Shown: piece after piece, positions 1 to 64,000 of the stretch
Numbering within the stretch: position 1 is the stretch's first letter
Layout of the letters: each line of letters starts with the position of its first letter
Source of the DNA: Candidatus Bipolaricaulota bacterium
GTDB lineage: Bacteria; Patescibacteriota; Patescibacteriia; UBA11705; DATKZF01
DNA length: 64,000 bases
Direction of reading: 5' to 3'
Assembly (NCBI GenBank): GCA_035528115.1
Contig: DATKZF010000003.1
Coordinates: 551,089 to 615,088, forward strand
Made by a program: the position numbers and the translations under genes
The notes under the pieces: generated by a model
Databases searched by the model: none
What the model was told of the DNA's origin: nothing
The model's input: the letters and a program-made list of their open reading frames with translations, nothing else

Positions 1-533
1 ATCAATACGAACTTGGCGTTTTGGAAAGAGATGTTAAACTGCTGGAAAAAATAAAAGCGCCGTTCGGTAAAATGACTCACGCCGAGGCCGTTAAAAAATT
101 GCAGTCGCTCGGCTCGGACATTAAAGAAGACGATGATTTGGGAGCCGATGACGAGACTTTGCTGACCAAAGACAGCGCCGTGCCCATATTCGTTGAAAAA
201 TGGCCGGCGAAAATTAAAGCGTTTTACATGAAGCTTGATCCGGAAAACAAAGACTTGGTTTTGGGCTCTGACCTGATCGCCACCGAAGGCGCGGGCGAGA
301 TTATCGGCGGCTCGCAAAGAGAAGACGATTATGATTTGCTTTTGAAGAGAATGAAAGCGCAAAAAATGCCCATTGAGTCATTTCAATGGTATCTTGATTT
401 GCGAAAATACGGATCAGTGCCGCACAGCGGCTTTGGTTACGGCTTAGAGAGGTTGGTTCGCTGGATTTGCGGCTTGCAGCATATTCGCGAAACGGTTCCG
501 TTCCCGAGGATGATTAATAGGTTGACTCCATAG
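1..533 (+). CDS. asnS: Asparaginyl-tRNA synthetase, C-terminal part (5' end lies outside the window)
   Basis: The translation continues in frame from the window edge. Class II motif-3 region matches AsnRS: GEIIGGSQRE, WYLDLRKYGSVPHSGFGYGLERLV, PFPR. Confidence 0.8.
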   Translation, partial: QYELGVLERDVKLLEKIKAPFGKMTHAEAVKKLQSLGSDIKEDDDLGADDETLLTKDSAVPIFVEKWPAKIKAFYMKLDPENKDLVLGSDLIATEGAGEIIGGSQREDDYDLLLKRMKAQKMPIESFQWYLDLRKYGSVPHSGFGYGLERLVRWICGLQHIRETVPFPRMINRLTP

Positions 534-708
534 TGAGTTACGAGATGTACGAGATTTTCGTACGAAATATTACGAGATCGGTTTCTTAAAAAATTGGAAA
601 GTGGAAATTGGGGATGAAGAAAAAAATTGCTCCATTACTCAATTGTTACGTGATACATGATATGTGATCCATGCTTCATGCTCCATGTTTCATGATTCAT
701 GATAATTT

Positions 709-903
709 ATGCCAATAGAAAACAGAGACGACATCAAGCCGGGTATGGAGGTGATGATTGTTTTGAAAAAAGATCAGCCCACCGGCGACTTGACTCGAGG
801 AGTCGTTAAAGAAATTTTGACCAATTCCGCTTTTCACCCGCGCGGCATAAAAGTCAGACTTGAAGACGGGCAGGTGGGAAGAGCGCAGGAAATCGTGAAA
901 TAA
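709..903 (+). CDS. YwbE-like small protein (DUF2196 family)
   Basis: 64 aa with KPGMEV..KKDQPTG.LTRGVV..ILT.S.FHPRGIKVRLEDGQVGR, typical of the YwbE family. Confidence 0.55.
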   Translation: MPIENRDDIKPGMEVMIVLKKDQPTGDLTRGVVKEILTNSAFHPRGIKVRLEDGQVGRAQEIVK

Positions 904-931
904 AAAATGCTCGGATCGGGCATTTTTTATT
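903..931 (+). terminator. Intrinsic terminator after the ywbE-like gene
   Basis: Hairpin aaaatgctcgg/atc/cgggcatttt followed by a T-run. Confidence 0.55.
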
Positions 932-966
932 TGTAAAATAATTGATTTTATGGTAATTTTAGAGAT

Positions 967-2115
967 ATGAATGATGTTTTCGAGCAAATTAAGCGGCGGA
1001 AATGGTTTCTTGGCATTCGTCGGGAAGAATCACTGTTTTTTTATTCGGCCAAGTTTATGGACAGAGAGAAATTCACTTTAAAAAATTATAAAAATAATTT
1101 TGTCGAATCAATAATTTTTCCTCAAAAGGATAATGAGGTAATCCGCGCTTTTAATTTGGATCAATCAAAACTCTTTCATCAAGAATCAAAGAAAAAGGTT
1201 TTGCGAAATCCGGAGCTTTTGCGAAAATATATTGACCACGATGATAAACTTTGGAAAAAAATTTCCAAGCTTTCCGAAAGATTGGAAAAGTTTATCGAAA
1301 AGCGAGATTTAAAAAAGGCAAAAAAATGTTTTCAGGACATTCTTGAAAAATACGGCGAACATGGCGCTTATTTTTTATTTATTTTTTCAATGGGCATGAT
1401 GCTCGAGGAAAATAAAAAAGAAATTGAAAACGCTGGACAAGTTTTGGAGGCCCATAACAAATGGAGAAATGAGATTGCATTTAAAGAGGAAAAAATGGGT
1501 GAAAACTTGTTTGATTTTTTTGAATTTTTGAAAAAGGAGAAAAAATCAGATGCAAAAGAAAAAGATTTGATGACTTTTTTAACTGCCCAAGAGATTGTGA
1601 ATTTGGCTGATGGCGCGCTTGACGGGCAAGAAGCGGCGGAAAAAACCGAGCATCGAAAGCAAAGCGGCTATGTTTATTTGTATTTAAGAGACAAACGCTA
1701 TCAAGACACTGTATTGGATGATCCGATTTTGATCGGGCAGATAAAAGAATATTTTGGAAAATTATCAGCGCCTAAAGAGGCGGGCATTAAGGGGCAGGTC
1801 GCTTTCAATTCCGGAGAAAATATCAAGGGAGAGGTTGTTGTTGTAAAAGATAAACGTGAATTGGAAAAAGCGGATTTGGCGGGGAAAATTTTGGTTACGA
1901 TTCAAACCACGCCGCATTTTATTCCTTATTTGAAAAATGTCAAAGCGATTATTACCGATGAAGGCGGCATTACTTGCCACGCGGCGATTGTATCCCGAGA
2001 AATGAAAAAGCCCTGCGTCATCGGCACGAAAATCGCCACGCAGGTTTTGAAGACGGGCGACGAGGTGGAGGTGGACGCCACGCACGGCAAAGTGACCATA
2101 ATTAAAAAATCATAA
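967..2115 (+). CDS. PEP-utilising enzyme mobile (swivel phosphohistidine) domain protein with an uncharacterised K/E-rich N-terminal region
   Basis: C-terminal ~110 aa matches the PEP-utilizers swivel domain: ITDEGGITCHAAIVSREMKKPCVIG. Confidence 0.65.
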   Translation: MNDVFEQIKRRKWFLGIRREESLFFYSAKFMDREKFTLKNYKNNFVESIIFPQKDNEVIRAFNLDQSKLFHQESKKKVLRNPELLRKYIDHDDKLWKKISKLSERLEKFIEKRDLKKAKKCFQDILEKYGEHGAYFLFIFSMGMMLEENKKEIENAGQVLEAHNKWRNEIAFKEEKMGENLFDFFEFLKKEKKSDAKEKDLMTFLTAQEIVNLADGALDGQEAAEKTEHRKQSGYVYLYLRDKRYQDTVLDDPILIGQIKEYFGKLSAPKEAGIKGQVAFNSGENIKGEVVVVKDKRELEKADLAGKILVTIQTTPHFIPYLKNVKAIITDEGGITCHAAIVSREMKKPCVIGTKIATQVLKTGDEVEVDATHGKVTIIKKS

Positions 2116-2119
2116 TACT

Positions 2120-3058
2120 ATGTTTACCAAAACTTTTAAACAAATATCTTACAAAAACGTCGACATCGCCGGCGGCAAGGGCGCGTCGCTGGGTGAAATG
2201 TTTCAGGCAGGCATTCCGATCCCGCCGGGATTTGTGGTTTTGGCGCCCGCTTTTGACAAGTTTTTGAAAGAAACAGATTTGGATGTTGAAGTGGAAAAAG
2301 AGCTGGATAAAATTAATTTTGAAAACGTGAAATCGGTTGATCAGGCGTCGAAAGTGATTAGGCTTTTGATTGACAAAGCGCGATTCCCTGAAGACATTGC
2401 CAAGGAAGTTCAAGATCAGCACAAAAAGCTGGGCGCGGAATATGTGGCCGTGCGAAGTTCCGCGACCGCGGAGGATTCTTCAATCGCGTCCTGGGCCGGA
2501 GAGCTAGAGAGCTATTTAAATGTTAAAGAAGATAATTTATTAAAGTCAGTCAAAAAATGCTGGTCGTCTTTATTTACGCCCAGAGCGATTTTTTATCGTT
2601 TTGAAAAAGGGTTGATTAAAAGTAAAGTTTCGGTGGCCGTTGTCATTCAAGAAATGGTTAACAGCGAAATCGCGGGCATCACCTTTACGGTGCATCCGGT
2701 CACCAAAGACCCGAACCAAATTATCATTGAAGCGGGCTTTGGTTTGGGTGAGGCGATCGTCTCCGGCAGTATCACGCCTGACAGTTATGTGATAGAAAAA
2801 GACACTTGGAATATCATCGACATCAATGTCGCCGAGCAAGCGAAGCAATTGATCAGGGTGCCGGCCGGCGGCAATGTCTGGAAAGATTTGCCGGCTGATA
2901 AAAAGGAAAAACAAAAATTAACCGGCGAGCAAATCATTGAATTGGCGAAATTGTGTTTTGATATTGAAAAGCATTATAAATTTCCCTGCGACATTGAATG
3001 GGCGTTTGAGGGAGGTAAGTTTTATATCACGCAATCGAGGCCGATAACGACGTTATGA
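2120..3058 (+). CDS. Pyruvate phosphate dikinase-type ATP/PEP-binding (PPDK_N, ATP-grasp) domain protein
   Basis: NVDIAGGKGASLGEM and GIPIPPGFVV at the N-terminus, and the protein ends with EWAFEGGKFYITQSRPIT, characteristic of the PPDK_N / PEP synthase N-terminal domain. Confidence 0.7.
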   Translation: MFTKTFKQISYKNVDIAGGKGASLGEMFQAGIPIPPGFVVLAPAFDKFLKETDLDVEVEKELDKINFENVKSVDQASKVIRLLIDKARFPEDIAKEVQDQHKKLGAEYVAVRSSATAEDSSIASWAGELESYLNVKEDNLLKSVKKCWSSLFTPRAIFYRFEKGLIKSKVSVAVVIQEMVNSEIAGITFTVHPVTKDPNQIIIEAGFGLGEAIVSGSITPDSYVIEKDTWNIIDINVAEQAKQLIRVPAGGNVWKDLPADKKEKQKLTGEQIIELAKLCFDIEKHYKFPCDIEWAFEGGKFYITQSRPITTL

Positions 3059-3246
3059 TTGGTTACGAGATGCTACAAGATATTGGAATATAATAATAGT
3101 GTGAAAAGTCAAAATTTATTTTAAATCGGCGCGCGAGCGCCGGTTTTTGTTTTATAAGCAGGCCGAATACTTGAAATGCCGCGTCAAATGATGTATGATT
3201 ATAATGACATTTGTTTAATTCTAATGGTTATTTTTTATACAAAAAT

Positions 3247-4584
3247 ATGGCAAGAACGCTTAATTTGGAGGTTGTAAACAAAAAAGGGGAGGAAGTCATC
3301 ATAAACGGTTGGGTCGATGTCAGGCGCAACATGGGTAAAATCGTATTTCTCGACATGCGCGACCGAACCGGAATTTTGCAGGTCGTTTTGGTGCCAAACG
3401 AATTGGATGACGCTTCAAAAGGCATTTTGGATAATATCAGGCCGCAGTTTGTTTTGGAAATCCAAGGCGTGGTCAATGAACGAAAAGGCAAGAACGCCAA
3501 TCCGCTGATGGAAAGCGGGTCGGTTGAGGTTTTGGCCAAAAGCATCAAAGTTTTAGCTGAAGCGGAAACACTGCCGTATGAGCTCGGGTCTGAAATGAAA
3601 ATGGATACGTATTTGGACAATGCGCCGCTCAATTATCGTGATGAAAAATCCAGAGCTGTTTTTAAAGTCCAATCCGCTTTGATTCAAGGATTCAGAGAAT
3701 TGATGATTGATGAAGGTTTTACCGAATTTCAAGCGCCGAAACTGGTGGCCGAGGCGACCGAAGGCGGAGCCAATGTTTTCAAAATCGATTATTTCGGCAA
3801 AGCCGCGTATTTGGGCCAGAGTCCGCAATTTTACAAACAAATCATGACCGGCGTTTTTGAGCGCGTCTTCACCTGCGGCAATGTTTATCGAGCCGAAGCT
3901 CATCATACTTCAAGGCATGTCAATGAATACACGTCGCTTGATTTTGAAATGGGATTTATTAAAGATCACTCCGATGTCATGGATATGACGCGTCGCGCTT
4001 TAACCGCCATGATGAACAAGGTGGCGAAAACGTGCGACAAGGAAGTTCAATTGCTGGACGCGGCCATTCCCGAGGTGCCGGCGGCCATCCCTTCAATGAA
4101 ATTAAAAGAAGCCGAGAAAATCTTGAAAGATGAATTCGGCGAAAATTGCGAAGGCGAACCGGATCTCGAACCTCACCAGGAAGAATTGATCTGCCAATAC
4201 GCCAAACGCAAATTCGATTCGGATTTTCTTTTCATCACTCATTATCCGGTGGAAAAAAGGCCGATGTACACCATGCCAGACGAAAACGATAAGGGTTTCA
4301 CCAAAAGTTTTGACCTGCTTTTTCGCGGCTGCGAAATCGTCACCGGCGGCCAGCGCATTCACGATTATCAAATGCTGGTTGAAAATATTAAAAAATTCAA
4401 AATGGATCCCAAGGAGTTCGAGTTTTATCTGGAGGCTTTCAAATACGGCATGCCGCCCGAAGGCGGGATTGGCATGGGGCTGGAGCGGGTGACTCAAAAA
4501 TTGCTCGGCTTGGATAATATCAAGCAGGCGACGCTTTTCCCGAGAGATGATGTGAGGATTGACCTGCCTTTGAGTGGAAAATAA
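3247..4584 (+). CDS. aspS: Aspartyl-tRNA synthetase, archaeal/non-discriminating type
   Basis: Class II aaRS with GGQRIHDY, GGIGMGLERV, LFPRDDVRIDLP. The listed ORF starts at 3211, but ATG MARTLNLEVV at 3247 is the more likely start. Confidence 0.8.
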   Translation: MARTLNLEVVNKKGEEVIINGWVDVRRNMGKIVFLDMRDRTGILQVVLVPNELDDASKGILDNIRPQFVLEIQGVVNERKGKNANPLMESGSVEVLAKSIKVLAEAETLPYELGSEMKMDTYLDNAPLNYRDEKSRAVFKVQSALIQGFRELMIDEGFTEFQAPKLVAEATEGGANVFKIDYFGKAAYLGQSPQFYKQIMTGVFERVFTCGNVYRAEAHHTSRHVNEYTSLDFEMGFIKDHSDVMDMTRRALTAMMNKVAKTCDKEVQLLDAAIPEVPAAIPSMKLKEAEKILKDEFGENCEGEPDLEPHQEELICQYAKRKFDSDFLFITHYPVEKRPMYTMPDENDKGFTKSFDLLFRGCEIVTGGQRIHDYQMLVENIKKFKMDPKEFEFYLEAFKYGMPPEGGIGMGLERVTQKLLGLDNIKQATLFPRDDVRIDLPLSGK

Positions 4585-4695
4585 CAAATGACAAACTCCA
4601 AATTTCAAATAAATTACAAGCTCCAAATACGAAATAACAAACATTTGTGATTTTGAATATTGGAATTTTGGATTTATTGTCTGGGATTTATTAAA

Positions 4696-5001
4696 ATGAG
4701 ATTATCGAAATTGCAAAAATATATTTTGATCCAGAGCGATCAATATAAGGGCGAGCGATTGCATCGCGATCGATTGGTTGAGTTTTACGGACATGTTCAG
4801 CGAGCCCCGAAATCGGATTTGCAGACGAAAATCATTTCAAGAAGTTTGGAGAGCTTGATCGATAAGGAATTGATGATCGGCTATGGCATGCGCACGCCGC
4901 ATAAGTGGTTCATTAAGGAAATAAAATTGACATCGAAAGGGAAAAAAGAGGCGAAAAAATTGTTGGGGGAACAAATGAGCCTGCCCTTGAAAACAAAATA
5001 G
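4696..5001 (+). CDS. Hypothetical small basic protein (possible DNA-binding)
   Basis: ORF only; the start could be as early as 4660. Confidence 0.3.
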   Translation: MRLSKLQKYILIQSDQYKGERLHRDRLVEFYGHVQRAPKSDLQTKIISRSLESLIDKELMIGYGMRTPHKWFIKEIKLTSKGKKEAKKLLGEQMSLPLKTK

Positions 5002-5003
5002 CT

Positions 5004-5693
5004 ATGTATAAGATAAAAATAGAAAAATTTTCCGGACCGCTGGATTTGCTCCTGCAATTGATCGAGGGCAAAGAATTGGAAATCACCGAAATCTCGTTGT
5101 CGCAGGTGACTGATCAATATTTGGAACATATTAAAAAATTAACGAATAAGCCGGCTGAGGAATTGGCCGATTTTTTGGTCATTGCCGCGAAATTATTGTT
5201 GTTCAAATCAAAAGCCATTTTACCGATTGTCGAGGAAGAAGTCGAGCCGGACGAGCTGGAAAAGCAATTGAAAATGTACAAGGAATATTACGAAGCGAGC
5301 AAAGTCATTGACGCCATGATGGGTAAAGAGAATTTTTCATTCGGCCGCGAAAAATCGCCGATAAAAATGGAAGTGGAATTTCATCCTCCGGAAAATGTTA
5401 ATTCGGCTTCGCTTAAAGAAGTTTTTTTGAAAATTTTGAAGAGATTGGATCCTCTTTTATCTTTGCCGAAAGTGGCCATTGAAAAAACGATCAGCATACA
5501 AGAGAAAATCATGTCCTTGCAAAAAGCTTTGTCTCGATTCAGAAATATCGATTTCAGCAAATTGACGAAAAACGCCAAATCGAAAACGGAAATCATTATT
5601 AATTTTCTCGCCTTGCTCGAATTGATCAAGCGTCGCAGCGTTTTTGTTTCGCAAAATGAAATTTTCGGCAATATTCAAGTAAAAAAAATATAA
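5004..5693 (+). CDS. scpA: Segregation and condensation protein A
   Basis: FSGPLDLLLQLIEGKELEITEISLSQVTDQYLEHI matches the ScpA N-terminus. It is immediately followed by scpB. Confidence 0.8.
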   Translation: MYKIKIEKFSGPLDLLLQLIEGKELEITEISLSQVTDQYLEHIKKLTNKPAEELADFLVIAAKLLLFKSKAILPIVEEEVEPDELEKQLKMYKEYYEASKVIDAMMGKENFSFGREKSPIKMEVEFHPPENVNSASLKEVFLKILKRLDPLLSLPKVAIEKTISIQEKIMSLQKALSRFRNIDFSKLTKNAKSKTEIIINFLALLELIKRRSVFVSQNEIFGNIQVKKI

Positions 5694-5787
5694 GCGTTGT
5701 CACGGGGCGTGACAACGCTTGAAATTCCGTCGCTCGGTCGCCATGAAAATAAATTTTCGCAGCGACCTCGCTAGAAATTATAAAAAT

Positions 5788-6354
5788 ATGGATAAATCTC
5801 AAGTGGAAAGTTTGTTGTTAGTTTCTCCGCGGCCGCTCGGCGTGTCCGATTTGATTAAGTTCTTTAAAAAGTCAGGCCAAAAGACTTCAAAAGAAGAAAT
5901 CAAAAAAGCGCTTGATGAATTGGTGCTCAAGCATAACGCGCCGAATAGCGGCATCAATATCGTTTATTCAAATGATAGCTATCAAATGGTCTCCAATCCG
6001 GCCAATAAGGAATTGGCCGAGCAATTGATCAAACAGGAAAGATCGGGAGAATTGACGCAGCCGTCAATCGAGACCTTGACGATCATCGCTTATCGCGGCC
6101 CGATCAGCAAGGCCGAGATAGAGAAAATCAGAGGCGTGAATTGCAGTTTGATTTTGCGCAATTTAATGATCAGAGGTTTGGCGGATTTCGAGATCGATAA
6201 AAACAACGGGCAGGAATTATACAGCGTCACCGTCGAATTTTTGCAATATCTGGGCCTGAATACGGTCGAGGATTTGCCCGATTACTCGCGTTTGCATCAA
6301 TTGGAGAGTCTGGTTGATTTTTTGGCGAATAAAGAAGAAAGTTTAACCAAATAA
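5788..6354 (+). CDS. scpB: Segregation and condensation protein B
   Basis: Winged-helix ScpB motifs: VESLLLVSPRPL.. and TLTIIAYRGPISKAEIEKIRGV. The ORF may start as early as 5719. Confidence 0.75.
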   Translation: MDKSQVESLLLVSPRPLGVSDLIKFFKKSGQKTSKEEIKKALDELVLKHNAPNSGINIVYSNDSYQMVSNPANKELAEQLIKQERSGELTQPSIETLTIIAYRGPISKAEIEKIRGVNCSLILRNLMIRGLADFEIDKNNGQELYSVTVEFLQYLGLNTVEDLPDYSRLHQLESLVDFLANKEESLTK

Positions 6355-6364
6355 AAAGACCGCT

Positions 6365-7267
6365 ATGATCGAATTTGTGGTTTCGGCGATTTTAATGATC
6401 AATCCGATATTTTCGAGCATTGATAGAGTTGCGGTAGATGATTTTTACAATGATCTGCGTTTGCCGCGTAAAATAGAAAATGATAACAGAGGAGTATTGC
6501 CGACATCTCAAAATTTTATTTTAAAAGATATTGATACCGGAAAATTTTTGTACGGTAAAAACAAAGACCAGCAGACTCCGATCGCCAGTCTCACTAAATT
6601 GATGACGGCGTTGGTTTTTTTGCGGGAAAACCCCGAAGTGAATTGGGAAGCGGAAGTGACCATGCAGCAAAGCGATGAGATTCCCGGCGCTTATCCGCAC
6701 ATTTATCGCGGTGAAACGGTTTCGCTCAGAGACGTTTTCAATACGATGCTGGTGTCTTCCGATAATCATTGCGCCAAGGCGCTGGCGCGAGTCTCCGGCC
6801 TGTCCGAGACTGAATTTGTCGAAAAGATGAATGTTTTCGCTGGGGAAAACAATATGCCAAACACTGAATTTCATGACGTGATCGGTTTATCAAAAAATAA
6901 TGTTTCGACGGCCGCGGAAGTGGCGAGACTATTCGAGCTCGCTCTGAAGAATGAAGATATCTCGGCAGGGCTGTCTTTGCCGGCGTACAATTTTAAAATA
7001 AAAAATTCCAAGAAAGTCAGAAATGTTTATTCGACCGACGCGCTTTTTGATAGTTTTTTGAACTCGGAAAAATACGGCTATAAAATAATAGGAGGCAAGA
7101 CGGGATATTTGCCCGAGGCCGGGGGTTGTCTGGCTATTTTGGTGGAAAAAGACAATCATCGGTTGCTCTCGGTTGTTCTGGGCAGTAATTCTTCGCAAGC
7201 CAGATTTCAGGACACGAAAGCTTTGATTGATTGGGGATTTTTAAATTACAGTTGGGATAATTTATGA
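6365..7267 (+). CDS. dacA: D-alanyl-D-alanine carboxypeptidase (PBP5-type serine peptidase)
   Basis: SxxK (ASLTKLM), SxN (SSDN) and KTG (GGKTGY) motifs are present. Confidence 0.75.
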   Translation: MIEFVVSAILMINPIFSSIDRVAVDDFYNDLRLPRKIENDNRGVLPTSQNFILKDIDTGKFLYGKNKDQQTPIASLTKLMTALVFLRENPEVNWEAEVTMQQSDEIPGAYPHIYRGETVSLRDVFNTMLVSSDNHCAKALARVSGLSETEFVEKMNVFAGENNMPNTEFHDVIGLSKNNVSTAAEVARLFELALKNEDISAGLSLPAYNFKIKNSKKVRNVYSTDALFDSFLNSEKYGYKIIGGKTGYLPEAGGCLAILVEKDNHRLLSVVLGSNSSQARFQDTKALIDWGFLNYSWDNL

Positions 7268-7755
7268 TTCAAACCATAATTGATTATTTCAGTAATGTCG
7301 AGCCTCGCTGGGCCACTTTTTGGCTATCCATGATTCCTTTTACGGAGCTTCGAGCCGCGTTGCCGATAGCTTTGTTGGGGTATAAATTGCCGGTCTGGGA
7401 GGCGATCGTTTTTTCAATCGCGGGCAACATGATTCCCGCGGTTATAATTTTATTTAGTTTGGACTGGCTGAGCGATTTTTTGGCGGCCAGAATAAATTGG
7501 TACAAAAAATTTCAGACTTGGCTTTTTGAGCGGACGGCCAGAAAGTTTGAGGGCAAATACAGAAAATATGGCCGCGTCGCCTTGCTGATTTTTGTCGGAA
7601 TTCCTTTGCCTCTGACCGGCGCCTGGACGGGCGCAATCGCGGCTTTTATTTTCGGGTTTAAGAAAAAATGGGCGCTGCTGTTTATTTTTCTCGGTTTGAT
7701 TATGTCGGCGATTATTGTTACACTGCTTAGTCTGGGCGTGATTTCGGTCATGTAA
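7264..7755 (+). CDS. Small membrane protein, possibly the small multidrug export family (COG2426)
   Basis: Four predicted TM segments. FTELRAALPIAL and the overall layout resemble the Sm_multidrug_ex family. Overlaps the dacA stop. Confidence 0.4.
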   Translation: MIQTIIDYFSNVEPRWATFWLSMIPFTELRAALPIALLGYKLPVWEAIVFSIAGNMIPAVIILFSLDWLSDFLAARINWYKKFQTWLFERTARKFEGKYRKYGRVALLIFVGIPLPLTGAWTGAIAAFIFGFKKKWALLFIFLGLIMSAIIVTLLSLGVISVM

Positions 7756-7927
7756 GCACATACACAGAACACATAACCTGAAGCACGTAAAAACGGAGCT
7801 TGTAGGTTGTTAGGTTATTAGGCAAACCAATAAGACACTAAGAACCTACTTGACTAACAACCCAAAAAGCCAATAAGTTACAAACTCATTACCATTTTAC
7901 GATCGCTAATTGCCAATTCACACCCAT

Positions 7928-9052
7928 ATGCGCATAGGCATTGACTGCCGCAAAATATTCGATCCGATAAAAAATACCGGCGCCGGCGTGGAGCGGTATA
8001 CCTTTAATTTGGTTAAAAACTTGATTGAACTCGATGAAGAAAACGACTATGTTTTATTTATACCGGCTGCGTATTCAAAAAATGCTTTGGATATTTTGAT
8101 CAAAGACGGCGGACGCGCCCAGGTGAGGAAAATCCGGTCCGGCAAAATGCCGTTTTGGTCCCGCCATTTGAAATTTTCTTTTCAATTGTATCGGGCAAAG
8201 CTCGATTTGGCGTTATTTCCCGCCAACATTATTCCCATCGGCTATGCCAAGCGTTCATTTGTTTTCGTGCACGATTTGATCATTTACAAACATCCCGAAT
8301 GGTTTCCTACCGGCCAATTTTTTTCGAAAAAAGTGTTGGTGCCGCTCAGCTTGAAAAAGGCGGAAAAGATAATTGCCATTTCACAAGCGACAAAAAAAGA
8401 TTTGATTCAATTGTTCCGCGCTCAGGGCAAGAAGATTGAAGTTGTTTACCCGTCAGTGGATATTTATCCGGAAATCGATCCGCGCGCGGAAGAAAAGGCG
8501 AAACAGAAATTCAATTTGGAAAAAAGATATTTGTTTTTCGTGGGCACGCTCGAGCCCAGAAAGAATTTGGTCAATTTGATTAAAGCGTTCAAAAAAGTTT
8601 TACGTGAATTCCCTGACGTGGATTTGTATTTGGCCGGCAATGTCGGCTGGCATTATGAAAAAATAATCGGAGCCGCGGCTTCGGCTCGCGGCAAATCGAA
8701 CATTAAGTTTCTGGGGGCTGTCACCAATTTGGAAAAATTGGTTTTAATGAAAAATTGCAGTGTGTTTGTCTTTTTGTCATGGGACGAAGGCTTTGGCATG
8801 CCCGTTTTGGAAGCCATGAAGGTCGGCGTTCCCATTGTCACTTCGGCCGCCGGCGGGCTCGGAGAATTGATTTCCGACAACAGACAGATCGCCGCGCCCG
8901 GAGATATCAATGATATTGCTCAAAAAATAAAAAATCTCCTGGCGGATCAGGAGCTTCGTCGCAATATTATAGAAAAGCAGAAAAAATGGTCGGAAAATTT
9001 CAGCTGGCGATATTCCGCTCAAAAATTGTTAAAAATTATACAAGGAAAGTAA
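7928..9052 (+). CDS. Glycosyltransferase family 1 (GT4-type)
   Basis: FFVGTLEPRKN and EGFGMPVLEAMKVGVPIVTS motifs. The ORF could start at 7910. Confidence 0.75.
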   Translation: MRIGIDCRKIFDPIKNTGAGVERYTFNLVKNLIELDEENDYVLFIPAAYSKNALDILIKDGGRAQVRKIRSGKMPFWSRHLKFSFQLYRAKLDLALFPANIIPIGYAKRSFVFVHDLIIYKHPEWFPTGQFFSKKVLVPLSLKKAEKIIAISQATKKDLIQLFRAQGKKIEVVYPSVDIYPEIDPRAEEKAKQKFNLEKRYLFFVGTLEPRKNLVNLIKAFKKVLREFPDVDLYLAGNVGWHYEKIIGAAASARGKSNIKFLGAVTNLEKLVLMKNCSVFVFLSWDEGFGMPVLEAMKVGVPIVTSAAGGLGELISDNRQIAAPGDINDIAQKIKNLLADQELRRNIIEKQKKWSENFSWRYSAQKLLKIIQGK

Positions 9053-9493
9053 AATAACCAGCATTGCGATTTGAATCATTAGGCCCAGCGGCAGGCCTAT
9101 TTTTTTTGTGGGAAATCGATCGTGAACCCAAAAGTGCCATTTGGCGAAGCGTTTAAACATGCGGGGATATATTTCATGCACGCCCACCAAAAAATCGGGC
9201 AAAAGAGAGCCGGCCAAGGCCATGAAATATAAAAAGAAACTATCGATGTCGTTGTAGAACTTGATGAGCCAGAACAAGTTGAAAGCGATGCAAAGAGCCA
9301 AGTCAACCAAAATCAACTGCACCACTTGCTTGGGCTTTTCTTTGGTGCGATAGCCTTCAATAATGCGTTGATCGCCGTGAGGGATCATGTCCATCAGGAA
9401 GTGGAAAATTAAGCCGATGATGAAGGCCAGCCACCAGAATTTTATTTTTTGCGCGATGAATACGCCGGCTGCGGCGTGGACGGTTAGTAGCAT
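9029..9493 (-). CDS. Membrane-bound metal-dependent hydrolase-like protein (DUF457/YdjM-like)
   Basis: N-terminal MLLTVHAAAG and an H..D..PHGD motif, with multiple TM helices. Confidence 0.35.
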   Translation of the reverse strand: MLLTVHAAAGVFIAQKIKFWWLAFIIGLIFHFLMDMIPHGDQRIIEGYRTKEKPKQVVQLILVDLALCIAFNLFWLIKFYNDIDSFFLYFMALAGSLLPDFLVGVHEIYPRMFKRFAKWHFWVHDRFPTKKIGLPLGLMIQIAMLVILLSLYNF

Positions 9494-9644
9494 ATATCAT
9501 GGATCATGCCTGCCCGCCGACCTGTCCGGCGTAGCTTCAGCGGAGGCGGAAGCTTAATAGCGAAGGCGGGGATCATGAATCACATATCAATTCCGGTTTT
9601 ATCTTTGCTCTATGTTATATGTTTCATGTTTCATGAACATTATA

Positions 9645-10595
9645 TCACAAATCAATATTTAACACGGCTATTTCGGGCGGATCGAATAATCTGGCGCGCG
9701 GTCCGATTTCACCAACGCCTGAAGTGATGAAAATCTGAGTTTGATCAAAATCAAAAAGTCCCTGATCGTATTGTCTCCCCAGCTCATCCGGAATCGGAGA
9801 GACAGGGCCGATCAGCGGCAGCCTGATTTGCCCGCCGTGCGTGTGACCGCTGAGCATTAAGTCAACTTTATCTTGCGCGGCGGCGATAAAATCGGGATTG
9901 TGCGCCAGCAGGATAATCGGCTCTGTCCGATTGGTCCCTTTCAGCGCGGCGTTAATATCGGCATTGCCCGTCCAATATTCTTTGACACCGGCCAGATAAA
10001 AGCTTTCGCCATTGATGACAATTTTTTCATTTTCATTTTCGAGCAGTTTGGCAGGATAATTTTCAAGCAATTCTTTGAGCGTCCCGGTTTTATCTTTGTA
10101 TTTGGGATCGTTGTAGCCGGGCAGATGATATTCGTGATTGCCGGAAATCAAATACATCGGGTAATCTTTGCTTAATTCCAAAATCGGCGCCAAATATTTG
10201 TGATTGCCTTCATCGCCATAGATATAATCTCCGAGCAAGACAATGACGTCAGGATTTTGAGCGCGTAATGCGTCAGCGATTTTTTGGCTGTATTTGTATT
10301 TTTTGAAAGGTCCAAAGTGCGAGTCGGAGACGGCGGCTATTCTTATTCTTTGCGCGCTTTCCGTTTTATTTATATTGATCTCCACATTGTTCACCCACAG
10401 TTCTCTGGGTTCGATGAAACTGCCGTAAAAAACAATCAGCCAGCTTAAAATCAATAAGCCCGCGATTAACAGACGACTTATTTTGCGCTCGTTTTTTTTA
10501 TAAAAAAAAGACCTGATCAAATGATAGGCGATAATAGCGGCGGCAATCAGCCAGCCGAAGATGATTATTTCAAATACGTAGAGCAACATGTTCAA
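9645..10595 (-). CDS. Calcineurin-like metallophosphoesterase with an N-terminal TM anchor
   Basis: Motifs AVSDSHFG, LLGDYIY, GNHEYH and GHTHGGQ. Confidence 0.75.
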   Translation of the reverse strand: MNMLLYVFEIIIFGWLIAAAIIAYHLIRSFFYKKNERKISRLLIAGLLILSWLIVFYGSFIEPRELWVNNVEININKTESAQRIRIAAVSDSHFGPFKKYKYSQKIADALRAQNPDVIVLLGDYIYGDEGNHKYLAPILELSKDYPMYLISGNHEYHLPGYNDPKYKDKTGTLKELLENYPAKLLENENEKIVINGESFYLAGVKEYWTGNADINAALKGTNRTEPIILLAHNPDFIAAAQDKVDLMLSGHTHGGQIRLPLIGPVSPIPDELGRQYDQGLFDFDQTQIFITSGVGEIGPRARLFDPPEIAVLNIDL

Positions 10596-10705
10596 AAATT
10601 AAAATCGAAATTTTTTGTCCATCGAGTTCGCTTAAGACATTCGACTCGCCTCATGTGTGGTCGTAGACCATGAGCGACCCCTAGCGAAGTCGAGGGGGAG
10701 TCGAA

Positions 10706-10783
10706 TGGTAGCAGGGGTGGGGATCGAACCCACGACCTGAGGGTTATGATTCCTCCGCTCTAACCAAACTGAGCTACCCTGCC
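10706..10783 (-). tRNA. tRNA with anticodon CAT (Met or Ile2/lysidine type); CCA is encoded
   Basis: The reverse complement folds as a cloverleaf: GGCAGGG acceptor (G1-U72), GCTC/GAGC D-stem, anticodon loop aTCATAa, GTGGG-TTCGATC-CCCAC T-arm, ACCA end. Confidence 0.7.
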
Positions 10784-10926
10784 GTCCTACGCTTTTTTCG
10801 AAAAGCTTCGGACGGCGGGCCATTCAAAGTTTTCGAAATAAGCGATAATATTGTTGTAAACGATCACTTCTTGGAAAAGATGAAAATGGAATCCTTAATG
10901 TTTTATATTTAATCTTAAATTTACAT

Positions 10927-11002
10927 TGGTAGCGGGAGGGGGACTCGAACCCCCGACCTCCAGGTTATGGGCCTGGCGAGCTGCCAACTGCTCTATCCCG
11001 CG
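10927..11002 (-). tRNA. tRNA-Met-like (anticodon CAT) with a C1/U72 mismatch and C33; possible initiator-type
   Basis: The reverse complement gives CGCGGGA-TA-GAGC..GCTC-G-CCAGG-cCCATAa-CCTGG-AGGTC-GGGGG-TTCGAGT-CCCCC-TCCCGCT-A-CCA. Confidence 0.6.
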
Positions 11003-11077
11003 ATGATTTTTAAATGATTCGCCTCGTCCCTGCTTGTGCTGGAGGTGGAACACCATGAGCGAGCGGAGTGAGTCGAA

Positions 11078-11164
11078 TGGTGCCGCCGGTCGGAGTTGAA
11101 CCGACATGAACGTTAGTTCACACGATTTTGAGTCGTGCGCGTCTGCCAATTTCGCCACGGCGGC
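11078..11164 (-). tRNA. tRNA-Leu (anticodon CAA), type II with a long variable arm; CCA is encoded
   Basis: The reverse complement gives GCCGCCG acceptor, CACGA-cTCAAaa-TCGTG anticodon arm, a long variable arm, and a GTCGG-TTCAACT-CCGAC T-arm. Confidence 0.75.
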
Positions 11165-11402
11165 ATAATGATTTTAAATATTCTTTGCCAATTCCTGATT
11201 TTAGATATTTTTCTCTTTTTCTCGCTTCCTTTCGATTCGCAAATTTTTCTATGGTTATAATTTCAAATGGCATGTACGGTTTGGTGGTTCTGCTTTTTCC
11301 GGTATTATGCTGCCGTATTCTTTTATGTGGATTGATTGCCGTACCTACATAGATATAAGATTTTGATAAACTGGATATAGCGTAAGTAAAGCAATCTCGC
11401 AT
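11118..11402 (-). CDS. GIY-YIG nuclease-domain small protein
   Basis: YIYVGTAINPHKRIRQHNTGK...FEIITIEKFANRKEARKREKYLK is a classic ~85-aa GIY-YIG (URI) domain. The reading frame runs about 47 nt into the tRNA-Leu 5' half before reaching a stop. Confidence 0.6.
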   Translation of the reverse strand: MRDCFTYAISSLSKSYIYVGTAINPHKRIRQHNTGKSRTTKPYMPFEIITIEKFANRKEARKREKYLKSGIGKEYLKSLCRRGEIGRRARLKIV

Positions 11403-11544
11403 ATTTTATTGTCGTGCGCGCCTGCCTGCTCCTCGGGTCTGCCTTCGACGGCCCTGAGGGGCCGCTCAGGCCCTCGAAGGGAGCGACCTCGCCACTCGGC
11501 CGTGAGCTCGTGGCCGAACGGGAGTCGAAGACCGGCAGGCAGGT
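11403..11544 (+). repeat. GC-rich palindromic repeat element (B-module family)
   Basis: cctgcctgctcctcg...ctcgccactcggccgtgagctcgtggccgaacgggagtcgaagaccggcaggcagg, with inverted ends cctgcctgc/gcaggcagg. Related copies are at 20321, 57950 and 62020. Confidence 0.7.
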
Positions 11545-11605
11545 CTGCCAATTTCGCCACGGCGGCCTGCAAACAATATGGATACTATACAGTAAATGAT
11601 GAAAA

Positions 11606-11634
11606 TTGTCAAAAACCATGGAATGTATTATAAT
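11606..11634 (+). promoter_or_regulatory. Sigma70-type promoter upstream of parA
   Basis: TTGTCA, 17-nt spacer, TATAAT, located about 35 nt before the parA start. Confidence 0.5.
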
Positions 11635-11669
11635 AAATTTGCATATAATTTCAATTATTCTTTTTAAGT

Positions 11670-12431
11670 ATGGCTAAAATCGTCTCCATTGTAAATCAAA
11701 AAGGGGGAGTCGGCAAAACTACGACAGCCATCAATTTGAGCGCATATTTGGCCGAAATGGGCAAATTTGTTTTGCTGGTGGATATGGATCCTCAGGCCAA
11801 CGCGACATCCGGATTGGGCATTGATTATAAAAACTTGTCCGGCGGCATGTACGAGGTCTTGATCGGGGAAAATTATTTCAATAACATCATTTTACCCACC
11901 AAACATCAGGGATTCAAGATCGCTCCGGCCACGCCGGATCTGGCGGGCGCGGCCGTGGAATTGGTCAATATGGATCGCCGCGAATATCGGCTCCGCGACG
12001 CCTTGCTTGAAGTGCAGGGAGACTTTGATTATATATTTATCGATTGCCCGCCTTCGCTCGGATTGTTGACCTTAAACAGTTTGGTGGCCACCGACGAAGT
12101 TTTAATACCCGTTCAGGCCGAGTATTACGCGCTTGAAGGTTTGGGACAGCTCTTGTACACGATCGATTTGGTCAAAGAGAATCTCAAGCCGGAACTCGGT
12201 ATCATGGGAGCCATGATCACCATGTTCGATAAGCGCAACAATTTGTCCGATCAAATCATGAACGAACTTTATCAATATTTTCCCAATAAAATTTTTCGAA
12301 CAGTGGTGCCGCGAAACGTCAGACTGACCGAGGCTCCCAGCCACGGCCTGACCATCGCTCATTACGACCCGGCGTCCAGCGGCAGCAAGGCGTATGAAAG
12401 ATTGGCCAGGGAAATTATCGATTTGGAGTAA
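11670..12431 (+). CDS. parA: Chromosome partitioning ATPase ParA/Soj
   Basis: Deviant Walker A: VNQKGGVGKTTTAINL. Confidence 0.85.
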   Translation: MAKIVSIVNQKGGVGKTTTAINLSAYLAEMGKFVLLVDMDPQANATSGLGIDYKNLSGGMYEVLIGENYFNNIILPTKHQGFKIAPATPDLAGAAVELVNMDRREYRLRDALLEVQGDFDYIFIDCPPSLGLLTLNSLVATDEVLIPVQAEYYALEGLGQLLYTIDLVKENLKPELGIMGAMITMFDKRNNLSDQIMNELYQYFPNKIFRTVVPRNVRLTEAPSHGLTIAHYDPASSGSKAYERLAREIIDLE

Positions 12432-12521
12432 AACGGATCAACGGATTGTCAATGGATGCCACAGATCCTGGGCTGAATTTCCGTTGCCAATCAGTTGACC
12501 TGTATTAAATAAAAATAAAAT

Positions 12522-13403
12522 ATGATACAAAAAAAAGGCTTGGGCCGCGGGCTGAGCTCGTTGATCCCCAAAAAAGTTTCGCCGGCCATGGTTAAAGAAG
12601 AAAATAAAGATTTGGTATTGTCGCCGTCATCAAAGCAAGTGATTGAAATTTCTCCCGATAGAATAGAACCCAATCCCATGCAGCCGCGGCAAGTGTTCAA
12701 TCATCAGGATTTGGAAGATTTGATGGAATCAATCAAAGAGCACGGCATTATTTCTCCGCTGATCGTCACGAAAGCGGGGGACGGCTATCAATTGATCGCG
12801 GGCGAGCGCCGCTGGCGTTCGGCGAAAATATTGGGAATGGAAAAAGTGCCGGTTATCGTCAGGGAAGCCAGCGAGCAGGAAAAATTGGAATTGTCATTGA
12901 TTGAAAATATTCAAAGGAAGAATTTGAATCCCATCGAAGAAGCGGCCAGTTATCAAAGATTGACCGATGAATTCAATTTGACGCAGGAACAAATCGCCAA
13001 GCGGCTGGGCAAAAGCCGATCGAATATCGCCAACACCATCAGACTGCTTAATTTGCCGCAAGAAATTCAGCGCGCCATTGTGGACGGCAAAATCAGCGAA
13101 GGTCACGCCAGAGTTATCTTGGGTTTGCCCACGGAAAAAGAACAGCTTGATTTTTTGAAAAAAATATTGCAATATAATTTTACGGTCAGAGACGCGGAGA
13201 GTGAAAGCCGAAGAGTTTCGCCGCGAAAACCGAGGCAGTTGCAGAGTCTGAGAGATCCGGTTACTGAAGCGCAGAGAGATGAAATCAGGCAGGCGCTCAA
13301 CACGAAAGTGGATATTAAAAAGCGCGATGGCCAAGGACAAGTCGTCATTGAATTTTATTCCGAAGAAGAATTAAAAGAGATAATCAATAAAATTCGCAAA
13401 TAA
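12522..13403 (+). CDS. parB: Chromosome partitioning protein ParB/Spo0J
   Basis: ParB box GERRWRSAKILG, the HTH region, and its position after parA. Confidence 0.85.
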   Translation: MIQKKGLGRGLSSLIPKKVSPAMVKEENKDLVLSPSSKQVIEISPDRIEPNPMQPRQVFNHQDLEDLMESIKEHGIISPLIVTKAGDGYQLIAGERRWRSAKILGMEKVPVIVREASEQEKLELSLIENIQRKNLNPIEEAASYQRLTDEFNLTQEQIAKRLGKSRSNIANTIRLLNLPQEIQRAIVDGKISEGHARVILGLPTEKEQLDFLKKILQYNFTVRDAESESRRVSPRKPRQLQSLRDPVTEAQRDEIRQALNTKVDIKKRDGQGQVVIEFYSEEELKEIINKIRK

Positions 13404-13412
13404 TTCAATTTT

Positions 13413-13979
13413 ATGAAAACAGCATCAAAAATCTTTTTGGCGGCGTTCATTATTCCTTTGGTGATTTCAGGTTGCAGTTGCTCGAAAAACAATACCTCGA
13501 ATATCGCCGATTTTCAAATCAAGGAACGCGAAGACGTTAAAGACGCGGTCAGAGATTGGGTGGTATTCACCAATCCGGCTTATCGCTATGAACTTCGTTC
13601 TCCGAAAGACTGGACGATTTCCGATGTCAATAAAGACGGAGAGGATGTCAGATTCTATCCGGAGAAAAACGCCATCACCGAAGATTATTTGGGGGATTTG
13701 AGGATTTTGGGCTATACGAATTGGCAGGAACATCTGCCGCTGGATGAATTCATAAAAACCAAAGCCGTTAACAATTATTATCAAATGAGCAACGCGGCGG
13801 ACAGGGAGGAATTAGAATTTCGAGGTTACTACGCCATGAGATTCAAAAATGTTGAACTCAAAAAAGATCAATTCATTGACGTGATCGTGGTGGATACCAA
13901 AGACAGCATAGTGGCCATTGAGCTTCACGGGTCATATGATGTCTTGACCAACATCATCAGCAGCATGTATTTTTATTGA
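13413..13979 (+). CDS. Hypothetical lipoprotein
   Basis: Signal peptide with a lipobox (LVISGCS); no recognisable domain. Confidence 0.4.
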   Translation: MKTASKIFLAAFIIPLVISGCSCSKNNTSNIADFQIKEREDVKDAVRDWVVFTNPAYRYELRSPKDWTISDVNKDGEDVRFYPEKNAITEDYLGDLRILGYTNWQEHLPLDEFIKTKAVNNYYQMSNAADREELEFRGYYAMRFKNVELKKDQFIDVIVVDTKDSIVAIELHGSYDVLTNIISSMYFY

Positions 13980-14324
13980 TTCAAAGACGATGTTGAAAAA
14001 TCCGACCGAGCGTCGGATTTTTTTGTTGTCGAATGAAAAAGCGGAGAGTCAAGCTCTCCGCTGGGGATGGATTTGAATTTTTGTTTTGTAGAATTTCTTT
14101 AGCGGAAAAAGCGGAGAGGCAATTTTTCCGCTGGGATTGGATTTGGGTTTTTGCCCAATGAAAAATTTTATTAGCAGGCGCAAAGGCTTTTTATTGGTGT
14201 GTATTTTTTCCCTTACCAGCGGAGAGCTTGACTCTCCGCTCATGGATTTATTTAAAATAAATAGCCGAGGTTCCTTGTTAGAAACCTCGGCCAAACGAAC
14301 GTGTGCGCGACTCGCGGTCATCGC

Positions 14325-15074
14325 TCATCGCTTTCGACAGCGATAGACTTTGAGCCGCGCGGGTTTGTCTCCGGCGTTGAGGACGAACGCGTTGAACACG
14401 CCGTCCTTGACCTCGCCGCTTTGGGTAGGACCCCAAAGGCAGGTCGCGCCGAATTTTTTTGGAGACACCGGCCAAAGGCTGGACTCCGTGTTGGAAAATC
14501 CAACATGGATTACGGCATCGCTCGGTGAAACATTGTCCACCAGGATGCCGAGCTGCCGGCCGTCGGCTTTGAGCATGACCTGCTTGCCCGGCAGGATTTC
14601 CTGGTCGAGCAGGAGCGGCATGCCGGGGTGAGTCCGTTCCGCGGGCGCGATCGGTGTCGCTCCCGCGGGGTTGGGGCGGCGGAAGCTTTCGAGGATCTCG
14701 CCACCGCACGAGATCATCCCGTAACCGAGGTAGCCCACGAATCCCAGCGCGGCAAGCCCCGCCAGGATCGCGCATACCGCGGTTACAATGTCCAACGACT
14801 CGCCGGCCGTATCGAAGGCCTTGGCCGGTTTTTTCGCCGGTGCCGGCGCCGCTGTCGGCGTCGTCGTTGCGGCGGGAGTGGACTCACTTGGCGCCGGGGT
14901 TGGCGCCGCCGTGGTCGCAGCGGCGGGCTTTCGGCTCGGGATGAGCGCGATCGCCAACGCGGCCACCAGACCGGCCGCGGCCAGGCCGGCCTCCCAGCGC
15001 CCCGAGACCATGATGGCCAGCGGAGCGAGGAGGAGGAGGAGGCCGATGAGCAACAGAATTCTTCCCGCTTTCAT
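14325..15074 (-). CDS. Membrane protein with a Pro/Ala/Thr-rich linker and a C-terminal beta domain (possible NfeD-like partner of the SPFH protein)
   Basis: Two N-terminal TMs, a PT-rich linker, a third TM, then a C-terminal domain. Overlaps the upstream SPFH gene by 1 nt. The GC-rich composition is unlike the surrounding sequence. Confidence 0.4.
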   Translation of the reverse strand: MKAGRILLLIGLLLLLAPLAIMVSGRWEAGLAAAGLVAALAIALIPSRKPAAATTAAPTPAPSESTPAATTTPTAAPAPAKKPAKAFDTAGESLDIVTAVCAILAGLAALGFVGYLGYGMISCGGEILESFRRPNPAGATPIAPAERTHPGMPLLLDQEILPGKQVMLKADGRQLGILVDNVSPSDAVIHVGFSNTESSLWPVSPKKFGATCLWGPTQSGEVKDGVFNAFVLNAGDKPARLKVYRCRKR

Positions 15075-16063
15075 CAGCTCTTCCCTCCAAGCCCCTTGAG
15101 GGCGTTCTGAAGAATGCCGGCGATATCGAGCGACAGCACCAACTTGGAACTGCCGCTGGAACCGATGGCCTTGGCCGCTTCGATGGCGGCCATGGCCTTC
15201 ATGTATTCGGCTTTCTGGCCTCCGCTCTCGAGCAGACCTAGCGCCTCGAGGGCCTCGGCCTCTGTCATCATGGCCACGGCCTTGCCCTCGGCCACCTTTA
15301 TGGCGACCTGCTTGGCCGCTTCGGCGTCGATGATCGCTCGCTCGCGCTCTTTCTCGGCGATTTTCACGCCAAGCGCAGCCTTTTCCAGCTCCGCTTTCTG
15401 CTGGAGCTGAATTCGAGGCACCTCATCGAGCGCCTGACGAATAGTTTCGTCGGCTGCCCGAATGACGTTGACTGTGACGCCCTCGAACAGGACGCCCCAT
15501 TCGCTTTCCTTTGTTTTGAGTTCATCCAGGATGGCCTTGGCAAGCTCTTTGCCCGCGCCAATCATCTTGTCGTAGCTTGTTGCGGCTGCCTGGCGTCTAA
15601 ATTCCCCCTGTACCTCGTCTTTGATCAGCTCGTCCTCGAGCCGACCGTGAACTGATAGAAAGAGTTTGACGCACTCGATCTCGGACAACCCGTGTTTGGT
15701 TGCCCATTTTTGTGGATCCAAACGCCAGTTGACCGAGATGATCTCAGCCAGAACGTCCATCCAGCCGACTTGTTTGTCAGATTCATCGTTCACCTTCGCG
15801 CGCGCCTCGAGCGAAGAGTAGTCCCTTGATTGCGTTTCGCGGGTGAAGTACGGCTTGTCGTCCGAGAACCTCTCGAGCGACTGGAGCAGCAGTTTGTTGA
15901 TCACGCGGATGCCCGCGTGCTTGACGGCCTCGATGCCGCCGCGGCCCATGACGATCATGATGTCGTTGGGCCGGAGAAAGTGGATGCGAAAGATCGCTCC
16001 CAGGATGAGAACGATCGTGCCCAGACCCATGACGAGCCCCAATAGCCAGTAATACTCTTCCAT
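15074..16063 (-). CDS. SPFH/band-7 family protein (flotillin/HflK-like)
   Basis: N-terminal TM, an SPFH-like core, and an Ala/Glu-rich coiled-coil tail (AELEKAALGVKIAEKERERAIIDAEAAKQ). The region is GC-rich. Confidence 0.5.
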   Translation of the reverse strand: MEEYYWLLGLVMGLGTIVLILGAIFRIHFLRPNDIMIVMGRGGIEAVKHAGIRVINKLLLQSLERFSDDKPYFTRETQSRDYSSLEARAKVNDESDKQVGWMDVLAEIISVNWRLDPQKWATKHGLSEIECVKLFLSVHGRLEDELIKDEVQGEFRRQAAATSYDKMIGAGKELAKAILDELKTKESEWGVLFEGVTVNVIRAADETIRQALDEVPRIQLQQKAELEKAALGVKIAEKERERAIIDAEAAKQVAIKVAEGKAVAMMTEAEALEALGLLESGGQKAEYMKAMAAIEAAKAIGSSGSSKLVLSLDIAGILQNALKGLGGKS

Positions 16064-16199
16064 CTTAATCTAATCCTCCCGTAAACGAAAACGTAAAAAT
16101 CTTTGCGGGAAAATCCCGCTTTTAGTTGTCAAAGTTCACAAAGTCACCATATTATTATATCATATTTAGTCAAAAAAGTCAATATTTGCGTATAAAACA

Positions 16200-16382
16200 A
16201 CAAAAAAACCCACTTTTTGGGTGGATTTTGAATATTAAATTGGGTGTTACAAATTACATTCACTATTTAGCTCCTGTTTGTATTGTTACGAAATTACATT
16301 CACTTATAGCCTTATGCCATAGAAGATTGTAATTTGTAACAGATAACCAAAAGCTAATTAGAATCTTGTAATTCGTAACAAT
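16200..16382 (+). repeat. AT-rich intergenic repeat array (gttacgaattacaa family)
   Basis: Contains the conserved aaattacattcactaaatag and gtaattcgtaac blocks shared with at least nine other intergenic regions. Confidence 0.6.
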
Positions 16383-16793
16383 TTATTGCTGCAGAGCCCC
16401 GATAATAAAGGAAACCAAGGCGTAACTGGTAAAGATGATTACCAAGCCGATGGTCGCGTAAAGCATGGCATTTTTGCCTTTTTTGATTTGCTCGGGATTG
16501 CCCCCGGAAATCAGCCAGAGCACGCCTCCGTAAATGAAGACGGCCAAAGCGGCCGTGCCCGCAATGCCGATCAATGACTTGATGATTCTGCCGACAACAA
16601 CATTGAGGTCAGTGGCTTCAGCGCCGAGCGGATTGGGCAATTCGAGCGAAGTATTGACAGGCGTTTCCGCCGGAGGCACTGTCTCCGCGGGCGGCACTGT
16701 TTCAATGGGAGGAGAGGTTTGCGCCAAGGCGAAAAGGGGAATGAATAAAAGCGGCATCAGACTTAGAATGATTTTTATTTTTGTTTTTGCCAT
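16383..16793 (-). CDS. VirB2/TrbC-like (T4SS-pilin-type) small pilin protein
   Basis: Signal peptide, a Pro-rich segment, and a two-helix hairpin IGIAGTAALAVFIYGGVLWLISGGNPEQIKKGKNAMLYATIGLVIIFTSYALVSFI. The same domain is found at the N-termini of 36344..38194 and 38241..45320. Confidence 0.6.
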   Translation of the reverse strand: MAKTKIKIILSLMPLLFIPLFALAQTSPPIETVPPAETVPPAETPVNTSLELPNPLGAEATDLNVVVGRIIKSLIGIAGTAALAVFIYGGVLWLISGGNPEQIKKGKNAMLYATIGLVIIFTSYALVSFIIGALQQ

Positions 16794-16795
16794 AT

Positions 16796-18250
16796 TTAGA
16801 TTGATTTCTTAGTTGAAATTATTTTTTTCCAAGTTTGTTTTTTGAAACTGCCGATGTGAGCCTTGGCGTTTCTGGTTTTAACGAATTTGAGCCATTGCGG
16901 ATTGGGGCCTTTTCTGTTTTTATCGAGAGTGATCTCGACCACATCGCTGTTTTTCAATTTGGTTTCCAGAGGCACGTGAATGTCATTGACGTAAGCGCCG
17001 CCGCATTTATTGCCGACGTCCGAATGGATTTGATAAGCGAAGTCAATCGGCGTGGCGCCGTCCGGCAAATCAATGACATCGCCTTTGGGCGTGAACACGA
17101 AAATTCTATTTTGGAAAAAGTCGATTTTTAATGTTTCCAAAAATTTATCGTCGTCTTTTATTTCTTTTTGCCAATTGGCCAATTCTTTGACCCAGGCGAT
17201 GTCTTTTTCCTTGATGCCTTTTGATTCTTTGTAATGCCAATGAGAGGCAATACCGTATTCGGCCTGATTGTGCATTTCTTGAGTTCTGATTTGGAATTCG
17301 ATCGGTTCTTGATTGTCTCCGAAGACGGTGGTGTGCAGCGAGCGGTAGCCGTTGGGTTTGGGTTGGGAAATATAATCCTTAATTTTGCCTTTGATCGGCT
17401 TCCAGAGACTGTGAATGATGCCGAGCGTGGCATAGCAGTCGGCGACGTCTTTTAAAATGATTCGCGCGGCCACCAGGTCGTAAATGCGGTCAATGTCTTT
17501 GTTGCTTTTCATCAGTTTTCTGTACAAACTGTAATAATGTTTGGTGCGGCCGTAAGCGTCAATGTATTTTATTTTATTTTCGATCAATTTTCGTTTTAAT
17601 TTTTTCAGCATGGCGTCCATGGCGCGCTGTTTGAATTGCAATCTTTTCTTGATCAAATTTTCAACCCAGATGTATTCATCGGGAAAGGCGTATTTAAAAG
17701 ATTCATCTTCGAGTTTGGCTTGCAATTCTCCGATGCCCAGGCGGTTGGCGATGGGCGCGTAAATTTCCAAAACCTCCATGGCGATTCTTTTTTGCTTGTT
17801 GGCGGGCAGGGCGTAGAGAGTGCGCAAGTTATGCAGACGATCCGCGAATTTGATGACAATGACTCTGATGTCTCTGGCCATGGCCACGAACATTTTTCTC
17901 AAATTTTCGACATATCGCTTCATGCCTCGGTATTTGACCGTGCCCAGTTTGGTGACGCCTTCCACCATGCCGGCCACGTCGTCCCCGAAATTCTTTCTGA
18001 CATCTTCCAGCGTGTAGGTCGTGTCTTCGGGCACATCATGAAGCAGGCCGGCGATGATCATGTTGGTGTTGACTTTCAGATCGGCCAGGTTTTGCGCTGT
18101 GGCCAAGGCATGATCGATATAATCCACGCCCGTGGCGCGGCGCTGGCCATCATGCGCTTTTTTCGCGAATTCATAAGCCAGTTCCACCATTTCCAGGTCG
18201 GCTTTGGGATTGTACTTTTTTATGGTTGTGAGCAGTTTTCTAATGGTCAT
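16796..18250 (-). CDS. rel: Bifunctional (p)ppGpp synthetase/hydrolase Rel (HD-Synth-TGS; lacks the long C-terminal regulatory region)
   Basis: Intact HD motif LLHDVPEDT, synthetase motif YRSLHTTV, and a TGS domain. Confidence 0.8.
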   Translation of the reverse strand: MTIRKLLTTIKKYNPKADLEMVELAYEFAKKAHDGQRRATGVDYIDHALATAQNLADLKVNTNMIIAGLLHDVPEDTTYTLEDVRKNFGDDVAGMVEGVTKLGTVKYRGMKRYVENLRKMFVAMARDIRVIVIKFADRLHNLRTLYALPANKQKRIAMEVLEIYAPIANRLGIGELQAKLEDESFKYAFPDEYIWVENLIKKRLQFKQRAMDAMLKKLKRKLIENKIKYIDAYGRTKHYYSLYRKLMKSNKDIDRIYDLVAARIILKDVADCYATLGIIHSLWKPIKGKIKDYISQPKPNGYRSLHTTVFGDNQEPIEFQIRTQEMHNQAEYGIASHWHYKESKGIKEKDIAWVKELANWQKEIKDDDKFLETLKIDFFQNRIFVFTPKGDVIDLPDGATPIDFAYQIHSDVGNKCGGAYVNDIHVPLETKLKNSDVVEITLDKNRKGPNPQWLKFVKTRNAKAHIGSFKKQTWKKIISTKKSI

Positions 18251-18257
18251 AAATACA

Positions 18258-19862
18258 TTATAGCAGACCTTTAAGTTTAAGGTATCTTTTTATCTGCTTT
18301 TCCGCTTGCGGCGTCTTGACGAAATTCAACCAGTCCAGATCCGGGCCTTCCGAATTGATATCGGGAATTATTTCAATCACGTCCTCATTTTGCAGTTTTC
18401 TGTTCAATTCCGCCGGTTGATTGTTGATAATCGCGAATTTGCAGTAATTGCCAAGGTCGCTGTGAATCTGATAAGCGAAGTCCACGGGGGTCGAGCCTTT
18501 GGGCAGGGAAACGGCGTCGCCTTTGGGCGAATAGACGTAAATTTTTTCTTGAAATATTTTGCTGACCTCGTCTTCCCAAACGTTTTTGTGAAACAATGAT
18601 TTGCCCGTGTGGAGAATTTTTTTCGTCCAGTCGTCCTCTGATTCCTTGTTTTTATAAAAAAGCTGGGCGGCAATGCCGAATTGAGCGGAGCGGTGCATGT
18701 CCTTCGTTCGGATTTGAAATTCGGTCAATTGATTGCCGGGCCCGATGATCGTTGTGTGCAAAGTTTGATAGCCGTTTGATTTGGGAGAGGCGATATAGTC
18801 TTTTATTCTTTTGGGCACGGGCGGCCACAATCCGTGAATCAAGCTCAACATTAAGTAACAGTCGTCGACCGAATCGACAATAACGCGCAAAGCAAACACA
18901 TCGTAAATATTATTGAACGTTTTTTGTTTGGTTTTCATTTTTCGGTAAATGCTGTAGTAGTGTTTGAATCGGCCGTTGACATCGCATTTGATTTTCTTTT
19001 CTTCCGCCTCGTTTCTGACGGTTTTGGCGAGTTTGGCAATGTATTTGTCTCGTGTTTTTCTGTCTTCTTCGCCGAAACGTTTTTCGATTTTTTGATATTC
19101 TTCCGGCTGGAGTATGCGGAAGGAATAATCTTCGAGTTGCCAGCGAAGATGCCACACGCCCAGCATGTCCGCGATCGGCGCCAAAATTTCTTTGGCTTGT
19201 TTGGCCACGAGATAGCGATCTTCATCCGGTATTCTTTCGTAATTGATCAGAGAATCAATGGCCGAGGCCATTTTCACCAAAATTATGCGCACGTCTTGAG
19301 ACATCACCAGCAGGATTTCGCGTACATTGCTGTTGAAGCTTTTGGTTTTGTTGGCATAGTGATTGATTTTTTTGTACGTTTGCAAAATGTCCGCTAATTT
19401 TTTTCCCAACTTCTCTTCCACGATTTTGTCGGATTCGGGATTGAGCCGAGAGACATGGTGCAAAAGACCGGTGATAATCGTCAAATGATCCATGCCGGTT
19501 CGGCTTAATATCTCGGCGGTATTCAGGGAATGCCGCATGTATTCGATCTTTTGTATTTCCGAGAAAAGAGCCACGGCCAGATTCAAGGCCATGGCTATTT
19601 TAACGTTTTCTTCGCCGATGAGGGTCTTTATTTCTTTTTCCTTATCGGGATGATTTTTTAATATTTTATGCGCCAGCGCCGCGCCAATGAACCCCGCGCC
19701 GGCTCTGCCGGCCGCCAGCCGGTTCGCCAATTCGATTGTTTGAGATTTATCGTCAAAGCTCAATTCTCCGGCCGCGTTTTGGAAATATTCAAACATTGCC
19801 GAGAGAGCTTCGTGCCCTTCCGGCTTTCTTTCGATATATTCCGAGAGTATTTTGCTTTGCAT
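18258..19862 (-). CDS. relA: RelA/SpoT paralog with a degenerate HD domain (synthetase-only type)
   Basis: HD is replaced by LLHHVSRL (no Asp), the synthetase motif GYQTLHTTIIG is intact, and TGS is present. It sits in tandem with rel. Confidence 0.7.
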   Translation of the reverse strand: MQSKILSEYIERKPEGHEALSAMFEYFQNAAGELSFDDKSQTIELANRLAAGRAGAGFIGAALAHKILKNHPDKEKEIKTLIGEENVKIAMALNLAVALFSEIQKIEYMRHSLNTAEILSRTGMDHLTIITGLLHHVSRLNPESDKIVEEKLGKKLADILQTYKKINHYANKTKSFNSNVREILLVMSQDVRIILVKMASAIDSLINYERIPDEDRYLVAKQAKEILAPIADMLGVWHLRWQLEDYSFRILQPEEYQKIEKRFGEEDRKTRDKYIAKLAKTVRNEAEEKKIKCDVNGRFKHYYSIYRKMKTKQKTFNNIYDVFALRVIVDSVDDCYLMLSLIHGLWPPVPKRIKDYIASPKSNGYQTLHTTIIGPGNQLTEFQIRTKDMHRSAQFGIAAQLFYKNKESEDDWTKKILHTGKSLFHKNVWEDEVSKIFQEKIYVYSPKGDAVSLPKGSTPVDFAYQIHSDLGNYCKFAIINNQPAELNRKLQNEDVIEIIPDINSEGPDLDWLNFVKTPQAEKQIKRYLKLKGLL

Positions 19863-19973
19863 ATTTATGTTTCCATTATAACAAATTTACAGAGATGTCA
19901 AAGGGAAAAGTCAATAATTATTAAAAAACAGCTTAAAATCGATGGGAGGCATTGTTTTGCGATTTATAAACAT

Positions 19974-20002
19974 TGACAAAATTAAAAATGTTTGCTATAA
20001 TA
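19974..20002 (+). promoter_or_regulatory. Perfect-consensus sigma70 promoter (TTGACA-17-TATAAT) driving a short transcript
   Basis: ttgaca aaattaaaaatgtttgc tataat. No protein-coding gene lies downstream. Confidence 0.55.
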
Positions 20003-20008
20003 CATATG

Positions 20009-20085
20009 TTGATGTTTTGGGACAGTTCCCAATGACGCGAACACTCCTTGTGCGTTTTCCTGCAAGGAGTGTTTTGTTTTAAACG
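20009..20085 (+). ncRNA. Candidate small RNA, possibly encoding a leader peptide (9-codon ORF MLMFWDSSQ), ending in an intrinsic terminator
   Basis: The consensus promoter immediately upstream is followed by the stem aacactccttg/caaggagtgtt and a ttgtttt T-run. Confidence 0.35.
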
Positions 20086-20300
20086 TTACAAATTCCAGCA
20101 GCTGATAAGCTAGCCTTGGTTTTAGTTTTTGTGAGTCGTTACGAATGATTACAAATACGTTTACGTTACGAATTATTGCGGCTATTTAGCTATCCTTAGC
20201 GTCATATTTATTACAAATACGTTACAAATTCCAGCAGCTGATAAGCTTGCCTTGGTTTTTGGCTTTGTGAATCGTTACGAATAATTACAAATAATGGGCG
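20060..20300 (+). repeat. AT-rich tandem repeat array (ccagcagctgataagc... and gttacgaat units)
   Basis: Two ~140-bp direct repeats: acaaattccagcagctgataagcttgccttggtttt...tgtgagtcgttacgaatgattacaaat. Confidence 0.6.
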
Positions 20301-20304
20301 TAGG

Positions 20305-20450
20305 CGTTGTCATCTCGACCGCCTGCCTGCTCCTCGAGTCTGAGCTCGCCACTCGGCCGTGAGCTCGTGGCCGAACGGGAGTCGAAGACCGGCAGGCAGG
20401 AAGTCGTCCGAAGCCGCGGCGAAGGATGACGAAGTGGAGAGAGCTTTTCC
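20305..20450 (+). repeat. GC-rich modular element, full A-B-C copy (MITE-like)
   Basis: Module A cgttgtcatctcgacc, module B palindromic cctgcctgc...gcaggcagg, module C aagtcgtccgaagccgcggcgaaggatgacgaagtggagagagcttttcc. Confidence 0.7.
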
Positions 20451-20635
20451 ATCTTGATTAAAAAGATTTATTCATTTTTTTTTCATGAATCGCGTTTTAT
20501 CAACACGGCGATTGGTTTTCAATCAATGATTTGCTAAAATATACGCGAGGGCCGCCGGAAACCCTAGCATCAACAATGTCATTGGGGTTACTATCCGGCA
20601 CCCTCACTTTCAAAATAAAAAATAAAAAATAAAAT

Positions 20636-20680
20636 ATAAAAAAATTGGAGTCCCTTGGCGGGACTTTTTTGTTTTTAAAA
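20636..20680 (+). terminator. Intrinsic terminator-like hairpin (agtccc ttggc gggact plus T-run)
   Basis: Hairpin followed by ttttttgttttt. It may terminate an unannotated ncRNA from the 20.45-20.64 kb region. Confidence 0.4.
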
Positions 20681-20699
20681 TGGAAAGAGGAGTTTTAAA

Positions 20700-20800
20700 C
20701 GCTTTGCCACTTTGCGATTTCCCGCCCGCCTGTTGGCGGATTTTTATTGTAATGACGGAAAGGGGGCTCGGGAAATAAAAAAGAGGCGATTGCCTCTGAT
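20700..20800 (+). repeat. Left ~100-bp direct repeat flanking the 20808-22326 cassette; contains a bidirectional terminator hairpin
   Basis: gatttcccgcccgcctgttggcgg...aatgacggaaagggggctcgggaaataaaaaagaggcgattgcctctgattttt matches 22355-22480 at roughly 80% identity. Confidence 0.6.
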
Positions 20801-20807
20801 TTTTTTA

Positions 20808-21209
20808 TTAAGAAATTTTTGATAAGTCCCCGCCTAAAACAATCGGTCGCATGGCTTTGATTTCGTCGGCATAACTCGTCTCGGGAATGTCATTAAGTAA
20901 AAATATTTTTTTGTTCAATACGTGCGCGAAGCCCATTTCCAGAAACGAATTGCCGCCGATGTAATTTTTGATATTGTTTTTATCCGCATTGACCACCAAG
21001 ATGGCGTCGCCTTTTTTTATTTCATTATAATAATGCCTGATCAGGTCGTGATCGATTTTATTTTGGATGGATTCATGGCTGGTCTCGCCGGGCTTGCCGC
21101 CGGCGTATTTTTCCGCGCCCCGCGGCAGAGTCGTTTGATGGCCCATTTGATTCAGTTGTTCGGCAATGTCCAGCATTTGTTTGGACGCGGACATGCTGCC
21201 GCGGTGCAT
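20808..21209 (-). CDS. Rossmann-like SLOG / nucleoside 2-deoxyribosyltransferase-like protein
   Basis: GDAILVVNAD...GGNSFLEMGFAHVLNKKIFLL resembles the D..GT.FE.G.A motif of the NDT/LOG (SLOG) superfamily. Confidence 0.35.
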   Translation of the reverse strand: MHRGSMSASKQMLDIAEQLNQMGHQTTLPRGAEKYAGGKPGETSHESIQNKIDHDLIRHYYNEIKKGDAILVVNADKNNIKNYIGGNSFLEMGFAHVLNKKIFLLNDIPETSYADEIKAMRPIVLGGDLSKIS

Positions 21210-21263
21210 AGGAGTTTTGTGGGAAAGGTGAAATATTTTATATTGAAATTTTTTGTAATAATC

Positions 21264-21896
21264 TTAATAAAACTTAAAAGCAGTATGGGGTTGTGATAGT
21301 TTATCGAGATACTCATCAATATCCTCAATCAAAATTTTATTATCAATATTTTTAGATTTAAGCAAATTAGTAAAGCTTTTGTTTATAATATGGGATGAGC
21401 CGCAAATAAATAGAATTATTTTGTTCTCATTTAGTGACTTGCTTAACTGATTAAGCCAATGGTTTTCTCTCTTAGACCAGAATCCTTTTTTGGATTGATA
21501 TTGATAAATCAATTCATTCGTTGTTTTGATATAAATTTTTTTAGCACGGAGTTCGTTTTTAAATGTGTTATATTCTTTTGAAATTTCATTAGGATCAATG
21601 AGCATTCCTATTCTTTGTCTTTCCTGCTTGTCCATCTCGCAAAAAAGATGTTTGATGTCCGTGCCATTATTTATTAACTCATTTACAATCTTTTGACATG
21701 TGGATTCTTTTTCCCCGTCGCTGAGAGACTCTTGATTAAATTCCTCCGCCAATACTTGAATCTGGTATTGTTTGACGAGGTTTTTAATGGTTTTCTCAAA
21801 AGGTGCGTTCAATGTTGAAATATGTTGATATTTATGATCTACTCCGATTAAATAAAGCATAATTTCATTATTCCTCATTAAAGAAATTTTTTCCAT
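21264..21896 (-). CDS. Hypothetical protein, possibly TraB/GumN/Tiki-like
   Basis: Spaced G.DH (LIGVDH), AEE and GSSH (ICGSSHI) motifs are reminiscent of the TraB/GumN family. Very AT-rich. Confidence 0.3.
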   Translation of the reverse strand: MEKISLMRNNEIMLYLIGVDHKYQHISTLNAPFEKTIKNLVKQYQIQVLAEEFNQESLSDGEKESTCQKIVNELINNGTDIKHLFCEMDKQERQRIGMLIDPNEISKEYNTFKNELRAKKIYIKTTNELIYQYQSKKGFWSKRENHWLNQLSKSLNENKIILFICGSSHIINKSFTNLLKSKNIDNKILIEDIDEYLDKLSQPHTAFKFY

Positions 21897-22284
21897 ATTT
21901 GTCTTCCAGCCATTTATCCGCACTTTCATTGGATTCTTCAATGTTTTTACTTTCAACCTCTTTCATTAAGCGTTTTAACATCCTGTAATTTTTGTAGTAG
22001 AAAATATTAATCAATTCTTCTTTTTTGATTTTAAAATCCCGCTTGTTGTCGTACTCTTTTTCGATGAGAGCAGTTAAGGCCATCAAATATTCCGGATCGC
22101 TCGAAACAAAAGCTTCTTTGATTTTAGATAGATCCCGTTGATTTATTTCATTCTCTAACGCCACTCTTGTAATGGTGATTTCGCTTTGGTCAATAATATG
22201 GTTTTTTAACAGAATTTTTTCATAGCGGGAAATTAGAATTGTTAAAAATGAAAGCAAGTTATTATTCATTGTTGATTTAAACAT
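21868..22284 (-). CDS. Hypothetical protein
   Basis: ORF only. Its 3' end overlaps the start of the downstream gene, suggesting translational coupling. The start could be as far out as 22326. Confidence 0.3.
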   Translation of the reverse strand: MFKSTMNNNLLSFLTILISRYEKILLKNHIIDQSEITITRVALENEINQRDLSKIKEAFVSSDPEYLMALTALIEKEYDNKRDFKIKKEELINIFYYKNYRMLKRLMKEVESKNIEESNESADKWLEDKYGKNFFNEE

Positions 22285-22354
22285 AGTTGATTTATTATTT
22301 GTGATTTTGTGTCTATAGATTACCAAAATCCTAACCCAACGTCAAAACCGAGCC

Positions 22355-22480
22355 CTGCCATGTTGAGATTCCCGCCTGCCCGCCTCAGGCGGGATCAAGT
22401 CGGGAATGACTGAAAAAAGGGAATGACGAAAGGGGCTCGGAATTGGAAATAAAAAAAGAGGCCAAGAAGGCCCCTTGATT
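22355..22480 (+). repeat. Right ~100-bp direct repeat flanking the cassette; includes the topA terminator hairpin
   Basis: gagattcccgcctgcccgcctcaggcgggat...aatgacgaaaggggctcggaattggaaataaaaaaagaggccaagaaggccccttgattt. Confidence 0.6.
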
Positions 22481-22500
22481 TGGAAAAAAGAAACTGGAAA
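22440..22500 (-). terminator. Intrinsic terminator of topA (minus strand)
   Basis: Minus-strand hairpin aggggccttcttggcctct followed by a T-run. Confidence 0.55.
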
Positions 22501-22583
22501 TTAGAAATCTGAAACTGGGGATGGAGAAGAAAATTGCTTCATTGTTTCATCGCTTCCCTGTTTCATGCTTCACGATCCATGAT

Positions 22584-24809
22584 TTATGACTCCGCCATTT
22601 CCGTATGCTTGCACTCTTTATTCGAACACCTGATGGTGCCCTTCGCGCCGAAGACCAGCTGGGAGCCGCAGTCCGGGCATTTTTTGTCAACCGGTTTTGA
22701 CCAGAACGCGGTTTTGCATTCCGGATAATTGGAACAGCCGTAGAAAGTCTTGCCGCGTTTGGATTTTCTTTCGATAATATCTCCCTTGCCGCAATTAGGA
22801 CATTTGACTCCGGTCGGTTTGAGTATGGGTTTGATGTTTTTGCATTCCGGATATTTCGAGCAGCCCAAAAATTTTCCATAGCGGCCGTGCTTGACCGTCA
22901 TGGGCGCTCCGCATTTGTCGCATTTTTCATTCGTGGCTTCGGTTTCTTCCTGAACTATTTCGGTACCGTTCGAAGAGACGATGTTTTTCGTGTTTTTGCA
23001 TTCGGGATAATTCGAGCACGCCAGGAATTTGCCGAAGCGGCCCATCTTAATGATCATGGGCGAGCCGCATTTTTCGCAAACCTCTTTAGTCTCTTCCTCA
23101 GTGATTTCTTTTTTGGAAATCTCTTTGTCTTTTTTGGTCAGATTTTCTTTGAACGGCGTGTAGAATTCTTCGATCAAGGGCTGCCATTCCTTTTTGCCTT
23201 CGGCTATGTTATCCAAGTCTTCTTCCATATGAGCGGTAAAGTCGTAATCAACAATTTGGGGAAAATGCGCCACCAAAAGATCATTGACCACGAAAGCGAT
23301 GTCCGTCGGAGCCAGTTTGCGGTCTTCTTTGATGACGTAATTTCTGTCTTGGATGGTGGCAATCGTCGGCGCGTAAGTCGAAGGCCGGCCGATGCCGCGC
23401 TCTTCCAGCGCTTTGACCAGAGTGGCCTCGCTGTAGCGGGCCGGCGGCTGAGTGAAATGCTGGAGCGGCGAGATTTCTTTGGCGTCCAGGTCGTCGCCTT
23501 CGCTGAGCGCGGGCAACAGAGTTTCTTGGGCTTGCGCGCCGTAGATTTTTTGCCAGCCGTCGAATTTGATCTGCGCGCCGCTGGCTCGGAAAACATATTC
23601 GCCGTCCTTGCTTTCGATGTCCACCGAAGTTTGGTTGATTTTGGCGTCGGCCATTTGGCCGGCCAGCGCCCGTTCCCAAATCAATTTGTACAACTTGTAT
23701 TGATTATTATTTAAAAAATTCTTGATTGTCTCGGGTTCGCGTCCGGCTACTGTCGGCCTGATGGCTTCGTGCGCTTCTTGCGCGCCTTTTGATTTTTTGT
23801 AAGTTTTGGCTCCTACCGCGAGATATTCTTTGCCGAATTTTTGGGAAATGAAATCTTTGGCGTCTGATTTGAATTCTTCCGACAAATTCAAGGAATCCGT
23901 TCTCATGTAAGTGATCATACCGGCTGATCCCTCGGAGCCGAGCTCGATTCCTTCGTAGAGCTGCTGGGCCAGCATCATGGTTTGCTTGGCGGAAAAATGC
24001 AGTTTGCTGTTGGCGTCTTGCTGCAAGGTCGAAGTCTTAAAAGGCGCCGGCGCTTTTTTCGTTGTTTCTTTGAGCTCTATTTTCGAAACTTTATAATTTT
24101 GATCTTTGAGTTTGTCCAGGATTTCTTTGGCTTGCTTTTCGTTTTTAATGTCCAGCTTCTTCAATGTTTTGCCATTTATGATATGAAGCTTGGCCGGAAA
24201 TTCGTTTTTATCTTTGCTGAAAATAGCTTCGATCGTCCAGTATTCTTCTTTTTTAAATGCTTGAATTTCTCGTTCGCGTTCGACGATCAATCTGACGGAC
24301 ACGGACTGAACGCGTCCGGCCGATAATCCCTTGGCCACTTTTTTCCATAAGAAAGGGGAGAGCTCATAGCCGACCAGTCGATCCAAAATTCGGCGCGCTT
24401 GCTGGGCGTTCACCAGATTCAAATCAATGGTTCTGGGCGTTTGCAAAGCTTTTTCAATGGCCGCTTTGGTGATTTCGTGAAATGTTATTCTTTCCGATTT
24501 GTTTTTTTTGGGTTTTAAAATGTGCGCCAAATGCCAAGCAATGGCTTCTCCTTCGCGGTCTTCGTCAGTCGCGAAATAGATCATGTCCGCTTTCTTGGCC
24601 GCTTCCTTTAATATTCCCACATTCTTTTTGGCTTTGGGCGGGATAACGTATTGAGGTTCGAAATTATGTTCGATGTCCACGCCCATCTTGGTTTTCGGCA
24701 AATCTCGGACATGTCCGAAAGAAGACAGAATGGTGTATTCGGCTCGAGGCAGAAATTTGGTGATGGTTTTGGCTTTGGTCGGGGACTCGACTATGATTAA
24801 ATTCTTCAT
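22584..24809 (-). CDS. topA: DNA topoisomerase I with C-terminal zinc-ribbon repeats
   Basis: TOPRIM N-terminus (IIVESPTKAKTI), type IA core, and repeated C..C..C..C zinc ribbons. Confidence 0.9.
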   Translation of the reverse strand: MKNLIIVESPTKAKTITKFLPRAEYTILSSFGHVRDLPKTKMGVDIEHNFEPQYVIPPKAKKNVGILKEAAKKADMIYFATDEDREGEAIAWHLAHILKPKKNKSERITFHEITKAAIEKALQTPRTIDLNLVNAQQARRILDRLVGYELSPFLWKKVAKGLSAGRVQSVSVRLIVEREREIQAFKKEEYWTIEAIFSKDKNEFPAKLHIINGKTLKKLDIKNEKQAKEILDKLKDQNYKVSKIELKETTKKAPAPFKTSTLQQDANSKLHFSAKQTMMLAQQLYEGIELGSEGSAGMITYMRTDSLNLSEEFKSDAKDFISQKFGKEYLAVGAKTYKKSKGAQEAHEAIRPTVAGREPETIKNFLNNNQYKLYKLIWERALAGQMADAKINQTSVDIESKDGEYVFRASGAQIKFDGWQKIYGAQAQETLLPALSEGDDLDAKEISPLQHFTQPPARYSEATLVKALEERGIGRPSTYAPTIATIQDRNYVIKEDRKLAPTDIAFVVNDLLVAHFPQIVDYDFTAHMEEDLDNIAEGKKEWQPLIEEFYTPFKENLTKKDKEISKKEITEEETKEVCEKCGSPMIIKMGRFGKFLACSNYPECKNTKNIVSSNGTEIVQEETEATNEKCDKCGAPMTVKHGRYGKFLGCSKYPECKNIKPILKPTGVKCPNCGKGDIIERKSKRGKTFYGCSNYPECKTAFWSKPVDKKCPDCGSQLVFGAKGTIRCSNKECKHTEMAES

Positions 24810-25170
24810 ATGTTACAAATTACAAATAAATACAAATATTACCCTTCGACTCGCCCTTTGCGAAGCCTCGGGCTCGCTCAGGGCAGGCAAATGAGTTACA
24901 AATTACGATTAAGAAAAAAAATTATAAATGCAATATGCTTTTGATACTGCCATTATTTTGGAAAGTTGTCAAATTAAGGGATTGTTGATAAATAAACATG
25001 GAGAGTTTCGTCTCGCGCATTTGGCGCTTCACTGATAATAAAAAAATGACGCTGAGGAGGACCCTGACGAATGGAAGGGGACGACGAAGTGGGCCAGGCC
25101 GCCAGGCCATAACCTGCCCCCCGCCCTTTAAAATAAGCAATAAAAAGGGAGGGGGGACAAGGGGGGAGGG

Positions 25171-26427
25171 TTAAAAGCTTTTTCGGTTTTGCAAAATCCA
25201 TTCCTCCGATATCCAGGACTTTCTCAGCTCGCCGCAAAGAAAAGTGGAGCCGGTGATCAGCAGAAGTTGATTTTTTGAAAGATTCTTTTTCGCGGCGTCA
25301 AAAGCTTGCCATGGATCGAGAAACGCGCGGCACTTTGTTTTCGGCCAAACTTTTTTGACGGTTCTTTGAATTTCAAAAGGATTAATGGCCTGCCTTTGCT
25401 CGACCAAAAATCTGGTGGCGAAAATCTCGCAGTCGAAATTATCCAAAAGCGGTTTTAAACAAGCTTTGATATTTTTGGGAGAAGACAGAGCAAAAATAAT
25501 TTTGAGCCGTTTGGCTTTTTGAGTGTTTAATTTTTTAGACAAATATTTTATTTTTTCCGGATTATGCGCCGAATCAATGATGACGAGCGGATTTTTTTGT
25601 ATGATTTCAAATCGGCAAGGCAGTCCGGATTTTTTTAAGCCTTTCTCAATGAACTCGTCATTGATTTTCAAATGTTTGGCGATTGAAGATGCCAGCGCTT
25701 GATTGGGCTTGTCTTTGAATTTTACTTCAATCAATTTTGACTTTGTTTTTTTTGCTTCGTTTTCAAAAATTTTCAAAAACGTTCGATTCTTTTCTGTCGT
25801 AAAGCAAGTGTTTCGGTGAATGATGCCCGCTTTCTCGAAAGCCACGTCGGTTAAAGTCGGGCCGATGATGTGGAGGTGGTCATGGCCGATATTGATGATG
25901 GCCGCGATGTCGATTCGACTCATGGCATTGGCCGCGTCATGACGTCCGCCGCAGCCGACTTCGACGATTATGTAGTCGCATTTTTTTTCTTTGAAATACA
26001 TTAAGGCCAGCAAAGTGAAAATTTCAAAAAACGAAGGCAGATCAAATTTTTGAAAACATTTTTCAATGATCGGTTTCATTCTTTCAACCAGCCGCGCGAA
26101 TTCATCGGGCGAAATGTATTTGTCGCCGACTTTGATTCGTTCAATGGCGGTCGTTGAATGCGGAGAATAATAGGCGCCGACGTTTTTGCCCGCTTCAAAC
26201 AAAATTTGGCGCAAGGCGTCGACTGTCGAGCCTTTGCCCGAGGTGCCCGTGACCACGATTATTTTTTTCGCTGACTTTTCCGGATTGCCGGCCAATTTGA
26301 AAAGAGTTTGCGCTCGCTTCAAATAATGTTTGGGATCGGCGCAGCCCGAAAAAAAAGCGTCTTTCTTGATGTTGGACAAGGAGATGAGGTAATCTAGCGC
26401 TTGATTGTATTTTTTGTATGGAGTCAT
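25171..26427 (-). CDS. folC: Folylpolyglutamate synthase / dihydrofolate synthase (Mur ligase family)
   Basis: P-loop VVTGTSGKGST and Mur ligase middle and C-terminal domains. Confidence 0.75.
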   Translation of the reverse strand: MTPYKKYNQALDYLISLSNIKKDAFFSGCADPKHYLKRAQTLFKLAGNPEKSAKKIIVVTGTSGKGSTVDALRQILFEAGKNVGAYYSPHSTTAIERIKVGDKYISPDEFARLVERMKPIIEKCFQKFDLPSFFEIFTLLALMYFKEKKCDYIIVEVGCGGRHDAANAMSRIDIAAIINIGHDHLHIIGPTLTDVAFEKAGIIHRNTCFTTEKNRTFLKIFENEAKKTKSKLIEVKFKDKPNQALASSIAKHLKINDEFIEKGLKKSGLPCRFEIIQKNPLVIIDSAHNPEKIKYLSKKLNTQKAKRLKIIFALSSPKNIKACLKPLLDNFDCEIFATRFLVEQRQAINPFEIQRTVKKVWPKTKCRAFLDPWQAFDAAKKNLSKNQLLLITGSTFLCGELRKSWISEEWILQNRKSF

Positions 26428-26541
26428 GGGTAATAAATATTTTTATTAGGTTATTAGTCGAGTAGGTTCTTAGGTCTTATTGACTTCTTGGCTTACCTAA
26501 CAACCTAATAACCTACAAGCTCTGGCTTAATTATTCATGAT

Positions 26542-27636
26542 TCATGATTTAACAAACATCTGATTGCCCAAATCCCTGATCAAGCCTTTCATTTCCATTA
26601 TAGTCACATTCGCGTTTATTTTGGAAGCGGGCAGGCCGGTCAGTCTGGAAATTTTATCGATGTGAATCGGTTCGGATTTTAAAATATTCCAAATCAGTTT
26701 TTCTTCAACGGACAAATCGATTTCTTTTTTTCGTTCGACCAATTCTTCTATTTTTTCCATGTTCAATTCATCGAGAATGTCTTTGGTGGAGGTGGTGGCC
26801 TTGGCGCCTTGCTTGATCAGGTTGTTCGGCCCCAAGCTGGTCGGCGAATTGATCGGACCGGGCACGGCGAAAACTTCCCGATTTTGATCCAAGGCGTATT
26901 TGGCCGTGATCAAGGCGCCCGAGGTTTCGCCCGCTTCGACCACCAAAGTGCCCAAGCTCAAACCGGAAATGATTCTGTTTCTGGCCGGGAAATTGTGCGA
27001 AAGCGGCAAAGTGCCGATGGGAAATTCCGAAACGATCAGGCCGTTGTTTTCCAAAATCTGTTCGGCCAAATATCTGTTTGATGTCGGATAAATGTTGGCT
27101 TTGTCAAGACCCGATCCCAAAACCGCGATGGTTTTTCCAGCATGATCGATGGTGGTTTTGTGCGCCAGTGAGTCAATGCCCAGAGCGAGTCCGCTGACAA
27201 TGGTCAGATCATTTTTTATCAATTCAACAATCAAGTCCGGCAGGATTTGCCTGCCGTAATTGGATATTCTTCTGGTGCCGACCACGGCGAGGCAGTTGGT
27301 TTTTAGTAAATTCAGATTGCCTTTGTAAAATAAAAGAGCCGGATGATTATGAGCTTCTTTGAGCAAATCCGAATAAGCTTCGCTGTTCGAGGTGATGACT
27401 TTCAGGCCTTCTTTATTTAAAAGTTCGAGTTCTTTGTCCGGGTCAATCGAGTTTCTTTGAATAACGAATTCTTCGGCGATGTTTGGCGCCAGGCCGGAGA
27501 AAATCAAATCGGACAGTTCGCCTTGGAACGCGTCTTTGTAAGACGGAAAATACGTCATCAAACATTTCAGACGCGCCGCGCCGATTTTTTGGAACCTGAC
27601 AATGCCAAGTAAATATTTGAGTTCTTCTTTCAGCAT
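26542..27636 (-). CDS. dprA: DNA processing protein DprA (Smf)
   Basis: Rossmann-like DprA core (VVGTRR.S.YG, GLALGIDS.AH) plus a C-terminal winged-helix domain. Confidence 0.8.
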   Translation of the reverse strand: MLKEELKYLLGIVRFQKIGAARLKCLMTYFPSYKDAFQGELSDLIFSGLAPNIAEEFVIQRNSIDPDKELELLNKEGLKVITSNSEAYSDLLKEAHNHPALLFYKGNLNLLKTNCLAVVGTRRISNYGRQILPDLIVELIKNDLTIVSGLALGIDSLAHKTTIDHAGKTIAVLGSGLDKANIYPTSNRYLAEQILENNGLIVSEFPIGTLPLSHNFPARNRIISGLSLGTLVVEAGETSGALITAKYALDQNREVFAVPGPINSPTSLGPNNLIKQGAKATTSTKDILDELNMEKIEELVERKKEIDLSVEEKLIWNILKSEPIHIDKISRLTGLPASKINANVTIMEMKGLIRDLGNQMFVKS

Positions 27637-28227
27637 AAAGTTATTTTAATTTATCACAAATTTTTGAAATTACAAATAATTACGAATTGAGTTATCTAAG
27701 CTGAAGCGTTTGTATTGACAATTCCAATAAGCTTGTGCTATTTTAATCATGCGCACGCGGCTGGGTGCGCGATGTCAGCTTTCCTGCGAATCGGCCGAGG
27801 ACGATTCGCAAGCTGCGCCAGCGCCGCAAACATCCGCCTCTACCCACATCGTTTTTCCCTCTGGGGCCTCGGCCTTCTGAACCCGCTCGACTCTCATGTC
27901 TTGCGGGTTCTGTCTTTTAAATTACAAATAATTGGGTCGAAGAGGAGAATCTATGTTTTGGTTTAACTGTTTTGTCAGTAATCGGTAAACAGTAAGCCGT
28001 CAAAATGACACAGAAGAGCAGAGAGTCGAGCTCTCTGCTGGGATAGATAAAAAAGGTGTTTTGTTGGTTTATTTATTTCCTAGCGGAAAGCTTGCCTTTC
28101 CGCTCATCCCGCCAATTGACAGAACAAAAAAATCGAGCTAAGTTGAAATCGACATTGGTTCCTTTATATATAGAGAACAGCAATTTACAGGAAACACGTA
28201 AATTTAGATGAAAAATCTCTTCAAGTA

Positions 28228-28256
28228 TTGACTTTTTGTATGAATTGTGATATAAT
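28228..28256 (+). promoter_or_regulatory. Consensus sigma70 promoter (TTGACT-17-TATAAT) for the GC-rich secreted protein gene, followed by a ~190-nt structured leader
   Basis: ttgact ttttgtatgaattgtga tataat. The leader contains hairpins gggcttta/taaagccc and ccccc/ggggg next to the ribosome-binding site. Confidence 0.5.
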
Positions 28257-28456
28257 GCAAGGTCAGTATCAAATGGGGAGATAACATCTATATATCGATA
28301 ATGCCTGGAATTTTGCTTATCGGCCCCGAGCCATGTTAGCAGCCCCTCCTCTGCTGTCTGTGCTTTAAGCTGATAAGCAAGATTCCGGGCTTTATTTGTT
28401 TAAAGCCCCGAGAGAAAGTTTAACAATCCCCCGACAAGGGGGGAAAGGTCCTGATC

Positions 28457-29038
28457 ATGAAGACGACGTTGATCGTTGTGGCGGCCCTCGTGGTCGCCCT
28501 GGCCGGTTCGGACTCTTTTGCCCGCGGCAGCCGGCCACGCGGTCAGACCCCTCGTGGCCAGACCGTTCGTGGCGGCCAGACCGCCGAGCGCGCGAGCTAC
28601 CGCAACACCCCGCGCGGTCAGTCCCCTCGGGGACAGGTGGCTCGCGGCCGCGCTCCTCGTGGAGAGGTCCGCGGCGGATCCTACCGTCGTGGCGGCGCCT
28701 ACCGCCCGGCGGTGTATGGTCGCGGCGGGGTCGGCTTCCACGTCGAGTTCGGGTTCGGCATTCTGCAGCCCCGGACTGTGTACGTGGCGCCGCAGCCCGT
28801 GGTCGTGGTCTCCGCGTGCTCGTACGATGAGCCGTGGAACTGCGCCCCGGCCGGACCCTTTTCGTTTAGCGGCTCCCACTACTACTACAGCGTCGGCAAC
28901 GGCCTGTGGTACATCGTGGGGCCCAACCCGTTCTTGATCAACAAGAACCCGGGTGGCTACCCCGTCTCGGACAGGTATCTGGTCGAGGCGCGGCGTAGCT
29001 ACCTCATGCATCCGGCTGCTTACGCCGTGGTGCGGTAG
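28457..29038 (+). CDS. Secreted Arg/Gly-rich repeat protein (hypothetical); GC-rich gene
   Basis: Signal peptide MKTTLIVVAALVVALAGSDSFA, PRGQ/RG repeats, and a strong ribosome-binding site (aaggggggaaagg). The composition is strikingly GC-rich compared with the flanking sequence. Confidence 0.5.
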   Translation: MKTTLIVVAALVVALAGSDSFARGSRPRGQTPRGQTVRGGQTAERASYRNTPRGQSPRGQVARGRAPRGEVRGGSYRRGGAYRPAVYGRGGVGFHVEFGFGILQPRTVYVAPQPVVVVSACSYDEPWNCAPAGPFSFSGSHYYYSVGNGLWYIVGPNPFLINKNPGGYPVSDRYLVEARRSYLMHPAAYAVVR

Positions 29039-29067
29039 TTCCATCAACGTTTAAAGGAAAGGAGGAA

Positions 29068-29112
29068 AACAAAAGGACGCTAGGTCTTACCCTATGCGTC
29101 CTTTTTCGTTTT
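29068..29112 (+). terminator. Intrinsic terminator after the RG-rich protein gene
   Basis: aggacgc..gcgtcct hairpin followed by tttttcgtttt. A perfect 13-bp palindrome tagagacgcgccgc/ggcgcgtctcta follows. Confidence 0.5.
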
Positions 29113-29201
29113 AAATGCGCGGTCATCGGCGGCGACGCCGATGGTAGAGACGCGCCGCGGCGCGTCTCTACGCGCGGGCGTATGCCCGCGGCCGCGCCAT
29201 A

Positions 29202-31166
29202 TCACATGAAATTTTTCAAATCAACAATGGCCGCCACGACGGTTTCCATGAATTTTTTCTTTTCCGCCATGGTGAATTTTTTCAACACAAAATCAGCCGT
29301 GTCTCCCATTTTCTTTTTATCTTCGCGGGCAATGCCGAGGCGCAAGCGATGAAAATCATTTGAGCCAAGAAAATCAATGATCGATTGAACTCCTTTTTGA
29401 CCGGCTGATGATCTGCTTTTTTGAATTTTGTATTCGCCCAGTAAAAAATCGACGTCGTCGTGAATCACCAGCAAGTTGTCCAAATCAATGTTGTAGTATT
29501 TGACCAATTTTTGAACGGCTTCGCCGGAATTGTTCATGAAAGTCTGCGGCTTGGCCAAAATGATTTTATTGCCGTCGAGCCTGCCCGCGGATAGCCAGCT
29601 TTGATTTTTTTTATCCAAAATCCATCCTCCAAAATCATATTGAGCTTCTTTCTTTAATTCGTCCAAAGCCGTAAAGCCCGCGTTGTGCCTCGTCGATTCA
29701 TATTCTTTGCCAGGATTGCCCAGGCCGACAATCAATTTGGTCATATTTTTACCGCTTAATTTTTTGTTTTTCGACAAAATCGCTTCTTTGGGCAACTGTC
29801 TGCTTCTTTTCGTTAAAACCAGTTTGACGCCGCTGCCGGACAAATTGAATTCTTCCCTCAGATTGTTGAGCAAATATCGGCGATAAGAAAAAATCAAATC
29901 TTGAGGTTTATCGATAATCAAAGCGAAAGTCGGCGGATTGATATCGGTTTGATTGATTTCATAAATGAAAGCCGGTTTGGTGATGTGATTTTTCGGAGGA
30001 GGGGATTGTTTTTTAATCATCTTGGACAAAAATTTATCCAGCTGTCTTTGCGGGATGATGATTTTGCGATCTTCGTAAAGTTGAATGATCATGTCGAGCA
30101 GCCGCTTCACCTTGAAGCCTGTTTTCGCGCTGGTGAAAACAATCGGCGCCCACTTTAATTGCGGCAAAAGCGACTGATAATATTCAATATATTTTTTTTG
30201 GGTGTCTTCATCCTTCTCGGGGATCAAATCCCATTTGTTCGCGACAATGATTAGGCTGGGATGCTCGTCCATGATGACCTGCGCCAAGTTTTTATCTTGA
30301 ACGGATAATTTTTTGCTGCAATCGGTGATGAAAATGGCCACGTCGATTTCACGAATGGTGTCCAAGCTTTGTTCAATGCCCAGTTTTTCCAACTTGCCTT
30401 TGATTTTACCTTTCTTGGTCACGCCCGCGGTATCGAAAAAGCGCAAGTTGTAATTTTTCCCGGAATCGGCCGAAAAATCAATGTCGATCATCTGCCGATC
30501 TCTGGTGGTGTGCGGACGTTCATTGACAATAACTCTTTCTTCGCCGGAAATTTGATTAAAGAGAGACGATTTGCCCACGTTCGGCTTGCCGATCAAGCCG
30601 ATGGAAATTTTTTCGATTTTTTCTTTCGTCTCTTTCACTGCGGGTTTTTTAAAATTCATCTTTGACAGCATCGCATCCAAAAGATCTCCGGTGCCGCGAC
30701 CGCTGGCCGCGGATATCGCGATCGGTTCTCCCAAACCCAGTTTGTAAAATTCGGATAAATTGACCTCGTCTCTGGCCGCGTCGGTTTTATTGGCGACCAG
30801 AACGATGTTTTTTTTATTTTTTTTCTTAAGCATGCCGGCGTATTTTTTGTCTCCGGGCAAAAGTCCTTCTTTGGCATTGACCATGAACAAAATCAAATCG
30901 GCTCGCTTGATGGCTTTTTCCGCTTGGATCAGCGATTGCTTTTCAATCAAGTCCGGATCCTCGACATCCAGACCGGCGATGTCCACCATGGTCATGACTT
31001 TGCCGCGCCAAACACAGTCGCCGTATTGGCGATCTCTGGTCGTGCCGGCGATATTGGAAACAATGGCGTTTTCGGTTTCGGTCAATTTGTTAAATAAAGA
31101 GGACTTTCCAACATTGACTCGGCCGACCAAAACGACGAGCGGATTTTGATGTTTTATCTTTGACAT
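29202..31166 (-). CDS. der-pth: In-frame fusion of GTPase Der/EngA (two G-domains plus KH) and peptidyl-tRNA hydrolase
   Basis: G1 motifs GRVNVGKSS and GKPNVGKSS, then the Pth N-terminal signature MTKLIVGLGNPG..Y..TRHNAGF. It is a single 666-codon ORF with no intervening stop. Confidence 0.75.
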   Translation of the reverse strand: MSKIKHQNPLVVLVGRVNVGKSSLFNKLTETENAIVSNIAGTTRDRQYGDCVWRGKVMTMVDIAGLDVEDPDLIEKQSLIQAEKAIKRADLILFMVNAKEGLLPGDKKYAGMLKKKNKKNIVLVANKTDAARDEVNLSEFYKLGLGEPIAISAASGRGTGDLLDAMLSKMNFKKPAVKETKEKIEKISIGLIGKPNVGKSSLFNQISGEERVIVNERPHTTRDRQMIDIDFSADSGKNYNLRFFDTAGVTKKGKIKGKLEKLGIEQSLDTIREIDVAIFITDCSKKLSVQDKNLAQVIMDEHPSLIIVANKWDLIPEKDEDTQKKYIEYYQSLLPQLKWAPIVFTSAKTGFKVKRLLDMIIQLYEDRKIIIPQRQLDKFLSKMIKKQSPPPKNHITKPAFIYEINQTDINPPTFALIIDKPQDLIFSYRRYLLNNLREEFNLSGSGVKLVLTKRSRQLPKEAILSKNKKLSGKNMTKLIVGLGNPGKEYESTRHNAGFTALDELKKEAQYDFGGWILDKKNQSWLSAGRLDGNKIILAKPQTFMNNSGEAVQKLVKYYNIDLDNLLVIHDDVDFLLGEYKIQKSRSSAGQKGVQSIIDFLGSNDFHRLRLGIAREDKKKMGDTADFVLKKFTMAEKKKFMETVVAAIVDLKNFM

Positions 31167-31167
31167 A

Positions 31168-31620
31168 TTACAAATTACGAATAATTGCATCGAATAGGAC
31201 AAGCTTGGTTTAGGTTTATCTGTTTGCTACGAATTGTTGCTTCTATGTAGCTTGCCTTTGCCTTGAAATTACGAATAATTGCATCGAATAGGACAATCTT
31301 GGCTTTGGTTTAGGTGACTTATTACAAATAATTACGAATGAGGCGGGAAAGTTGATGGCTACTTAAAAAGCTAATAAGCTACAACCTATTACAAATAGTT
31401 GCGTCTGGCAGGACAAGCTGTGTTTAGACCTTAACGTTTATTGCGAATAATTACAAATGGTTACGAATTACAATAGACTATTCAGCTTTCAGGTTATTTG
31501 TTACGAATTACAATATTCTCAGGCATAAAGTTATAAGTTAATGTACTTTGTAACAATACAAATAAAGAGCCATTTAGTGAATGTAATTCGTAACGACTCC
31601 CCGGCTTCTCTGTTTCATGC
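31168..31620 (+). repeat. AT-rich tandem repeat array (attacgaataattgcatcgaataggacaagcttgg... and gttacgaattacaat units)
   Basis: Multiple 45- to 110-bp direct repeats that share blocks with arrays at 35900, 54400, 57440 and 60560. Confidence 0.65.
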
Positions 31621-31634
31621 TTCATGATACGTGA

Positions 31635-33035
31635 TCAAAGATCCTTATTATCCGCGCCCAAAATAATGTAAAAATCAGTACCAGGCGCGGCCAGTTTTTT
31701 TATCCAATCAGGTATTTCCTCCGATTTTTTAGCTTTAAGAATTGTTTCCAGCACGCCGGTCACTCCGGATTTTTCTCCTCCGGTCAGATCGTATAGCTCG
31801 GTTGTCTCATAGTCTTGCGACGGCGCGTTGCCGATTTTAATGACTTCATAACCGAGAGAAGTGAATTTGTCCGAGGTTCTGCTCGCCAGCCCGTTGACGC
31901 CCGTGCCGTTTTTAATTTCTATTTTGGCCGTTTCTTTTTGCTCAATGGCTTGTTCTTTCAAAAAAATGTTTTCCGCCGCGAATCTGATATCCGAAAAATT
32001 TTCGCTTTTTGGTTTAAGCACGAAAGCTTCTCCGTATTTGGTGCCGTACAAAAGTCCGTTGGGACTGTCATCGAGCACCAAAGTGCTGACGTTTTCCATG
32101 TCCACTTCTTGGGCGATTTTGGCCAAGTGAACGATTTCCCAAATTTCCAAATTGGTCGAGATGTTTTCGCTCAATGTTTCCATGACCTTGGATATTTTTT
32201 TCGGGCTCAGAAAGGTTTTGTACGATAAGGTTTTTTTCTGCACGGCCTCGAGTACTTTTTGTTGCCGTTTGCTTCTGGCGAAATCGCCGGACTCTCCGTT
32301 GTTGCCGTGGCGGGAGCGGACGTATTTGAGAGCTGTGTCGCCATCCATGGTCTGCCAGCCTTCTTCGAAACGAACCACTTGATATTTATCGTTTGGCGCG
32401 GGATATTGATAATCCGTAAAAGAACGATCCACGTAAACGTCAATGCCGTCCAGATCGTTTACCAGACTTTCGAAGCCGTCAAAGTCCACTCTGACGAAAT
32501 AGGGAATATCAATGTCCAAGACATCGCTGACGACTTTGGTGGTATAGATGCCGCCGGTGCCGTTCGTCTGGGCTTCGGCGAAAGCATAGGCGTTATTGAT
32601 TTTGCCTTGGCCGAAATCGGGCAAAGGCACCAGCAAGTCTCTGGGGACCGACATCATGGCCACGCGATTTTCGGACGGTTTGATGCTGATCAGCATGATG
32701 GTGTCTGTCAGGTTCGGGCCGTCGTGCCCGCTGCCGCCGTTGCCTAGCAACAGAATGTTGATGCGGTCGTCTTGCTCCCCGATCACTTGATCTTCATAGC
32801 CTTTGATCATTTGGCCGACGTTTTTGAAAAAATTAAAATTTTGGAAACTGGCGTTTTTTCCTCCCGATAGAATCACTTGAAAGGTGAAAACGGCGAAGAC
32901 CGTAAATAAAACAATGAATAAATATAAAATCAACCGGCTGACCTTGAATATTTTTTTGCCTTTCGGATTTTTGTTGTCGTCTTTATTGAGCAAGTTAACT
33001 TTGATTGTTTTGTCGATATTTTCTTTTTGCGCCAT
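31635..33035 (-). CDS. LytR-CpsA-Psr (LCP) family cell-envelope phosphotransferase
   Basis: N-terminal TM, the LCP core (ILLLGNGGSGHDGPNLTDTIMLISI, SVPRD), and a C-terminal LytR_C-like region. Confidence 0.7.
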   Translation of the reverse strand: MAQKENIDKTIKVNLLNKDDNKNPKGKKIFKVSRLILYLFIVLFTVFAVFTFQVILSGGKNASFQNFNFFKNVGQMIKGYEDQVIGEQDDRINILLLGNGGSGHDGPNLTDTIMLISIKPSENRVAMMSVPRDLLVPLPDFGQGKINNAYAFAEAQTNGTGGIYTTKVVSDVLDIDIPYFVRVDFDGFESLVNDLDGIDVYVDRSFTDYQYPAPNDKYQVVRFEEGWQTMDGDTALKYVRSRHGNNGESGDFARSKRQQKVLEAVQKKTLSYKTFLSPKKISKVMETLSENISTNLEIWEIVHLAKIAQEVDMENVSTLVLDDSPNGLLYGTKYGEAFVLKPKSENFSDIRFAAENIFLKEQAIEQKETAKIEIKNGTGVNGLASRTSDKFTSLGYEVIKIGNAPSQDYETTELYDLTGGEKSGVTGVLETILKAKKSEEIPDWIKKLAAPGTDFYIILGADNKDL

Positions 33036-33167
33036 AAATCTTTTTCTCCATGGAATTATTATAAGAGAATAATCCGTGTTTGACAACTGTGTGTAATTGT
33101 TGATTTGCTAAAATCGGGCGGCGGTGCTATAATAACCGTGTTATAAATTATTATTATTTTAAAAAAT

Positions 33168-33770
33168 ATGAGCGGAGATCCTTTTATTACCAATAAATCA
33201 AAAGGCAAGATAATTTTTGAATTCATTTGGGATTTGGCCAAGGTGGCTTGCATTTCGCTGGCCATAATAATTCCGGTCAGATATTTTTTGATTCAGCCTT
33301 TTTACGTAAAGGGCGCTTCGATGGAGCCGAATTTGCACGATCATGAGTATTTGATCATCAATGAAATCGGCTATCGTCTGGATGAACCGCAGAGAGGAGA
33401 CGTGGTGGTTTTCAAATATCCTCAGGATCAGACTCAGTTTTTTATCAAACGCGTCATCGGTTTGTCCGGTGAAATCGTTGAATTGAAAGATGGCGTGGTT
33501 TACCTGTATTCGAAAGATGAAAACGGCGAAGATAAAAGATACGTGTTGAATGAAACTTTTTATCTCGATCCTCAAATCAAAACTTGGGGCGATCGAACTT
33601 TTCAAATCGGCGAGAACGAATTTTTCGTCATGGGAGACAATAGATCGCAAAGTCTGGACTCGCGATCATTCGGCCCCGTGGACAAGGACTTGATCGTCGG
33701 CAAAGTTTGGCTGAGAGGTTGGCCGTTCGATAAGTTTCAGCTCTTTAGCCAAATCGATTACGGATTTTAA
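33168..33770 (+). CDS. lepB: Signal peptidase I
   Basis: GASMEPNL (the catalytic Ser box), RVIGLSGE, and the GDNRSQSLDSR box. Confidence 0.8.
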   Translation: MSGDPFITNKSKGKIIFEFIWDLAKVACISLAIIIPVRYFLIQPFYVKGASMEPNLHDHEYLIINEIGYRLDEPQRGDVVVFKYPQDQTQFFIKRVIGLSGEIVELKDGVVYLYSKDENGEDKRYVLNETFYLDPQIKTWGDRTFQIGENEFFVMGDNRSQSLDSRSFGPVDKDLIVGKVWLRGWPFDKFQLFSQIDYGF

Positions 33771-33790
33771 TTTTTGATAAGCAAATAATT

Positions 33791-35110
33791 ATGCCAAGAA
33801 GAAAAAAGACCGAAGATACGGCCATTAAAGTCAAATCGATCAAAACGCCCCAGCTCGTTAGGGGCATGAAAGACATTTTGCCGGTCGATCAAAAATACTG
33901 GCGTTTTTTGAACTCTCGCGTGGAGTCCATTGCCGTTGATTACAGTTACCGACGCATCGAAACTCCCATTTTGGAAAATATTTCGTTATTTACCCATGCC
34001 ATCGGCAAGCAAACGGACATTGTTGAAAAAGAAATGTTTGTTTTTCTCGATAAGGGAGGAGACAAGCTGGTCTTGCGGCCGGAAGGAACCGCGCCGATAG
34101 CCAGAGCCTACATCGATCACGGCATGTTAAATCTGCCTCAACCGGTCAAGTTGTATTATTCGGGTTCCATGTTTCGGCACGAACGTCCGCAATCTGGCAG
34201 ATTGAGAGAATTTCATCAAACCGGTTTTGAAATCATTGGCGACGGTTCGCCGGCGATTGACGCCGAATTGATTTTGATCGCTTATAATTTATTCAAAGAT
34301 TTGGGGATTGAAGTCAATGTGCAGGTCAACAGTATCGGCGAGCTGGGCGATCGGGAAAATTATCGCAAAGCTTTGCTTGATTATTATAAAAATAAAAAGG
34401 CGTCGCTGTGCGTTGATTGCAAAAAGCGCATTTTGAAAAATCCGTTGAGGCTGCTTGATTGCAAAAACCCCAAATGCGCCAAATTAAAAGAAAACGCTCC
34501 GCAAATGGTTGATTATTTATCGGATGACGCCAGAAATCATTTTTTCCGATTACTGGAATATCTGGATGAGTTGCAAATTCCTTACAACCTGAATCAATTT
34601 TTGGTTCGCGGCATGGATTATTACAATCGAACGGTTTTTGAGTTTTGGGAAAAAGAAGATACTGAAGGAAGGAACGCTCTCGGCGGAGGCGGACGCTACG
34701 ATTATTTGTTGGAAATGCTTGGAGGCCGGGAGACGCCGGGATGCGGATTTGCGGTCGGAGTCGAAAGAGCGCTCGGCGTGCTGAAAGAGAAAAGAGTTCA
34801 ATTGCCCGAAGCGTTGACTCCGGATATTTTTTTGGCGCAAATCGGAGAACAGGCCAGGCGGCGCGCCATGGGATTTTTTGAAGAATTGAGAAAATCGGGC
34901 TTGAGGGTGGCGGCCAATTTTTCGAAAGGCAGCCTGAAATCGCAGCTTGATCTCGCCAATAAATTGGGTGTTAAGATTGTTTTAATACTTGGACAGCGTG
35001 AAATAGTCGATGAAACTATTTTGATGAGAGACATGGACAGCGGTATTCAGGAAGTGGTCAATTTTAAGAAAATCATCAATGAAGTCAAGCGAAAATTGGA
35101 AAAGCATTGA
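33791..35110 (+). CDS. hisS: Histidyl-tRNA synthetase
   Basis: Class II HisRS motifs (GMKDILP, LRPEGTAP, FERALG) and an anticodon-binding C-terminus. Confidence 0.85.
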   Translation: MPRRKKTEDTAIKVKSIKTPQLVRGMKDILPVDQKYWRFLNSRVESIAVDYSYRRIETPILENISLFTHAIGKQTDIVEKEMFVFLDKGGDKLVLRPEGTAPIARAYIDHGMLNLPQPVKLYYSGSMFRHERPQSGRLREFHQTGFEIIGDGSPAIDAELILIAYNLFKDLGIEVNVQVNSIGELGDRENYRKALLDYYKNKKASLCVDCKKRILKNPLRLLDCKNPKCAKLKENAPQMVDYLSDDARNHFFRLLEYLDELQIPYNLNQFLVRGMDYYNRTVFEFWEKEDTEGRNALGGGGRYDYLLEMLGGRETPGCGFAVGVERALGVLKEKRVQLPEALTPDIFLAQIGEQARRRAMGFFEELRKSGLRVAANFSKGSLKSQLDLANKLGVKIVLILGQREIVDETILMRDMDSGIQEVVNFKKIINEVKRKLEKH

Positions 35111-35179
35111 CAAGAATCGGAATTTCAAGTAAATTAAATCAACGAATATTATCATATAAAGAAAGGAAGGTGAACTAAG

Positions 35180-35422
35180 ATGGTTGAAATAAGAAGAAAG
35201 AAAAATGAAACATTTGAAGCGATGCTCAGACGTTTCAACCGAAAAACTTTGGAGAGCGGCAAGTTGCTCCAATTTAAAAAAGTAAAATACCTGCAGCCAT
35301 CAAAGAGCCGCAACCTGCAAAAGGCCAGCACGCTGGTTAAGCTTGAAAGAAAAAAACAGCGAGAATATTTAAAGAAGATCGGCCAGCTGCCCGAAGAAGA
35401 AACAACATACAGGAGAAGATAA
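35180..35422 (+). CDS. rpsU: 30S ribosomal protein S21
   Basis: MVEIRRKKNETFEAMLRRFNRK... is the typical bS21 sequence. Confidence 0.8.
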   Translation: MVEIRRKKNETFEAMLRRFNRKTLESGKLLQFKKVKYLQPSKSRNLQKASTLVKLERKKQREYLKKIGQLPEEETTYRRR

Positions 35423-35423
35423 A

Positions 35424-35864
35424 ATGAATATCATTGAAAAAATTGAACAGGATTATCTTGAAGCCGCCAGAGCCAAAGACAAGCTGACCGTGGCTACATT
35501 GAGATTGATCAAAGCCGCCCTGAAAAACAAGCAAATAGAAAAGATGAAGGAATTGACCGAAGAAGACGCGGCGGCCGTGCTGAAAACGGAAGCCAAAAAG
35601 AGACGAGAATCGATCGAGGCTTTCGAAGCGGGCAATCGGCAAGAAATGGCCGATAATGAAAAGGCGGAATTGGCGATTATTGAAAAATATTTGCCTCAGC
35701 AGATGTCCGTTGAAGAAACCGAAGCCAAAGTCAAGGAGATTATTGAAAAAATTAAGGAAGGCGATCGCGACTTCGGCAAGGTCATGGGTTTGGTCATGAA
35801 AGAAATGAAAGGACAGGCCGACGGTCAGGTCGTTTCAGCGGCGGTAAAAAAATTCTTAAGTTAA
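35424..35864 (+). CDS. yqeY: GatB/YqeY domain protein
   Basis: YqeY family signature. It is often found immediately after rpsU, as it is here. Confidence 0.7.
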   Translation: MNIIEKIEQDYLEAARAKDKLTVATLRLIKAALKNKQIEKMKELTEEDAAAVLKTEAKKRRESIEAFEAGNRQEMADNEKAELAIIEKYLPQQMSVEETEAKVKEIIEKIKEGDRDFGKVMGLVMKEMKGQADGQVVSAAVKKFLS

Positions 35865-35899
35865 AACTTTTATAAAAATCGGCTCGGATAGGGTCGGTT

Positions 35900-36230
35900 T
35901 TTTTATCTTCATTATGGAAATATTACGAATTACAATATTCTATTTAGCTTTCAGGTTATTTGTTACGAATTACAAGATTCTGTTTAGCTTCTATGTTATC
36001 TGTTACGAATTACAATATTCTATTTAGCTTCTATGTTATTTGTTACGTATTACAATCGACTATTAAGCTTTCAGGTTATCTGTTACTAATTACAATCATC
36101 TATAGCTATATGCCTTAGAATCTTGTACTTCGTAACGATCGTTTCTAAGCCAAATGGAACCTTGTACTTCGTAACAATATAAATAAAGAGCTATTTAGTG
36201 AATGTAATTTGTAACGACGCGCGGCGTTTG
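35900..36230 (+). repeat. AT-rich tandem repeat array (gttacgaattacaat units of ~45 bp)
   Basis: About six tandem units. It ends with the conserved block aataaagagctatttagtgaatgtaatttgtaacgac, which is also present at 31560-31600. Confidence 0.7.
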
Positions 36231-36343
36231 TTGATAACTTTCCGAAAATATTCTTTTCTAAAACCGCAAAATATTGTACAATATAATCAACGACATTCGG
36301 GCTGAAAACGTCCGATGATCGGAGTTTTCGACTTGAAACAAAA

Positions 36344-38194
36344 ATGAAAAAGAAAGAGCCAAGAGCAAAAATTTTATTAGGCGCTTTATTTTTGAGTATT
36401 GTTTTATTAACAATTGTTTTTTTGTTTCCATCGGGAACTTTTGCCCAGCAAGCGCAACTCGAAGCCGTAGGGCAGCAGGTCGGGTTTTTTGAGCAATCCT
36501 TACCCGTGGTTATCGGTAAAATTATCAGAATAGTCCTTTCAGTGGTCGGCGTTGTCTTGCTCGTTATTGTGATTTACGCCGGATTTTTATGGATGACGGC
36601 CGGAGGCAGTCCCGAACAAATAGAAAAGGCTAAAAAATGGCTGACCAACGGCGTGATCGGCTTGGTCATAATTTTATTTTCTTATTCAATAGTGACCTAC
36701 ATTATCAATCAACTGCTCGATGAAGGCGGCGTTTTCGGTTCGCCATCCACCTATTATGAAGGCTATGGACAAGGCGGCGGCGGCTGGGGAGGCGGCGCGC
36801 TGAGTGAAACAATCGAAGACCATTACCCCGGACGCGACGCGACCAATGTGCCGAGAAATACTTTTATAATGGTTAAGTTTTACGAACCGCTTAATCCTGA
36901 CAGCGTCAGGAGACAAGATACGTCGATGGATTGCGGCGATCAAGGTTACATTTGCGGTACGCTTAATTTCGACAACATAAAAATTTACAGAACCGAAGAC
37001 AGTGAGGAAGGTTCTTTTCCGACCGACTCCGCGACTTTGGTGCGCGGCGGCAAAGCGGCTTTGTCTCCCGATAAAAGAATATTTTTTTTCCAGCCCGATC
37101 CGGTGCTGGGTTCGGATACGGTGGACGTGAACTATTCGGTTTTTTTGACCAATGACATTCAAAAAGAGGATGGCTCCAAGATTTTCAGCAATAATAAAGA
37201 TTACGGTTGGAATTTCACCACGAGCACGGTCATTGATCTGACTCCTCCGCGAGTGGTCAGCGTATTGCCCAGTTCCAATAATCCGGAGTTTGAATTTTTC
37301 GCCAACAGTCTCATTCAAATCAATTTCAACGAACCCGTTTTGCCGCCCGCGGTTTTGAATACGGCCGGATCGGTGGAGGATAAAAGCAATTCCATTTATA
37401 TCGAATATGAAAAAGACGGCGCCGTAGGTTATGTCGAAGGCACATTCAATGTCGGTCTGAACCGATTTAAAACCATGGAATTTTTACCGGCGGCCGATTG
37501 CGAAAACTCCGGGCCCAATTCTTGCGGAGAAATCCCAAAATGCTTGCCCAAAGGCGCGACGATCAAGCCTTATATTCGAGCGGCCAGCGTCAACGCCGAA
37601 GGATTATCGTTCTTCCCGTTTGATGGTTTGGTGGACGCTGCCGGCAATTCGCTCGATGGCAATGCCGATGGGGTCGCGCAAGGACCGGCTGAAGATGATT
37701 ATTCTTGGCAATTTAAAACAGGCAGTATTTTGGATTTGCTGCCGCCGACGGTCAATTCGGTCTCGCCGCAAAACGCGGCCGAAGACCTGCCCGTTGACGT
37801 GGAACTTAAAGCGACGTTTTCCGAAAATCTCAGCGCTTCTTCGGTCAACAGCAGAACAGCTCTTTTGACGGGCGACGATTGGGCGCGCTGGTTCGTGGTT
37901 CATTTCGCGGACACGCCCGCGGGCGAGGACGGTCAGACGATCACCGACAGTTCGACGGTTCAAATCTCTCACGCCGATTTTGACAAAGCGCTGGAAGTGG
38001 AGGAGGGGCAAGAAGCCATTTCATTGAAATATTATCCGGTCTTAACGTCCGGAATAAAGGATTTACAGCAAAATTGTTATCAGCCGTGCAAAGATACTGG
38101 TTCTTGCGCCGGCGCCTTGCCCGGGCAGTCTTGTTGCCCTGATCCGGATTTCAATAATCAAAGACTTGTGCCCGGCTCGACTTGCCCGCAGTAA
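36344..38194 (+). CDS. Pilin-domain surface protein: N-terminal VirB2/TrbC-like (T4SS-pilin-type) domain plus Ig-like (SbsA/Big-type) domains and a Cys-rich C-terminus
   Basis: The N-terminus IIRIVLSVVGVVLLVIVIYAGFLWMTAGGSPEQIEKAKKWLTNGVIGLVIILFSYSIVTYIINQL is homologous to the 16383..16793 pilin. DLTPPRVVSVLPS and DLLPPTVNSVSPQ are Ig-like domain starts. Confidence 0.6.
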   Translation: MKKKEPRAKILLGALFLSIVLLTIVFLFPSGTFAQQAQLEAVGQQVGFFEQSLPVVIGKIIRIVLSVVGVVLLVIVIYAGFLWMTAGGSPEQIEKAKKWLTNGVIGLVIILFSYSIVTYIINQLLDEGGVFGSPSTYYEGYGQGGGGWGGGALSETIEDHYPGRDATNVPRNTFIMVKFYEPLNPDSVRRQDTSMDCGDQGYICGTLNFDNIKIYRTEDSEEGSFPTDSATLVRGGKAALSPDKRIFFFQPDPVLGSDTVDVNYSVFLTNDIQKEDGSKIFSNNKDYGWNFTTSTVIDLTPPRVVSVLPSSNNPEFEFFANSLIQINFNEPVLPPAVLNTAGSVEDKSNSIYIEYEKDGAVGYVEGTFNVGLNRFKTMEFLPAADCENSGPNSCGEIPKCLPKGATIKPYIRAASVNAEGLSFFPFDGLVDAAGNSLDGNADGVAQGPAEDDYSWQFKTGSILDLLPPTVNSVSPQNAAEDLPVDVELKATFSENLSASSVNSRTALLTGDDWARWFVVHFADTPAGEDGQTITDSSTVQISHADFDKALEVEEGQEAISLKYYPVLTSGIKDLQQNCYQPCKDTGSCAGALPGQSCCPDPDFNNQRLVPGSTCPQ

Positions 38195-38240
38195 TTATAA
38201 TTTCAAAAAAGTTTATCGATAGTGTAATTCGTCAAGGAAA

Positions 38241-41200
38241 ATGAAAACGTTTTTCAAAAACAAAAAAGTTCTTGTCATGCTGATCGCCTTTGTCGGGTTT
38301 TTGATTTGTTTTAATTTCGCGGCCGCGCAGTTTGACACGGGCTTGCAAACCGTGGGCGAGCAGGCCGGCATCGGAGCGACCACGGACGTCAGAGTGGCGA
38401 TCGCCAGAATCATCAGAACCGCTTTCGGTTTTCTGGGAGTGGTCGCGGTCGCCTTGGTCATTTATGGAGGATTTTTATGGATGACCGCCGGCGGAGACGC
38501 CGATAAAGTTACCAAAGCCAAAAAAGTGCTGGTCAACGCGTTTATAGGTTTGGCCATTATTCTTTTGGCTTTTTCGATCACCTCTTTTATCATCAACAGT
38601 TTGCAAGAAGCTGTTTTGGGTCAGCCGGGAGAATACGAATATGACGGCGGAGATGGAGGCGGCCCGAGCTCGTCGAGTTGCGGTTTTACGCCAAAGAGCG
38701 TTCAGCCGATCGGCGCGGTTTCTCTCAGAAATATTGTCGTGCGCGCGACCTTCAATGAAACCTTGGACGCAAATCTGGACGAACAAACATTGAAAAACAA
38801 TTTTGTCATTACCGATAAAGCGACCGGACAGACAGTCGACGGCGCGATCAGCGTCAATGGAAAAATTCTAGAATTCGAACCGAGCGCCGCGTGTCCCGAA
38901 CCCAATCAAGAAAGACACTGCTTTGACGCGGATACGATTTACAACGTGCAAATTCTGGCGGGCATAAAAAATAATCAGGGACAAGCTCGATCTTGCTGTC
39001 TGGGCAGCGTTTGTACCGCGGAATTTTCTTCCGGCAATTTAATCGATGTCGAGAATCCGACAATCAACATAATTTCGCCATACAACGGCCAGCAAATCAG
39101 CGAAAATATCATTTTCCCGCTTCAAGCTTTGACTCATGACGACAGTGGCGTGTCCATCGTGGAGTTTTTCGTTGACAAAAATTCGGCGGGAGCGGTTTCC
39201 CCGAGCGAAATTTCACCTAATTACAACGCCCAAGTCGATTGGGATAATTCGGGCTTTGAGCTTGGCTTGCACAGAATAGACGCCCGCGTTTTTGATCTGG
39301 ATTCCAATAAAACCGACGCGGCGTCCAAGCAAGTCAAAATTTTAGCAGAGCATTGTTTTAATTTGAGTCAAGATTTCGACGAAACGGGCATTGATTGCGG
39401 GGGCGCGGATTGCGGAGTTTGCGACGGTGAAGAATGCGACGGCGATCTGGATTGCGCCAGCGGCGTTTGCGTTGACAGTGTGTGCGTCAATTATCCGACC
39501 ATCACCGCTTTATCCAATGTTGAAGGAGCGATCGGCAACATGATTACGATCTGGGGTTATAATTTCGGCGAATATCAAAGCGGGGCCAGCAAAGTTGAAT
39601 TCACCGGTCCCAAACAAAGTTTGATCTCAGCCGAATTTTCCTGCGGCGCCGAGGGTTCCACTTGGTCCGAGCACAGCGTGGTGGTCAAGGTTCCGGAAGG
39701 TTCCGTTGACGGTCCGATAAAATTAACCAATGTTGACGGATACTGGGACAATACTGCAAACGATCGAGGCTTTTTGGGAGATTTTGTCATTAATCCCGAT
39801 CTTTTCTGGCCGGGCTTGTGCAGCGTCGTCAATCCGGACGGCAGGGCACTCGGCGAGTATGAAGATTCGGTGCTGGCTACCGGAGAAAACATGGGGCAGT
39901 CCGGCGAAGTCTTGTTCGGGAATATCAAAGCTCAGGTCACGGGCGCTTGGTCGTCTAATTCGATTTCAGGCATCAAGGTGCCCAATGTTTCCCCGAGCAA
40001 CATTTTGGTTAACGTGAAAACGGACGGTCAGCTCAGCAACCCCGTAAATTTTCAAGTGGTCTCTTCCAGCAAATTGCCGGAAATAATTTCGGTTAATCCC
40101 GAGACGGGCGGCATCGGCCAGTACACGACGATTTCGGGTAGAAATTTCGGAGATAATCCCAATTTATATCAAGTTTATTTCATCAATAAATCAAATGACA
40201 GCATCAGAGTGCCGGCCGACTTGAATTTTCCGCCCGAATGCGCGGAGAGCCTCTGGAGCGACACCGAAGTCTTGGTTAAAGTGCCGCAGACAAATTTGTT
40301 GGGCGAATATTCCGTGCAAATGATTGGTCAAGAAGCTCAAAGCAACAAAGTGAATTTTCTGATCTCGGACGCGTCGGCCAGTCCGGGAATTTGCGGGCTT
40401 GATCCGGACAACGGTCCGGTGGGCACATCGGTGAATGTTTACGGCGAAGGTTTTCGAAGCGAAGGAGTTTTAACTTTCAATGAAAATAAAAAGGCTCAAC
40501 AATTAAATTTGACCGCCAATTTGATCGCCACGGGAGTGCCCCCGGCCTCTGTTTCCGGTCCGGTTAATTTCGCGCTTGAAAACTTGATCAGCAACGGCAT
40601 GGTTTTTAATGTAGGCAGCTGCACGTCCGTGTCTTGCGACGCGGGCGATGAATGCTGCGTTGACGGAGTTTGCCGTTTGTCGGGCGCTTGCGAAACGAGT
40701 CTGATCGCGGCCAAGTGCGAGTATTCTTGGATGCTGAGCACGGACAAATTGCCGCTGGTGCCCAGAGTGCTGGAAACCATGTCTTGCGACGACGAGCACA
40801 ATCAGTCGCCGTCTCCGTGGAAAGATTCATCAGACGCTTGTGTCAACGCCTTGATCTCGGCTCAATTCAACATGCCCGTCAAAATGGACGCCATTGCCGA
40901 TAAATTAATTATCAAACGTTGCTCTTTGCAAAATGAAGTTTGCGATTTCAATAAGTGCGGACAGGAAGGCTCGAATTGCGTTTTTGAAATCCCGAGTTCG
41001 ATCGAAACGGCCGGTTCTTTGAGCGATCGATTCGCGGCCATTGTCGAGTCTTTGCCCGGAGGGGGAGATGAGAGCAATTTGATTTCCAATACTTGGCATC
41101 AAGTGACCATCAAAGGCGGGGTTAGCGGCATCAGAGGGGAAAACGACACACCCATGCCGGTCAATTACGTTTGGCAATTCAAGACCAAAGATGGTCCGTG

Positions 41201-44200
41201 CGAGCCGGTCAATGTGATCGTCGAACCGACCGCCGGCATAATTTCAGAATATTTGGGTCAATTGAATTATACGGTTTACGGCCAGGCCGAGAATTGCAAC
41301 ATCCTTAAGACGGGCTTTGATTGGAGCTGGGTGATTGATCGAAATCAAGATAAGGCTTCGATAGAAGACATCTCAAATGACAAATCCCAGGTTACCGGTT
41401 TGGCGGAGACCGAACCGGCCGATCCGGTCGTGGTCAGAGCGTCCACCGTGTCCGTTGATGGGGTGACTCAGCAAGACAGCGCTCCTTTGAAAATTGATTT
41501 TACTGATCCGAAAGTCAAGTCATTCGGTCCGAATTGCCAAGCGGCTTGCGTCAATACCGCTGTCTTCTCGACTTTCAATACTTACATGAACGCGGACTCC
41601 GTAAAAAAGAATTTTCAGATTTTCAAATGTCAGGGACAGCAATGCCTGGGCTTGACCGCAATTTCTCCGAATAATTTTACTTTTGAATATAATGATCTCG
41701 ACAAGACTCTCTGGGTTTTCGGACAAGCCGGCAAAACCCCATATTATTTTTCACCCAACAGCTATTATCGGGTGGTGATCGGCAGCCGATCAGAGAGTTT
41801 AAGCGGCGTCGAGCTTACCGGTTTGAATTTTGACCGCAATGACGACGGCAAAAATGACGCTTTTTCATGGACATTCAAAACAAAAAATGATAATACGCGT
41901 TGCGACTTGGAAACCGCTGTCGTGAATCCTGATTTTTATGAAAGCACCACACAGGGGGAGAAAGTCCAATACCTCGTTTCGGCCAAAGGCACGCCGGATG
42001 AGTGCAACCCCAGCGGCCAGACTTTGAATCCGTTCGAGTTCGATTGGGTTTGGTCGGTATTAAATCCTGGTTCTTGGGTTGTGGCCAGTATCACTCACGC
42101 CTTGCATTCCACCGATTTTCCGAGCGAGATCTGCTCGAGTAATTGTTTGAATCTGGGCAGTGATCCTTTTGCCGCGGTTTGCGGCAACGGCGCGCAGGAA
42201 TACGGCGAGGAATGCGATAATCAAGGAGTGTGCTCGGGAGATGAAGGCACCGATTGTTCTTCCAATGCGGATTGTTCCATTGTTGGAGGAGTCTGCGAGC
42301 CAAAAGACGGGGACGGTTGCAGCATTGATTGTTTGAACGAATCCGTGCCGGCTGTCAGCGACGGGGGATCTTGCGGTAATGGCGTCAGGGAAGGGACGAG
42401 AATAATCGATGGTATAACTTATCATGAAGAATGCGATCCGGCCGTTGATCCGGATATCTGCACCGCCGGTTGCCAATTGGCGGGTTCGGATGTTAGCGGT
42501 TTTGTCTGCGGCAACGGCCAAAAAGAAGCGGGTGAAGATTGCGATGACGGCAATGCTTCAAACGGCGATGGTTGCTCGAATATCTGCTTGTTTGAAGGAT
42601 CGAAATATTCCGTGGCCCAGATTATTGAAACTCCGCTTTGCGGCAATGCCGATGTTGAGCCGGGTGAAGACTGCGATGACGGTAATTTATTGTCCGGCGA
42701 CGGCTGCTCGCCCCGATGTTTGGCCGAAGGCAATGCCGAACAGTGCGGCAACGGCATTATCAATATCGGAGAAAACTGCGATGATGGAAATAATGATTCC
42801 GGCGACGGATGTTCGGCTGTTTGTTTGGCCGAAGGTTCCGACTGGGACATCGGATCTTATTGCGGAAACGGTTTTCCATTGGAAGTCGGCGAAACTTGCG
42901 AAGCCAAGCAAAGCTCGGATTTTCAAGGCTCGCCCAAGCAATTGGTGACCGTCGATGGCAATATCGATCCTTTTATAATGAGCGAGTCCGCGGAAATTAA
43001 AGCGATGACCGATAATTTCGCGGGCACGAGGGTATCCGGCAGCGGCGAGCTGGCTTTTACCAGAACGTTTTGCGAAAGCGTGCCCGTCGAATCTCCGTAT
43101 CCGATTGTCGGACCGACCGGCAGCGATGTCTGTCGCAATTCGGCCATTCAGATTAAATTGAATCAGCAAATCAAACAATCCAGTTTGAGCTCCGGCATCA
43201 GCGTCACCTATGATTGCGGTCAGACTTCATTGCTTTCCAAAATTAAAAAATTAGTCATTAAAAAAATAAAATATCGTTTGGAAATTTTAGCCGTGGCGAA
43301 AATAAAAGTGAAAAATTATTTTGTAAAACCGGCTAATGCTCAGCGAAAAGGCGAAGAAGAAACCTTTACACAGACGACTTTCGAAAGCGTGGTCCTGGAT
43401 TACCACCGGCCGGACAATTCAAATGTTTGGTTGTTGGTTCGGTTCGGATCCAGCTTGGTTTTGGCTACGGTTAATAAAGATAGCGTCAGTCCGGAGGTTT
43501 GGACCGTGGCTGAAAAGTACGCCGAAACCGGCTCGATTGTGCTGATCTCAGGGTTATTGTCCAATACCCCCGATAGTAAAGGCTATTTGCCCATGGCTGT
43601 CGATAATTTGCAAATTATTGAGGCCGAAGAGCCGCCGGCGCTGGGAAGCTCGGGCGTCTGTAAATTGTCGATTAAAAAAATCAGCGTCGTGTATAACGAA
43701 GAATTGAGAGAAAGCTCTATTACCATATTCCCTGATGGTTTGCTCGCGCCAAACACCAAATACACGGTGGACTTTTCCGGTTTGCAAGATCATTGCGGAG
43801 AATCGATCTCCGGCGATATTTTCGAATTCACCACCGGACCGGAGGCTAAGATATGTAAAATGGATTACGTGGAAATCACCCCGGATTATCAAGTGGTGAG
43901 CAAACGTTTTGGCGACGCGGAATACGCGCCCGTGGATTTTCAAGCCAATGCCGGAAGTTATGAGTTGGCTAATTCTTCGCTCAATCCGGTGCCAGGCGTT
44001 TACGCTTGGGATTGGACGTGGAATATGAATTCCGAGCCCGGAGGTTTGGATGTGTCGTTGTTTGATAAAGCCGGAGACGCGACCGGGGCGAATCCCGAGG
44101 ACGATGATCAAAAGAGCCTGCAGACCGGAGTGTCAAACGGCGAAGTCGAAGTGGATGCCATCGCCACCGTGACCGATAGCGAATTCGGCGATTTGGATAA

Positions 44201-45320
44201 AGAATTCGGAGGCGCGGCCAATGTCATCATTTATCTTTGCGAAAATATTTGGACCGGCACTTTGACGGACGGAGGTTTTTGGCGGGACAGCGATTTCGCT
44301 TTCAGGACTTTTTATTGTCGCGACGCGGGCAATCCCGGAGAAACGGATGATTTGCCCAATTTGAAAATAGTTCAGGCGCCGCCGCTCGATATTCCGACTG
44401 ACGCTTGGAGCCAAGACGATAGCGCCGTGCTTCGAGAGTATTTCATGCTCAGAGAAGATAATTTGACGCCGGACGCCATTGCCATGAGAATTTACACCAA
44501 TCCGGAAGGCGTATCTCCGGCCATTTGGTATGATTTGCATGTGCCCAATCCGGGCAGCACTCAGAATATCAGCATTGATTGCTCGACCGAATACAACAAT
44601 AATGCGAAAGCTTGCTATCCCGGCATTCAAGACGGTCGAACCGTCTATTTGTCAGCGGCCAATCAAATTACGGTTTATGTCAATTACGGTTGTTATTTTA
44701 TTCACGGAAAGCAGTATTGCCGTACTTTGGCTGTGGGAGACTCCATTTATCACAATATTTACGTGTTGTCATATAGCGAAAACGCCAATCCGGAAACTTT
44801 ATCCATTTACAGTCAGCTTTTGAATAATTTGAAATTCAATTATTTTGACAGCAGCATGGTCAAGGCCAGCCTGAAGAGAGACACGCAGAGAATGCATGAT
44901 ATTGTTTTCATTCGCAGTTTGATTAAAAATTATATTCAAAAAAACGGTCGTTTGCCTTTGCTCGATGAAACCGGAAGCTATGTGCCGGGCACTTATGTCA
45001 ATGGTCAATCAATCAGCGCTTGGCCGTCTTGGACCACCGTTTTAAGCAACCTCTTGGGTTCTCCCTTGCCGATAGATCCGCAGAACGGATTTAACGGCAC
45101 CTGTCCGGCCAATTACGATCAAGACACTTGTTTCAACGAACAGCTGGACGAAAAGTTTTATAACGAATACGATAAGAGTGTGGCGCAGGTTTACGATTAC
45201 AGTCTGGATCCGGATTCGCCGAGCGGCTATAATCTCTCGGTTAATTTTGAAACGGTAGTGCCCGAAGCCAAGAGATATCCGGCCATTTGTGTTAATTTGC
45301 AGGAGATTGATTGTCATTGA
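38241..45320 (+). CDS. Giant (2359 aa) surface protein: N-terminal VirB2/TrbC-like pilin domain, three IPT/TIG domains, about five Myxococcus-type cysteine-rich repeats, and a large uncharacterised C-terminal region
   Basis: The N-terminus IARIIRTAFGFLGVVAVALVIYGGFLWMTAGGDADKVTKAKKVLVNAFIGLAIILLAFSITSFIINSL is homologous to the other pilin-domain proteins. IPT domains include PTITALSNVEGAIGNMITIWGYNFG. The cysteine-rich repeats are of the form CGNG..E.GE.CDDGN...GDGCS..C. Confidence 0.7.
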   Translation: MKTFFKNKKVLVMLIAFVGFLICFNFAAAQFDTGLQTVGEQAGIGATTDVRVAIARIIRTAFGFLGVVAVALVIYGGFLWMTAGGDADKVTKAKKVLVNAFIGLAIILLAFSITSFIINSLQEAVLGQPGEYEYDGGDGGGPSSSSCGFTPKSVQPIGAVSLRNIVVRATFNETLDANLDEQTLKNNFVITDKATGQTVDGAISVNGKILEFEPSAACPEPNQERHCFDADTIYNVQILAGIKNNQGQARSCCLGSVCTAEFSSGNLIDVENPTINIISPYNGQQISENIIFPLQALTHDDSGVSIVEFFVDKNSAGAVSPSEISPNYNAQVDWDNSGFELGLHRIDARVFDLDSNKTDAASKQVKILAEHCFNLSQDFDETGIDCGGADCGVCDGEECDGDLDCASGVCVDSVCVNYPTITALSNVEGAIGNMITIWGYNFGEYQSGASKVEFTGPKQSLISAEFSCGAEGSTWSEHSVVVKVPEGSVDGPIKLTNVDGYWDNTANDRGFLGDFVINPDLFWPGLCSVVNPDGRALGEYEDSVLATGENMGQSGEVLFGNIKAQVTGAWSSNSISGIKVPNVSPSNILVNVKTDGQLSNPVNFQVVSSSKLPEIISVNPETGGIGQYTTISGRNFGDNPNLYQVYFINKSNDSIRVPADLNFPPECAESLWSDTEVLVKVPQTNLLGEYSVQMIGQEAQSNKVNFLISDASASPGICGLDPDNGPVGTSVNVYGEGFRSEGVLTFNENKKAQQLNLTANLIATGVPPASVSGPVNFALENLISNGMVFNVGSCTSVSCDAGDECCVDGVCRLSGACETSLIAAKCEYSWMLSTDKLPLVPRVLETMSCDDEHNQSPSPWKDSSDACVNALISAQFNMPVKMDAIADKLIIKRCSLQNEVCDFNKCGQEGSNCVFEIPSSIETAGSLSDRFAAIVESLPGGGDESNLISNTWHQVTIKGGVSGIRGENDTPMPVNYVWQFKTKDGPCEPVNVIVEPTAGIISEYLGQLNYTVYGQAENCNILKTGFDWSWVIDRNQDKASIEDISNDKSQVTGLAETEPADPVVVRASTVSVDGVTQQDSAPLKIDFTDPKVKSFGPNCQAACVNTAVFSTFNTYMNADSVKKNFQIFKCQGQQCLGLTAISPNNFTFEYNDLDKTLWVFGQAGKTPYYFSPNSYYRVVIGSRSESLSGVELTGLNFDRNDDGKNDAFSWTFKTKNDNTRCDLETAVVNPDFYESTTQGEKVQYLVSAKGTPDECNPSGQTLNPFEFDWVWSVLNPGSWVVASITHALHSTDFPSEICSSNCLNLGSDPFAAVCGNGAQEYGEECDNQGVCSGDEGTDCSSNADCSIVGGVCEPKDGDGCSIDCLNESVPAVSDGGSCGNGVREGTRIIDGITYHEECDPAVDPDICTAGCQLAGSDVSGFVCGNGQKEAGEDCDDGNASNGDGCSNICLFEGSKYSVAQIIETPLCGNADVEPGEDCDDGNLLSGDGCSPRCLAEGNAEQCGNGIINIGENCDDGNNDSGDGCSAVCLAEGSDWDIGSYCGNGFPLEVGETCEAKQSSDFQGSPKQLVTVDGNIDPFIMSESAEIKAMTDNFAGTRVSGSGELAFTRTFCESVPVESPYPIVGPTGSDVCRNSAIQIKLNQQIKQSSLSSGISVTYDCGQTSLLSKIKKLVIKKIKYRLEILAVAKIKVKNYFVKPANAQRKGEEETFTQTTFESVVLDYHRPDNSNVWLLVRFGSSLVLATVNKDSVSPEVWTVAEKYAETGSIVLISGLLSNTPDSKGYLPMAVDNLQIIEAEEPPALGSSGVCKLSIKKISVVYNEELRESSITIFPDGLLAPNTKYTVDFSGLQDHCGESISGDIFEFTTGPEAKICKMDYVEITPDYQVVSKRFGDAEYAPVDFQANAGSYELANSSLNPVPGVYAWDWTWNMNSEPGGLDVSLFDKAGDATGANPEDDDQKSLQTGVSNGEVEVDAIATVTDSEFGDLDKEFGGAANVIIYLCENIWTGTLTDGGFWRDSDFAFRTFYCRDAGNPGETDDLPNLKIVQAPPLDIPTDAWSQDDSAVLREYFMLREDNLTPDAIAMRIYTNPEGVSPAIWYDLHVPNPGSTQNISIDCSTEYNNNAKACYPGIQDGRTVYLSAANQITVYVNYGCYFIHGKQYCRTLAVGDSIYHNIYVLSYSENANPETLSIYSQLLNNLKFNYFDSSMVKASLKRDTQRMHDIVFIRSLIKNYIQKNGRLPLLDETGSYVPGTYVNGQSISAWPSWTTVLSNLLGSPLPIDPQNGFNGTCPANYDQDTCFNEQLDEKFYNEYDKSVAQVYDYSLDPDSPSGYNLSVNFETVVPEAKRYPAICVNLQEIDCH

Positions 45321-45412
45321 TAAATCATGGATCATGTATCATGTATCATGAAACATGAATCATAAAACATAAAGAACAGAAAGACAGAAAAACAAAGAAA
45401 CAAGGTCGCCGC

Positions 45413-45479
45413 TGTTGTCATCTCGACCGAAGTCGTCCGAAGCCGCGGCGAAGGATGACGAAGCGGAGAGATCTTTTCC
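45413..45479 (+). repeat. GC-rich element, A-C copy (lacks the B module)
   Basis: tgttgtcatctcgacc followed by gaagtcgtccgaagccgcggcgaaggatgacgaagcggagagatcttttcc. Confidence 0.65.
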
Positions 45480-45611
45480 TAAATCTTCGGAATAGACTTC
45501 TCCAGCCCCAATTTCCAGTTTCTAGTTTCCGGTTTCAAATATCAATTCCCCAGTTTCTGATTTCAGGTTTCCGATTACCCATTACTTTTTACTAATAAAA
45601 ATAAAAAATGT

Positions 45612-46277
45612 ATGCCAGAAGCATCAACTAACTCGCCAGCCGCTTCCGAGCAGCCAAAGGATATATTCGCGGAAATAGATCATTCGGCGCCGGTCCCGGC
45701 TTCAAATAGCATGTCTCCCGCGGCGCCGCCCGCCAAAATGGCCGCGCCCGGCAAAGCGAATGGGGGAAAAAAGATTTTAGTCATTTTTTTAATGATCATA
45801 TTTTTGGCGATTGTCATAGTTATCGGATATGTTGTTTATGACAGATATTTGGCTGTGCCGGAAACAGCCGTAACTCCCATAAAAAATCAGATACCGATAG
45901 CGCCTCCAGCGACCCCAACCCCGACGCCGACCCAACCGACGGTTGTGCCGGAGGCGGCCACTGTGGAAACGACAGTTGTTTTGCCGGTGGCCACGCCTTC
46001 CGCCACGGTTAATCAAATTGATACGGATAATGATCGGCTGAGCGATAGCGAAGAAAAGATAATAGGTACGGATCCCGAAGCCGTTGACAGCGACAAGGAC
46101 TCTTTGACGGATTATGAAGAGGTTAAAATATATAAGACGGATCCGCTGGATCCGGATTCGGATGATGACGGTTATAAAGACGGCGAGGAAGTTTCCGGCG
46201 GTTATGATCCTCTAAATCCCGCCGCCGGCGCCAAGTTGTCCGGATTGCCGTCGGTTTTACCTTCAGCCGTTGAATAA
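45612..46277 (+). CDS. Membrane-anchored protein with thrombospondin type-3-like Ca-binding repeats
   Basis: TM helix, a PT-rich linker, then DTDNDRLSDSEE, DSDKDSLTDYEE and DPDSDDDGYKDGEE repeats. Confidence 0.5.
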   Translation: MPEASTNSPAASEQPKDIFAEIDHSAPVPASNSMSPAAPPAKMAAPGKANGGKKILVIFLMIIFLAIVIVIGYVVYDRYLAVPETAVTPIKNQIPIAPPATPTPTPTQPTVVPEAATVETTVVLPVATPSATVNQIDTDNDRLSDSEEKIIGTDPEAVDSDKDSLTDYEEVKIYKTDPLDPDSDDDGYKDGEEVSGGYDPLNPAAGAKLSGLPSVLPSAVE

Positions 46278-46316
46278 ATAATTGGGGAGGGAAGAATATA
46301 CATAATTTAGAATACT

Positions 46317-47351
46317 ATGACACCAAACAATATTGATGAAGAAATTCACGTCATGCCCAAATCATCGGGGATTCACACCGTCAGTCCCTCCAGTCCGGCG
46401 GCCATGCCGCCGCGAGCGACCGCTCCGGTCTCATCCATGGACAAACCGACGTTGGAAGAGCCCAAAGGGTCAAAGGGTTGGACCAAGGCCGTATTGGCTA
46501 TTTTATTGGTGGCTCTGCTGGCCGCGTCCGGATATTTTCTTTATAGCGCTTATATGCCTAAAGAAGAAAATACCGCGACCAATACGCAAAATGAACAAGC
46601 GACGGAGCAACCAACCGCTGTTTTTCCCGCGACATCCGAGATTATTGAACCGGCAACCACTCCGGCCACGAAAGAGAGCGTAATTTCTCCGGCTACGAGC
46701 GAAGCGCTGCCGGAAATAATGATCGGCTCGAGGAATGATTTTGATTATGGAGCGACCGGCGACTTGAAGCTTGATATGGCTTATTCCCAAGACAGCGATG
46801 GCGACAAACTGACCGATCAAGAGGAAAAATTGTTCGGCACGGGGGTGCAGAACATTGATTCGGATTCGGACGGTTATTCCGATGGCGATGAAGTGGCTAA
46901 TTTATACAGTCCAAAGGACGCTGACGGGAAATTGCTCAAAGACACCAATTCGGTCAAAACGTACGTTAATGATAATTACGATTACACCGTTTTATATCCG
47001 GCGTCTTGGTTCGCCAAAGGCACTGACAAATCCGACTTGGAAGTTGTTTTTTCTTCCGATAACGGCGAGTTCGTGTCCGTTTGGGTTGAAGAAAACATCG
47101 GTCGATTGTCTCTTTCCGATTGGTACAAAAAACAAGCGCCCGAAGCGAATCTTGATGATTTGACCGAATTCGGTAATAAAAACGGGTTGTCCGGTTTGAT
47201 GAGCCCTGACGGTTTCACCGCGTATTTCGTCAAAGACGGATTCGTTTATATCGTTCATTACAATATCGGTTTGAAAGATCGGGCGGATTATCCGAACGTG
47301 TTCAAATTGATGATCGAAAGTTTTAATTTTATAGTTAGCGAAAGAGGATGA
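46317..47351 (+). CDS. Paralogous membrane-anchored TSP3-repeat protein with an extra C-terminal domain
   Basis: TM helix, then DSDGDKLTDQEE and DSDSDGYSDGDE repeats. Confidence 0.5.
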   Translation: MTPNNIDEEIHVMPKSSGIHTVSPSSPAAMPPRATAPVSSMDKPTLEEPKGSKGWTKAVLAILLVALLAASGYFLYSAYMPKEENTATNTQNEQATEQPTAVFPATSEIIEPATTPATKESVISPATSEALPEIMIGSRNDFDYGATGDLKLDMAYSQDSDGDKLTDQEEKLFGTGVQNIDSDSDGYSDGDEVANLYSPKDADGKLLKDTNSVKTYVNDNYDYTVLYPASWFAKGTDKSDLEVVFSSDNGEFVSVWVEENIGRLSLSDWYKKQAPEANLDDLTEFGNKNGLSGLMSPDGFTAYFVKDGFVYIVHYNIGLKDRADYPNVFKLMIESFNFIVSERG

Positions 47352-47755
47352 TAAATATCGAAATCAATAATCAGACGGCTTATCCGGCACGGAAAAGCGA
47401 GCTATTGAAAGTGGCGAAAATGGTTTCGTCGGTTTTGAAAATCAAATCGAAAAAGGAGGCGTCCGTGGCCTTGGTTGATGAGCAGACCATTAAAATGATG
47501 AATAAAGCTTATCGTAAAAAAGATAAAGTGACTGACGTGCTGTCTTTTGCCGGCGAAGACGCCTCGATCGGGGAAGTGTTGATTTGCTTGCCTAGAGCAA
47601 AGGCTCAGGCCAAGGATTTCGGTCATTCCTTGAAAAAGGAAATACAATTTTTGTTGACGCACGGGTTGTTGCATCTTCTGGGTTATGACCACATAAAAAA
47701 GAACGATCGTTTTAAAATGGAAGCATTGCAGGAAAAAATAATGGCCAAATTATGA
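47348..47755 (+). CDS. ybeY: Endoribonuclease YbeY (rRNA maturation factor)
   Basis: HGLLHLLGYDH zinc-binding motif. Confidence 0.8.
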   Translation: MINIEINNQTAYPARKSELLKVAKMVSSVLKIKSKKEASVALVDEQTIKMMNKAYRKKDKVTDVLSFAGEDASIGEVLICLPRAKAQAKDFGHSLKKEIQFLLTHGLLHLLGYDHIKKNDRFKMEALQEKIMAKL

Positions 47756-48129
47756 TTTTCAAATTTAAAAGATTAAAAAGGAGTTTTTCATACGCCTGGC
47801 GAGGCCTTTCGACCGTTATTTTGAAAGAACAAAATTTCAGAATACATTTCGTGATCGCTTTGATCGTCATTATTTTGGGTTTGTCGTTTCAGATCAGGCC
47901 GTGGGAATGGGTAGCTCTTTTATTGGTGATATTTTTTGTGTTGTTATTGGAAATCGTCAATACGGTTTTCGAGCGGGTGGTGGATATGCTTAAGCCGAGA
48001 GTGAGCAATTTGGCCATGGAAGCCAAAGATGTCATGTCCGCGGCCGTTTTGGTGGCCGCCATTTTCTCGATCATTATAGGTTTATTGATTTTTGTTCCGT
48101 ATCTGCGGGAGTTTTTGAGCCGGCTTTAA
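47752..48129 (+). CDS. dgkA: Diacylglycerol kinase / undecaprenol kinase family
   Basis: Three TM helices and the EIVNTVFERVVD motif. Confidence 0.7.
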   Translation: MIFKFKRLKRSFSYAWRGLSTVILKEQNFRIHFVIALIVIILGLSFQIRPWEWVALLLVIFFVLLLEIVNTVFERVVDMLKPRVSNLAMEAKDVMSAAVLVAAIFSIIIGLLIFVPYLREFLSRL

Positions 48130-48230
48130 TTTGGAATTTGAGAATTTTTATATTATAATGGAACAAGCGATCGGGAGGGAAATTTAATCCCTTCTTTGAA
48201 TATTCGCTTGTTTTGCAAAAACAAAAATTT

Positions 48231-49478
48231 ATGGCAGATAATTTAATCACCGGAATCGATATTGGCACCGCGACCATCAGAATCGTGGTGGCGCAGCTGG
48301 CCAGAGGAGCGAACGAAGAGCAGCTGAATATCATCGGCGTTATTGAGGTGCCGGCGCAAGGCGTCAGCAAAGGCTCGATCATCAGTATTGAAGACTCGGT
48401 TTCCAGTATTTCAAACGCTTTGGAAAATGCCGAGCGCATGATCGGCTTGCCGATTGATAATGCTTGGATCGGCATTTCCGGCACGCATATCACGTCCCAG
48501 GAATCGAGCGGAGTTATCGCCATTTCCAGAACCAGCGGTGAAATACAAGATGATGATGTGGATCGAGTGATTGAAGCCGCTCGTTCGGTGGCCGCTCCGG
48601 TGAATTATGAGGTTTTGCACGTAATTCCCAAAGCGTTTACGATCGATAATCAATCGGGGGTAAAAGACCCGGTCGGCATGTCCGGCATCAGGCTCGAAGT
48701 GACGACACAGGTCATCAGAGGACTGTCTTCTCATATCAAAAATCTGACCAAAAGCATTTATCGCACCGGCCTTGATATCAATGACATAATTTTGGCTTCC
48801 TTGGCGGCTTCCGAGTCGGTGTTGTCCGTCCGGCAAAAGGAATTGGGAGTGGCTTTGGTTGATATAGGCGCGGCCACCACCAACATTATCGTTTTTGAAG
48901 AAGGCGATGTCTTGCATACCTGCGTTATTCCGATCGGTTCGGACCATATCACGTCCGATATTGCCATCGGCTTGCAGACATCGATCGATATCGCGGAAAA
49001 AGTGAAACTGGAATTCGGCAGCGCTTTGCCCAAAAATTTTGAAAAAAAGGACATTGTTAATCTGCAAGACGTGGGCGGAGACAATCAGGAATTTTCCAGA
49101 AAATATATTTCCGAGATAATCGAGGCGCGCGCCGAGGAAATGTTTGAAAAAATCGACATTGAGTTGCAAAAAATAAACAGGAGTGGTTTACTACCAGCAG
49201 GTATAGTTTTGGTCGGCGGCGGCGCGAAATTGTCGGGTTTGGTGGAAGTGGGCAAGAAAAAAACCATGTTGCCCGTCTCAATCGGCAAATTGCAGACGTT
49301 CACCACAGCTGTGGACAACGTCTCCGACGTTTCCTTCGCCACGGCGCTCGGGTTGGTCTTATGGGGCTATCAGATGAATCAGGAAAGCGGCAAGAAAATG
49401 GGATTTTCCAATAAATTTGAGACAATAAAGGCGTCAGCAGGCCGAATAAAAAATTGGTTCAAGTCACTAATATCATAA
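48231..49478 (+). CDS. ftsA: Cell division protein FtsA
   Basis: Actin-like ATPase (GIDIGTATIRIVVA) positioned upstream of ftsZ. The ORF could start at 48213. Confidence 0.85.
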   Translation: MADNLITGIDIGTATIRIVVAQLARGANEEQLNIIGVIEVPAQGVSKGSIISIEDSVSSISNALENAERMIGLPIDNAWIGISGTHITSQESSGVIAISRTSGEIQDDDVDRVIEAARSVAAPVNYEVLHVIPKAFTIDNQSGVKDPVGMSGIRLEVTTQVIRGLSSHIKNLTKSIYRTGLDINDIILASLAASESVLSVRQKELGVALVDIGAATTNIIVFEEGDVLHTCVIPIGSDHITSDIAIGLQTSIDIAEKVKLEFGSALPKNFEKKDIVNLQDVGGDNQEFSRKYISEIIEARAEEMFEKIDIELQKINRSGLLPAGIVLVGGGAKLSGLVEVGKKKTMLPVSIGKLQTFTTAVDNVSDVSFATALGLVLWGYQMNQESGKKMGFSNKFETIKASAGRIKNWFKSLIS

Positions 49479-49482
49479 ATCT

Positions 49483-50670
49483 ATGGGAGAAGTTAAACCT
49501 GAAATTGAAACTTTTGCCAAAATAAAGGTTTTTGGCATAGGAGGAGGGGGAGGATCCGCGTTAAACAGAATGATACAGCAAAAAATCAAAGGAGTTGAAT
49601 TTATTGCCATTAACACGGATTTGCAAGCTTTGCAGCATTCATTGGCGGAAAAGAAAATCCATATCGGTCGCACCACGACCAGAGGTCTTGGCGCGGGCAT
49701 GAATCCCGATATCGGCCGTAAAGCCGCTGAAGAATCCCAGAACGAATTGAGAGAATTGCTTAAAGGCGCGGACATGATTTTTATCACTTATGGTTTGGGC
49801 GGAGGCACGGGCACGGGCGCCGGACCGATTATCGCCGAATTGGCGAAAGAACAAGGCGCGCTGACCATTGCCGTGGTTACCAAACCTTTTTCTTTTGAAG
49901 GATCTCCAAGAAGAAAAATAGCCGATGAAGGCTTGGCCAATTTGAGCGGCCAGGTGGATACTTTGATCACCATACCCAATGACCGTATTTGGCAAATTAT
50001 CGATAAAAAAACGCCTTTGCTCGAAGCATTCGGCGTGGTGGACGAGGTCTTGCGCCAAGGCGTGCAGGGCATTGCCGAATTAATCACTTTGCCCGGTCTG
50101 ATCAACGTGGATTTCGCGGACGTGAAAACTATCATGCGAGACACGGGATCGGCTTTGATGGGCGTCGGCCAAGCAACGGGCGAAAATCGCGCCATTGAGG
50201 CGGCCAAGGCGGCCATTTCCAGTCCTTTGCTGGAATTGAGCATTGATGGCGCCAAAGGCATCTTGTTCAACATTGTCGGGGGCAATGACATTACCATGTA
50301 TGAAATCAGCGAGGCCGCCAAAGTCATTACCGAAAGCGTGGATCCTGAAGCCAAGATCATTTTCGGGGCGGTGGTGGATGAAGAATTGAAAGATGAAATA
50401 AAAATAACGGTGGTGGCCACGGGTTTTGATCCGGACGCGGCTTTTCAATCGAAAAACAGGATAACTCACAGCGTCACGCCGGTCACCAAAAATTATTTTC
50501 AGCCGGAAACAAGAAGGGATGATTCGAAAATTATCGAACAGGAGACATATCAGGCCGCTGATGAAGATATCTTTCAACCGAAGAGCAAGGAGCAGTTCCG
50601 GGCTCAAGAGAGCGACAGCGATGATGAGGACCTGGAAATTCCGGCGTTTATTCGAAGGAAAATGATGTAA
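49483..50670 (+). CDS. ftsZ: Cell division GTPase FtsZ
   Basis: Tubulin signature GGGTGTG and NTDLQAL. Confidence 0.9.
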   Translation: MGEVKPEIETFAKIKVFGIGGGGGSALNRMIQQKIKGVEFIAINTDLQALQHSLAEKKIHIGRTTTRGLGAGMNPDIGRKAAEESQNELRELLKGADMIFITYGLGGGTGTGAGPIIAELAKEQGALTIAVVTKPFSFEGSPRRKIADEGLANLSGQVDTLITIPNDRIWQIIDKKTPLLEAFGVVDEVLRQGVQGIAELITLPGLINVDFADVKTIMRDTGSALMGVGQATGENRAIEAAKAAISSPLLELSIDGAKGILFNIVGGNDITMYEISEAAKVITESVDPEAKIIFGAVVDEELKDEIKITVVATGFDPDAAFQSKNRITHSVTPVTKNYFQPETRRDDSKIIEQETYQAADEDIFQPKSKEQFRAQESDSDDEDLEIPAFIRRKMM

Positions 50671-50693
50671 TTCATGCTTATAAAATATTATTG

Positions 50694-50745
50694 AAAAAAA
50701 GCGGAGAGCTCGCCGGCAGGCAGGACTCTCCGTTTTTTTTTCGGT
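50694..50745 (+). terminator. Intrinsic terminator after ftsZ (member of the gcggagag-hairpin family)
   Basis: aaaaaaagcggagagctcgccggcaggcaggactctccgttttttttt. Confidence 0.6.
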
Positions 50746-50834
50746 ATGAAGAGATGAATTTATCCACAGCGGATCGAATCGGTTTTATGACGCTTGATTT
50801 TCCCAGGTTTTAGCCCAGTATTTTGTTTTGAGGA

Positions 50835-50863
50835 GATCTTGAAATCATGCTATAATTAAATCA
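50835..50863 (+). promoter_or_regulatory. Candidate promoter for nrdD (TTGAGG-17-TATAAT with a TG-extended -10)
   Basis: ttgagg agatcttgaaatcatgc tataat. Confidence 0.3.
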
Positions 50864-51021
50864 AGGAAAGAAATTTCTAAAGCGAGGCAAAGGCCTTAAA
50901 ACAAAAGTTACATTTTTTTTGTGAGGAAGACTAAAAAAGTGCCGGCTCGGGCGTGGGCGCTGAATTTAAGTCTTCTTTATTTCCCCCAAAAACCTTTAAC
51001 CCTATTATTATTCCCACTATT

Positions 51022-53103
51022 ATGCCTTACGAAGACAATAAAATTCTTCAAATTCGCAAAAGAGACGATCGCATCGTGGATTTTTATCCGGAAAAAATCA
51101 CCGCGGCCATTTTTAAGGCCATGAAAGCGGTGGACGAGGGCAGTCAGGAGCTGGCCGATCGTTTGTCTGACGACGTGATGGAGAAATTGAACAAAAGGTT
51201 TCATGAACGCTCCATTCCGGCCGTGGAAGAAATTCAGGATATTGTCGAAGAGGTCATGATGTCCAACAACTTGTTCAAGACGGCCAGAGCTTACATCATT
51301 TATCGCGATCAGCATTCGAAAATGCGCGAAATAAAGTCCATGATCAATTCGGATGAATTGATGGAAAGCTATTTGAAAAAAGTGGATTGGCGGGTCAAAG
51401 AAAACAGCAACATGGATTATTCATTGCAAGGATTGAATAATTACGTGGCCTCGACCATCAGCTCGCATTATTGGTTGAATAAAATATATCCTCCTCAAAT
51501 AAGAGACGCGCACGTCAACGGCGATTTTCATATTCATGATTTGCAATTGCTTTCCGCTTATTGCGTGGGTTGGGATTTGCGGGATCTTTTAATCAGGGGC
51601 TTTGGCGGAGTTCACGGCAAGGTAGCCAGCTCTCCGGCCAAACATTTGAGCACCGCGCTGGGACAGTTGGTGAATTTCTTTTATACTTTGCAAGGTGAAT
51701 CCGCGGGCGCTCAAGCGATTTCCAGTTTTGATTTGTTTTTGGCGCCGTTTATCAGATATGACGGCTTGGATTTCAAAGGCGTCAAGCAACAGCTTCAGAA
51801 TTTCCTTTTTAACATGAATGTGCCGACCAGGGTGGGTTTTCAGACGCCATTCACCAATATCACGCTTGATTTGTTCGTGCCGGGCAACATGGCGGAGGAG
51901 CCGGTCATTATCGGCGGCAAGCCTCAGCGGGAAACATACAAAGAATTTCAAAAAGAAATGGACCTGTTCAATGAGGCGCTGGTGGAAGTGATGCTCGAAG
52001 GCGACAGCCGCGGACGAGTGTTCGCTTTCCCGATTCCGACTTACAATGTCAGCAAAAACTGGGATTGGGAGTCGACCATCATTGATCGCATCATGGAAAT
52101 CACGGCGAAATACGGCATTCCTTATTTTTCGAATTTCATCAACAGCGACATGAATCCGGAAGACGCCAGATCCATGTGTTGCCGTTTGCGTCTGGACAAT
52201 CGTGAATTGCAAAAGCGCGGCGGAGGACTTTTCGGCGCCAATCCGCTGACGGGATCGATCGGCGTGGTGACTTTGAACATGGCCAGAATCGGCCATACGG
52301 CCAAAAGCAAAGAGGCGTATTTTCAAAGAGTCGCGGAGCTGATGGATTTGGCCAAAGACAGTTTGAAAATCAAAAGAGATGTTTTGGAAAGATTCACCGA
52401 AGGCGGGCTTTACCCGTATTCCAGATATTATTTGTCCTCGGTGAAGGAGCGATTCGGTTATTTTTGGAAAAATCATTTCAATACCATCGGCCTTAACGGC
52501 GTCAACGAAGCTTGTAAAAATCTTTTGGGAGAAGATATTACCGGTCCGGAAGGCCATAAATTCGCCACGCAGATACTTGATTTCATGAGAGAGCGAATTC
52601 ATCAGTATCAATTGGGCGGTTCGGATTTGTACAATCTGGAAGCCACGCCGGCCGAGGGCACGTCGTATCGGTTCGCCAAAATCGACAAAGAAAAATATCC
52701 GAACATCATTTGCGCCAATGAAAAAGATTATTGCGAAAAAGGCGCTGAGCCTTATTACACCAATTCCACCCAGTTGCCCGTGGATTACACGGAAGACATG
52801 TTGGAAGCGTTGAAAATTCAAGATGATCTGCAGACCAGATATACGGGCGGCACGGTTTTTCACGGATTTATAGGTGAGCGAATGCCGTCGATTGAAGCCA
52901 CGAAAAATTTGGTGAAAAAAATCGCGGAGACATTTCATTTGCCGTATTTCACCATCACGCCGACATTCAGCGTCTGCCCCCAGCACGGCTATTTGTCAGG
53001 GGAACATGAGTATTGTCCGAAGTGCGATGAAGAAATGGGCTATTTGGAAAGTCCGTTGATCGATTGGAGCGGTGAAAAAAAAGCTGAAAAAACGGAAAAT
53101 TAA
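51022..53103 (+). CDS. nrdD: Anaerobic ribonucleoside-triphosphate reductase (class III) catalytic body with N-terminal ATP-cone
   Basis: ATP-cone (ILQIRKRDDRIVDFYPEKITAAIFKA), the NrdD barrel, and a C-terminal Cys/His cluster CPQHGY...CPKCDEE. The tail EEMGYLESPLIDWSGEKKAE is a degenerate glycyl-radical-like motif. Confidence 0.75.
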   Translation: MPYEDNKILQIRKRDDRIVDFYPEKITAAIFKAMKAVDEGSQELADRLSDDVMEKLNKRFHERSIPAVEEIQDIVEEVMMSNNLFKTARAYIIYRDQHSKMREIKSMINSDELMESYLKKVDWRVKENSNMDYSLQGLNNYVASTISSHYWLNKIYPPQIRDAHVNGDFHIHDLQLLSAYCVGWDLRDLLIRGFGGVHGKVASSPAKHLSTALGQLVNFFYTLQGESAGAQAISSFDLFLAPFIRYDGLDFKGVKQQLQNFLFNMNVPTRVGFQTPFTNITLDLFVPGNMAEEPVIIGGKPQRETYKEFQKEMDLFNEALVEVMLEGDSRGRVFAFPIPTYNVSKNWDWESTIIDRIMEITAKYGIPYFSNFINSDMNPEDARSMCCRLRLDNRELQKRGGGLFGANPLTGSIGVVTLNMARIGHTAKSKEAYFQRVAELMDLAKDSLKIKRDVLERFTEGGLYPYSRYYLSSVKERFGYFWKNHFNTIGLNGVNEACKNLLGEDITGPEGHKFATQILDFMRERIHQYQLGGSDLYNLEATPAEGTSYRFAKIDKEKYPNIICANEKDYCEKGAEPYYTNSTQLPVDYTEDMLEALKIQDDLQTRYTGGTVFHGFIGERMPSIEATKNLVKKIAETFHLPYFTITPTFSVCPQHGYLSGEHEYCPKCDEEMGYLESPLIDWSGEKKAEKTEN

Positions 53104-53135
53104 TAATTTAAATAAAAAATAATTAAAATAAAAAT

Positions 53136-53282
53136 ATGGCTTCACAAAAGCTCGAGAGAACGAAATGTGAAATTTATACTCGCGTGGTCGGGTATCTTAG
53201 CCCGGTGCAACGTTGGAACAAAGGTAAAAAAGCGGAGTTTGCCGATAGAAAAATGTACGACGCGACATTGTCAAAATAGCGG
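53136..53282 (+). CDS. Stand-alone NrdD-type glycyl-radical tail peptide (48 aa)
   Basis: MASQKLERTKCEIYTRVVGYLSPVQRWNKGKKAEFADRKMYDATLSK contains the canonical NrdD C-terminal RV.GY...WN.GK..E...R motif. It is a separate frame starting 32 nt after the nrdD stop and is not in the supplied ORF track (below 60 aa). Confidence 0.5.
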
Positions 53283-53361
53283 GGAGTCCCGTTACCATGA
53301 GCCTGTCAGGCTCCAATGGATTTAAGGCCGCGGCAAGCGGTCTTAAGTTTTTCATAGAGAT

Positions 53362-54066
53362 ATGATGAAAATCGGCGGCATGCAAACCTTAACCTTAATT
53401 GATTACCCCGGCGCGGTGGCGGCGACGATTTTTTTGCTGGGTTGCAATCTGCGTTGTCATTTCTGCCACAATCCCGAGCTGGTCTTGGGCGATGAGGCCG
53501 CTGAAAAACTCAATGCCAAAGAAATTTTCGATTTTTTGCAAAGCCGGCGCGAGTTTTTGGAAGGAGTCTGCATTACTGGCGGCGAGCCGACCATATGGCG
53601 GGATCTGCCGGATTTTATCGATAAAATAAAAGAAATGGGTTTTAAGGTGAAACTCGACACCAATGGCACGAATTACAAAATGCTCGGCGATTTGATCAAT
53701 CAAAAGAAAATCGATTACGTGGCCATGGATATCAAGGCGCCGTGGGACAAATACGAACAGGTCGTCGGGCGCAAAGTAAACATTGTTCAAATTAAAAAAA
53801 GCGCGCATTTATTGTTATCCGGCAGTGTGGATTATGAGTTTCGCAGTACGGTTTTGCCGGTCTTGCACAAGAAAGAAGACTTGATCGCCATGGCTCGGCA
53901 GATCAAAGGAGCCAAGCGTTACTATTTACAACAATTCAAACCATTTGCTAAAATGGTAGATAAGGAATACAAAAACGCGGTGTCATACAAAAGCGTTGAT
54001 TTGCAAAAAATAAAAAATCAAATAAAACAGTGGTTTGAAGTTTGTCAGATCAGAGAAAATTTATAA
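53362..54066 (+). CDS. nrdG: Anaerobic ribonucleotide reductase activating protein (radical SAM)
   Basis: CNLRCHFCHN radical-SAM cluster motif and GGEPT. Confidence 0.8.
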   Translation: MMKIGGMQTLTLIDYPGAVAATIFLLGCNLRCHFCHNPELVLGDEAAEKLNAKEIFDFLQSRREFLEGVCITGGEPTIWRDLPDFIDKIKEMGFKVKLDTNGTNYKMLGDLINQKKIDYVAMDIKAPWDKYEQVVGRKVNIVQIKKSAHLLLSGSVDYEFRSTVLPVLHKKEDLIAMARQIKGAKRYYLQQFKPFAKMVDKEYKNAVSYKSVDLQKIKNQIKQWFEVCQIRENL

Positions 54067-54088
54067 CATACGGCGTAAAATAAAATTT

Positions 54089-54370
54089 ATGGAGGGTAAA
54101 AACAATAAAAATTTGGAGCAAGAAATGCTGCAGATAAAGTCCATGGTTAAGCAAAATACGGAGTATACCAGAAAAGCGTTGGAATTGGCGGAAAAGACGC
54201 AGAAGTATGTTTTGTGGATTAAAATTATAAATTTAATAAAACTTTTGATCATTCTTCTTCCGATTATTTTGGCTTTGATTTATCTGCCGTCGTTTTTGAG
54301 AGAGTTTTTCGAACAATACAAAGAGTTGTTCGGGGCCGGCGGAATTTTTTACGACAAGCTGATTCGATAA
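54089..54370 (+). CDS. Hypothetical small membrane protein
   Basis: ORF with one TM helix (IINLIKLLIILLPIILALIYL). Confidence 0.3.
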   Translation: MEGKNNKNLEQEMLQIKSMVKQNTEYTRKALELAEKTQKYVLWIKIINLIKLLIILLPIILALIYLPSFLREFFEQYKELFGAGGIFYDKLIR

Positions 54371-54399
54371 GAAAAAGACCGCCGACATGTTTGGCGGTT

Positions 54400-54720
54400 T
54401 TTGAATATTACGAATCTCTACTTCCGATAGGACAAGCTAGGTTTAGGTTTATCTGTTTTGGTTACGAATTACTAAAGCTGTTTAGCTTGCCTTGGCCTGG
54501 AAATTACGAATCTCTACTTCCGATAGGACAAGCTATGTTTAGGTTTAACTGTTTTAGTTACGAATTACTAAAGCTGTTTAGCTTGCCTTGGCCTAGAAAA
54601 TCGCGAATATCTATTTAAATTAGGACAAGCTAGGTTTAGGCCTTGTTTGTTTTGTTACAAATACAGAATTCCAAATAGCTTAGCTTGGCGATGAAAGCTA
54701 CGAATAATCTTTTTATTAAG
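54400..54720 (+). repeat. AT-rich tandem repeat array (~120-bp units, reverse orientation of the 60640-61070 array)
   Basis: The unit attacgaatctctacttccgataggacaagctaggtttaggtttatctgttttggttacgaattactaaagctgtttagcttgccttggcc is repeated. ggacaagctaggtttaggccttgtttgttttgttacaaata is the reverse complement of the units at 60700. Confidence 0.7.
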
Positions 54721-54851
54721 GAAAAAATTACGATGAGCGGAGAGACAAGCTCTCCGCTGGATAAAAAAATAGGCAATCTTTCTACAAACCCAGCAGAGAG
54801 CTTGTCTCTCTGCTCATCAATATTTATGGCCAAGATTTTTCAGCGCTTGTT

Positions 54852-55142
54852 TTGGCAATGATCAAAAAAATCCCGGTCGGCCGCGAGACCACTTACAAAA
54901 TTTTGGCCAAAGCCTGCGGCCGGTCCAAAGCGTGCCGAGCGGTCAGCCGGATTTTAAACGCCAACAATTATTCTTTTCTATCCCGCGTTTCCAAAAAGGA
55001 CATAATTCCTTGTCACCGAGTGATTTGTTCAAACGGGCGTTTGGGCGGACCTGCCTGCCGGCAGGTTCTCGAAAGGAATCAAAAACAAGATTGTATTATT
55101 AAAAGCGGCTGGCGTATTGGCCACCTACAACCTACCAGCTAA
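54852..55142 (+). CDS. ogt: Methylated-DNA-protein-cysteine methyltransferase (Ogt/MGMT) DNA-binding and active-site domain only
   Basis: IPCHRVI active-site motif and RAVS.ILNAN helix-turn-helix. It lacks the N-terminal domain. Confidence 0.6.
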   Translation: MAMIKKIPVGRETTYKILAKACGRSKACRAVSRILNANNYSFLSRVSKKDIIPCHRVICSNGRLGGPACRQVLERNQKQDCIIKSGWRIGHLQPTS

Positions 55143-55180
55143 TAAGCCACAAGCTGCTATTAACAATTAAATTTGAATTT

Positions 55181-56422
55181 ATGACGGAAAAGAAAACATA
55201 CTCGAAAAAGTTCATCGTCATCGCGATTATCATCAGTTTGTTTTTCGGCAGCGCGGTGGGCGCGTTTTTGGGTTTTGCGGGCGCGATTTGGGGCTCGCGT
55301 TTGGCCGGGCCGTATTTGATGAAAACGACTTGGGGTTCCGAGTTGTTGAATAAAAATAAAAATTTGACTTTGCAAATCAACGAGGATTCGGAAACGATAA
55401 AGGTCGCCAAAGACGTGGCGCCATCCGTGGTCAGCATTGTGATTTCCAAAGAGCTGGATAATTATTACAATGCCACCGGCCCGTTTGATTTTTTCTTCGA
55501 TAATTTTTTCAATGGCAACAACCGAATGATCGATCCCAATGAACCGAAAGTCAAACAGACGATCGGCGGCGGCACGGGCTTTATCATTTCAAGCGATGGA
55601 TTGATTTTAACCAACAGGCATGTGGTCGCGGACGACGGAGCCACCTACACCGTTATTTTAAGCGACGGTTCGGAACATGAAGCGACCGTTTTGGGCAGAG
55701 ATTCGCTGAACGATATCGCCGTGATTAAAATAGACGCGGACAATTTGCCCGAAGTGGAATTGGGTGATTCGGATAATCTGGAAATAGGGCAGACCGTGCT
55801 GGCTATCGGCAACGCTTTGGCCGAATACAGCAACACCGTGACCAAAGGCGTGATTTCCGGCATCAATCGCGAAGTCACGGCCGGCGATGGCCGCGGACAA
55901 TCCGAATTGATTAAAGAAGCGATTCAGACGGACGCGGCCATCAATCCGGGCAATTCCGGCGGCCCGCTGCTGAATTTATACGGCCAAGTGATCGGTATAA
56001 ACACGGCCATTGACAGTCAAGGCCAGTCCGTGGGATTTTCAATTCCCATCAACGCGGTCAAGAGCGTTATTGAAAGTGTCAGACAATATGGTAGAATAGT
56101 AAGGCCATGGCTTGGAGTGCGCTATGTTCAGCTCGATCAGGCCATTTCAAAGGCAAATAGCTTAAATTACGACTATGGCGCCTTGATCGCGCCCGGTCAA
56201 AATACGGCTGATTTGGCCGTGGCGCCGGGCAGTCCGGCCGATAAGGCGGGCTTGGTGGAAAATGACATTATTTTGGAACTTAACGGCCAAAAATTGGACG
56301 CGGATCATGTTTTGGCGATTGAGTTGTCAAAATACTCTCCAAGCGATAGGATTACCTTAAAGATATTTCACAAAGGCGAAGAAAAAGATGTTAAAATACA
56401 GCTTGAAGAACGAAAAGAATAA
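55181..56422 (+). CDS. htrA: HtrA/DegP-family serine protease with PDZ domain
   Basis: N-terminal TM, catalytic His (LTNRHVV), Ser (GNSGGPLLN), and a PDZ domain. Confidence 0.85.
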   Translation: MTEKKTYSKKFIVIAIIISLFFGSAVGAFLGFAGAIWGSRLAGPYLMKTTWGSELLNKNKNLTLQINEDSETIKVAKDVAPSVVSIVISKELDNYYNATGPFDFFFDNFFNGNNRMIDPNEPKVKQTIGGGTGFIISSDGLILTNRHVVADDGATYTVILSDGSEHEATVLGRDSLNDIAVIKIDADNLPEVELGDSDNLEIGQTVLAIGNALAEYSNTVTKGVISGINREVTAGDGRGQSELIKEAIQTDAAINPGNSGGPLLNLYGQVIGINTAIDSQGQSVGFSIPINAVKSVIESVRQYGRIVRPWLGVRYVQLDQAISKANSLNYDYGALIAPGQNTADLAVAPGSPADKAGLVENDIILELNGQKLDADHVLAIELSKYSPSDRITLKIFHKGEEKDVKIQLEERKE

Positions 56423-56427
56423 TAATT

Positions 56428-57438
56428 ATGGAAAAAAGTTGGTCGGCCAAAATTGAAGAATTGAAAGAAGTTTTGAAAGCCGATGAGTTGGCGATTGGAA
56501 AAAAACAGCTGGAGGAGCAAATGTCTTCTCCGGCGTTTTGGATTGATCGGGAAAAAGCGGCGCAGGTTTCCAAGAAAGCCAGCTTTATTACAGAGACTTT
56601 GGATAAAATAGCTGAATTGGAAAAATTGGCCGAGAGTTCGGCGAATACCGGCCGAATTGAAGAATTATATGAAGAACTTCGTTTGCAAGCTTTGTTCTCC
56701 GGCAAATATGATCGAAACAACGCATTGCTGAGCATTTACGCGGGCGCCGGCGGCACTGACGCGCAAGACTGGGCGGAAATGCTGCTTCGCATGTATTTGC
56801 GCTACGCGGAATCGAAAAATTGGAAAACCGAAATTATTGAAATTTCTCCCGGTCAAGAAGCGGGCATAAAATACGCCACGATTTTGATCGAAGGTCCGCT
56901 GGCTTACGGTCATTTGAAAGCCGAGCGAGGCGTGCATCGCCTGGTGAGAATCTCTCCGTTTGACGCGGAAAAAATGCGTCACACCTCTTTTGCCATGGCG
57001 CAAGTGATGCCGGAGTTGGAAGACGACGCTGACATTGATATTGATGAAAAGGATTTGAGAATCGATACTTTTAAATCCGGCGGCCATGGCGGACAAGGTG
57101 TCAATACCACGGATTCGGCCGTTCGCATCACTCATTTGCCGACCGGCATTGTGGCCGCTTGTCAAAATGAAAGATCTCAAGCGCAAAACAAAGAAACCGC
57201 GTTTAAAATTTTGAAATCCAAATTGAAACGATATTTCGAAGCGGAAAAAGAAGACGAGAAAAAAGAAATCAGAGGAGAATTCACGGACGCTTCTTGGGGA
57301 AATCAGATCCGCTCTTATGTTTTGCATCCGTATCATCAGGTAAAAGATCATCGCACCGGTTTTACCGTGGAAGACACGGATAAAGTGCTTGATGGGGATT
57401 TGGATGGGTTTATTTTTGAAGAATTGAAGGACATGTAG
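56428..57438 (+). CDS. prfB: Peptide chain release factor 2 (no programmed frameshift)
   Basis: SPF tripeptide (RISPFD) and GGQ motif (SGGHGGQGVNTTDSAVRITH). The ORF is continuous from its start codon. Confidence 0.8.
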   Translation: MEKSWSAKIEELKEVLKADELAIGKKQLEEQMSSPAFWIDREKAAQVSKKASFITETLDKIAELEKLAESSANTGRIEELYEELRLQALFSGKYDRNNALLSIYAGAGGTDAQDWAEMLLRMYLRYAESKNWKTEIIEISPGQEAGIKYATILIEGPLAYGHLKAERGVHRLVRISPFDAEKMRHTSFAMAQVMPELEDDADIDIDEKDLRIDTFKSGGHGGQGVNTTDSAVRITHLPTGIVAACQNERSQAQNKETAFKILKSKLKRYFEAEKEDEKKEIRGEFTDASWGNQIRSYVLHPYHQVKDHRTGFTVEDTDKVLDGDLDGFIFEELKDM

Positions 57439-57439
57439 C

Positions 57440-57660
57440 ATTGTTACGAATTACAATCATCTAGTGGGCCGATTAATATATGTTACAAATTACATTCATC
57501 CATGGCTTTATGTTTGAGAATCTTGTAATATGTAACAAATAACATAGAAGCTAAATAGAATCTTGTAATTCGTAACAAATAACCTAAAAGCCAAACAGTC
57601 GATTGTAATTCGTAACAGATAACCTAGAAGCTAAATAGAATTTTGTAATTCGTAACAATA
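57440..57660 (+). repeat. AT-rich tandem repeat array (reverse orientation, cttgtaattcgtaacaaataacct... units)
   Basis: About four ~45-bp units. Confidence 0.65.
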
Positions 57661-57867
57661 TGAATAATATTGAAAAAATAGTCGTCATCTCCATCTTAAC
57701 CGTTTCCGCCGCCGCGATCGGCGCCAGCGTTTATTTTTGGCGGGACTCGAGAATAGCCGAATCCAATGCTCGGCAAGAGCGATCAACGATGTTGGAAAGC
57801 TTGTCGAATGAGGAGTGATATTATGAAGCCGGGATTGAGGTTGAGGTGTAGAAGATGGAAATTATTT

Positions 57868-58063
57868 TTGTCATTTCGACCGACGACGATAGGAGGAGCG
57901 GAGAAATCTGCTTAAAAGGAGATAGCAGATCTCTCCACTTCGTCATCCTTCGCTAACGCTTCGGACGACTTCCTGCCTGCCGGTCTTCGACTCCCGTTCG
58001 GCCACGAGCTCACGGCCGAGTGGCGAGCTCAGACTCGAGGAGCAGGCAGGCGGTCGAGATGAC
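57868..58063 (+). repeat. GC-rich MITE-like element, reverse-orientation full copy bounded by 13-bp terminal inverted repeats
   Basis: ttgtcatttcgacc at the left end and ggtcgagatgacaa at the right end enclose the reverse complement of modules C and B. Confidence 0.65.
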
Positions 58064-58104
58064 AACTTCTTTTTACTAATTACCATTTACTGATTTCTGT
58101 TTAC

Positions 58105-59628
58105 ATGCAAATAAACGAAAAATCCATAAAATTATTTTTAGCGTCACTGGTGATTTTCGCCCTGGCTCTTGAAGCCGGGCTGTTTTCGTTTTCCGCGGGC
58201 GCGACCCGGCCTTTGCCGGAGATTCGGTTCGTTGATTCTTGGTTTAACGGCGCTTTGATAAAGCTCTCCAGCCATGACGTTTTGGCGCAAAGTTTTTATT
58301 TGCGGGAAAGCTCCGAGATTTTGGATGAAGTAAGCGACTTCGCTGAAAACAACGCCGAAGCCAGCGCGATTTTTGTCGGCGACATCATGTTGTCTCGAAC
58401 GGTCAATGACAAAATGAAAGCTTACGATAATTATTTTTATCCTTTTGAAAAATTGAGTGGATTTTTGAATGAAGCGGATATCACTTTCGGCAATTTGGAA
58501 TCGCCGATTTATTCGGGCAAATACGTGCCGCAAGGAAGTTTCAGCTTTGACGCGGATCCGAAAGTCGCCGAAAGTTTGGAAAATGCCGGCTTTGACGTGT
58601 TGTCCTTGGCCAACAATCACGCGGCCAACGCGGGCGACGCGGGTTTTAAAAAAACATTTGAAGTGTTAAATCAAAACAATATCAAATATGTCGGCGCCGG
58701 AGAAAATCTAGAGGCCGTGGACAATCAGGGCGCGGTGTTTGAAGTCAATGGCATTAGAATCGTTTTTTTGGCGTACGCTTACGGTTCATCGACCGCGAGT
58801 TCGACGCGTCCGGGCGCGGCTCCCATGAATATCGAGCAGATGAAAAAAGACGTGGTTCGTTTGAAAAAAGATGTTGATCAGGTTTTCGTTTCCATGCATG
58901 CCGGCGTCGAATACACGGAAAAAATATCGAACGAGCAGCGAAGTTTCGCGCAGGCCGCCATTGACGCGGGCGCGACCTTGGTTGTCGGCCATCATCCGCA
59001 CGTTGTTCAAAAAATAGAAAAATACAAAGACGGCTATATCATGTTCAGTCTGGGTAATTTCATTTTCGATCAAATGTGGTCGGCCGATACGACTCGCGGT
59101 TTGGCCGTTAAAGCGTATTTTAACAAAAATAAAATTTCCCGCTTGGAATATTATCCGTTAAAAATTTACGATTTCGCGCAGCCGCAAGCGGCGCCGGATA
59201 TTGATCGAGACAATGTTTTGGCCAGAATGGCTTTTGATTTCGATGAGTCCGTTTGGCTGAGCGTCGAGGGAGATGAAATAAAAATAAAGCCAACCGCACT
59301 CAGCGTTTTTGAAGAAAAAAATGAAAATTTGCTTTCGGCGGATATCAATCAAAACGGCGCGACAGAATATTTTTATTTGAAAAACAACAAAGCCTATATT
59401 GTCGAAGACAACGCTTTGAGCTGGCAAAGCTTCGCGGATTGGCGAGTTAACAAAATATTTTTGGCCGACTCAAACAATGACGGTCAAACCGATTTTAATT
59501 TGTTAATCGATGACGAGAGTGGTTCTCGTTGGCTGATTTACGGCTGGCGAGAGGGGAGCTGGCAGCCGTATTGGAATTCCGGACCGCTGGAAAAAGGGCT
59601 TTCGGACTTATTGGCCAGGTCGGCCTGA
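58105..59628 (+). CDS. CapA/PgsA-family (poly-gamma-glutamate synthesis-type) metallophosphatase with a C-terminal beta-rich extension
   Basis: IFVGDIMLSR, SLANNHAANAG, and VSMHAGVEY...VVGHHPHVVQ motifs. Confidence 0.7.
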   Translation: MQINEKSIKLFLASLVIFALALEAGLFSFSAGATRPLPEIRFVDSWFNGALIKLSSHDVLAQSFYLRESSEILDEVSDFAENNAEASAIFVGDIMLSRTVNDKMKAYDNYFYPFEKLSGFLNEADITFGNLESPIYSGKYVPQGSFSFDADPKVAESLENAGFDVLSLANNHAANAGDAGFKKTFEVLNQNNIKYVGAGENLEAVDNQGAVFEVNGIRIVFLAYAYGSSTASSTRPGAAPMNIEQMKKDVVRLKKDVDQVFVSMHAGVEYTEKISNEQRSFAQAAIDAGATLVVGHHPHVVQKIEKYKDGYIMFSLGNFIFDQMWSADTTRGLAVKAYFNKNKISRLEYYPLKIYDFAQPQAAPDIDRDNVLARMAFDFDESVWLSVEGDEIKIKPTALSVFEEKNENLLSADINQNGATEYFYLKNNKAYIVEDNALSWQSFADWRVNKIFLADSNNDGQTDFNLLIDDESGSRWLIYGWREGSWQPYWNSGPLEKGLSDLLARSA

Positions 59629-59642
59629 TTAAATTTAATTTT

Positions 59643-60485
59643 ATGAAAAACAAAGTACTGACGCTATTATCGAAGTATCATCTTTCTCCAAAAAAGTTTT
59701 TGGGACAGAATTTTTTAATTGATGATCAAGTTTTGGCGAAAATAATTTCCGCGGCGAAAATCACTACTCAGGACAATATTTTCGAAGTCGGCCCGGGCTT
59801 GGGCTTTTTAACTCGTGAATTATTGAAAAAAGCCAAAAGAGTGGTGGCCGTGGAGATCGACCCAAGTCTTTTTTTCCTTTTGAAAAAAGAATTTTTCGGC
59901 CAAAAGAAGCTGGAGCTGATCAAAGAAGATGTTTTGAAATTCGATTATCATAGGTTGAAAAATAATTTTAGCGGCGAAAGCTATAAAGTCGTGGCCAATT
60001 TGCCGTATCAAATCACTTCCCATTTTTTAAGAAATTATTTGACCGCTGATTTTCCGCCGGAGGAAATGATTCTGATGGTTCAGCTGGAAGTGGCCAAAAG
60101 AATCTGCGCCAAAGTCGGCGATCACAGTTTATTGTCCATTTCCGCGCAATTTTACAGCCGGCCGGAAATAATCGAGATGGTGCCTCCGTTCGCTTTTTTC
60201 CCCAAACCCAAAGTCTCGAGCGCCATTATCAAATTCGCCGAGATAGGCAAAGATAAGCCGAAAGTCGATGAGAAAATGTTTTTCAGAATGGTTCGAGTGG
60301 GCTTTTCTTCGAAGAGAAAACAGCTGCGCAATAATTTTGTTAGCGGATTTCAAGCGGAAAAAACGTTAATCGCTCAAATAATCGAAAAAGTCGGTCAAAA
60401 GCCGGAGGCAAGGGCGCAAGAATTGGAAATGGGCGATTGGGTGGCCTTGTATAAAGAATTGATTAAGGCGAAGCTGTTAAAATAG
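59643..60485 (+). CDS. rsmA: 16S rRNA (adenine1518/1519-N6)-dimethyltransferase
   Basis: FLGQNFLID and FEVGPGLGFLT SAM-binding motifs. The listed ORF (59529) overlaps the capA-family gene; the ATG at 59643 is the likely start. Confidence 0.85.
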   Translation: MKNKVLTLLSKYHLSPKKFLGQNFLIDDQVLAKIISAAKITTQDNIFEVGPGLGFLTRELLKKAKRVVAVEIDPSLFFLLKKEFFGQKKLELIKEDVLKFDYHRLKNNFSGESYKVVANLPYQITSHFLRNYLTADFPPEEMILMVQLEVAKRICAKVGDHSLLSISAQFYSRPEIIEMVPPFAFFPKPKVSSAIIKFAEIGKDKPKVDEKMFFRMVRVGFSSKRKQLRNNFVSGFQAEKTLIAQIIEKVGQKPEARAQELEMGDWVALYKELIKAKLLK

Positions 60486-60496
60486 GCTATGGGGAG

Positions 60497-60560
60497 CAAT
60501 GTCATTGTCAGTTAGGAAAAGATCTCTCCACTGCGCTACGCTCCGGTCGAGATGACAACT
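60497..60560 (+). repeat. GC-rich element, partial reverse-orientation copy (truncated C plus A)
   Basis: gatctctccactgcgctacgctccggtcgagatgacaac. Confidence 0.55.
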
Positions 60561-61080
60561 TTTTTTAGGCTAAGGCAAGCTAATTTGTAACTATTTGTAA
60601 TAAAATCGAAAAGGCCAAAACCAAGGATAGCTTAATAGCGGCAGTCATTTGTAACATCAGTTTTTATCGCCAAGCCAAGCTATTTGGAAGCCCATATTTG
60701 TAACAAAACAAACAAGGCCTAAACCTAGCTTGTCCTCATAGCAGCAGTTATTCGTAACGTCAGTTTTTATCGCCAAGCTAAGCTATTTTGAAGCCCATAT
60801 TTGTAACAAAACAGACAAGGCCTAAACCTAGCTCGTCCTCATAGCAGCAGTTATTCGTAACGTCAGTTTTTATCGCCAAGCTAAGCTATTTTGAAGCCCA
60901 TATTTGTAACAAAACAAACAAGGCCTAAACCTAGCTTGTCCTAATAGCGGCAGTCATTTGTAACATCAGTTTTTATCGCCAAGCTAAGCTATTTTGAAGC
61001 CCATATTTGTAACAAAACAGACAAGGCCAAAACCTAGCTTGTCCTTATAGCCGTAGTTATTTGTAACGTAGTGGATAAGT
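60560..61080 (+). repeat. Tandem array of four ~120-bp AT-rich units
   Basis: The unit agcagttattcgtaacgtcagtttttatcgccaagctaagctattttgaagcccatatttgtaacaaaacaaacaaggcctaaacctagcttgtcctcat is repeated four times with a few substitutions. Confidence 0.75.
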
Positions 61081-61176
61081 CCGCTATTTTTTGTTTAGAT
61101 CAGACGATATTTTATGTTATAATAAAGATAATCCGAATGACCCGAATTCTCTGTTCGGAGGATTTGGATTATATTT

Positions 61177-61962
61177 ATGGATTTGAACTATCGGGAATTT
61201 GAAAATCCTTCGGAAAATATTGAAATTCCGGCGGAAGAATCTCATCGATTGGACAAGCAACAAAAAATATCGATCGCGGCCATTTCGCTGATCGGTGTTG
61301 GCGTGCTGGTTTTCGGTTTTTGGAGATTCAACGGCTCGATCGGCGTGCCTTTTCCGAAACTGGGCAATGAAAGCAACGCTCAGGTCGCGGCCACCGAAGG
61401 CTTGCGAGACGACACGCTCAAGAATTTGGATACCGACAATGACGGTTTAAACGATTATGACGAAAGTTACGTATATTTGACCAGTCCGTATTTGGAAGAT
61501 TCGGACAGCGACGGATACAGTGATCAAGCGGAAATACAAAACGGGTATGATCCCAATTGTCCGGCCGGCGAAAATTGTTTCAGCGACCTTGCGGGCGAAA
61601 GCGAACAGCAAACAGGGGAACCGGTAGCCGTTCAAAATACTCAGATTCCGGAAATAGACCCCATCGCTTTGCGCGCCCAACTTTTGTCTTTGGGGGTTAT
61701 AGATGAAGCGACTTTGAACGGCATTGACGATGAAACTTTGATTCAAGTTTACAAAGAACTCGGCGTAACCGAAGGGACGACCGGCAATATATTTGACGCT
61801 GCCGAAGCTGAACTTTCAAATCCCGCGGCCGTATCGATTGAAGAGATTAAAGAAATGTTGCGAGAAGGCGGGCTGGAAGAAGATATTATCAATTCAGTGG
61901 ATGACTCCACTTTGATGGATTTGTACAATGAGGCTTTGAAGGCGGTTGAAGAAGGACAGTAA
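61177..61962 (+). CDS. Membrane-anchored TSP3-repeat protein (third paralog)
   Basis: TM helix, DTDNDGLNDYDE and DSDSDGYSDQAE repeats, and an acidic C-terminus. Confidence 0.5.
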   Translation: MDLNYREFENPSENIEIPAEESHRLDKQQKISIAAISLIGVGVLVFGFWRFNGSIGVPFPKLGNESNAQVAATEGLRDDTLKNLDTDNDGLNDYDESYVYLTSPYLEDSDSDGYSDQAEIQNGYDPNCPAGENCFSDLAGESEQQTGEPVAVQNTQIPEIDPIALRAQLLSLGVIDEATLNGIDDETLIQVYKELGVTEGTTGNIFDAAEAELSNPAAVSIEEIKEMLREGGLEEDIINSVDDSTLMDLYNEALKAVEEGQ

Positions 61963-62300
61963 TGTTACGAAGTACAAGATTCTAAGGCATATAGCTATAA
62001 TAGATGAATGTAATTCCTGCCTGCTCCTCGAGTCTGAGCTCGCCACTCGGCCGTGAGCTCGTGGCCGAACGTGAGTCGAAGACCGGCAGGCAGGCGTAAC
62101 AGATAACCTGAAAGCCAAATAGTCGATTGTAATACGTAACAAATAACCTGAAAGTTTAATAGTCGATTGTAATACGTAACAGATAACCTGAAAGCTTAAT
62201 AGTCGATTGTAATACGTAACAGATAACCTGAAAGTTTAATAGTCGATTGTAATACGTAACAAATAACCTGAAAGCTTAATAGAATATTGTAATTCGTAAC
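61962..62300 (+). repeat. AT-rich tandem repeat array with an embedded GC-rich B-module (62020-62100)
   Basis: The unit gtaacagataacctgaaagcttaatagtcgattgtaatac is repeated about five times, and the B-module cctgcctgctcctcgagtctgagctcgccactcggccgtgagctcgtggccgaacgtgagtcgaagaccggcaggcagg is inserted within the array. Confidence 0.7.
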
Positions 62301-62323
62301 ATTCCAAGTCCCGGTAAATTTCT

Positions 62324-64000
62324 ATGGATTCTTTGAGAAAAAAAACAAAAATTTTGATTTTGAGCGCGATAATGATTTTTATATTTTCCCAAATAGGTTT
62401 TTGGGGTATTTTTGTAAAAGAGGGCAGAACGCAAGGCGTGGTTTCGGTTCCGGCCGTGGAAGCGGGGCTTGGCACCAGAATCGCGCAGGCGATTGATGAG
62501 AAAGTCACGGCTTTGACCAATGTCAACGTGGAAAAAGTCTTGGATAGATTATTCAAATCATTGGTGCGCACCGCGTCAGTGCAGTTGAAAAACACTTTGG
62601 TGCAAATCGCGCAGAACGCGGCCAATAACGCGGTTGATTATTTGGCCACGGGCAATTGGGGCCAGCGTCCCATGTTCGAGCAGAGAACTTTCGCGAAATA
62701 CAAAGACGACGTGGTTAGTTCCGTCATCAATGAAACGCTTGATTCTTTGTCGGGTGAACTTTGGAAAAATTTGAATTTCGATATTTGCGATCCCGATTTC
62801 GAGGTGAAGATGCTGATTCAAAAAGACATAGCCAATCAAAAATGCAAACCCGGCCAAAAATGTCCGGGCAAGACCGGCCCGCGTTGCAATTATAAAGCCA
62901 TTTCCGGCAATTGGGACGATTTCATTTCCCAGGTTCAAAACACCGCCGGCGACGCGCTCGACGCGACTTACGCCGCTTTGGGAGCGGTATCTTTGAATTA
63001 CAATCCGGGAGAAAACGATTTCGGAGCGTTCATGAAAATAAGAGATGATGTTTTAAGCGCGGCGGCCGACGAGTACGCGGCGCAAAAAGATGACAGAATG
63101 ATCACCACGGAAATCGAGTCGCCGAAGTCATTGGTTGACCGCGTGGTATTGACGCCGAAGAGCACTTTGCAAAAAACGACCGAAGGCAGTTTGGAAAAAG
63201 CGCAGGCAGCGCAAACGGACGAATTGAAAGCGGCCGGCGATGTGATTACCGAAATTCCGGAAGCGGTTTTATCCGTGTTTATTTCCAAGTCATTCGCCAA
63301 GAGAATGGCGACGGCTTTATTTAAGCGCGTCTTGACCGGTTTGGTGAAAAAATCGGAAAGCTATAATCCCCAGCAGCAAGTTTACGAATATCAAAAATCT
63401 TCGGAAAAAGTTTCCAAAGAAGTTTTGTCCGTCGGCGTCGATTTTTCTTATGAACCGCGAGATATCAGCACGGTCGATCAATTCGTGAATTGTCCGCAGG
63501 AAAGCACTCCGGGCATTCCGAGGGGAGTCAGCGATTGCGTGATGGATCTGAATTTCGCCGAAGCGGTCAAGAGAGCGGACACGGACACGCCGCTCACGGT
63601 GGCGGAAGCCGTTGAGCAGGGATTGCTTAAAGGCAGCAAACCTTTTTACGGACCCGGCGATGAAGAAAACACCAATGTCAGTTGTTACAAAGAAGGTTAT
63701 TGCTACAATAATTTGAAAAAATTGCGCGCGGCTCGCATTTTGCCGATCGGCTGGGAAATCGCGGCGGAAAAAACAGCCGATTACGGCAATCAAACTCTTA
63801 ACGAGCTGATGGCCGCGTTCGACGAGCCGAACTCGCCTTGGTATCGATTGGTCGACCCGAATTGGGTTTTGAAAGAGCCTTTGACTCAATGCCGCGCCGA
63901 GGTCAGCGGACCGGATTTGATCGGCAGCGGCACATCCACTCGTTCGGACGTGTGCGCGGATTATCGCACTTGCGTTGACGAGACGCCGGGCGGAGAATGT
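62324..64000 (+). CDS. Large secreted/membrane-anchored hypothetical protein (3' end lies outside the window)
   Basis: An ATG followed by 559 sense codons running to the window edge was verified by manual translation. N-terminal TM (KILILSAIMIFIFSQIGFWGIF) and scattered Cys residues. It is absent from the supplied track because no stop codon lies in the window; minus-strand ORFs 62236..63889 are shadow ORFs. Confidence 0.6.
   Translation, partial: MDSLRKKTKILILSAIMIFIFSQIGFWGIFVKEGRTQGVVSVPAVEAGLGTRIAQAIDEKVTALTNVNVEKVLDRLFKSLVRTASVQLKNTLVQIAQNAANNAVDYLATGNWGQRPMFEQRTFAKYKDDVVSSVINETLDSLSGELWKNLNFDICDPDFEVKMLIQKDIANQKCKPGQKCPGKTGPRCNYKAISGNWDDFISQVQNTAGDALDATYAALGAVSLNYNPGENDFGAFMKIRDDVLSAAADEYAAQKDDRMITTEIESPKSLVDRVVLTPKSTLQKTTEGSLEKAQAAQTDELKAAGDVITEIPEAVLSVFISKSFAKRMATALFKRVLTGLVKKSESYNPQQQVYEYQKSSEKVSKEVLSVGVDFSYEPRDISTVDQFVNCPQESTPGIPRGVSDCVMDLNFAEAVKRADTDTPLTVAEAVEQGLLKGSKPFYGPGDEENTNVSCYKEGYCYNNLKKLRAARILPIGWEIAAEKTADYGNQTLNELMAAFDEPNSPWYRLVDPNWVLKEPLTQCRAEVSGPDLIGSGTSTRSDVCADYRTCVDETPGGEC

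Follow-up and report, generated by a model that had tools for sequence, protein, structure and literature searches.

The question raised by this locus is why a hairpin resembling that of VirB2/TrbC conjugative pilins stands at the N-terminus of two large proteins encoded side by side, one of them a giant. For most Patescibacteria the means of host contact is largely unknown, and so is what their chromosomal, relaxase-less T4SS and its essential VirB2-like pilins do (PMC10633639, PMC12102498, PMC11665869). For host contact, the Pam pili of Saccharimonadia and Microgenomatia form a recent exception (bioRxiv 10.64898/2026.03.03.709456). Here we analyze the window, which is the whole stretch of 64,000 nucleotides from this ultrasmall bacterium, centering on three ORFs (p136, p616 and the giant; Table 1).

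An earlier note on this DNA had claimed that these three genes share an N-terminal module. All three ORFs are present where it had placed them, with the addition that p136 lies on the minus strand, which the note had left unstated. In the common module a Sec signal peptide precedes two hydrophobic helices that are connected by a short basic loop, and the N-termini align over approximately 80–135 residues at a pairwise identity of 41–42%: 42.0% between p136 and p616 (E = 1.1e-16), 42.1% between p136 and the giant (E = 5.5e-22), and 40.7% over 135 aa between p616 and the giant (E = 3.6e-28). The motifs that had been quoted were found as well (IIR/IIK, IYGGFLWMTAGG, PEQI.KAKK and IGL.II). Hydropathy gives three hydrophobic segments in each protein, namely the signal peptide, TM1 and TM2. 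The leaders are predicted to end at AxA-type cleavage sites (ALA↓Q, TFA↓Q or AAA↓Q), a prediction that the note had proposed as a check, and the TM1–TM2 loop is net-basic in all three (K+R 3–4 against D+E 1–2). An HMM of the three modules searched against the six-frame translation of the window retrieved exactly p136, p616 and the giant (E 1e-56 to 1e-63) and no fourth copy, the next best match having E>1. Since exactly three modules are retrieved, the similarity is not a product of chance or generic hydrophobicity. It could still be argued that the likeness is compositional only, as transmembrane segments can yield spurious similarity and fold searches are non-specific, or that the giant ORF was mis-assembled or mis-called. 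However, the alignments reach E 1e-16 to 4e-28 with composition-based statistics and the six-frame search gave three matches only; the identical 2359-aa protein is found on 8 independently assembled contigs; full-length homologs occur in hundreds of genomes; and reversed and shuffled controls score lower. Such an artefact has practically no probability left and is already refuted.

Table 1. Positions of the three ORFs, their parts and neighboring features in the window.
Feature	Residues (aa)	Position (nt)	Strand	Basis or remark
p136, 136-aa ORF		16383..16793	minus	
p136 signal peptide	1-24	16722-16793	minus	predicted
p136 Pro-rich extracellular N-terminus	25-60		minus	
p136 hairpin module	61-136	16386-16613	minus	
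Type I signal peptidase (S26)		33168..33770	plus	PF10502 146 bits; four genes upstream of pair
Terminator-like hairpin after yqeY		35874..35902	plus	12-bp stem and T-run; consensus match only
p616, 616-aa ORF		36344..38194	plus	
p616 signal peptide	1-34	36344-36445	plus	predicted
p616 hairpin	50-125	36491-36718	plus	
p616 Gly-rich linker	126-160	36719-36823	plus	
p616 ectodomain		36824-38191	plus	three Big_5 Ig-like stretches and Cys-rich C-terminus
Giant, 2359-aa ORF		38241..45320	plus	
Giant Sec signal peptide (AAA↓QF)	1-29	38241..38327	plus	hydropathy, -3/-1 Ala rule; putative cleavage
Giant VirB2-like hairpin	46-123	38376..38609	plus	TM1, basic loop GGDADKVTKAKK, TM2
Giant Gly/Ser-rich linker (aa 124-165), then Ig-like array		38610..43160	plus	Pfam/NCBIfam
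Giant Big_5	166-248		plus	Pfam
Giant Big_7	273-346		plus	Pfam
Giant TIG, three stretches	613-705		plus	Pfam
Giant Cys-rich acidic repeats (DUF4215/TIGR02232)	1451-1640		plus	TIGR02232 80 bits
Giant lineage-variable segment	1650-1850	43188..43790	plus	coverage ~20-50/119 homologs; 24% identity
Giant conserved block, no Pfam match	1851-2300	43791..45140	plus	aligned in >100/119 homologs
221-aa single-pass membrane protein	TM 49-83	45612..46277	plus	PF18884 53 bits
344-aa single-pass membrane protein	TM 54-80	46317..47351	plus	

Whether the module is that of a pilin was addressed with profile searches of the kind the note had suggested. PF18895 (T4SS_pilin) exceeds its Pfam cutoff of 26.6 bits in all three proteins, with 43.0 bits in p136, 44.3 bits in p616 and 28.2 bits in the giant (aa 54-117). 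PF04956 (TrbC/VirB2, cutoff 27.9 bits) is passed by p616 only (28.3 bits); p136 reaches 24.8 bits, and the giant gives no match within the reporting threshold of E≤0.1. To our knowledge the name of PF18895 rests on inference and not on an experimentally characterised member. In HHalign comparisons the modules of the small proteins, p616 and the giant find one another at 99.9–100% probability, that of the giant against the small pilins being 99.9%. Against VirB2 of the Agrobacterium type, represented by 8 annotated plasmid VirB2/TrbC genes, the scores are 25–27 with a weak probability of 24–37% (E 3e-4 to 9e-4); these alignments are in register, and both reversed (13–16) and shuffled (≤22.9) controls score lower. 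Profiles of the module made from 3 and 48 sequences matched no pilin among all PDB chains and gave noise only (E>0.1). Similarly, fold searches with the hairpin gave no specific match to solved conjugative pilins, and such searches cannot discriminate. For p136, whose structure prediction had also been proposed, AF2 places helices at residues 63–94 and 100–135 with pLDDT >90. The mature size is approximately 70–110 aa; p136 has 48 homologs with lengths of 75–208 aa, all 48 with PF18895 and 28 with PF04956. All three proteins are predicted to possess the leader, the two helices and the basic loop, and it is in p136 only that the mature form roughly equals the hairpin, as the note had said of the small protein. 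Judging from its sequence, p136 is a small free VirB2-like pilin, while p616 and the giant are better called fusions with a pilin module than canonical pilins. Two other classes of surface protein were rejected. Type IV pilins do not fit, as the class III signal motif (G↓F/M-T/S-L-x-E) is absent from all three proteins and their N-termini have no N_methyl or T2SSG match. Nor does a sortase-anchored Gram-positive adhesin, as motif and hydropathy scans found neither LPXTG nor a further hydrophobic segment beyond residue 125.

The giant gene starts 46 nt past the p616 gene. The two ectodomains comprise approximately 480 residues in p616 and 2,230 residues with 83 Cys in the giant, and the extracellular modules attributed to the large proteins were all recovered: Big_5 (63 bits in p616), Big_7, three IPT/TIG stretches and Cys-rich DUF4215/TIGR02232 repeats. 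In the conserved block near the C-terminus of the giant, beta-rich domains come first and are followed by a 31-residue helix and by a small alpha/beta region that contains Cys; the AF2 model of the block (pLDDT 81, pTM 0.78) gave generic Ig-like matches only in Foldseek. We also considered and rejected the idea that this block ends in a type IV pilin/pseudopilin-like head (motif K..RD..R..D...Y....G.YP...WPSW...DP.N): Foldseek again points to Ig-like folds only, a sub-block profile had no PDB match, and PF08334 T2SSG is touched by one of 14 members (E=0.0036), which is an unconfirmed hint. Pilin-adhesin fusions of this size had been called unusual, a description that does not hold, since the giant (341 homologs) and p616 (292 homologs) each have hundreds of relatives in Patescibacteria. 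The best 120 listed for the giant are mostly 2,000–4,000 aa and share its architecture. Of the best 120 of the 292 for p616, nearly all are 534–760 aa, the two outliers having 864 and 988 aa, and these share the architecture of p616. The N-terminal module is present in 120/120 of each set. The family amounts to 63,527 cluster representatives. Our literature search found no published description of fusions between a VirB2-like hairpin and a giant ectodomain; small VirB2-like pilins of Patescibacteria have already been published.

Across 119 homologs of the giant, no region is better conserved than the hairpin (55% identity versus 33% for the ectodomain), and in the p616 family the module has 54% versus 36%. 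The signal peptides of both fusion families are equally hydrophobic, yet they share 22–29% identity against ~55% for the hairpin; the linkers after TM2 share 28–30%, with Gly as their commonest residue (14–18%). The fused hairpins also keep the invariant positions of the free pilins. The earlier note had taken the hairpin of the large proteins as the anchor of their extracellular modules. In both fusions, however, conservation is strongest in the hairpin, which is thus more than an anchor.

The surroundings of the pair bear on whether a T4SS is involved. The gene order is signal peptidase I, hisS, yqeY, the p616-giant pair, the TSP3 proteins, ybeY, dagK and ftsA, with ftsZ next after ftsA in the window and in some related loci. 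The giant lies immediately downstream of a p616-type gene in 61 of 70 loci, the genes upstream of the pair recur widely (signal peptidase in 56/60, HisRS in 57/60 and YqeY in 49/60 genomes), and the position of the pair is conserved across distant lineages, the pair occurring at this chromosomal place in hundreds of related species. Cleavage of the three leaders would be expected from an enzyme of the signal peptidase I class, which suggests a functional link, and the terminator-like hairpin is the probable upstream boundary of the cassette transcription unit as judged from its sequence. A promoter scan upstream of 36344 gave nothing convincing. The only Rfam matches in the window are three tRNAs, far from the three loci. 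Downstream, the 221-aa protein carries a Pro/Thr linker and acidic TSP3 repeats, and a TSP3-type protein occupies its position in the related loci L003–L006. The 344-aa protein combines TSP3-like acidic repeats with a globular domain at its C-terminus, and its gene overlaps ybeY by 4 nt; its counterparts are 333–348 aa long in L003–L005, and in L006 a 454-aa fn3 protein is found instead. From this synteny, the two TSP3 proteins are probably part of the same surface complex as the pair.

No T4SS ATPase or channel gene was found in the 64-kb window, a VirB4- or T4CP-like gene occurs near the pair in 0/80 loci (fetched flanks up to 10 kb), and the hairpin module occurs near virB4 in 0/80 VirB4-centred loci. 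Relatives of the small pilin, on the other hand, lie 3–9 kb from T4SS ATPases in two of three contexts (VirD4-like in L007 and L009, VirB4-like in L007). The VirB4 fragment of L007 has at least 80 matches to metagenome contigs at 82–95% identity, and the source contig of the window is absent among the matches listed. The pilin interpretation of the earlier note is upheld in part: the PF18895 and PF04956 matches speak for it, whereas the lack of a nearby T4SS ATPase and the non-discriminating fold searches do not. It is possible, though less likely than the pilin reading, that the hairpin was co-opted as a stable, perhaps self-oligomerising, N-out/C-out anchor independent of any pilus or T4SS machine, and that the large proteins are core envelope fibre or S-layer-like proteins forming, together with the TSP3 proteins encoded downstream, a fixed complex at the surface. 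This fits with the separation of the pair from virB4/T4CP genes and of VirB4 loci from the module, with the co-conservation of the two downstream membrane proteins, and with housekeeping surroundings (ybeY, dagK, ftsA, ftsZ) and vertical conservation as expected of a core envelope component. However, were the hairpin a plain anchor, the strongest conservation in the protein would not fall on it, far above that of the signal peptides; the free-pilin positions kept by the fused hairpins also speak against such an anchor, and free pilins of the same family exist in the genome and near T4SS ATPases in some relatives. If the hairpin is nonetheless such an anchor, a pilin fold was co-opted as a conserved membrane-assembly domain, and PF18895 counts in metagenomes should not be taken as counts of T4SS pili.

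We hold with moderate confidence that p136 is a free pilin and that the pair are modular VirB2-type pilins displaying giant adhesin-like fibres; the pair is a candidate host-attachment device. The three proteins would be exported through Sec and then cleaved by signal peptidase I. According to the positive-inside rule and the AF2 hairpin, the module would insert so that its basic loop faces the cytoplasm and its two ends face outward, and with this topology the whole C-terminal extension would come to lie on the cell surface, displayed as a long fibre. In the pair, a flexible Gly-rich linker would lead from the hairpin to the disulfide-rich ectodomain. Since the hairpin is conserved far above the ectodomain and keeps the free-pilin invariants, it most likely engages the same partner as the free pilins, either through lateral packing with small pilins such as p136 or through docking to a T4SS-like machine. 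A homopolymeric VirB2-type pilus has no steric room for a 2,230-residue appendage on each subunit, and thus incorporation would be sparse or terminal at most. The fusions may serve as subunits of a minor, tip or base kind or as nucleators close to the membrane, and the adhesin-like fibres mounted by them would contact the host or a substrate. Classical TrbC and VirB2 are C-terminally processed, and by loose analogy the hairpin could be a pro-region, i.e., a membrane-tethered export or maturation intermediate from which a linker protease frees the ectodomain as a secreted or wall-associated fibre. We consider this improbable. The low-complexity Gly/Ser/Pro linkers right after TM2 in both families, with their low identity, and the LytR-Cps2A-Psr ligase gene upstream of the pair in 34/60 loci are in line with it, but there is no recognisable cleavage or sorting motif or LPXTG, the cassette has no dedicated protease, and the strong conservation of the hairpin is left unexplained if the hairpin is discarded.

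The reading of the pair as modular pilins can be extended, tentatively, to the hairpin as a general display handle in Patescibacteria, carried by giant adhesins, by the 600-aa class and even by concatenated poly-pilins. By means of this handle they would co-assemble with small pilins in a T4SS-derived filament of a monoderm cell, either within the filament or at its tip or base. The conserved pair joins a pilin hairpin, its most constrained part, to adhesin-like fibres of 0.5–4 kaa, and offers testable candidates for an attachment apparatus in Falkowbacteria-, Uhrbacteria- and Komeilibacteria-type lineages, of which we know no cultured representatives. If the pilin reading is true, the idea of modular pilins, which comes from type IV pili, would apply to T4SS-type pilins as well. 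If the display handle is true, these would be the first modular VirB2-type pilins, equivalent on the T4SS side to modular type IV pilins, and would link the essential Patescibacterial T4SS/pilin system to host attachment by a direct molecular route.

Classical VirB2/TrbC pilins (Agrobacterium VirB2, RP4 TrbC; PF04956) share with the window proteins the leader, putatively cleavable in the latter, the two hydrophobic helices and the short basic loop, and p136 and p616 are at or near the PF04956 cutoff. They differ in that the sequence similarity is remote and that the host of the window is a monoderm Patescibacterium with no adjacent virB operon. Classical pilins end a few residues past TM2 and are often cyclised or trimmed, whereas p616 and the giant bear their large C-terminal ectodomains. 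In modular type IV pilins such as PilB and PilC of Streptococcus sanguinis, a vWA or lectin module is grafted on the pilin; a polymerisable N-terminal pilin with an adhesive C-terminal graft is a minor subunit that makes the filament adhesive. The concept of an N-terminal pilin module with a C-terminal graft is shared with the window fusions, but the fold and machinery are unrelated (class III signal peptide, PilD, PilB ATPase) and the window grafts are up to ten times larger.

Earlier work describes VirB2-like pilins as widespread in Patescibacteria, with a pilin array essential in Southlakia (PMC12102498, PMC10633639, PMC12857230). The published cases, including the T4SS cluster of Southlakia epibionticum and a 3,035-genome survey, are small pilins, often ≤20 genes from virB4, in arrays of 2–11 with an average identity of 25% among members, and fusion to large ectodomains is not mentioned in the accessible portions of this work (PMC12102498, PMC10633639). 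The window proteins resemble them in the PF18895/PF04956 matches, the families by which the published pilins were defined, in the chromosomal location and in the multiple divergent paralogs per genome, and the pair differs in its hisS-yqeY / ybeY-dagK-ftsA surroundings with no T4SS gene nearby. CPR giants of Vampirococcus lugosii (PMC8080830) and Pam pili (bioRxiv 10.64898/2026.03.03.709456) are likewise CPR-specific, Ig-rich extracellular apparatus with a proposed role in host contact. For the former, the description goes no further than a membrane localisation and the presence of WD40, PKD and other domains, and the subunits of Pam pili are joined through donor-strand exchange, with chaperones anchored in the membrane. 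Neither paper mentions VirB2, T4SS or type IV secretion, as judged by searches for these terms. The Pam pilus was rejected as the same system, as it is a donor-strand-exchange pilus with no VirB2 element. Finally, the Mbov_0395/MMCAP2_0565 family (NF045849) of Mycoplasma ICEs is similar in that it, too, consists of pilin-like proteins with two helices, which serve conjugal transfer in bacteria that are wall-less or monoderm. Membership was rejected, since the three window proteins match NF045849 (E 3e-7 to 4e-5) at 30.0, 29.6 and 23.2 bits, below the curated cutoff of 40, and have no ICE context; one member of the p616 family has been named by NCBI after Mbov_0395/MMCAP2_0565.

Three open reading frames of the window, encoding a 136-aa protein (the small pilin), a 616-aa protein (p616) and a 2359-aa protein (the giant), share an N-terminal module, as the earlier note had proposed; its coordinates also stood, the one correction being the strand of the small gene, which is minus. 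The N-termini are 41–42% identical pairwise (composition-corrected BLASTP; E 1.1e-16, 5.5e-22 and 3.6e-28), and an HMM built from the three modules matches only these proteins in a six-frame translation of the window, the next best match having E>1. Three hydrophobic segments, and no more, are present in each N-terminus: a signal peptide with its end at ALA|Q, TFA|Q or AAA|Q, and two long helices (TM1 and TM2) that flank a short net-basic loop, e.g., GGSPEQIEKAKK.

Coordinates of the genes and other features discussed, in window numbering
Feature	Position	Strand	Length	Remark
Small pilin gene	16383-16793	minus	136 aa	ORF confirmed
RelA/SpoT homolog	16796-18250	minus		HD_4, RelA_SpoT, TGS
RelA/SpoT homolog	18258-19862	minus		HD_4, RelA_SpoT, TGS
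Der/EngA-peptidyl-tRNA hydrolase fusion	29202-31202	minus	666 aa	one ORF
p616 gene	36344-38194	plus	616 aa	ORF confirmed
Giant gene	38241-45320	plus	2359 aa	ORF confirmed
End of the giant's C-terminal block	44820-45317			aa 2194-2359
Spacer after giant gene	45321-45611		291 nt	short repeats
NrdD, main ORF	50953-53103	plus	716 aa	
NrdD, separate ORF	53136-53279	plus	47 aa	RVVGY motif
Third TSP3 membrane protein	61177-61962	plus	261 aa	TM aa 28-51

The module belongs with known pilins at the level of profile HMMs. All three N-termini pass the curated cutoff of PF18895 ‘T4SS_pilin’ (43.0, 44.3 and 28.2 bits vs 26.6), and p616 also passes that of PF04956 ‘TrbC/VirB2 pilin’ (28.3 vs 27.9 bits), to which the small pilin scores slightly under the cutoff at 24.8 bits; a match to NF045849, the NCBIfam Mycoplasma-ICE pilin-like family, falls under its cutoff. 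Among the small pilin's relatives in the database, all 48 carry PF18895 and 28 carry PF04956. AlphaFold2 predicts for the small pilin a two-helix hairpin (helices 63-94 and 100-135, a 5-residue loop, core pLDDT above 90), and the small-pilin, giant and p616 module families align with one another at HHalign probabilities of 99.9–100%.

Directly C-terminal to TM2, both p616 and the giant have a Gly/Ser/Pro-rich linker, beyond which p616 bears Ig-like Big_5 domains and the giant bears Big_5, Big_7, three IPT/TIG stretches and Cys-rich acidic repeats (DUF4215; TIGR02232 with 80 bits), its ectodomain holding 83 cysteines; the Ig-like, IPT/TIG and Cys-rich modules named in the earlier note were all matched. 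A sequence scan of the two proteins found no further hydrophobic segment, LPXTG or class III (type IV pilin) signal motif. By the positive-inside rule, cleavage of the leader together with the basic charge of the loop would put the loop in the cytoplasm and both hairpin ends outside, and the entire C-terminal extension is then predicted to be extracellular. The last 500 residues of the giant form a block that matches no Pfam family, although more than 100 of 119 homologs conserve it; a confident structure prediction shows beta-rich domains and a long helix (pLDDT 81, pTM 0.78), with only generic Ig-like similarity in Foldseek. In most of the homologs P0006-P0120 (3,000–4,000 aa) this block is internal, with 800–1,000 more residues after it, whereas the window giant, like its nearest relatives (P0002-P0005), is shorter and has it at the C-terminus. 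The block ends in the motif K..RD..R..D...Y....G.YP...G.Y...S.WPSW...LG..LP.DP.N, which we take to resemble the start of pseudopilin and type IV pilin heads; PF08334 (T2SS protein G) matched one of 14 homologs (E=0.0036), and neither Foldseek nor a PDB profile search confirmed the likeness.

The hairpin is the most conserved part of both fusions. Among 119 giant homologs its identity to the window protein is 55% (TM1 60%, loop 51%, TM2 50%), compared with 33% for the ectodomain, 30% for the linker and 29% for the signal peptide, although the latter is equally hydrophobic. The corresponding values in the p616 family are 54, 36, 28 and 22%. Fused hairpins and free pilins have invariant positions in common (Y-G-G, W, G-G, the K-rich loop and I-G-L). 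Since one would not expect a generic anchor to be more constrained than every other part of a surface protein of 2–4 kaa, this pattern argues that the hairpin must make specific contacts beyond membrane anchoring. The linker would also permit release of the ectodomain through cleavage, an explanation that we regard as improbable and that leaves the conservation of the hairpin unexplained.

The earlier note called such fusions unusual, yet in Patescibacteria they are common and conserved. Scoring of 8,000 candidates gave 341 homologs of the giant (E<=1e-5), of which the best 120 listed are mostly 2,000–4,000 aa long and almost all annotated with PF18895, Big_5, TIG and DUF4215, some also with VWA or LamG. 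For p616 there are 292 homologs, nearly all of the best 120 listed measuring 534–760 aa, and some are named in NCBI/JGI as ‘pilin’, ‘MMCAP2_0565 family pilin-like conjugal transfer protein’ or ‘Type IV secretion system pilin/Bacterial Ig-like domain’. The module is N-terminal in 120/120 listed homologs of either protein. An identical giant occurs on 8 contigs (longest reported 763 kb); the fusions are real, and an artefact is excluded. Searched exhaustively with a profile of the module, 1.84 billion cluster representatives yielded 63,527 proteins at E<=1e-3, among them N-terminal fusions of a single module (up to 4,428 aa) and polypeptides with numerous hairpins in tandem. Four of the latter (P0124, P0121, P0126 and P0130; 820–1,775 aa) hold 6–17 module copies per polypeptide, mostly ~80–130 aa apart and without stop codons, and may be concatenated pilin arrays. 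Named organisms with homologs are Falkowbacteria, Uhrbacteria, Komeilibacteria, Buchananbacteria, Kuenenbacteria and Parcubacteria, presumably mostly of GTDB class ABY1. The identical giant is labeled ‘Candidatus Bipolaricaulota bacterium’ in NCBI, and other cassette-bearing MAGs are labeled ‘uncultured Gammaproteobacteria bacterium’ (dozens), ‘Candidatus Kapaibacterium’ (one) or ‘Bacteroidales’ (one); these labels look wrong: the gene content, like every other named relative, indicates Patescibacteria.

The p616 and giant genes, 46 nt apart and preceded by a strong terminator-like hairpin after yqeY, form a cassette in an ordinary chromosomal region (hisS, an asp/asn/lys-type class II tRNA synthetase gene, topA, dprA, parAB, scpAB, a der-pth fusion, lytR, two relA/spoT homologs, ftsA, ftsZ and nrdD). 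Five loci fetched via exact protein look-up, some with giants only 28–34% identical, share the order SPase I, hisS, an 80-aa ORF, yqeY, a ~600-aa pilin-Big_5 gene and the giant, followed by one or two TSP3 single-pass membrane proteins, a ~340-aa protein without Pfam match (a 454-aa fn3 protein in L006, a relative's locus), ybeY, dagK and ftsA; in four of these loci ftsZ comes next. A scan with the p616-family profile, one genome per species, confirmed at least 575 loci, of which 80 were kept for counts. The giant lies directly downstream of the p616-type gene in 61 of 70 evaluable loci, and SPase I (56/60), HisRS (57/60) and YqeY (49/60) lie upstream; complete giants measure 1,023–3,460 aa, 25 more run past the locus end, and 72/80 loci have exactly two module-bearing ORFs. 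Short direct repeats occur in the spacer after the window giant (CATGTATCATG / AAACATGAATCAT together with several ‘CCAGTTTC/CGGTTTC’ units), and the cassette is followed, 14 kb downstream, by the gene for a third TSP3 acidic-repeat single-pass membrane protein.

The VirB2/TrbC reading stands as a module assignment (PF18895, PF04956), but not as regards linked secretion or pilus machinery, so that the earlier interpretation is partly supported. For a hairpin this small, fold searches gave no specific match to solved conjugative pilins. VirB4, VirB6, VirD4, VirB11 and a type IV pilus ATPase were not found within the 64 kb, nor a VirB4- or T4CP-like gene in any of 80 cassette loci (fetched flanks up to 10 kb), nor the module within the fetched flanks of 80 VirB4-centred metagenomic loci, where positive controls were detected. 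Small-pilin relatives have a VirD4-like protein 3–5 kb away in two of three contexts, one of which also has a VirB4-like ATPase at ~9 kb. The C-terminal ATPase part of the Patescibacterial VirB4 in one small-pilin relative's locus (L007) is very highly conserved, with relatives in more than 570 metagenomic stretches; the best 80 (L010-L089), which are the VirB4-centred loci named above, are 82–95% identical over 434 residues, and no PF18895-like pilin occurs in their fetched flanks. We lean slightly towards p616 and the giant being modular VirB2-type pilins, exported by Sec and putatively processed by signal peptidase I, whose hairpin would hold the protein in the membrane and retain the interface of free pilins. 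It could pack with small pilins, the 136-aa protein among them, or dock on a T4SS-like assembly machine whose genes lie elsewhere, and the fusions would be sparse, terminal or basal subunits carrying long adhesin-like fibres, the two co-conserved TSP3 proteins probably belonging to the same surface complex. Module homology, domain architecture, conservation and gene order are observed; leader cleavage, topology, contact with small pilins or a T4SS, and adhesion are inferred. The main rival, a self-assembling, T4SS-independent anchor of core envelope fibres, draws on the complete absence of linkage to T4SS genes and on the housekeeping neighbourhood, and is a possible though less probable reading.

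Small VirB2-like pilins of Patescibacteria were known before, the pilin array of the Southlakia epibionticum T4SS cluster being essential (PMC10633639). Another study, which screened 3,035 genomes for PF04956 and PF18895, reports pilins in 1,948 VirB4-containing assemblies, near virB4 in 1,135 of these, and arrays of 2–11 (PMC12102498). A 2025 review calls the Patescibacteria systems unique among monoderms (PMC12857230), and PF18895 is given as the dominant Pfam domain of freshwater-specific protein clusters (bioRxiv 10.1101/2025.04.23.650224). What appears new is that modular VirB2-type pilins reach giant size and lie in a core cassette that is conserved: the passages on Patescibacteria pilins returned by a limited, term-matching search mention neither a hairpin-large ectodomain fusion nor the hisS-yqeY / ybeY-dagK-ftsA cassette, and an earlier description is possible. 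The CPR ‘giant membrane proteins’ are described in generic terms only in the passages concerned (PMC8080830), and Pam pili, as their source presents them, are a donor-strand-exchange system unrelated to the module pilins.

Other genes of the window are also of note. The tandem RelA/SpoT homologs directly precede the small pilin gene, sharing its strand and separated from it by 2 nt. Der/EngA (two MMR_HSR1 domains and KH_dom-like) and peptidyl-tRNA hydrolase (aa 490-660) are fused here and are two adjoining genes in relatives L003 and L004. The anaerobic ribonucleotide reductase NrdD is split, its separate small ORF (MASQKLERTKCEIYTRVVGYLSPVQRWNKGKKAEFADRKMYDATLSK) bearing the glycyl-radical-type motif, and this small NRDD-matching gene is called separately both in the window's own contig (L001) and in L003.

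Follow-up and report, generated by a model that had tools for sequence, protein, structure and literature searches.

A cysteine-rich block in the middle of a giant Patescibacteria protein probably serves as a stalk segment rigidified by disulfides and Ca2+, built from modules of the TIGR02232/DUF4215 type, in what is possibly an adhesin. The giant, of 2359 aa, is encoded at positions 38241..45320 of the window, as the whole analysed stretch of 64,000 nucleotides is called here, and was delineated from the ORF list, its translation and Pfam; this gene and all other features described below lie on the + strand. The block occupies aa 1314-1554 (nt 42180-42902), a span enclosed by the interval 42170-42910 that an initial annotation had marked, and the six peptide strings quoted there were all found verbatim in frame +1 of ORF 38241..45320.

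Architecture of the giant protein

From N- to C-terminus, the giant consists of a signal peptide, a VirB2-like anchor, Ig-like/TIG domains, the Cys-rich repeats, further Big_5 domains and an unannotated C-terminal part, with Pfam matches to Big_5, TIG (four), Big_7, T4SS_pilin and DUF4215. An identical protein sequence is already public, and at least 341 homologues were found. The membrane-anchor domain, of the T4SS_pilin (VirB2/TrbC-like) type, spans aa 54-117 (38400..38591) and scored 28.2 bits with PF18895 (cut-off 26.6); it is preceded by a signal-peptide-like N-terminus (aa 1-30), and two hydrophobic helices (aa 50-81 and 96-118) can be read from the sequence, all of which bears out the earlier description of the protein as pilin-anchored. 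The model NF045849 scored below its own cut-off on the same anchor. Residues 1-135 of the giant share 41% identity with the N-terminus of the 616-aa protein encoded immediately upstream. Judging by the topology suggested by the signal peptide, the T4SS_pilin anchor and the Big_5, Big_7 and TIG domains, the giant is predicted to be a surface or extracellular protein. A pseudopilin-like head was considered for its C-terminal ~200 aa and rejected, Pfam giving only a chance match (E 0.31) and PDB sequences only chance-level ones. The small genome assumed for the organism agrees with contigs of 604-763 kb, while its characterization as AT-rich was overstated, the GC content of the window being 45%.

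Anatomy of the repeat block

The 241 residues of the block hold six CGNG-type units, namely three canonical, one canonical but split by an insert, one degenerate and one N-terminal half, with a C-terminal half lying ahead of the block. The motif CGN[GA] starts at aa 1314, 1378, 1423, 1467, 1502 and 1541 (nt 42180, 42372, 42507, 42639, 42744 and 42861, respectively) and was found nowhere else in the giant. The repeats reported initially, estimated as about five, are thus real, but they number six, and the first is complete although it had been quoted in truncated form, since it resumes past a 27-aa insert as KDGDGCSIDC. The tandem arrangement was likewise confirmed, though not its strict periodicity: because the start-to-start spacing is irregular (64, 45, 44, 35 and 39 aa, hence 35-64 aa), the block is a series of tandem modules rather than a strictly periodic array. 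Tandem Repeats Finder detected no repeat in the block at the DNA level, and R3-R5 differ from one another at synonymous sites.

The C-terminal half repeat ahead of R1, CSSNCLNLGS (aa 1298-1307, 42132..42161), corresponds to positions 25-33 of a family-specific HMM, and its motif is kept as xxCxxxCLxxGS in a 21-sequence alignment. R1 (aa 1314-1367, 42180..42341; second part DGDGCSIDCLNE) is a canonical repeat split by a nested insert; the family HMM gave 8.5 and 10.9 bits for its two halves, and in silico removal of the insert yielded 29.1 bits with TIGR02232 (cut-off 20.8). The insert itself, GVCSGDEGTDCSSNADCSIVGGVCEPK (27 aa, aa 1329-1355, 42225..42305), delimited by homologue alignment, contributes four extra Cys. 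Among the seven closest homologues of the giant it is shared only by P0004, and the R1 site is an unbroken canonical repeat in the orthologues P0002, P0003, P0005, P0006 and P0007; comparable inserts occupy the same intra-repeat loop in other repeats of P0009, P0018, P0022 and P0087. The degenerate R2 (38 aa, aa 1378-1415, 42372..42485) gave no HMM match when scanned alone and was placed by its position in the alignment, where it matches the canonical repeats of P0006 and P0007 column by column, with the four Cys conserved. The three canonical units follow: R3 (aa 1423-1453, 42507..42599), R4 (aa 1467-1497, 42639..42731) and R5 (aa 1502-1532, 42744..42836), which scored 45.6, 49.0 and 46.9 bits with TIGR02232 (E 4.4e-12, 3.8e-13 and 1.7e-12) and 26.2, 27.7 and 31.6 bits with DUF4215, respectively. 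Finally, the N-terminal half repeat R6, CGNGFPLEVGETCE (aa 1541-1554, 42861..42902), closes the block; scanned alone it had no TIGR02232 match and reached 3.4 bits over positions 1-14 of the family HMM, being recognised by position. Each of the seven closest homologues keeps it, as does the 21-sequence consensus, and it is followed by a conserved GSPxQLxTV segment.

Membership of the TIGR02232/DUF4215 family

The initial assignment to the Myxococcus-type cysteine-rich repeats was upheld by HMM search. TIGR02232 (myxo_disulf_rpt) scored 80.3 bits on the whole giant against a cut-off of 20.8, and each of R3, R4 and R5 taken singly exceeded twice this cut-off (E 4e-12 to 4e-13). With PF13948 (DUF4215), whose gathering score is 27, R4 and R5 were above the threshold, R3 was below it, and the whole giant was slightly under it (25.5 bits). 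The four conserved Cys and the acidic core (E.CDDGN...GDGC) of the canonical unit, of about 33-38 residues, can be read in R3-R5 and in R1 minus its insert; R2 and R6 lack this combined feature. On these profile matches and motifs, the units of the block are assigned to the TIGR02232/DUF4215 family, of which the block is an ordinary further case. It shares with the described 'Myxococcus cysteine-rich repeat' (TIGR02232, PF13948, IPR011936) the consensus CG[ND]G..E.GE.CDDGN...GDGCS..C, the tandem arrangement and a large secreted or surface host, but differs from the usual hosts in belonging to a Big_5/TIG giant of Patescibacteria with a VirB2-like anchor, and from the usual arrays in its nested Cys-rich insert, degenerate unit and bracketing half repeats.

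Across 141 repeats from 120 homologues, positions C3, G4, E12, C14, D15, D16, N18, D23, G24, C25, C29, E32 and G33 are invariant or nearly so; only Cys, Gly and O-donor residues are near-invariant, and the remaining positions are free and highly variable, a pattern that fits a structural role. About 45,000 protein clusters make up the family. The literature searched yielded no experiment on a DUF4215 repeat, and its functional statements amount either to 'function unknown' or to speculation about rigidity or attachment.

Such repeats had already been noted in CPR bacteria. Large Cys-rich extracellular proteins of this group were noted in 2016 to bear a weak similarity to repeat-containing proteins of Myxococcus as well as pappalysin-1 (PMC4736985). 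These Peribacteria proteins (Anantharaman et al., 2016) likewise come from CPR organisms with small genomes, are large, exported and Cys-rich, and were proposed to act in rigidity or attachment. They represent, however, a different CPR lineage and are signal-peptide proteins of a 14-gene cluster for which a VirB2-like anchor was not described; moreover, their similarity to Myxococcus repeats was 'very weak', whereas the present block has three canonical units.

Predicted fold of the repeat unit

The structural reading of the block rests on its likeness to the M3 domain of human PAPP-A. When a profile of the repeat was compared with PDB sequences, positions 2-32 matched residues 866-898 of PAPP-A, and also PAPP-A2, with an E-value of ~7e-7 (32 bits); the block used as a single sequence matched nothing in the same database, so that PAPP-A was found only with the repeat profile. 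The M3 domain of PAPP-A and PAPP-A2 (PDB 7UFG, 8A7D, 7Y5N, 8HGG and 8SL1) contains one bona fide copy of the same repeat, although the authors of the PAPP-A structure reported no known sequence similarity for it (PMC9579167). In their account M3 is a 'smaller domain of coils and strands' that lies between beta-sandwiches, and two Ca2+ were modelled in it (PMC9579167); these ions were assigned to a domain of 52 residues, the repeat has 33, and both need not sit in the repeat. The disulfides mapped in the repeat stretch of PAPP-A, C867-C895 and C880-C891 (PMC9780223, Table 1), are nested. M3 would resemble the predicted unit in its coils and strands, two nested disulfides, modelled Ca2+ and position as a connector of larger beta-sandwich domains; it differs in being a single copy in an animal metalloproteinase, whereas the units described here are arrayed in tandem within a giant bacterial surface protein.

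An AlphaFold model of the R4-R5 di-repeat (pLDDT 91.8; one of five models was confident, the others reaching 53-61) has hardly any helix or strand, while the model of the whole 305-aa block built with 21 homologues was unusable (pLDDT 47). In a Foldseek search of the PDB with the R4-R5 model, the top 28 of 29 matches were to PAPP-A/PAPP-A2 or ADAM/SVMP proteins; the E-values fell short of significance (best 0.07), owing to an aligned unit of only about 33 residues. The PAPP-A/PAPP-A2 matches superposed with an rmsd of 0.8-1.5 Å, the aligned stretch being 32-34 residues long (21 for one fragment chain), and R4 and R5 were 44-56% identical to PAPP-A/PAPP-A2 in these structural alignments, at an rmsd to the model of about 1 Å. 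Besides autotaxin (5dlt), last in the list, the only other matches were ADAM10, 17 and 22, VAP1, RVV-X and bothropasin.

The disintegrin Ds segment of ADAM/SVMP proteins has, as is predicted for the repeat, an all-turn fold stabilised by disulfides and Ca2+. Its Ca2+-site II, in which the ion is buried and EDTA-resistant, has the consensus XCGN(X)3EXGEXCD (PMC4885070), fitted exactly by the N-terminal halves of R1, R3 and R4; R5 has Asn at the first Glu, and R2 and R6 carry insertions. ADAM17 was also matched by positions 2-17 of the repeat profile (E 0.0036). However, only the N-terminal half of the unit is common to both. The two diverge in the C-terminal half (DDGN...GDGCS..C) and in their Cys pattern, which numbers roughly 14 Cys in the whole disintegrin domain, and Pfam Disintegrin had no match in the block even at E up to 10; because of these differences, the relation is one of resemblance or distant kinship and not of membership.

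By analogy with these relatives, Ca2+ binding and the disulfide pattern of the block can be predicted, and a role as stalk or adhesin suggested. In the canonical 33-residue unit regular secondary structure would be almost absent, and its fold would depend on two nested disulfides (Cys1-Cys4 and Cys2-Cys3) together with one or two buried Ca2+ liganded by the invariant Asn, Glu and Asp residues, both features being predicted by homology. Arranged in series between half repeats, with Ig-like/TIG domains on either side, the units would make up a stiff, protease-resistant stalk segment keeping the unannotated C-terminal ~800 residues at a distance from the cell, while the N-terminal VirB2-like hairpin would tether the giant in the membrane.

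Spacer or binding module

The main alternative, possible but unlikely, is that the block is the business end of the protein, a disintegrin-like or adhesive module binding a host surface, a mineral or a polysaccharide, with specificity given by the variable positions. The high variability of the non-scaffold positions agrees with it, as do the ADAM disintegrin domains among the structural relatives, a diatom adhesive-trail protein with twelve such repeats (10.1101/2023.03.06.531300) and the proposal of attachment for the large, strain-variable Cys-rich extracellular proteins of Peribacteria (PMC4736985). Nevertheless, what the unit has in common with ADAMs is the Ds 'shoulder', a structural, Ca2+-binding element, and the PAPP-A counterpart connects larger domains. 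Copy number argues in the same direction: at least one repeat at ≥20 bits was found in 114 of 120 homologous pilin-anchored Patescibacteria giants (median 4, maximum 14) and none was detectable in the other six, and so wide a range among orthologues (0 to 14) is more in keeping with a spacer than with a defined binding site.

Gene neighbourhood

The giant is one of the four products of a cassette that consistently adjoins ybeY-dagK-ftsA-ftsZ; the other three are a ~600-aa VirB2-anchored protein, a membrane protein with TSP3 repeats and another of ~340 aa. The upstream gene (36344..38194) encodes the 616-aa protein, with a VirB2-like anchor (T4SS_pilin 44.3 bits, TrbC 28.3 bits) and Big_5, and has a counterpart in the same place in three related genomes. 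Downstream, Pfam and translation identified a 221-aa membrane protein with three TSP3_bac repeats of the Ca2+ type (45612..46277) and a second one, of 344 aa, whose TSP3 match is sub-threshold (46317..47351); genes of matching size and kind lie 3' of the giant in the three relatives, in which the gene order around the giant is identical at 34-48% identity. The neighbouring genes for membrane proteins with TSP3-type Ca2+ repeats were taken as support for a surface location. No virB4 was detected among the scanned window ORFs of ≥150 aa, and the neighbourhood of the giant is otherwise housekeeping. As in the VirB2-like pilin arrays surveyed in Patescibacteria (Microb Genom 2025, PMC12102498), genes with an N-terminal T4SS_pilin/TrbC domain stand in tandem, here two consecutive ones with 41% identical anchors; that survey, however, looked for VirB2 homologues as a small protein, often near virB4, whereas in the present case the domain serves as N-terminal anchor to proteins of 616 and 2359 aa.

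A more far-reaching proposal, which we regard as improbable, is that the four genes encode an undescribed surface appendage of one Patescibacteria lineage, in which the VirB2-like domains join together within the membrane or as a short fibre, the Ca2+-rigidified giants act as arms capturing the host and the DUF4215 array sets their reach. As a side proposal, DUF4215 would be the prokaryotic pool ancestral to the Ca2+ modules of PAPP-A M3 and ADAM Ds.

Redox state of the cysteines

It is very unlikely that the Cys coordinate a metal (Zn or Fe-S) or stay reduced, making the block an anaerobe's metal-binding or redox module. The organism does look anaerobic, because it encodes a class III (anaerobic) ribonucleotide reductase as well as a likely activase for it, a radical-SAM protein, suggesting anoxic habitats, and no thiol/disulfide oxidoreductase was seen within the 64-kb window. 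Against this, the genes of CPR bacteria include an MdbA-like oxidoreductase and VKOR, which serve to form disulfides outside the cytoplasm (10.1101/335083), and the homologous PAPP-A unit has its two disulfides mapped. Furthermore, the spacing of the four Cys offers none of the CxxC or CxxH pairs that characterise Zn ribbons, and their invariant partners Asp, Glu and Asn are hard O-donors suited to Ca2+, not His or Cys.

Native conservation of the block

The block is an old, conserved part of the Patescibacteria giant and neither a recent nor a surprising acquisition. In 111 of the 116 homologues with matchable flanks, CGNG-type motifs (regex CG[ND][GAS]) are enclosed by the same homologous flanking segments, and all six units are in register across the seven closest homologues. 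Relative to the nearest homologues, the block is more conserved (54-57% identity) than its flanks (33-52%), and in a single-sequence scan the best genomic match to the repeats was another Patescibacteria MAG (66%). Public annotation of relatives already reads 'cysteine-rich repeat protein' or 'DUF4215 domain-containing protein [Patescibacteria group bacterium]'. With this labelling, the conserved position and the presence of repeats in nearly all homologous giants, the block cannot be called unexpected.

The composition of the block is also native. Its GC content (0.528) is above that of the rest of the gene (0.484) because of its amino-acid composition, the value expected from its residues and the codon usage of the rest of the gene being 0.539; its GC3 (0.514) is within the sliding-window range of the gene and its codon preferences are the same as elsewhere. 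The GC and codon-usage check initially proposed therefore uncovered no anomaly once amino-acid composition was allowed for, and the suggested acquisition or shuffling is at odds with this composition, with the lack of a DNA-level repeat and with the kept position and gene order. A foreign module recently acquired by or shuffled into a native pilin-anchored protein, for example from Myxococcota, is very improbable, since its GC excess is fully accounted for, R3-R5 differ at synonymous sites, the motifs are co-located in homologues, and the gene order is identical in relatives of 34-48% identity, even though Myxococcota and many further phyla are rich in the repeat and multidomain surface proteins do evolve via module shuffling; as a recent event, acquisition is already contradicted. 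Vertical inheritance, with position and gene order kept and composition native, is the best explanation. An ancient modular origin may nonetheless lie behind the block, the ultimate source of the repeat not being traceable by phylogeny from so short a unit with invariant informative columns.

Implications

As originally posed, the finding is of little consequence, the family being catalogued, the block natively conserved and relatives already labelled by public pipelines. Of modest value is the cassette of the giant and its three neighbours, syntenic in four genomes (its own and three relatives) and a candidate host-interaction apparatus of such episymbionts. Of like value for the family, DUF4215, a 'domain of unknown function', gains a structural reading: by homology with PAPP-A M3 and ADAM Ds site II, its unit would combine two nested disulfides with buried Ca2+.

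Anatomy and family assignment of the cysteine-rich repeat block

The whole repeat block lies in a single ORF of 2359 amino acids (38241..45320, + strand), a giant surface protein in which all six repeat peptides quoted in the initial annotation are present verbatim. CGN[GA] starts were found at aa 1314, 1378, 1423, 1467, 1502, and 1541 (nt 42180-42861) and nowhere else in the entire protein, and the block harbors 28 of its 84 cysteines. The proposed assignment to the Myxococcus-type cysteine-rich repeats was confirmed by HMM searches: TIGR02232 (NCBIfam; 'cysteine-rich acidic repeat', myxo_disulf_rpt; cut-off 20.8 bits) scored 80.3 bits against the giant and 45.6, 49.0, and 46.9 bits on the single units R3, R4, and R5 (R1-R6 being numbered from the N-terminus), whereas DUF4215 (Pfam; gathering score 27 bits) gave 26.2, 27.7, and 31.6 bits, respectively. 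These scores and the verbatim peptides thus establish the repeats as real and far above chance, although their number, previously put at about five, has to be corrected to six CGNG units, including split, degenerate, and half ones.

R1 is a genuine repeat, but its earlier version was truncated: a cysteine-rich insert of 27 residues (aa 1329-1355; 42225-42305), a nested mini-module with four cysteines in the R1 loop, precedes the continuation of the unit as ...DGDGCSIDC. With the insert deleted in silico, R1 scored 29.1 bits with TIGR02232, above the cut-off. The six units align in register across the seven closest homologues, five of which have an uninterrupted, canonical R1; within this set, only P0004 shares the insert with the giant. 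Since comparable nested inserts occupy the corresponding loop in other repeats (homologues P0009, P0018, P0022, and P0087), this loop seems to tolerate insertions. R2 gave no HMM signal; its position is occupied by canonical repeats in the homologues P0006 and P0007. R6, which is conserved, represents the N-terminal half of a repeat. Just ahead of R1, a family HMM trained on 138 homologue repeats, query excluded, matched a C-terminal half (CSSNCLNLGS, aa 1298-1307). From N- to C-terminus, the block thus reads C-half, split R1, degenerate R2, R3, R4, R5, and N-half. The repeat spacing is irregular, Tandem Repeats Finder detected no DNA-level repeat, and R3-R5 differ at synonymous sites; the units are old duplications, kept at the protein level.

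Origin and distribution of the repeats

The block had been considered unexpected in this gene and possibly acquired, a view that the comparative data do not support. Codon usage and GC content revealed no foreign signature: the GC content of 0.528 (0.484 in the rest of the gene) is close to the 0.539 predicted from the amino acids of the block and the codon usage of the remaining gene, GC3 (0.514) is within the 0.50-0.62 spanned by the gene, and block and gene prefer the same codons (TGC, GGC, GAT, GAA, and AAT). Among the 120 best homologues (2000-4000 aa, nearly all sharing the anchor), 114 contain at least one repeat of at least 20 bits (median 4, maximum 14), with 297 of 482 repeats located 40-50% of the way along the protein. 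Both flanks were matchable in 116 homologues, of which 111 have CGNG-type motifs (regex CG[ND][GAS]) enclosed by this same flanking homology. Identity to the four nearest homologues is 54-57% in the block and 33-52% in the flanks. Genes around the giant are arranged identically in the window and at the P0002 (48% identity), P0007, and P0022 (34% each) loci: LytR, signal peptidase, HisRS, an 81-aa ORF, YqeY, a ~600-aa T4SS_pilin+Big_5 protein, the giant, a TSP3 protein, a ~340-aa protein, YbeY, DAGK, FtsA, FtsZ, and NrdD/NrdR, with one additional 153-aa ORF straight after the giant in the P0022 locus. Recent acquisition is contradicted by this composition, position, and gene order, which, together with the block identity, show that the gene was inherited vertically and that the block is an ancestral component of it, kept by selection.

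The repeat itself is widespread. A 33-column profile matched 45,264 clusters (50% identity) at E <= 1e-3, 4,486 of them still at E <= 1e-30, with up to 68 matched stretches in some proteins. Scanning species-representative genomes with R3-R6 returned Patescibacteria first (66% identity), followed by Patescibacteria lineages mixed with Myxococcota, Zixibacteria, Binatia, Phycisphaerae, Hydrogenedentes, and one archaeon. Many homologues are named 'cysteine-rich repeat protein' by JGI and one 'DUF4215 domain-containing protein' by NCBI. Large exported cysteine-rich proteins of Peribacteria, weakly similar to Myxococcus repeat proteins and pappalysin-1, have been described (Anantharaman et al. 2016, PMC4736985); literature naming the DUF4215 domain gives its function as unknown throughout. 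Several MAGs with close block matches (loci L004, L006, L019, and L032), one an 886-kb complete chromosome, are labelled 'uncultured Gammaproteobacteria' and are probably mislabelled Patescibacteria.

Predicted structure and role of the repeat unit

Across 141 repeats, the near- or fully invariant columns are four Cys, three Gly, E12, D15, D16, N18, D23, and E32, the rest being variable. The repeat profile matched human PAPP-A and PAPP-A2 (E ~7e-7) over the stretch YCGDGIIQKDQGEQCDDMNKINGDGCSLFCRQE, which corresponds in PAPP-A to M3, a small coil-and-strand domain that lies between beta-sandwiches and was modelled with two Ca2+ (Kobbero et al., PMC9579167); its disulfides are C867-C895 and C880-C891, i.e., C1-C4 and C2-C3 (PMC9780223). 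The N-terminal half of the repeat matches the Ca2+-site II consensus of the ADAM/SVMP disintegrin subdomain Ds, XCGN(X)3EXGEXCD, fitting exactly in R1, R3, and R4; in Ds this Ca2+ is buried and EDTA-resistant (PMC4885070). One of five AlphaFold models of R4-R5, built with 65 homologous di-repeats in the input, reached a pLDDT of 91.8; it is almost devoid of regular secondary structure. For this model, Foldseek ranked PAPP-A and PAPP-A2 first among its PDB matches, at an rmsd of 0.8-1.5 A over 32-34 residues (21 in one fragment chain), with ADAM/SVMP entries alone in the remaining places down to rank 28; the best E-value was 0.07, owing to the shortness of the unit.

From the conservation, the PAPP-A homologue, the ADAM consensus, and the modelled fold, we infer Ca2+ binding and disulfides for the block: each canonical unit would be a mini-domain clamped by disulfides and Ca2+, and the tandem array, which is presumably extracellular, would form a stiff stalk segment of the surface protein. 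CPR bacteria possess MdbA-like/VKOR systems (10.1101/335083), which could form these disulfides. That the block is itself adhesive or ligand-binding is less likely: with ADAMs it has the structural shoulder in common, and the strongly varying number of copies among orthologues favours a spacer. A metal-cluster or reduced-thiol module is improbable, as the invariant partners are O-donors and disulfides are mapped in the PAPP-A unit.

Genomic context of the giant protein

The window (GC 45%) is ordinary chromosome, encoding PPDK, AsnRS/AspRS, ScpAB, ParAB, two RelA/SpoT, TopA, DprA, a Der-Pth fusion, LytR, signal peptidase I, HisRS, FtsA, FtsZ, NrdD with its probable activase, HtrA, RF, and KsgA. 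The NCBI label 'Candidatus Bipolaricaulota bacterium' is probably wrong, since all homologues of the giant (labelled Patescibacteria, Falkowbacteria, Kuenenbacteria, and Uhrbacteria), the gene order, and the 604-763 kb contigs carrying an identical protein indicate Patescibacteria. The two RelA/SpoT homologues (HD_4 + RelA_SpoT + TGS; 16796-19862, - strand) are full-length and in tandem, which is unusual for so small a genome. The GTPase Der/EngA (two MMR_HSR1 and a KH-like domain) is fused to peptidyl-tRNA hydrolase in one ORF (29202-31202, - strand). The anaerobic class III ribonucleotide reductase NrdD with ATP-cone and a nearby radical-SAM protein, probably its activase (both within 50953-54066), imply an anaerobic lifestyle; nrdD of the related locus L084 carries an intein/LAGLIDADG insertion. 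A GC-rich island (14000-16100; 0.59 versus 0.45) encodes a membrane protein whose linker is rich in Ala/Pro/Thr (14325-15074, - strand) and a weakly matched SPFH/Band_7 protein (15074-16063, - strand), its high GC stemming at least partly from amino-acid composition. A small GC-rich ORF (28457-29038, + strand; GC 0.56), whose product carries PRGQ/Arg-Gly-rich repeats and a signal peptide, has no family match, and long ORFs overlapping it on the opposite strand look spurious.

In Pfam, the giant comprises T4SS_pilin (aa 54-117; 28.2 bits versus 26.6), Big_5, Big_7, and four TIG stretches, with further Big_5 matches on either side of the block. Two short cysteine-rich knots, CGGADCGVCDGEECDGDLDCASGVCVDSVC (39396-39485) and CTSVSCDAGDECCVDGVCRLSGAC (40620-40691), flank the TIG region and have no family match. 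The last ~500 residues (from about aa 1866, past the final Big_5; 43836-45317), probably the functional tip, have no Pfam match, and the final 209 gave only chance-level matches to PDB sequences. The giant's anchor recurs in the 616-aa protein encoded upstream (41% identity over aa 1-135, E 5e-24).

A four-gene cassette (36344-47351), consisting of the ~600-aa VirB2-anchored Big_5 protein, the giant, a ~220-aa TSP3-repeat membrane protein, and a ~340-aa membrane protein, adjoins ybeY-dagK-ftsA-ftsZ in this genome as well as, with the order unchanged, in three related ones (34-48% identity; loci L083, L084, and L085). A third small protein with a TSP3_bac Ca2+-type repeat is encoded ~14 kb downstream (61177-61962). 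The cassette may constitute one surface apparatus and, along with the structural interpretation of DUF4215 offered by PAPP-A M3 and ADAM Ds, is a lead of more interest than the block itself.

Follow-up and report, generated by a model that had tools for sequence, protein, structure and literature searches.

A probable natural split of class III ribonucleotide reductase with its glycyl-radical loop encoded as a separate peptide

The window, a 64,000-nucleotide stretch from a Candidatus Bipolaricaulota bacterium of the Patescibacteria, encodes a class III ribonucleotide reductase (RNR), NrdD, whose large open reading frame (ORF) ends shortly after the Zn ribbon and is followed by a small ORF in another frame that carries a glycyl-radical signature (Table 1). 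We posit that this locus is likely the product of a natural gene fission, with a separate peptide providing the radical loop in trans. The two genes together tile the canonical enzyme end to end, they recur side by side or apart in three phylum-level groups, and the small one evolves under purifying selection. The layout is as a sequence-only reading of the stretch had described it, in both coordinates and sequences, except that the small ORF encodes 47 residues and a stop codon rather than 48 residues.

Two genes that tile one enzyme

The start of nrdD was set at the ATG at 51022 because its homologues open with M-x-x-x-NKIxQIRKRDD, and the protein ends in ...CPKCDEEMGYLESPLIDWSGEKKAEKTEN, the frame being closed by a TAA at 53101-53103. 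Profile comparisons identify the large ORF as the core of an NrdD: Pfam NRDD (PF13597) matches residues 127-690 over model positions 1-556 (598 bits, E = 1.9e-179), Pfam ATP-cone is recovered with E = 3.3e-22, and NCBIfam NF006126, a model of 684 positions, is matched over positions 3-651 with 1027 bits (cut-off 548). Residues 159-670 align with residues 101-610 of Thermotoga maritima NrdD (4COI). The catalytic residues of the core are invariant across split and fused proteins; in alignments of homologues of both kinds C386 and C387 of the finger-loop motif RSMCCRLRLD are likewise invariant, and alignments of homologues also show invariance of the Zn-ribbon residues C652, H655, C665 and C668 (spacing C652-x2-H655-x9-C665-x2-C668). 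This predicted Zn ribbon is the last element that the core has in common with canonical NrdD before the break. The core stops 25 residues after the CxxC, with an EEMGY and without an Arg, and the RVxGY radical loop is absent from the window core, from all of its 120 closest core homologues (67-100% identity) and from the cores at the 51 split genome loci.

Table 1. Features of the split nrdD locus, in positions of the window
Feature	Position	Strand	Description
nrdD core	51022..53103	+	693 aa; ATP-cone (residues 10-99), class III RNR alpha/beta barrel, Zn ribbon
Zn-ribbon motif C-P-Q-H-x12-C-P-K-C	52975..53025	+	residues 652-668 of core
Post-ribbon linker motif D-E-E-M-G-Y	53026..53043	+	residues 669-674 of core
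Variable C-terminal tail of core, LESPLIDWSGEKKAEKTEN	53044..53100	+	faint Gly-loop likeness in the window's subclade
Spacer between core and small ORF	53104..53135	.	32 nt, A and T only
Free-standing glycyl-radical-loop peptide	53136..53282	+	47 aa and stop codon; frame differs from core
Hairpin, 12-bp stem and 5-nt loop, then U-run	53320..53353	+	between small ORF and nrdG
nrdG, radical-SAM activase	53362..54066	+	234 aa; TIGR02495, Pfam Radical_SAM, Fer4_12

The product of the small ORF, MASQKLERTKCEIYTRVVGYLSPVQRWNKGKKAEFADRKMYDATLSK, bears a canonical RVVGY glycyl-radical loop, with the codon of the predicted radical Gly19 at 53190-53192. Its residues 9-41 match the end of Pfam NRDD (positions 531-562 of 562) with 40.9 bits where 26.2 is the cut-off, it covers positions 649-683 of the 684 in NF006126, and its residues 8-43 align with residues 610-646 of 4COI, Gly621 included; core and peptide tile both the structure and the NF006126 model end to end. 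Against Pfam and NCBIfam as a whole the peptide matches only NrdD models, at their final ~32 positions, with no match to the pyruvate formate-lyase (PFL) Gly_radical domain (PF01228). Across stand-alone homologues C11, R16, G19, P23, W27, K31, E34 and R38 (peptide numbering) are invariant. From its sequence, the peptide is predicted to be the sole radical loop of the window enzyme. We rejected the idea that the Zn site takes its last ligand in trans from the peptide Cys at Gly-8: this Cys is present in 191 of 194 stand-alone sequences and also in 46 of 53 fused ones, and CxxH occurs in both the split and the fused types, a His ligand being documented in T. maritima, whose NrdD binds Zn through CxxxHx6CxxC (PMC4493059).

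The activase gene nrdG follows 80 nt downstream of the peptide gene; its product scores 222 bits against NCBIfam TIGR02495 (NrdG2; cut-off 131) and matches Pfam Radical_SAM and Fer4_12. The interval between the two (53280-53361) folds at -34.3 kcal/mol (z = -3.99; none of 200 shuffles equally stable), and the hairpin within it looks like a terminator or attenuator. A hairpin with a U-run stands at the same position, with other sequences, in L004, L009, L005 and L014.

The core tail and the linker

The earlier reading had seen in the tail of the core a degenerate copy of the radical motif and had concluded that the radical-bearing tail appears to be duplicated. Some resemblance is indeed present: tail and peptide give a Smith-Waterman score of 41 (shuffle p = 4e-4), and p = 0.0015, before correction, once the clade-wide GY is removed. 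However, the window tail is the best scorer among the 120 homologue tails tested (median 12), so that the resemblance is weak after multiple testing, and the further likeness to the radical motif (S-x-L-x-x-W-[NS]) is statistically modest and confined to the window's subclade. The tail is also far from canonical in content and spacing, as it has neither the invariant Arg at Gly-3 nor the VV preceding the Gly, and its Gly lies 4 residues past the CxxC as against 11 in the closest fused relatives, a closeness to the Zn ribbon that had been singled out as unusual. Among the 120 homologues the tails are of unrelated sequence, vary from 2 to 50 residues, some being just 2-8 residues long, and share nothing after the GY.

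What is conserved lies before the tail. A CD[EAQ]E[MI]G[YF] motif follows the ribbon in essentially all split cores, and DEExGY also occurs inside the linker of the unsplit long-linker relatives L132 (CPKCDEEKGYNKAKGVAKRKIKRTKCEIYSRIVGY) and L044, which have a normal radical loop further on. Fused relatives place 3 to 26 residues between the CxxC and CEVY, some of them with the same DEExGY...KRxKC flanks. The conservation of DEEMGY in both split cores and fused long-linker relatives therefore marks it as part of the linker and not as a decayed radical motif, and the notion of a duplicated radical tail is for the most part wrong. The break falls between the Zn ribbon and the Gly loop, within a linker on the protein surface whose length varies.

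These observations bear on the reading of the peptide as a spare part in the strict sense of GrcA/YfiD, by which it would back up an NrdD whose in-frame MGY... tail is the primary radical site. GrcA/YfiD and Y06I are autonomous glycyl-radical cofactors that serve as spare parts for PFL, and the peptide resembles GrcA in standing alone with a Gly-radical motif; moreover, the window core tail has the G-Y and some likeness to the motif, a second, unlinked peptide gene is apparently present in some genomes, and the peptide gene has no nrdD or nrdG nearby at 16 of the 80 metagenome loci. We nevertheless consider a strict spare part unlikely, since the tail is so poorly conserved and so misplaced relative to the ribbon, the DEExGY is found equally in fused enzymes with a normal loop, and the peptide is homologous to NrdD and not to the PFL Gly_radical domain. 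What stands of the comparison with GrcA/YfiD is a good functional analogy; it fails in that the core has no loop of its own and the peptide derives from NrdD.

Distribution and independence of the two genes

The comparison set comprises 80 GTDB-species loci, of which 51 are split and 50 extend far enough downstream to be tested. Searching these relatives for the small ORF recovered it downstream in all 50, with nrdG intervening in Synergistota (gene order core, nrdG, peptide) and with some copies elsewhere unlinked, as in Falkowbacteria, where the peptide gene is located after mraZ-rsmH. Many ultra-small bacteria and archaea have a split nrdD, which is found in Patescibacteria, DPANN archaea and Synergistota, and the split is kept over core identities from 59% to 84%. 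The comparative evidence supports one of the explanations first offered, namely a split NrdD with its radical domain in trans. An exhaustive search gave 2960 matches to the peptide family at E <= 1e-3. The 150 top-ranking cluster representatives range without exception from 41 to 131 residues, with a Met start in 139 of 148, and L146 and L176 encode versions of 118-123 residues with their own Zn ribbon. A phage collection yielded only three weak matches, and the one inspected, L183, proved to be a fused NrdD. The peptide genes often go uncalled, or bear the name of the full enzyme or "hypothetical", and annotations present the truncated cores as complete NrdD.

The association with the rest of the system speaks to a further alternative, in which the peptide is a regulator or decoy, for instance one titrating NrdG, alongside a truncated core that lacks activity or serves another role. 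It could draw on the AlphaFold2 monomer model of the concatenated core and peptide, in which the loop is not docked: the barrel has a mean pLDDT of 75.5, residues 674-720 fall below 50, and the tail, the peptide N-terminus and the Gly loop are at 27-37, as compared with 70-92 over the Gly-loop region of a fused control (P0292) with an equivalent alignment. Such a monomer model is a poor docking test, and it gives the docking of the peptide no support. On the other hand, the core retains all invariant catalytic and finger-loop residues and the ATP-cone, the peptide has all the residues that do not vary in the canonical loop (R, G, P, W/N, K, E, R), the two are linked in all 50 testable loci, and nrdG was found at each of the 51 split loci examined. 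NrdG itself shows no difference in length between split and fused systems (median 233 and 229 residues, respectively). As reduced genomes rarely retain an 80-kDa dead enzyme, we regard a regulator or decoy as quite improbable.

Another possibility is that the two ORFs are joined into one NrdD chain by recoding, be it a programmed frameshift, stop-codon read-through or ribosomal bypass. The ORFs lie close together in the window, and a GGN-TAT (Gly-Tyr) occurs both just ahead of the core tail and in the RVVGY of the peptide, so that a take-off and landing pair is imaginable. Yet a hop from GY to GY would leave the Gly 4 residues after the CxxC, 7 too few. Counted against the frame of the core, the small ORFs divide 18/15/15, the core stop codons are TAA 35, TAG 11 and TGA 2 times, a median of 4 stop codons lies before the radical motif in the core frame, and the gaps of 0-411 nt in relatives are not conserved in sequence. 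The junction (53060-53180) has neither a stable fold (z = -0.17) nor an Rfam match. In Patescibacteria the peptide ATG lies exactly 10 codons ahead of the invariant Cys, with GGAGG upstream at many loci, and both the intervening nrdG of Synergistota and the unlinked copies elsewhere are at odds with a joint translation product. The window spacer (53104-53135) has no Shine-Dalgarno site, which we count against the trans-peptide reading. Taken together, recoding appears highly improbable.

That a normal nrdD was disrupted by an indel from sequencing or assembly, or by a mutation that recently inactivated it, is scarcely conceivable: such cases do exist, as in L071, where a frameshift interrupts the Zn ribbon of an nrdD of the fused type and the reading frames overlap, but here the exact small-ORF sequence recurs on 9 contigs from independent assemblies or samples, the split is shared by all testable loci and across three phylum-level groups with random frames and with own start codons and Shine-Dalgarno sites, the peptide is under purifying selection (pS = 0.80, pN = 0.13, median dN/dS = 0.08 over a 33-codon block in 15 loci) beside a core with conserved catalytic residues, and no single indel could restore the canonical spacing, the CxxC-CEIY distance being ~130 nt in the window as against 9 in fused relatives. 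A split intein with protein trans-splicing was also rejected, as there is no Pfam intein domain, the tail is 2-50 residues long and unconserved, and only about 10 peptide residues precede the conserved block.

Assembly, known counterparts and implications

In the split enzyme that we posit, the core would keep the ATP-cone, the barrel with the finger-loop cysteines and the Zn ribbon, closing with a short variable tail, while the radical loop and the C-terminal helix after it would be made from their own start codon as the separate 47-residue peptide. This peptide would dock non-covalently in the barrel, at the site of the covalently attached loop in canonical NrdD. NrdG would take a hydrogen from Gly19, on either the free peptide or the complex, and the radical would then pass as usual to the finger-loop cysteine, the radical acceptor of NrdD. 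The sequences show the layout of the genes, its conservation, the selection acting on it and the tiling of the canonical enzyme; such assembly in trans, activation of the peptide and an advantage in repair are inferred. What counts against the trans model is that a free peptide this small would leave its glycyl radical exposed and unstable; a second, complete RNR may also be encoded elsewhere in the genome, of which the analysis covers 64 kb. Published work fits the model: the Gly loop and the glycyl radical domain (GRD) move and have to exit the barrel for activation (PMC4493059, PMC11226230), and PFL-AE, from the same activase family, can install the radical on a 7-mer peptide (PMC13450708).

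The advantage in repair would lie in the oxygen sensitivity of the radical. Glycyl-radical proteins are cut by oxygen at the glycine that bears the radical; in the split enzyme, only a 5-kDa peptide and not the 80-kDa enzyme would need replacing. Plausibly, the repair principle of GrcA/YfiD would thereby be built into the enzyme itself, some genomes apparently having additional peptide genes at unlinked sites. A stronger form, which we put forward tentatively, as a possibility that we rate somewhat below even, is that the peptide is a diffusible and exchangeable radical cofactor of 40-60 residues, which would be activated off the enzyme by NrdG, plug into the core and be exchanged after cleavage by oxygen, with the unlinked genes, including those of L146 and L176, acting as spares.

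Several known systems offer points of comparison. The canonical NrdD and NrdG of phage T4, E. coli, T. maritima (4COI/4U3E) and P. copri (8P23) have the same ATP-cone, barrel, finger-loop Cys, Zn ribbon, RVxGY loop and NrdG2-type activase; the window differs from them in giving the radical loop a gene of its own, with about 20 extra residues at the end of the core and about 10 at the start of the peptide. GrcA/YfiD of E. coli and Y06I of phage T4 are likewise small, free-standing glycyl-radical-loop proteins that supply a large barrel enzyme in trans; GrcA is activated by the activase of its partner, and it shares with the window peptide the logic of replacing just the oxygen-labile part. However, GrcA has 127 residues, is homologous to the C-terminus of PFL (Pfam Gly_radical) and rescues an enzyme with its own loop, whereas the window peptide is derived from NrdD, has homologues of 40-60 residues and is predicted to be the only loop of its enzyme. 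To our knowledge, GrcA/YfiD is the only trans-acting radical domain, and glycyl radical enzymes (GREs) are otherwise understood as single chains with the radical on a C-terminal loop. According to a 2026 review, formate lyases are the sole GRE class with known spare-part proteins (PMC13450708). Another is the class II RNR NrdJa/NrdJb of Pseudomonas aeruginosa, which is described as having its catalytic subunit naturally split over two genes (Crona et al. 2015, cited in PMC9669993). It too carries an RNR C-terminal module on a separate chain, but it belongs to another RNR class with an adenosylcobalamin cofactor, and its separated part is far larger and holds IscU-like and Zn-finger domains, not the radical-bearing element. 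Benzylsuccinate synthase (beta/gamma) and 4-HPAD (gamma) are similar in that these glycyl radical enzymes, too, have several subunits, the small ones being accessory chains; their radical glycine stays on the large subunit and the small subunits are Fe-S or regulatory proteins (PMC12590467, PMC13450708). The open-access literature that we searched held no description of a split or trans NrdD or of NrdD spare parts.

As to origins, the radical peptide may have arisen once and then spread among CPR bacteria, DPANN archaea and Synergistota; a neighbour-joining tree has no resolution at its deep nodes, and hence none between a single and multiple origins of the split. Recognition of the split would correct the annotation of both the small peptide genes and the truncated nrdD cores. 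If the reading as a diffusible cofactor is true, this would be the first glycyl radical enzyme with an obligate supply in trans of its radical-bearing element, and the peptide would give GRE activases a minimal substrate found in nature. A widespread natural class III RNR with its radical loop on a separate 5-kDa peptide would mean that such a loop can bind and function non-covalently, and it would provide a small natural substrate, easily labeled or mutated, for studying activase recognition and loop extraction. It would also offer a testable route to oxygen tolerance of anaerobic DNA-precursor synthesis in ultra-small symbionts living across oxygen gradients.

Two reading frames and a probable split enzyme

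The nrdD gene of the window, whose product (the core) ends in ...FSVCPQHGYLSGEHEYCPKCDEEMGYLESPLIDWSGEKKAEKTEN, is followed in another frame by a small ORF encoding the peptide MASQKLERTKCEIYTRVVGYLSPVQRWNKGKKAEFADRKMYDATLSK. The sequence-only reading had proposed such a separate radical-tail ORF, giving it 48 rather than 47 aa; the ORF itself is genuine and confirmed. Homologues of the core begin at the position of the ATG and not at the alternative upstream GTG (50953).

In Pfam the core comprises an ATP-cone and an NRDD domain, and the small ORF corresponds to the final 32 positions of the NRDD model (40.9 bits, cut-off 26.2). In the closest NCBIfam equivalog, NF006126 (684 positions), the core covers 3-651 and the small ORF 649-683; NCBIfam has no model of its own for the small protein, and the neighboring activase is a clear NrdG2 (TIGR02495). 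Since residues 101-610 of the T. maritima NrdD structure 4COI are matched by the core and 610-646, including the radical Gly621, by the small ORF, the two tile the canonical enzyme exactly, with the break immediately after the Zn ribbon. In each feature tested it matches a class III RNR, differing from canonical ones in having its radical loop on a separate polypeptide. Among the explanations that had been offered, a split NrdD with the radical loop supplied in trans is supported, and we consider it probable.

The proposal of a GrcA/YfiD-like spare part survives as an analogy. Oxygen-cleaved PFL is restored in trans by GrcA/YfiD (PMC13450708, PMC8683613), and the window system would work in the same manner; however, the peptide falls outside that family. 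[quoted passage not shown]

Coordinates of features in the window and at related loci (L-numbers)
Feature	Locus	Position	Strand	Description
nrdD (core)	window	51022-53103	+	ATG at 51022, TAA at 53101-53103
Spacer	window			32 nt, A and T only
Small ORF (peptide)	window	53136-53282	+	47 aa, frame differs from nrdD
Hairpin and U-run	window	53320-53353		strong
nrdG	window	53362-54066	+	downstream of small ORF
Tandem repeats	window	54402-54690		intergenic, 3' of nrdG; ~96-nt unit x3 (100%, 95%, 67% identity)
Inverted repeat	window	54725-54825		directly past tandem repeats; 36-nt arms, 86% complementary, 29 nt apart; spurious miRNA-like Rfam match, well under gathering score
Hairpin and U-run	L004	~4171-4205		strong
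Hairpin and U-run	L009	~5334-5365		strong
Hairpin and U-run	L005	~4156-4222		strong
Hairpin and U-run	L014	~5368-5400		strong
Core/peptide spacer	L011	5064-5476		411 nt
Unsplit nrdD	L044	3001-5223		long linker
Frameshifted nrdD	L071	~4780-5190		fused type
Unlinked peptide gene	L093	10001-10147		P0011
pheT-peptide frame	L137	2142-3638		
Ribbon-loop protein	L146	2020-2373		unlinked
Ribbon-loop protein	L176	659-1027		unlinked

The core tail as a linker

The sequence-only reading had also held that the radical tail is duplicated, with a degenerate in-frame copy ending the core. The likeness it saw is partly borne out: generic Pfam and NCBIfam NrdD profiles stretch across this tail, and GYLESPLIDWSGEKKAE aligns with GYL-SPVQRWNKGKKAE of the peptide (score 41, shuffle p = 4e-4; past the GY only, p = 0.0015). 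However, the window's is the top scorer of 120 homologue tails (median 12), and the remnant S-x-L-x-x-W-[NS] is confined to its four closest relatives. Duplication is largely contradicted, as the tail lacks an Arg at Gly-3, its Gly lies 4 residues past the CxxC of the Zn ribbon where the closest fused enzymes have 11, and D-E-E-x-G-Y is a linker feature. This motif is conserved across all split cores and recurs in unsplit long-linker enzymes with a normal radical loop beyond (L132, CPKCDEEKGYNKAKGVAKRKIKRTKCEIYSRIVGY; L044, DEENGY), with the related DKENNY in L126 and DRELYP instead in L121. Judged by these sequences, DEEMGY of the window core is a linker, not a decayed radical site.

The distance from CxxC to CEVY varies from 3 to 26 residues in fused relatives, so the fission fell inside a linker of variable length. 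Unsplit NrdDs with 18-26 residues between Zn ribbon and Gly loop (L044, L121, L126/L129 and L132) could be intermediates or re-fusions; L044 and L132 share the DEExGY ... KRxKC flanks of the split genes, and the others carry variants. In a neighbor-joining tree L044 nests within the split Patescibacteria clade, which suggests re-fusion in its case; the deep nodes do not separate a single from a multiple origin of the split.

Conservation and independence of the two genes

The exact peptide sequence occurs on nine contigs from independent assemblies, and a word-indexed search returned 18 homologues of 43-67 aa. RVxGY is absent from all 120 best core homologues (67-100% identity; labelled Falkow-, Kuenen-, Uhr-, Buchanan- and Parcubacteria), which end in CPxCD[EAQ]E[MI]G[YF] and a short unconserved tail. 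Taking one genome per GTDB species, we classified 80 loci (59-84% identity) as 51 split, 28 fused and one frameshifted fused gene. Split genes were seen in Patescibacteria, in Synergistota and, among DPANN archaea, in Woese-, Pace- and Nanoarchaeota; fused ones belong to Thermoanaerobacterales, Syntrophales/Smithella, Omnitrophota and some Saccharibacteria. A search of related genomes for the same small ORF, suggested as a check by the sequence-only reading, found such an ORF downstream of the core in 50/50 split loci reaching far enough. This constancy and the nine contigs with the exact sequence exclude a frameshift or indel artefact. At L071 a frameshift within the Zn ribbon, with overlapping frames, is probably a sequencing error, and exemplifies how a genuine artefact looks in this family.

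Recoding is contradicted by 48 adjacent core/peptide pairs: the frames are spread 18/15/15, a median of 4 stops in the core frame separates core and motif, and spacers run from 0 to 411 nt (median 89). The junction in the window has neither an Rfam family nor a stable RNA fold. The core stops are TAA (35), TAG (11) and TGA (2), and the spacer sequence is unconserved; the longest, at L011, holds tandem repeats (translated, VVSSVVRCEQCGALWAV). The peptide ATG precedes the invariant Cys by exactly 10 codons in Patescibacteria and 7-9 in DPANN and Synergistota, the last with the order core, nrdG, peptide gene. GGAGG lies 5' of this ATG at many loci, the window locus not among them.

Purifying constraint is evident in a 33-codon block from 15 loci, where synonymous sites are saturated (pS 0.80, pN 0.13; median dN/dS 0.08), and C11, R16, G19, P23, W27, K31, E34 and R38 are invariant in 47 stand-alone peptides. 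An exhaustive HMMER search over 1.84 billion cluster representatives gave 2960 matches (E <= 1e-3). Each of the 150 top-ranking ones has between 41 and 131 aa (median 60), and 139 of the 148 with sequence start with Met. Core and peptide are shown here to be separately translated, co-conserved products, adjoining an NrdG2 activase gene, that together cover a complete NrdD.

The peptide profile also classed 80 metagenome loci as 32 split and core-adjacent, 26 fused, 16 unlinked and 6 unclassed; at least 5 of the unlinked genes have no nrdD or nrdG within 3.5 kb on either side and lie in unrelated contexts. The 48-aa Falkowbacteria peptide gene P0011 (at least 24 contigs; L007/L093-L102) sits 3' of mraZ-rsmH with no nrdD inside 10 kb. 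It shares a sequencing run, and the listed length of the longest contig, with the split core P0041, which has its own adjacent 50-aa peptide gene, so that one genome probably carries both peptide genes. Free-standing proteins of 118-123 aa at L146 and L176, with a CxxC...CxxC ribbon before the NrdD Gly loop and neither nrdD nor nrdG in their flanks, look like a second, larger type of autonomous radical domain. At L137 the frame is open from a pheT fragment (tRNA_bind, B3_4 domains) into the peptide gene, with an internal Met ahead of the Gly-loop block; either a fusion or the lack of a stop codon could account for it.

The identical small protein HUT22694.1 (window 53136-53279) is labelled 'Candidatus Bipolaricaulota bacterium', in conflict with the close relatives of the locus, all Patescibacteria; the title 'uncultured Gammaproteobacteria' of many related MAGs is plainly unreliable. 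Sequence databases call the small proteins either "anaerobic ribonucleoside-triphosphate reductase" or "hypothetical protein". Inteins may occur in this NrdD subfamily, given intein-type domains (PF14890, PF14528) in the Thermoanaerobacterales NrdDs P0345 and P0395 and about 330 additional residues in the core homologues P0074, P0078 and P0079 (about 1015 aa).

Proposed working and expression of the split enzyme

The Gly loop of NrdD dips into the barrel, fully buried, to meet the finger loop, and must leave it for activation (PMC4493059, PMC11226230); PFL-AE, of the family of NrdG, can install the radical on a 7-mer peptide (PMC13450708). We propose that the peptide docks non-covalently to the core and its Gly19 is activated by NrdG, whereupon catalysis would follow the course of the single-chain enzyme; once cleaved by oxygen, the peptide alone would need remaking. 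AlphaFold2 left the loop undocked (pLDDT 27-37) with core and peptide concatenated as one chain, and was confident in this region for a fused control with equivalent alignment; we give this model no weight for or against docking. Between the peptide gene and nrdG, the window and 4/5 relatives have a hairpin followed by a U-run, conserved in position and not in sequence. These terminator-like elements directly past the peptide gene point to joint transcription of core and peptide as a single unit, with nrdG attenuated; the hairpin may hold nrdG expression below that of the other two.

The only split RNR that we found described is the class II NrdJa/NrdJb (PMC9669993), and according to a 2026 review (PMC13450708) spare-part proteins are known from no GRE class other than the formate lyases. 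Searches of the open-access literature turned up no account of a split NrdD; the arrangement is widespread and directly testable.
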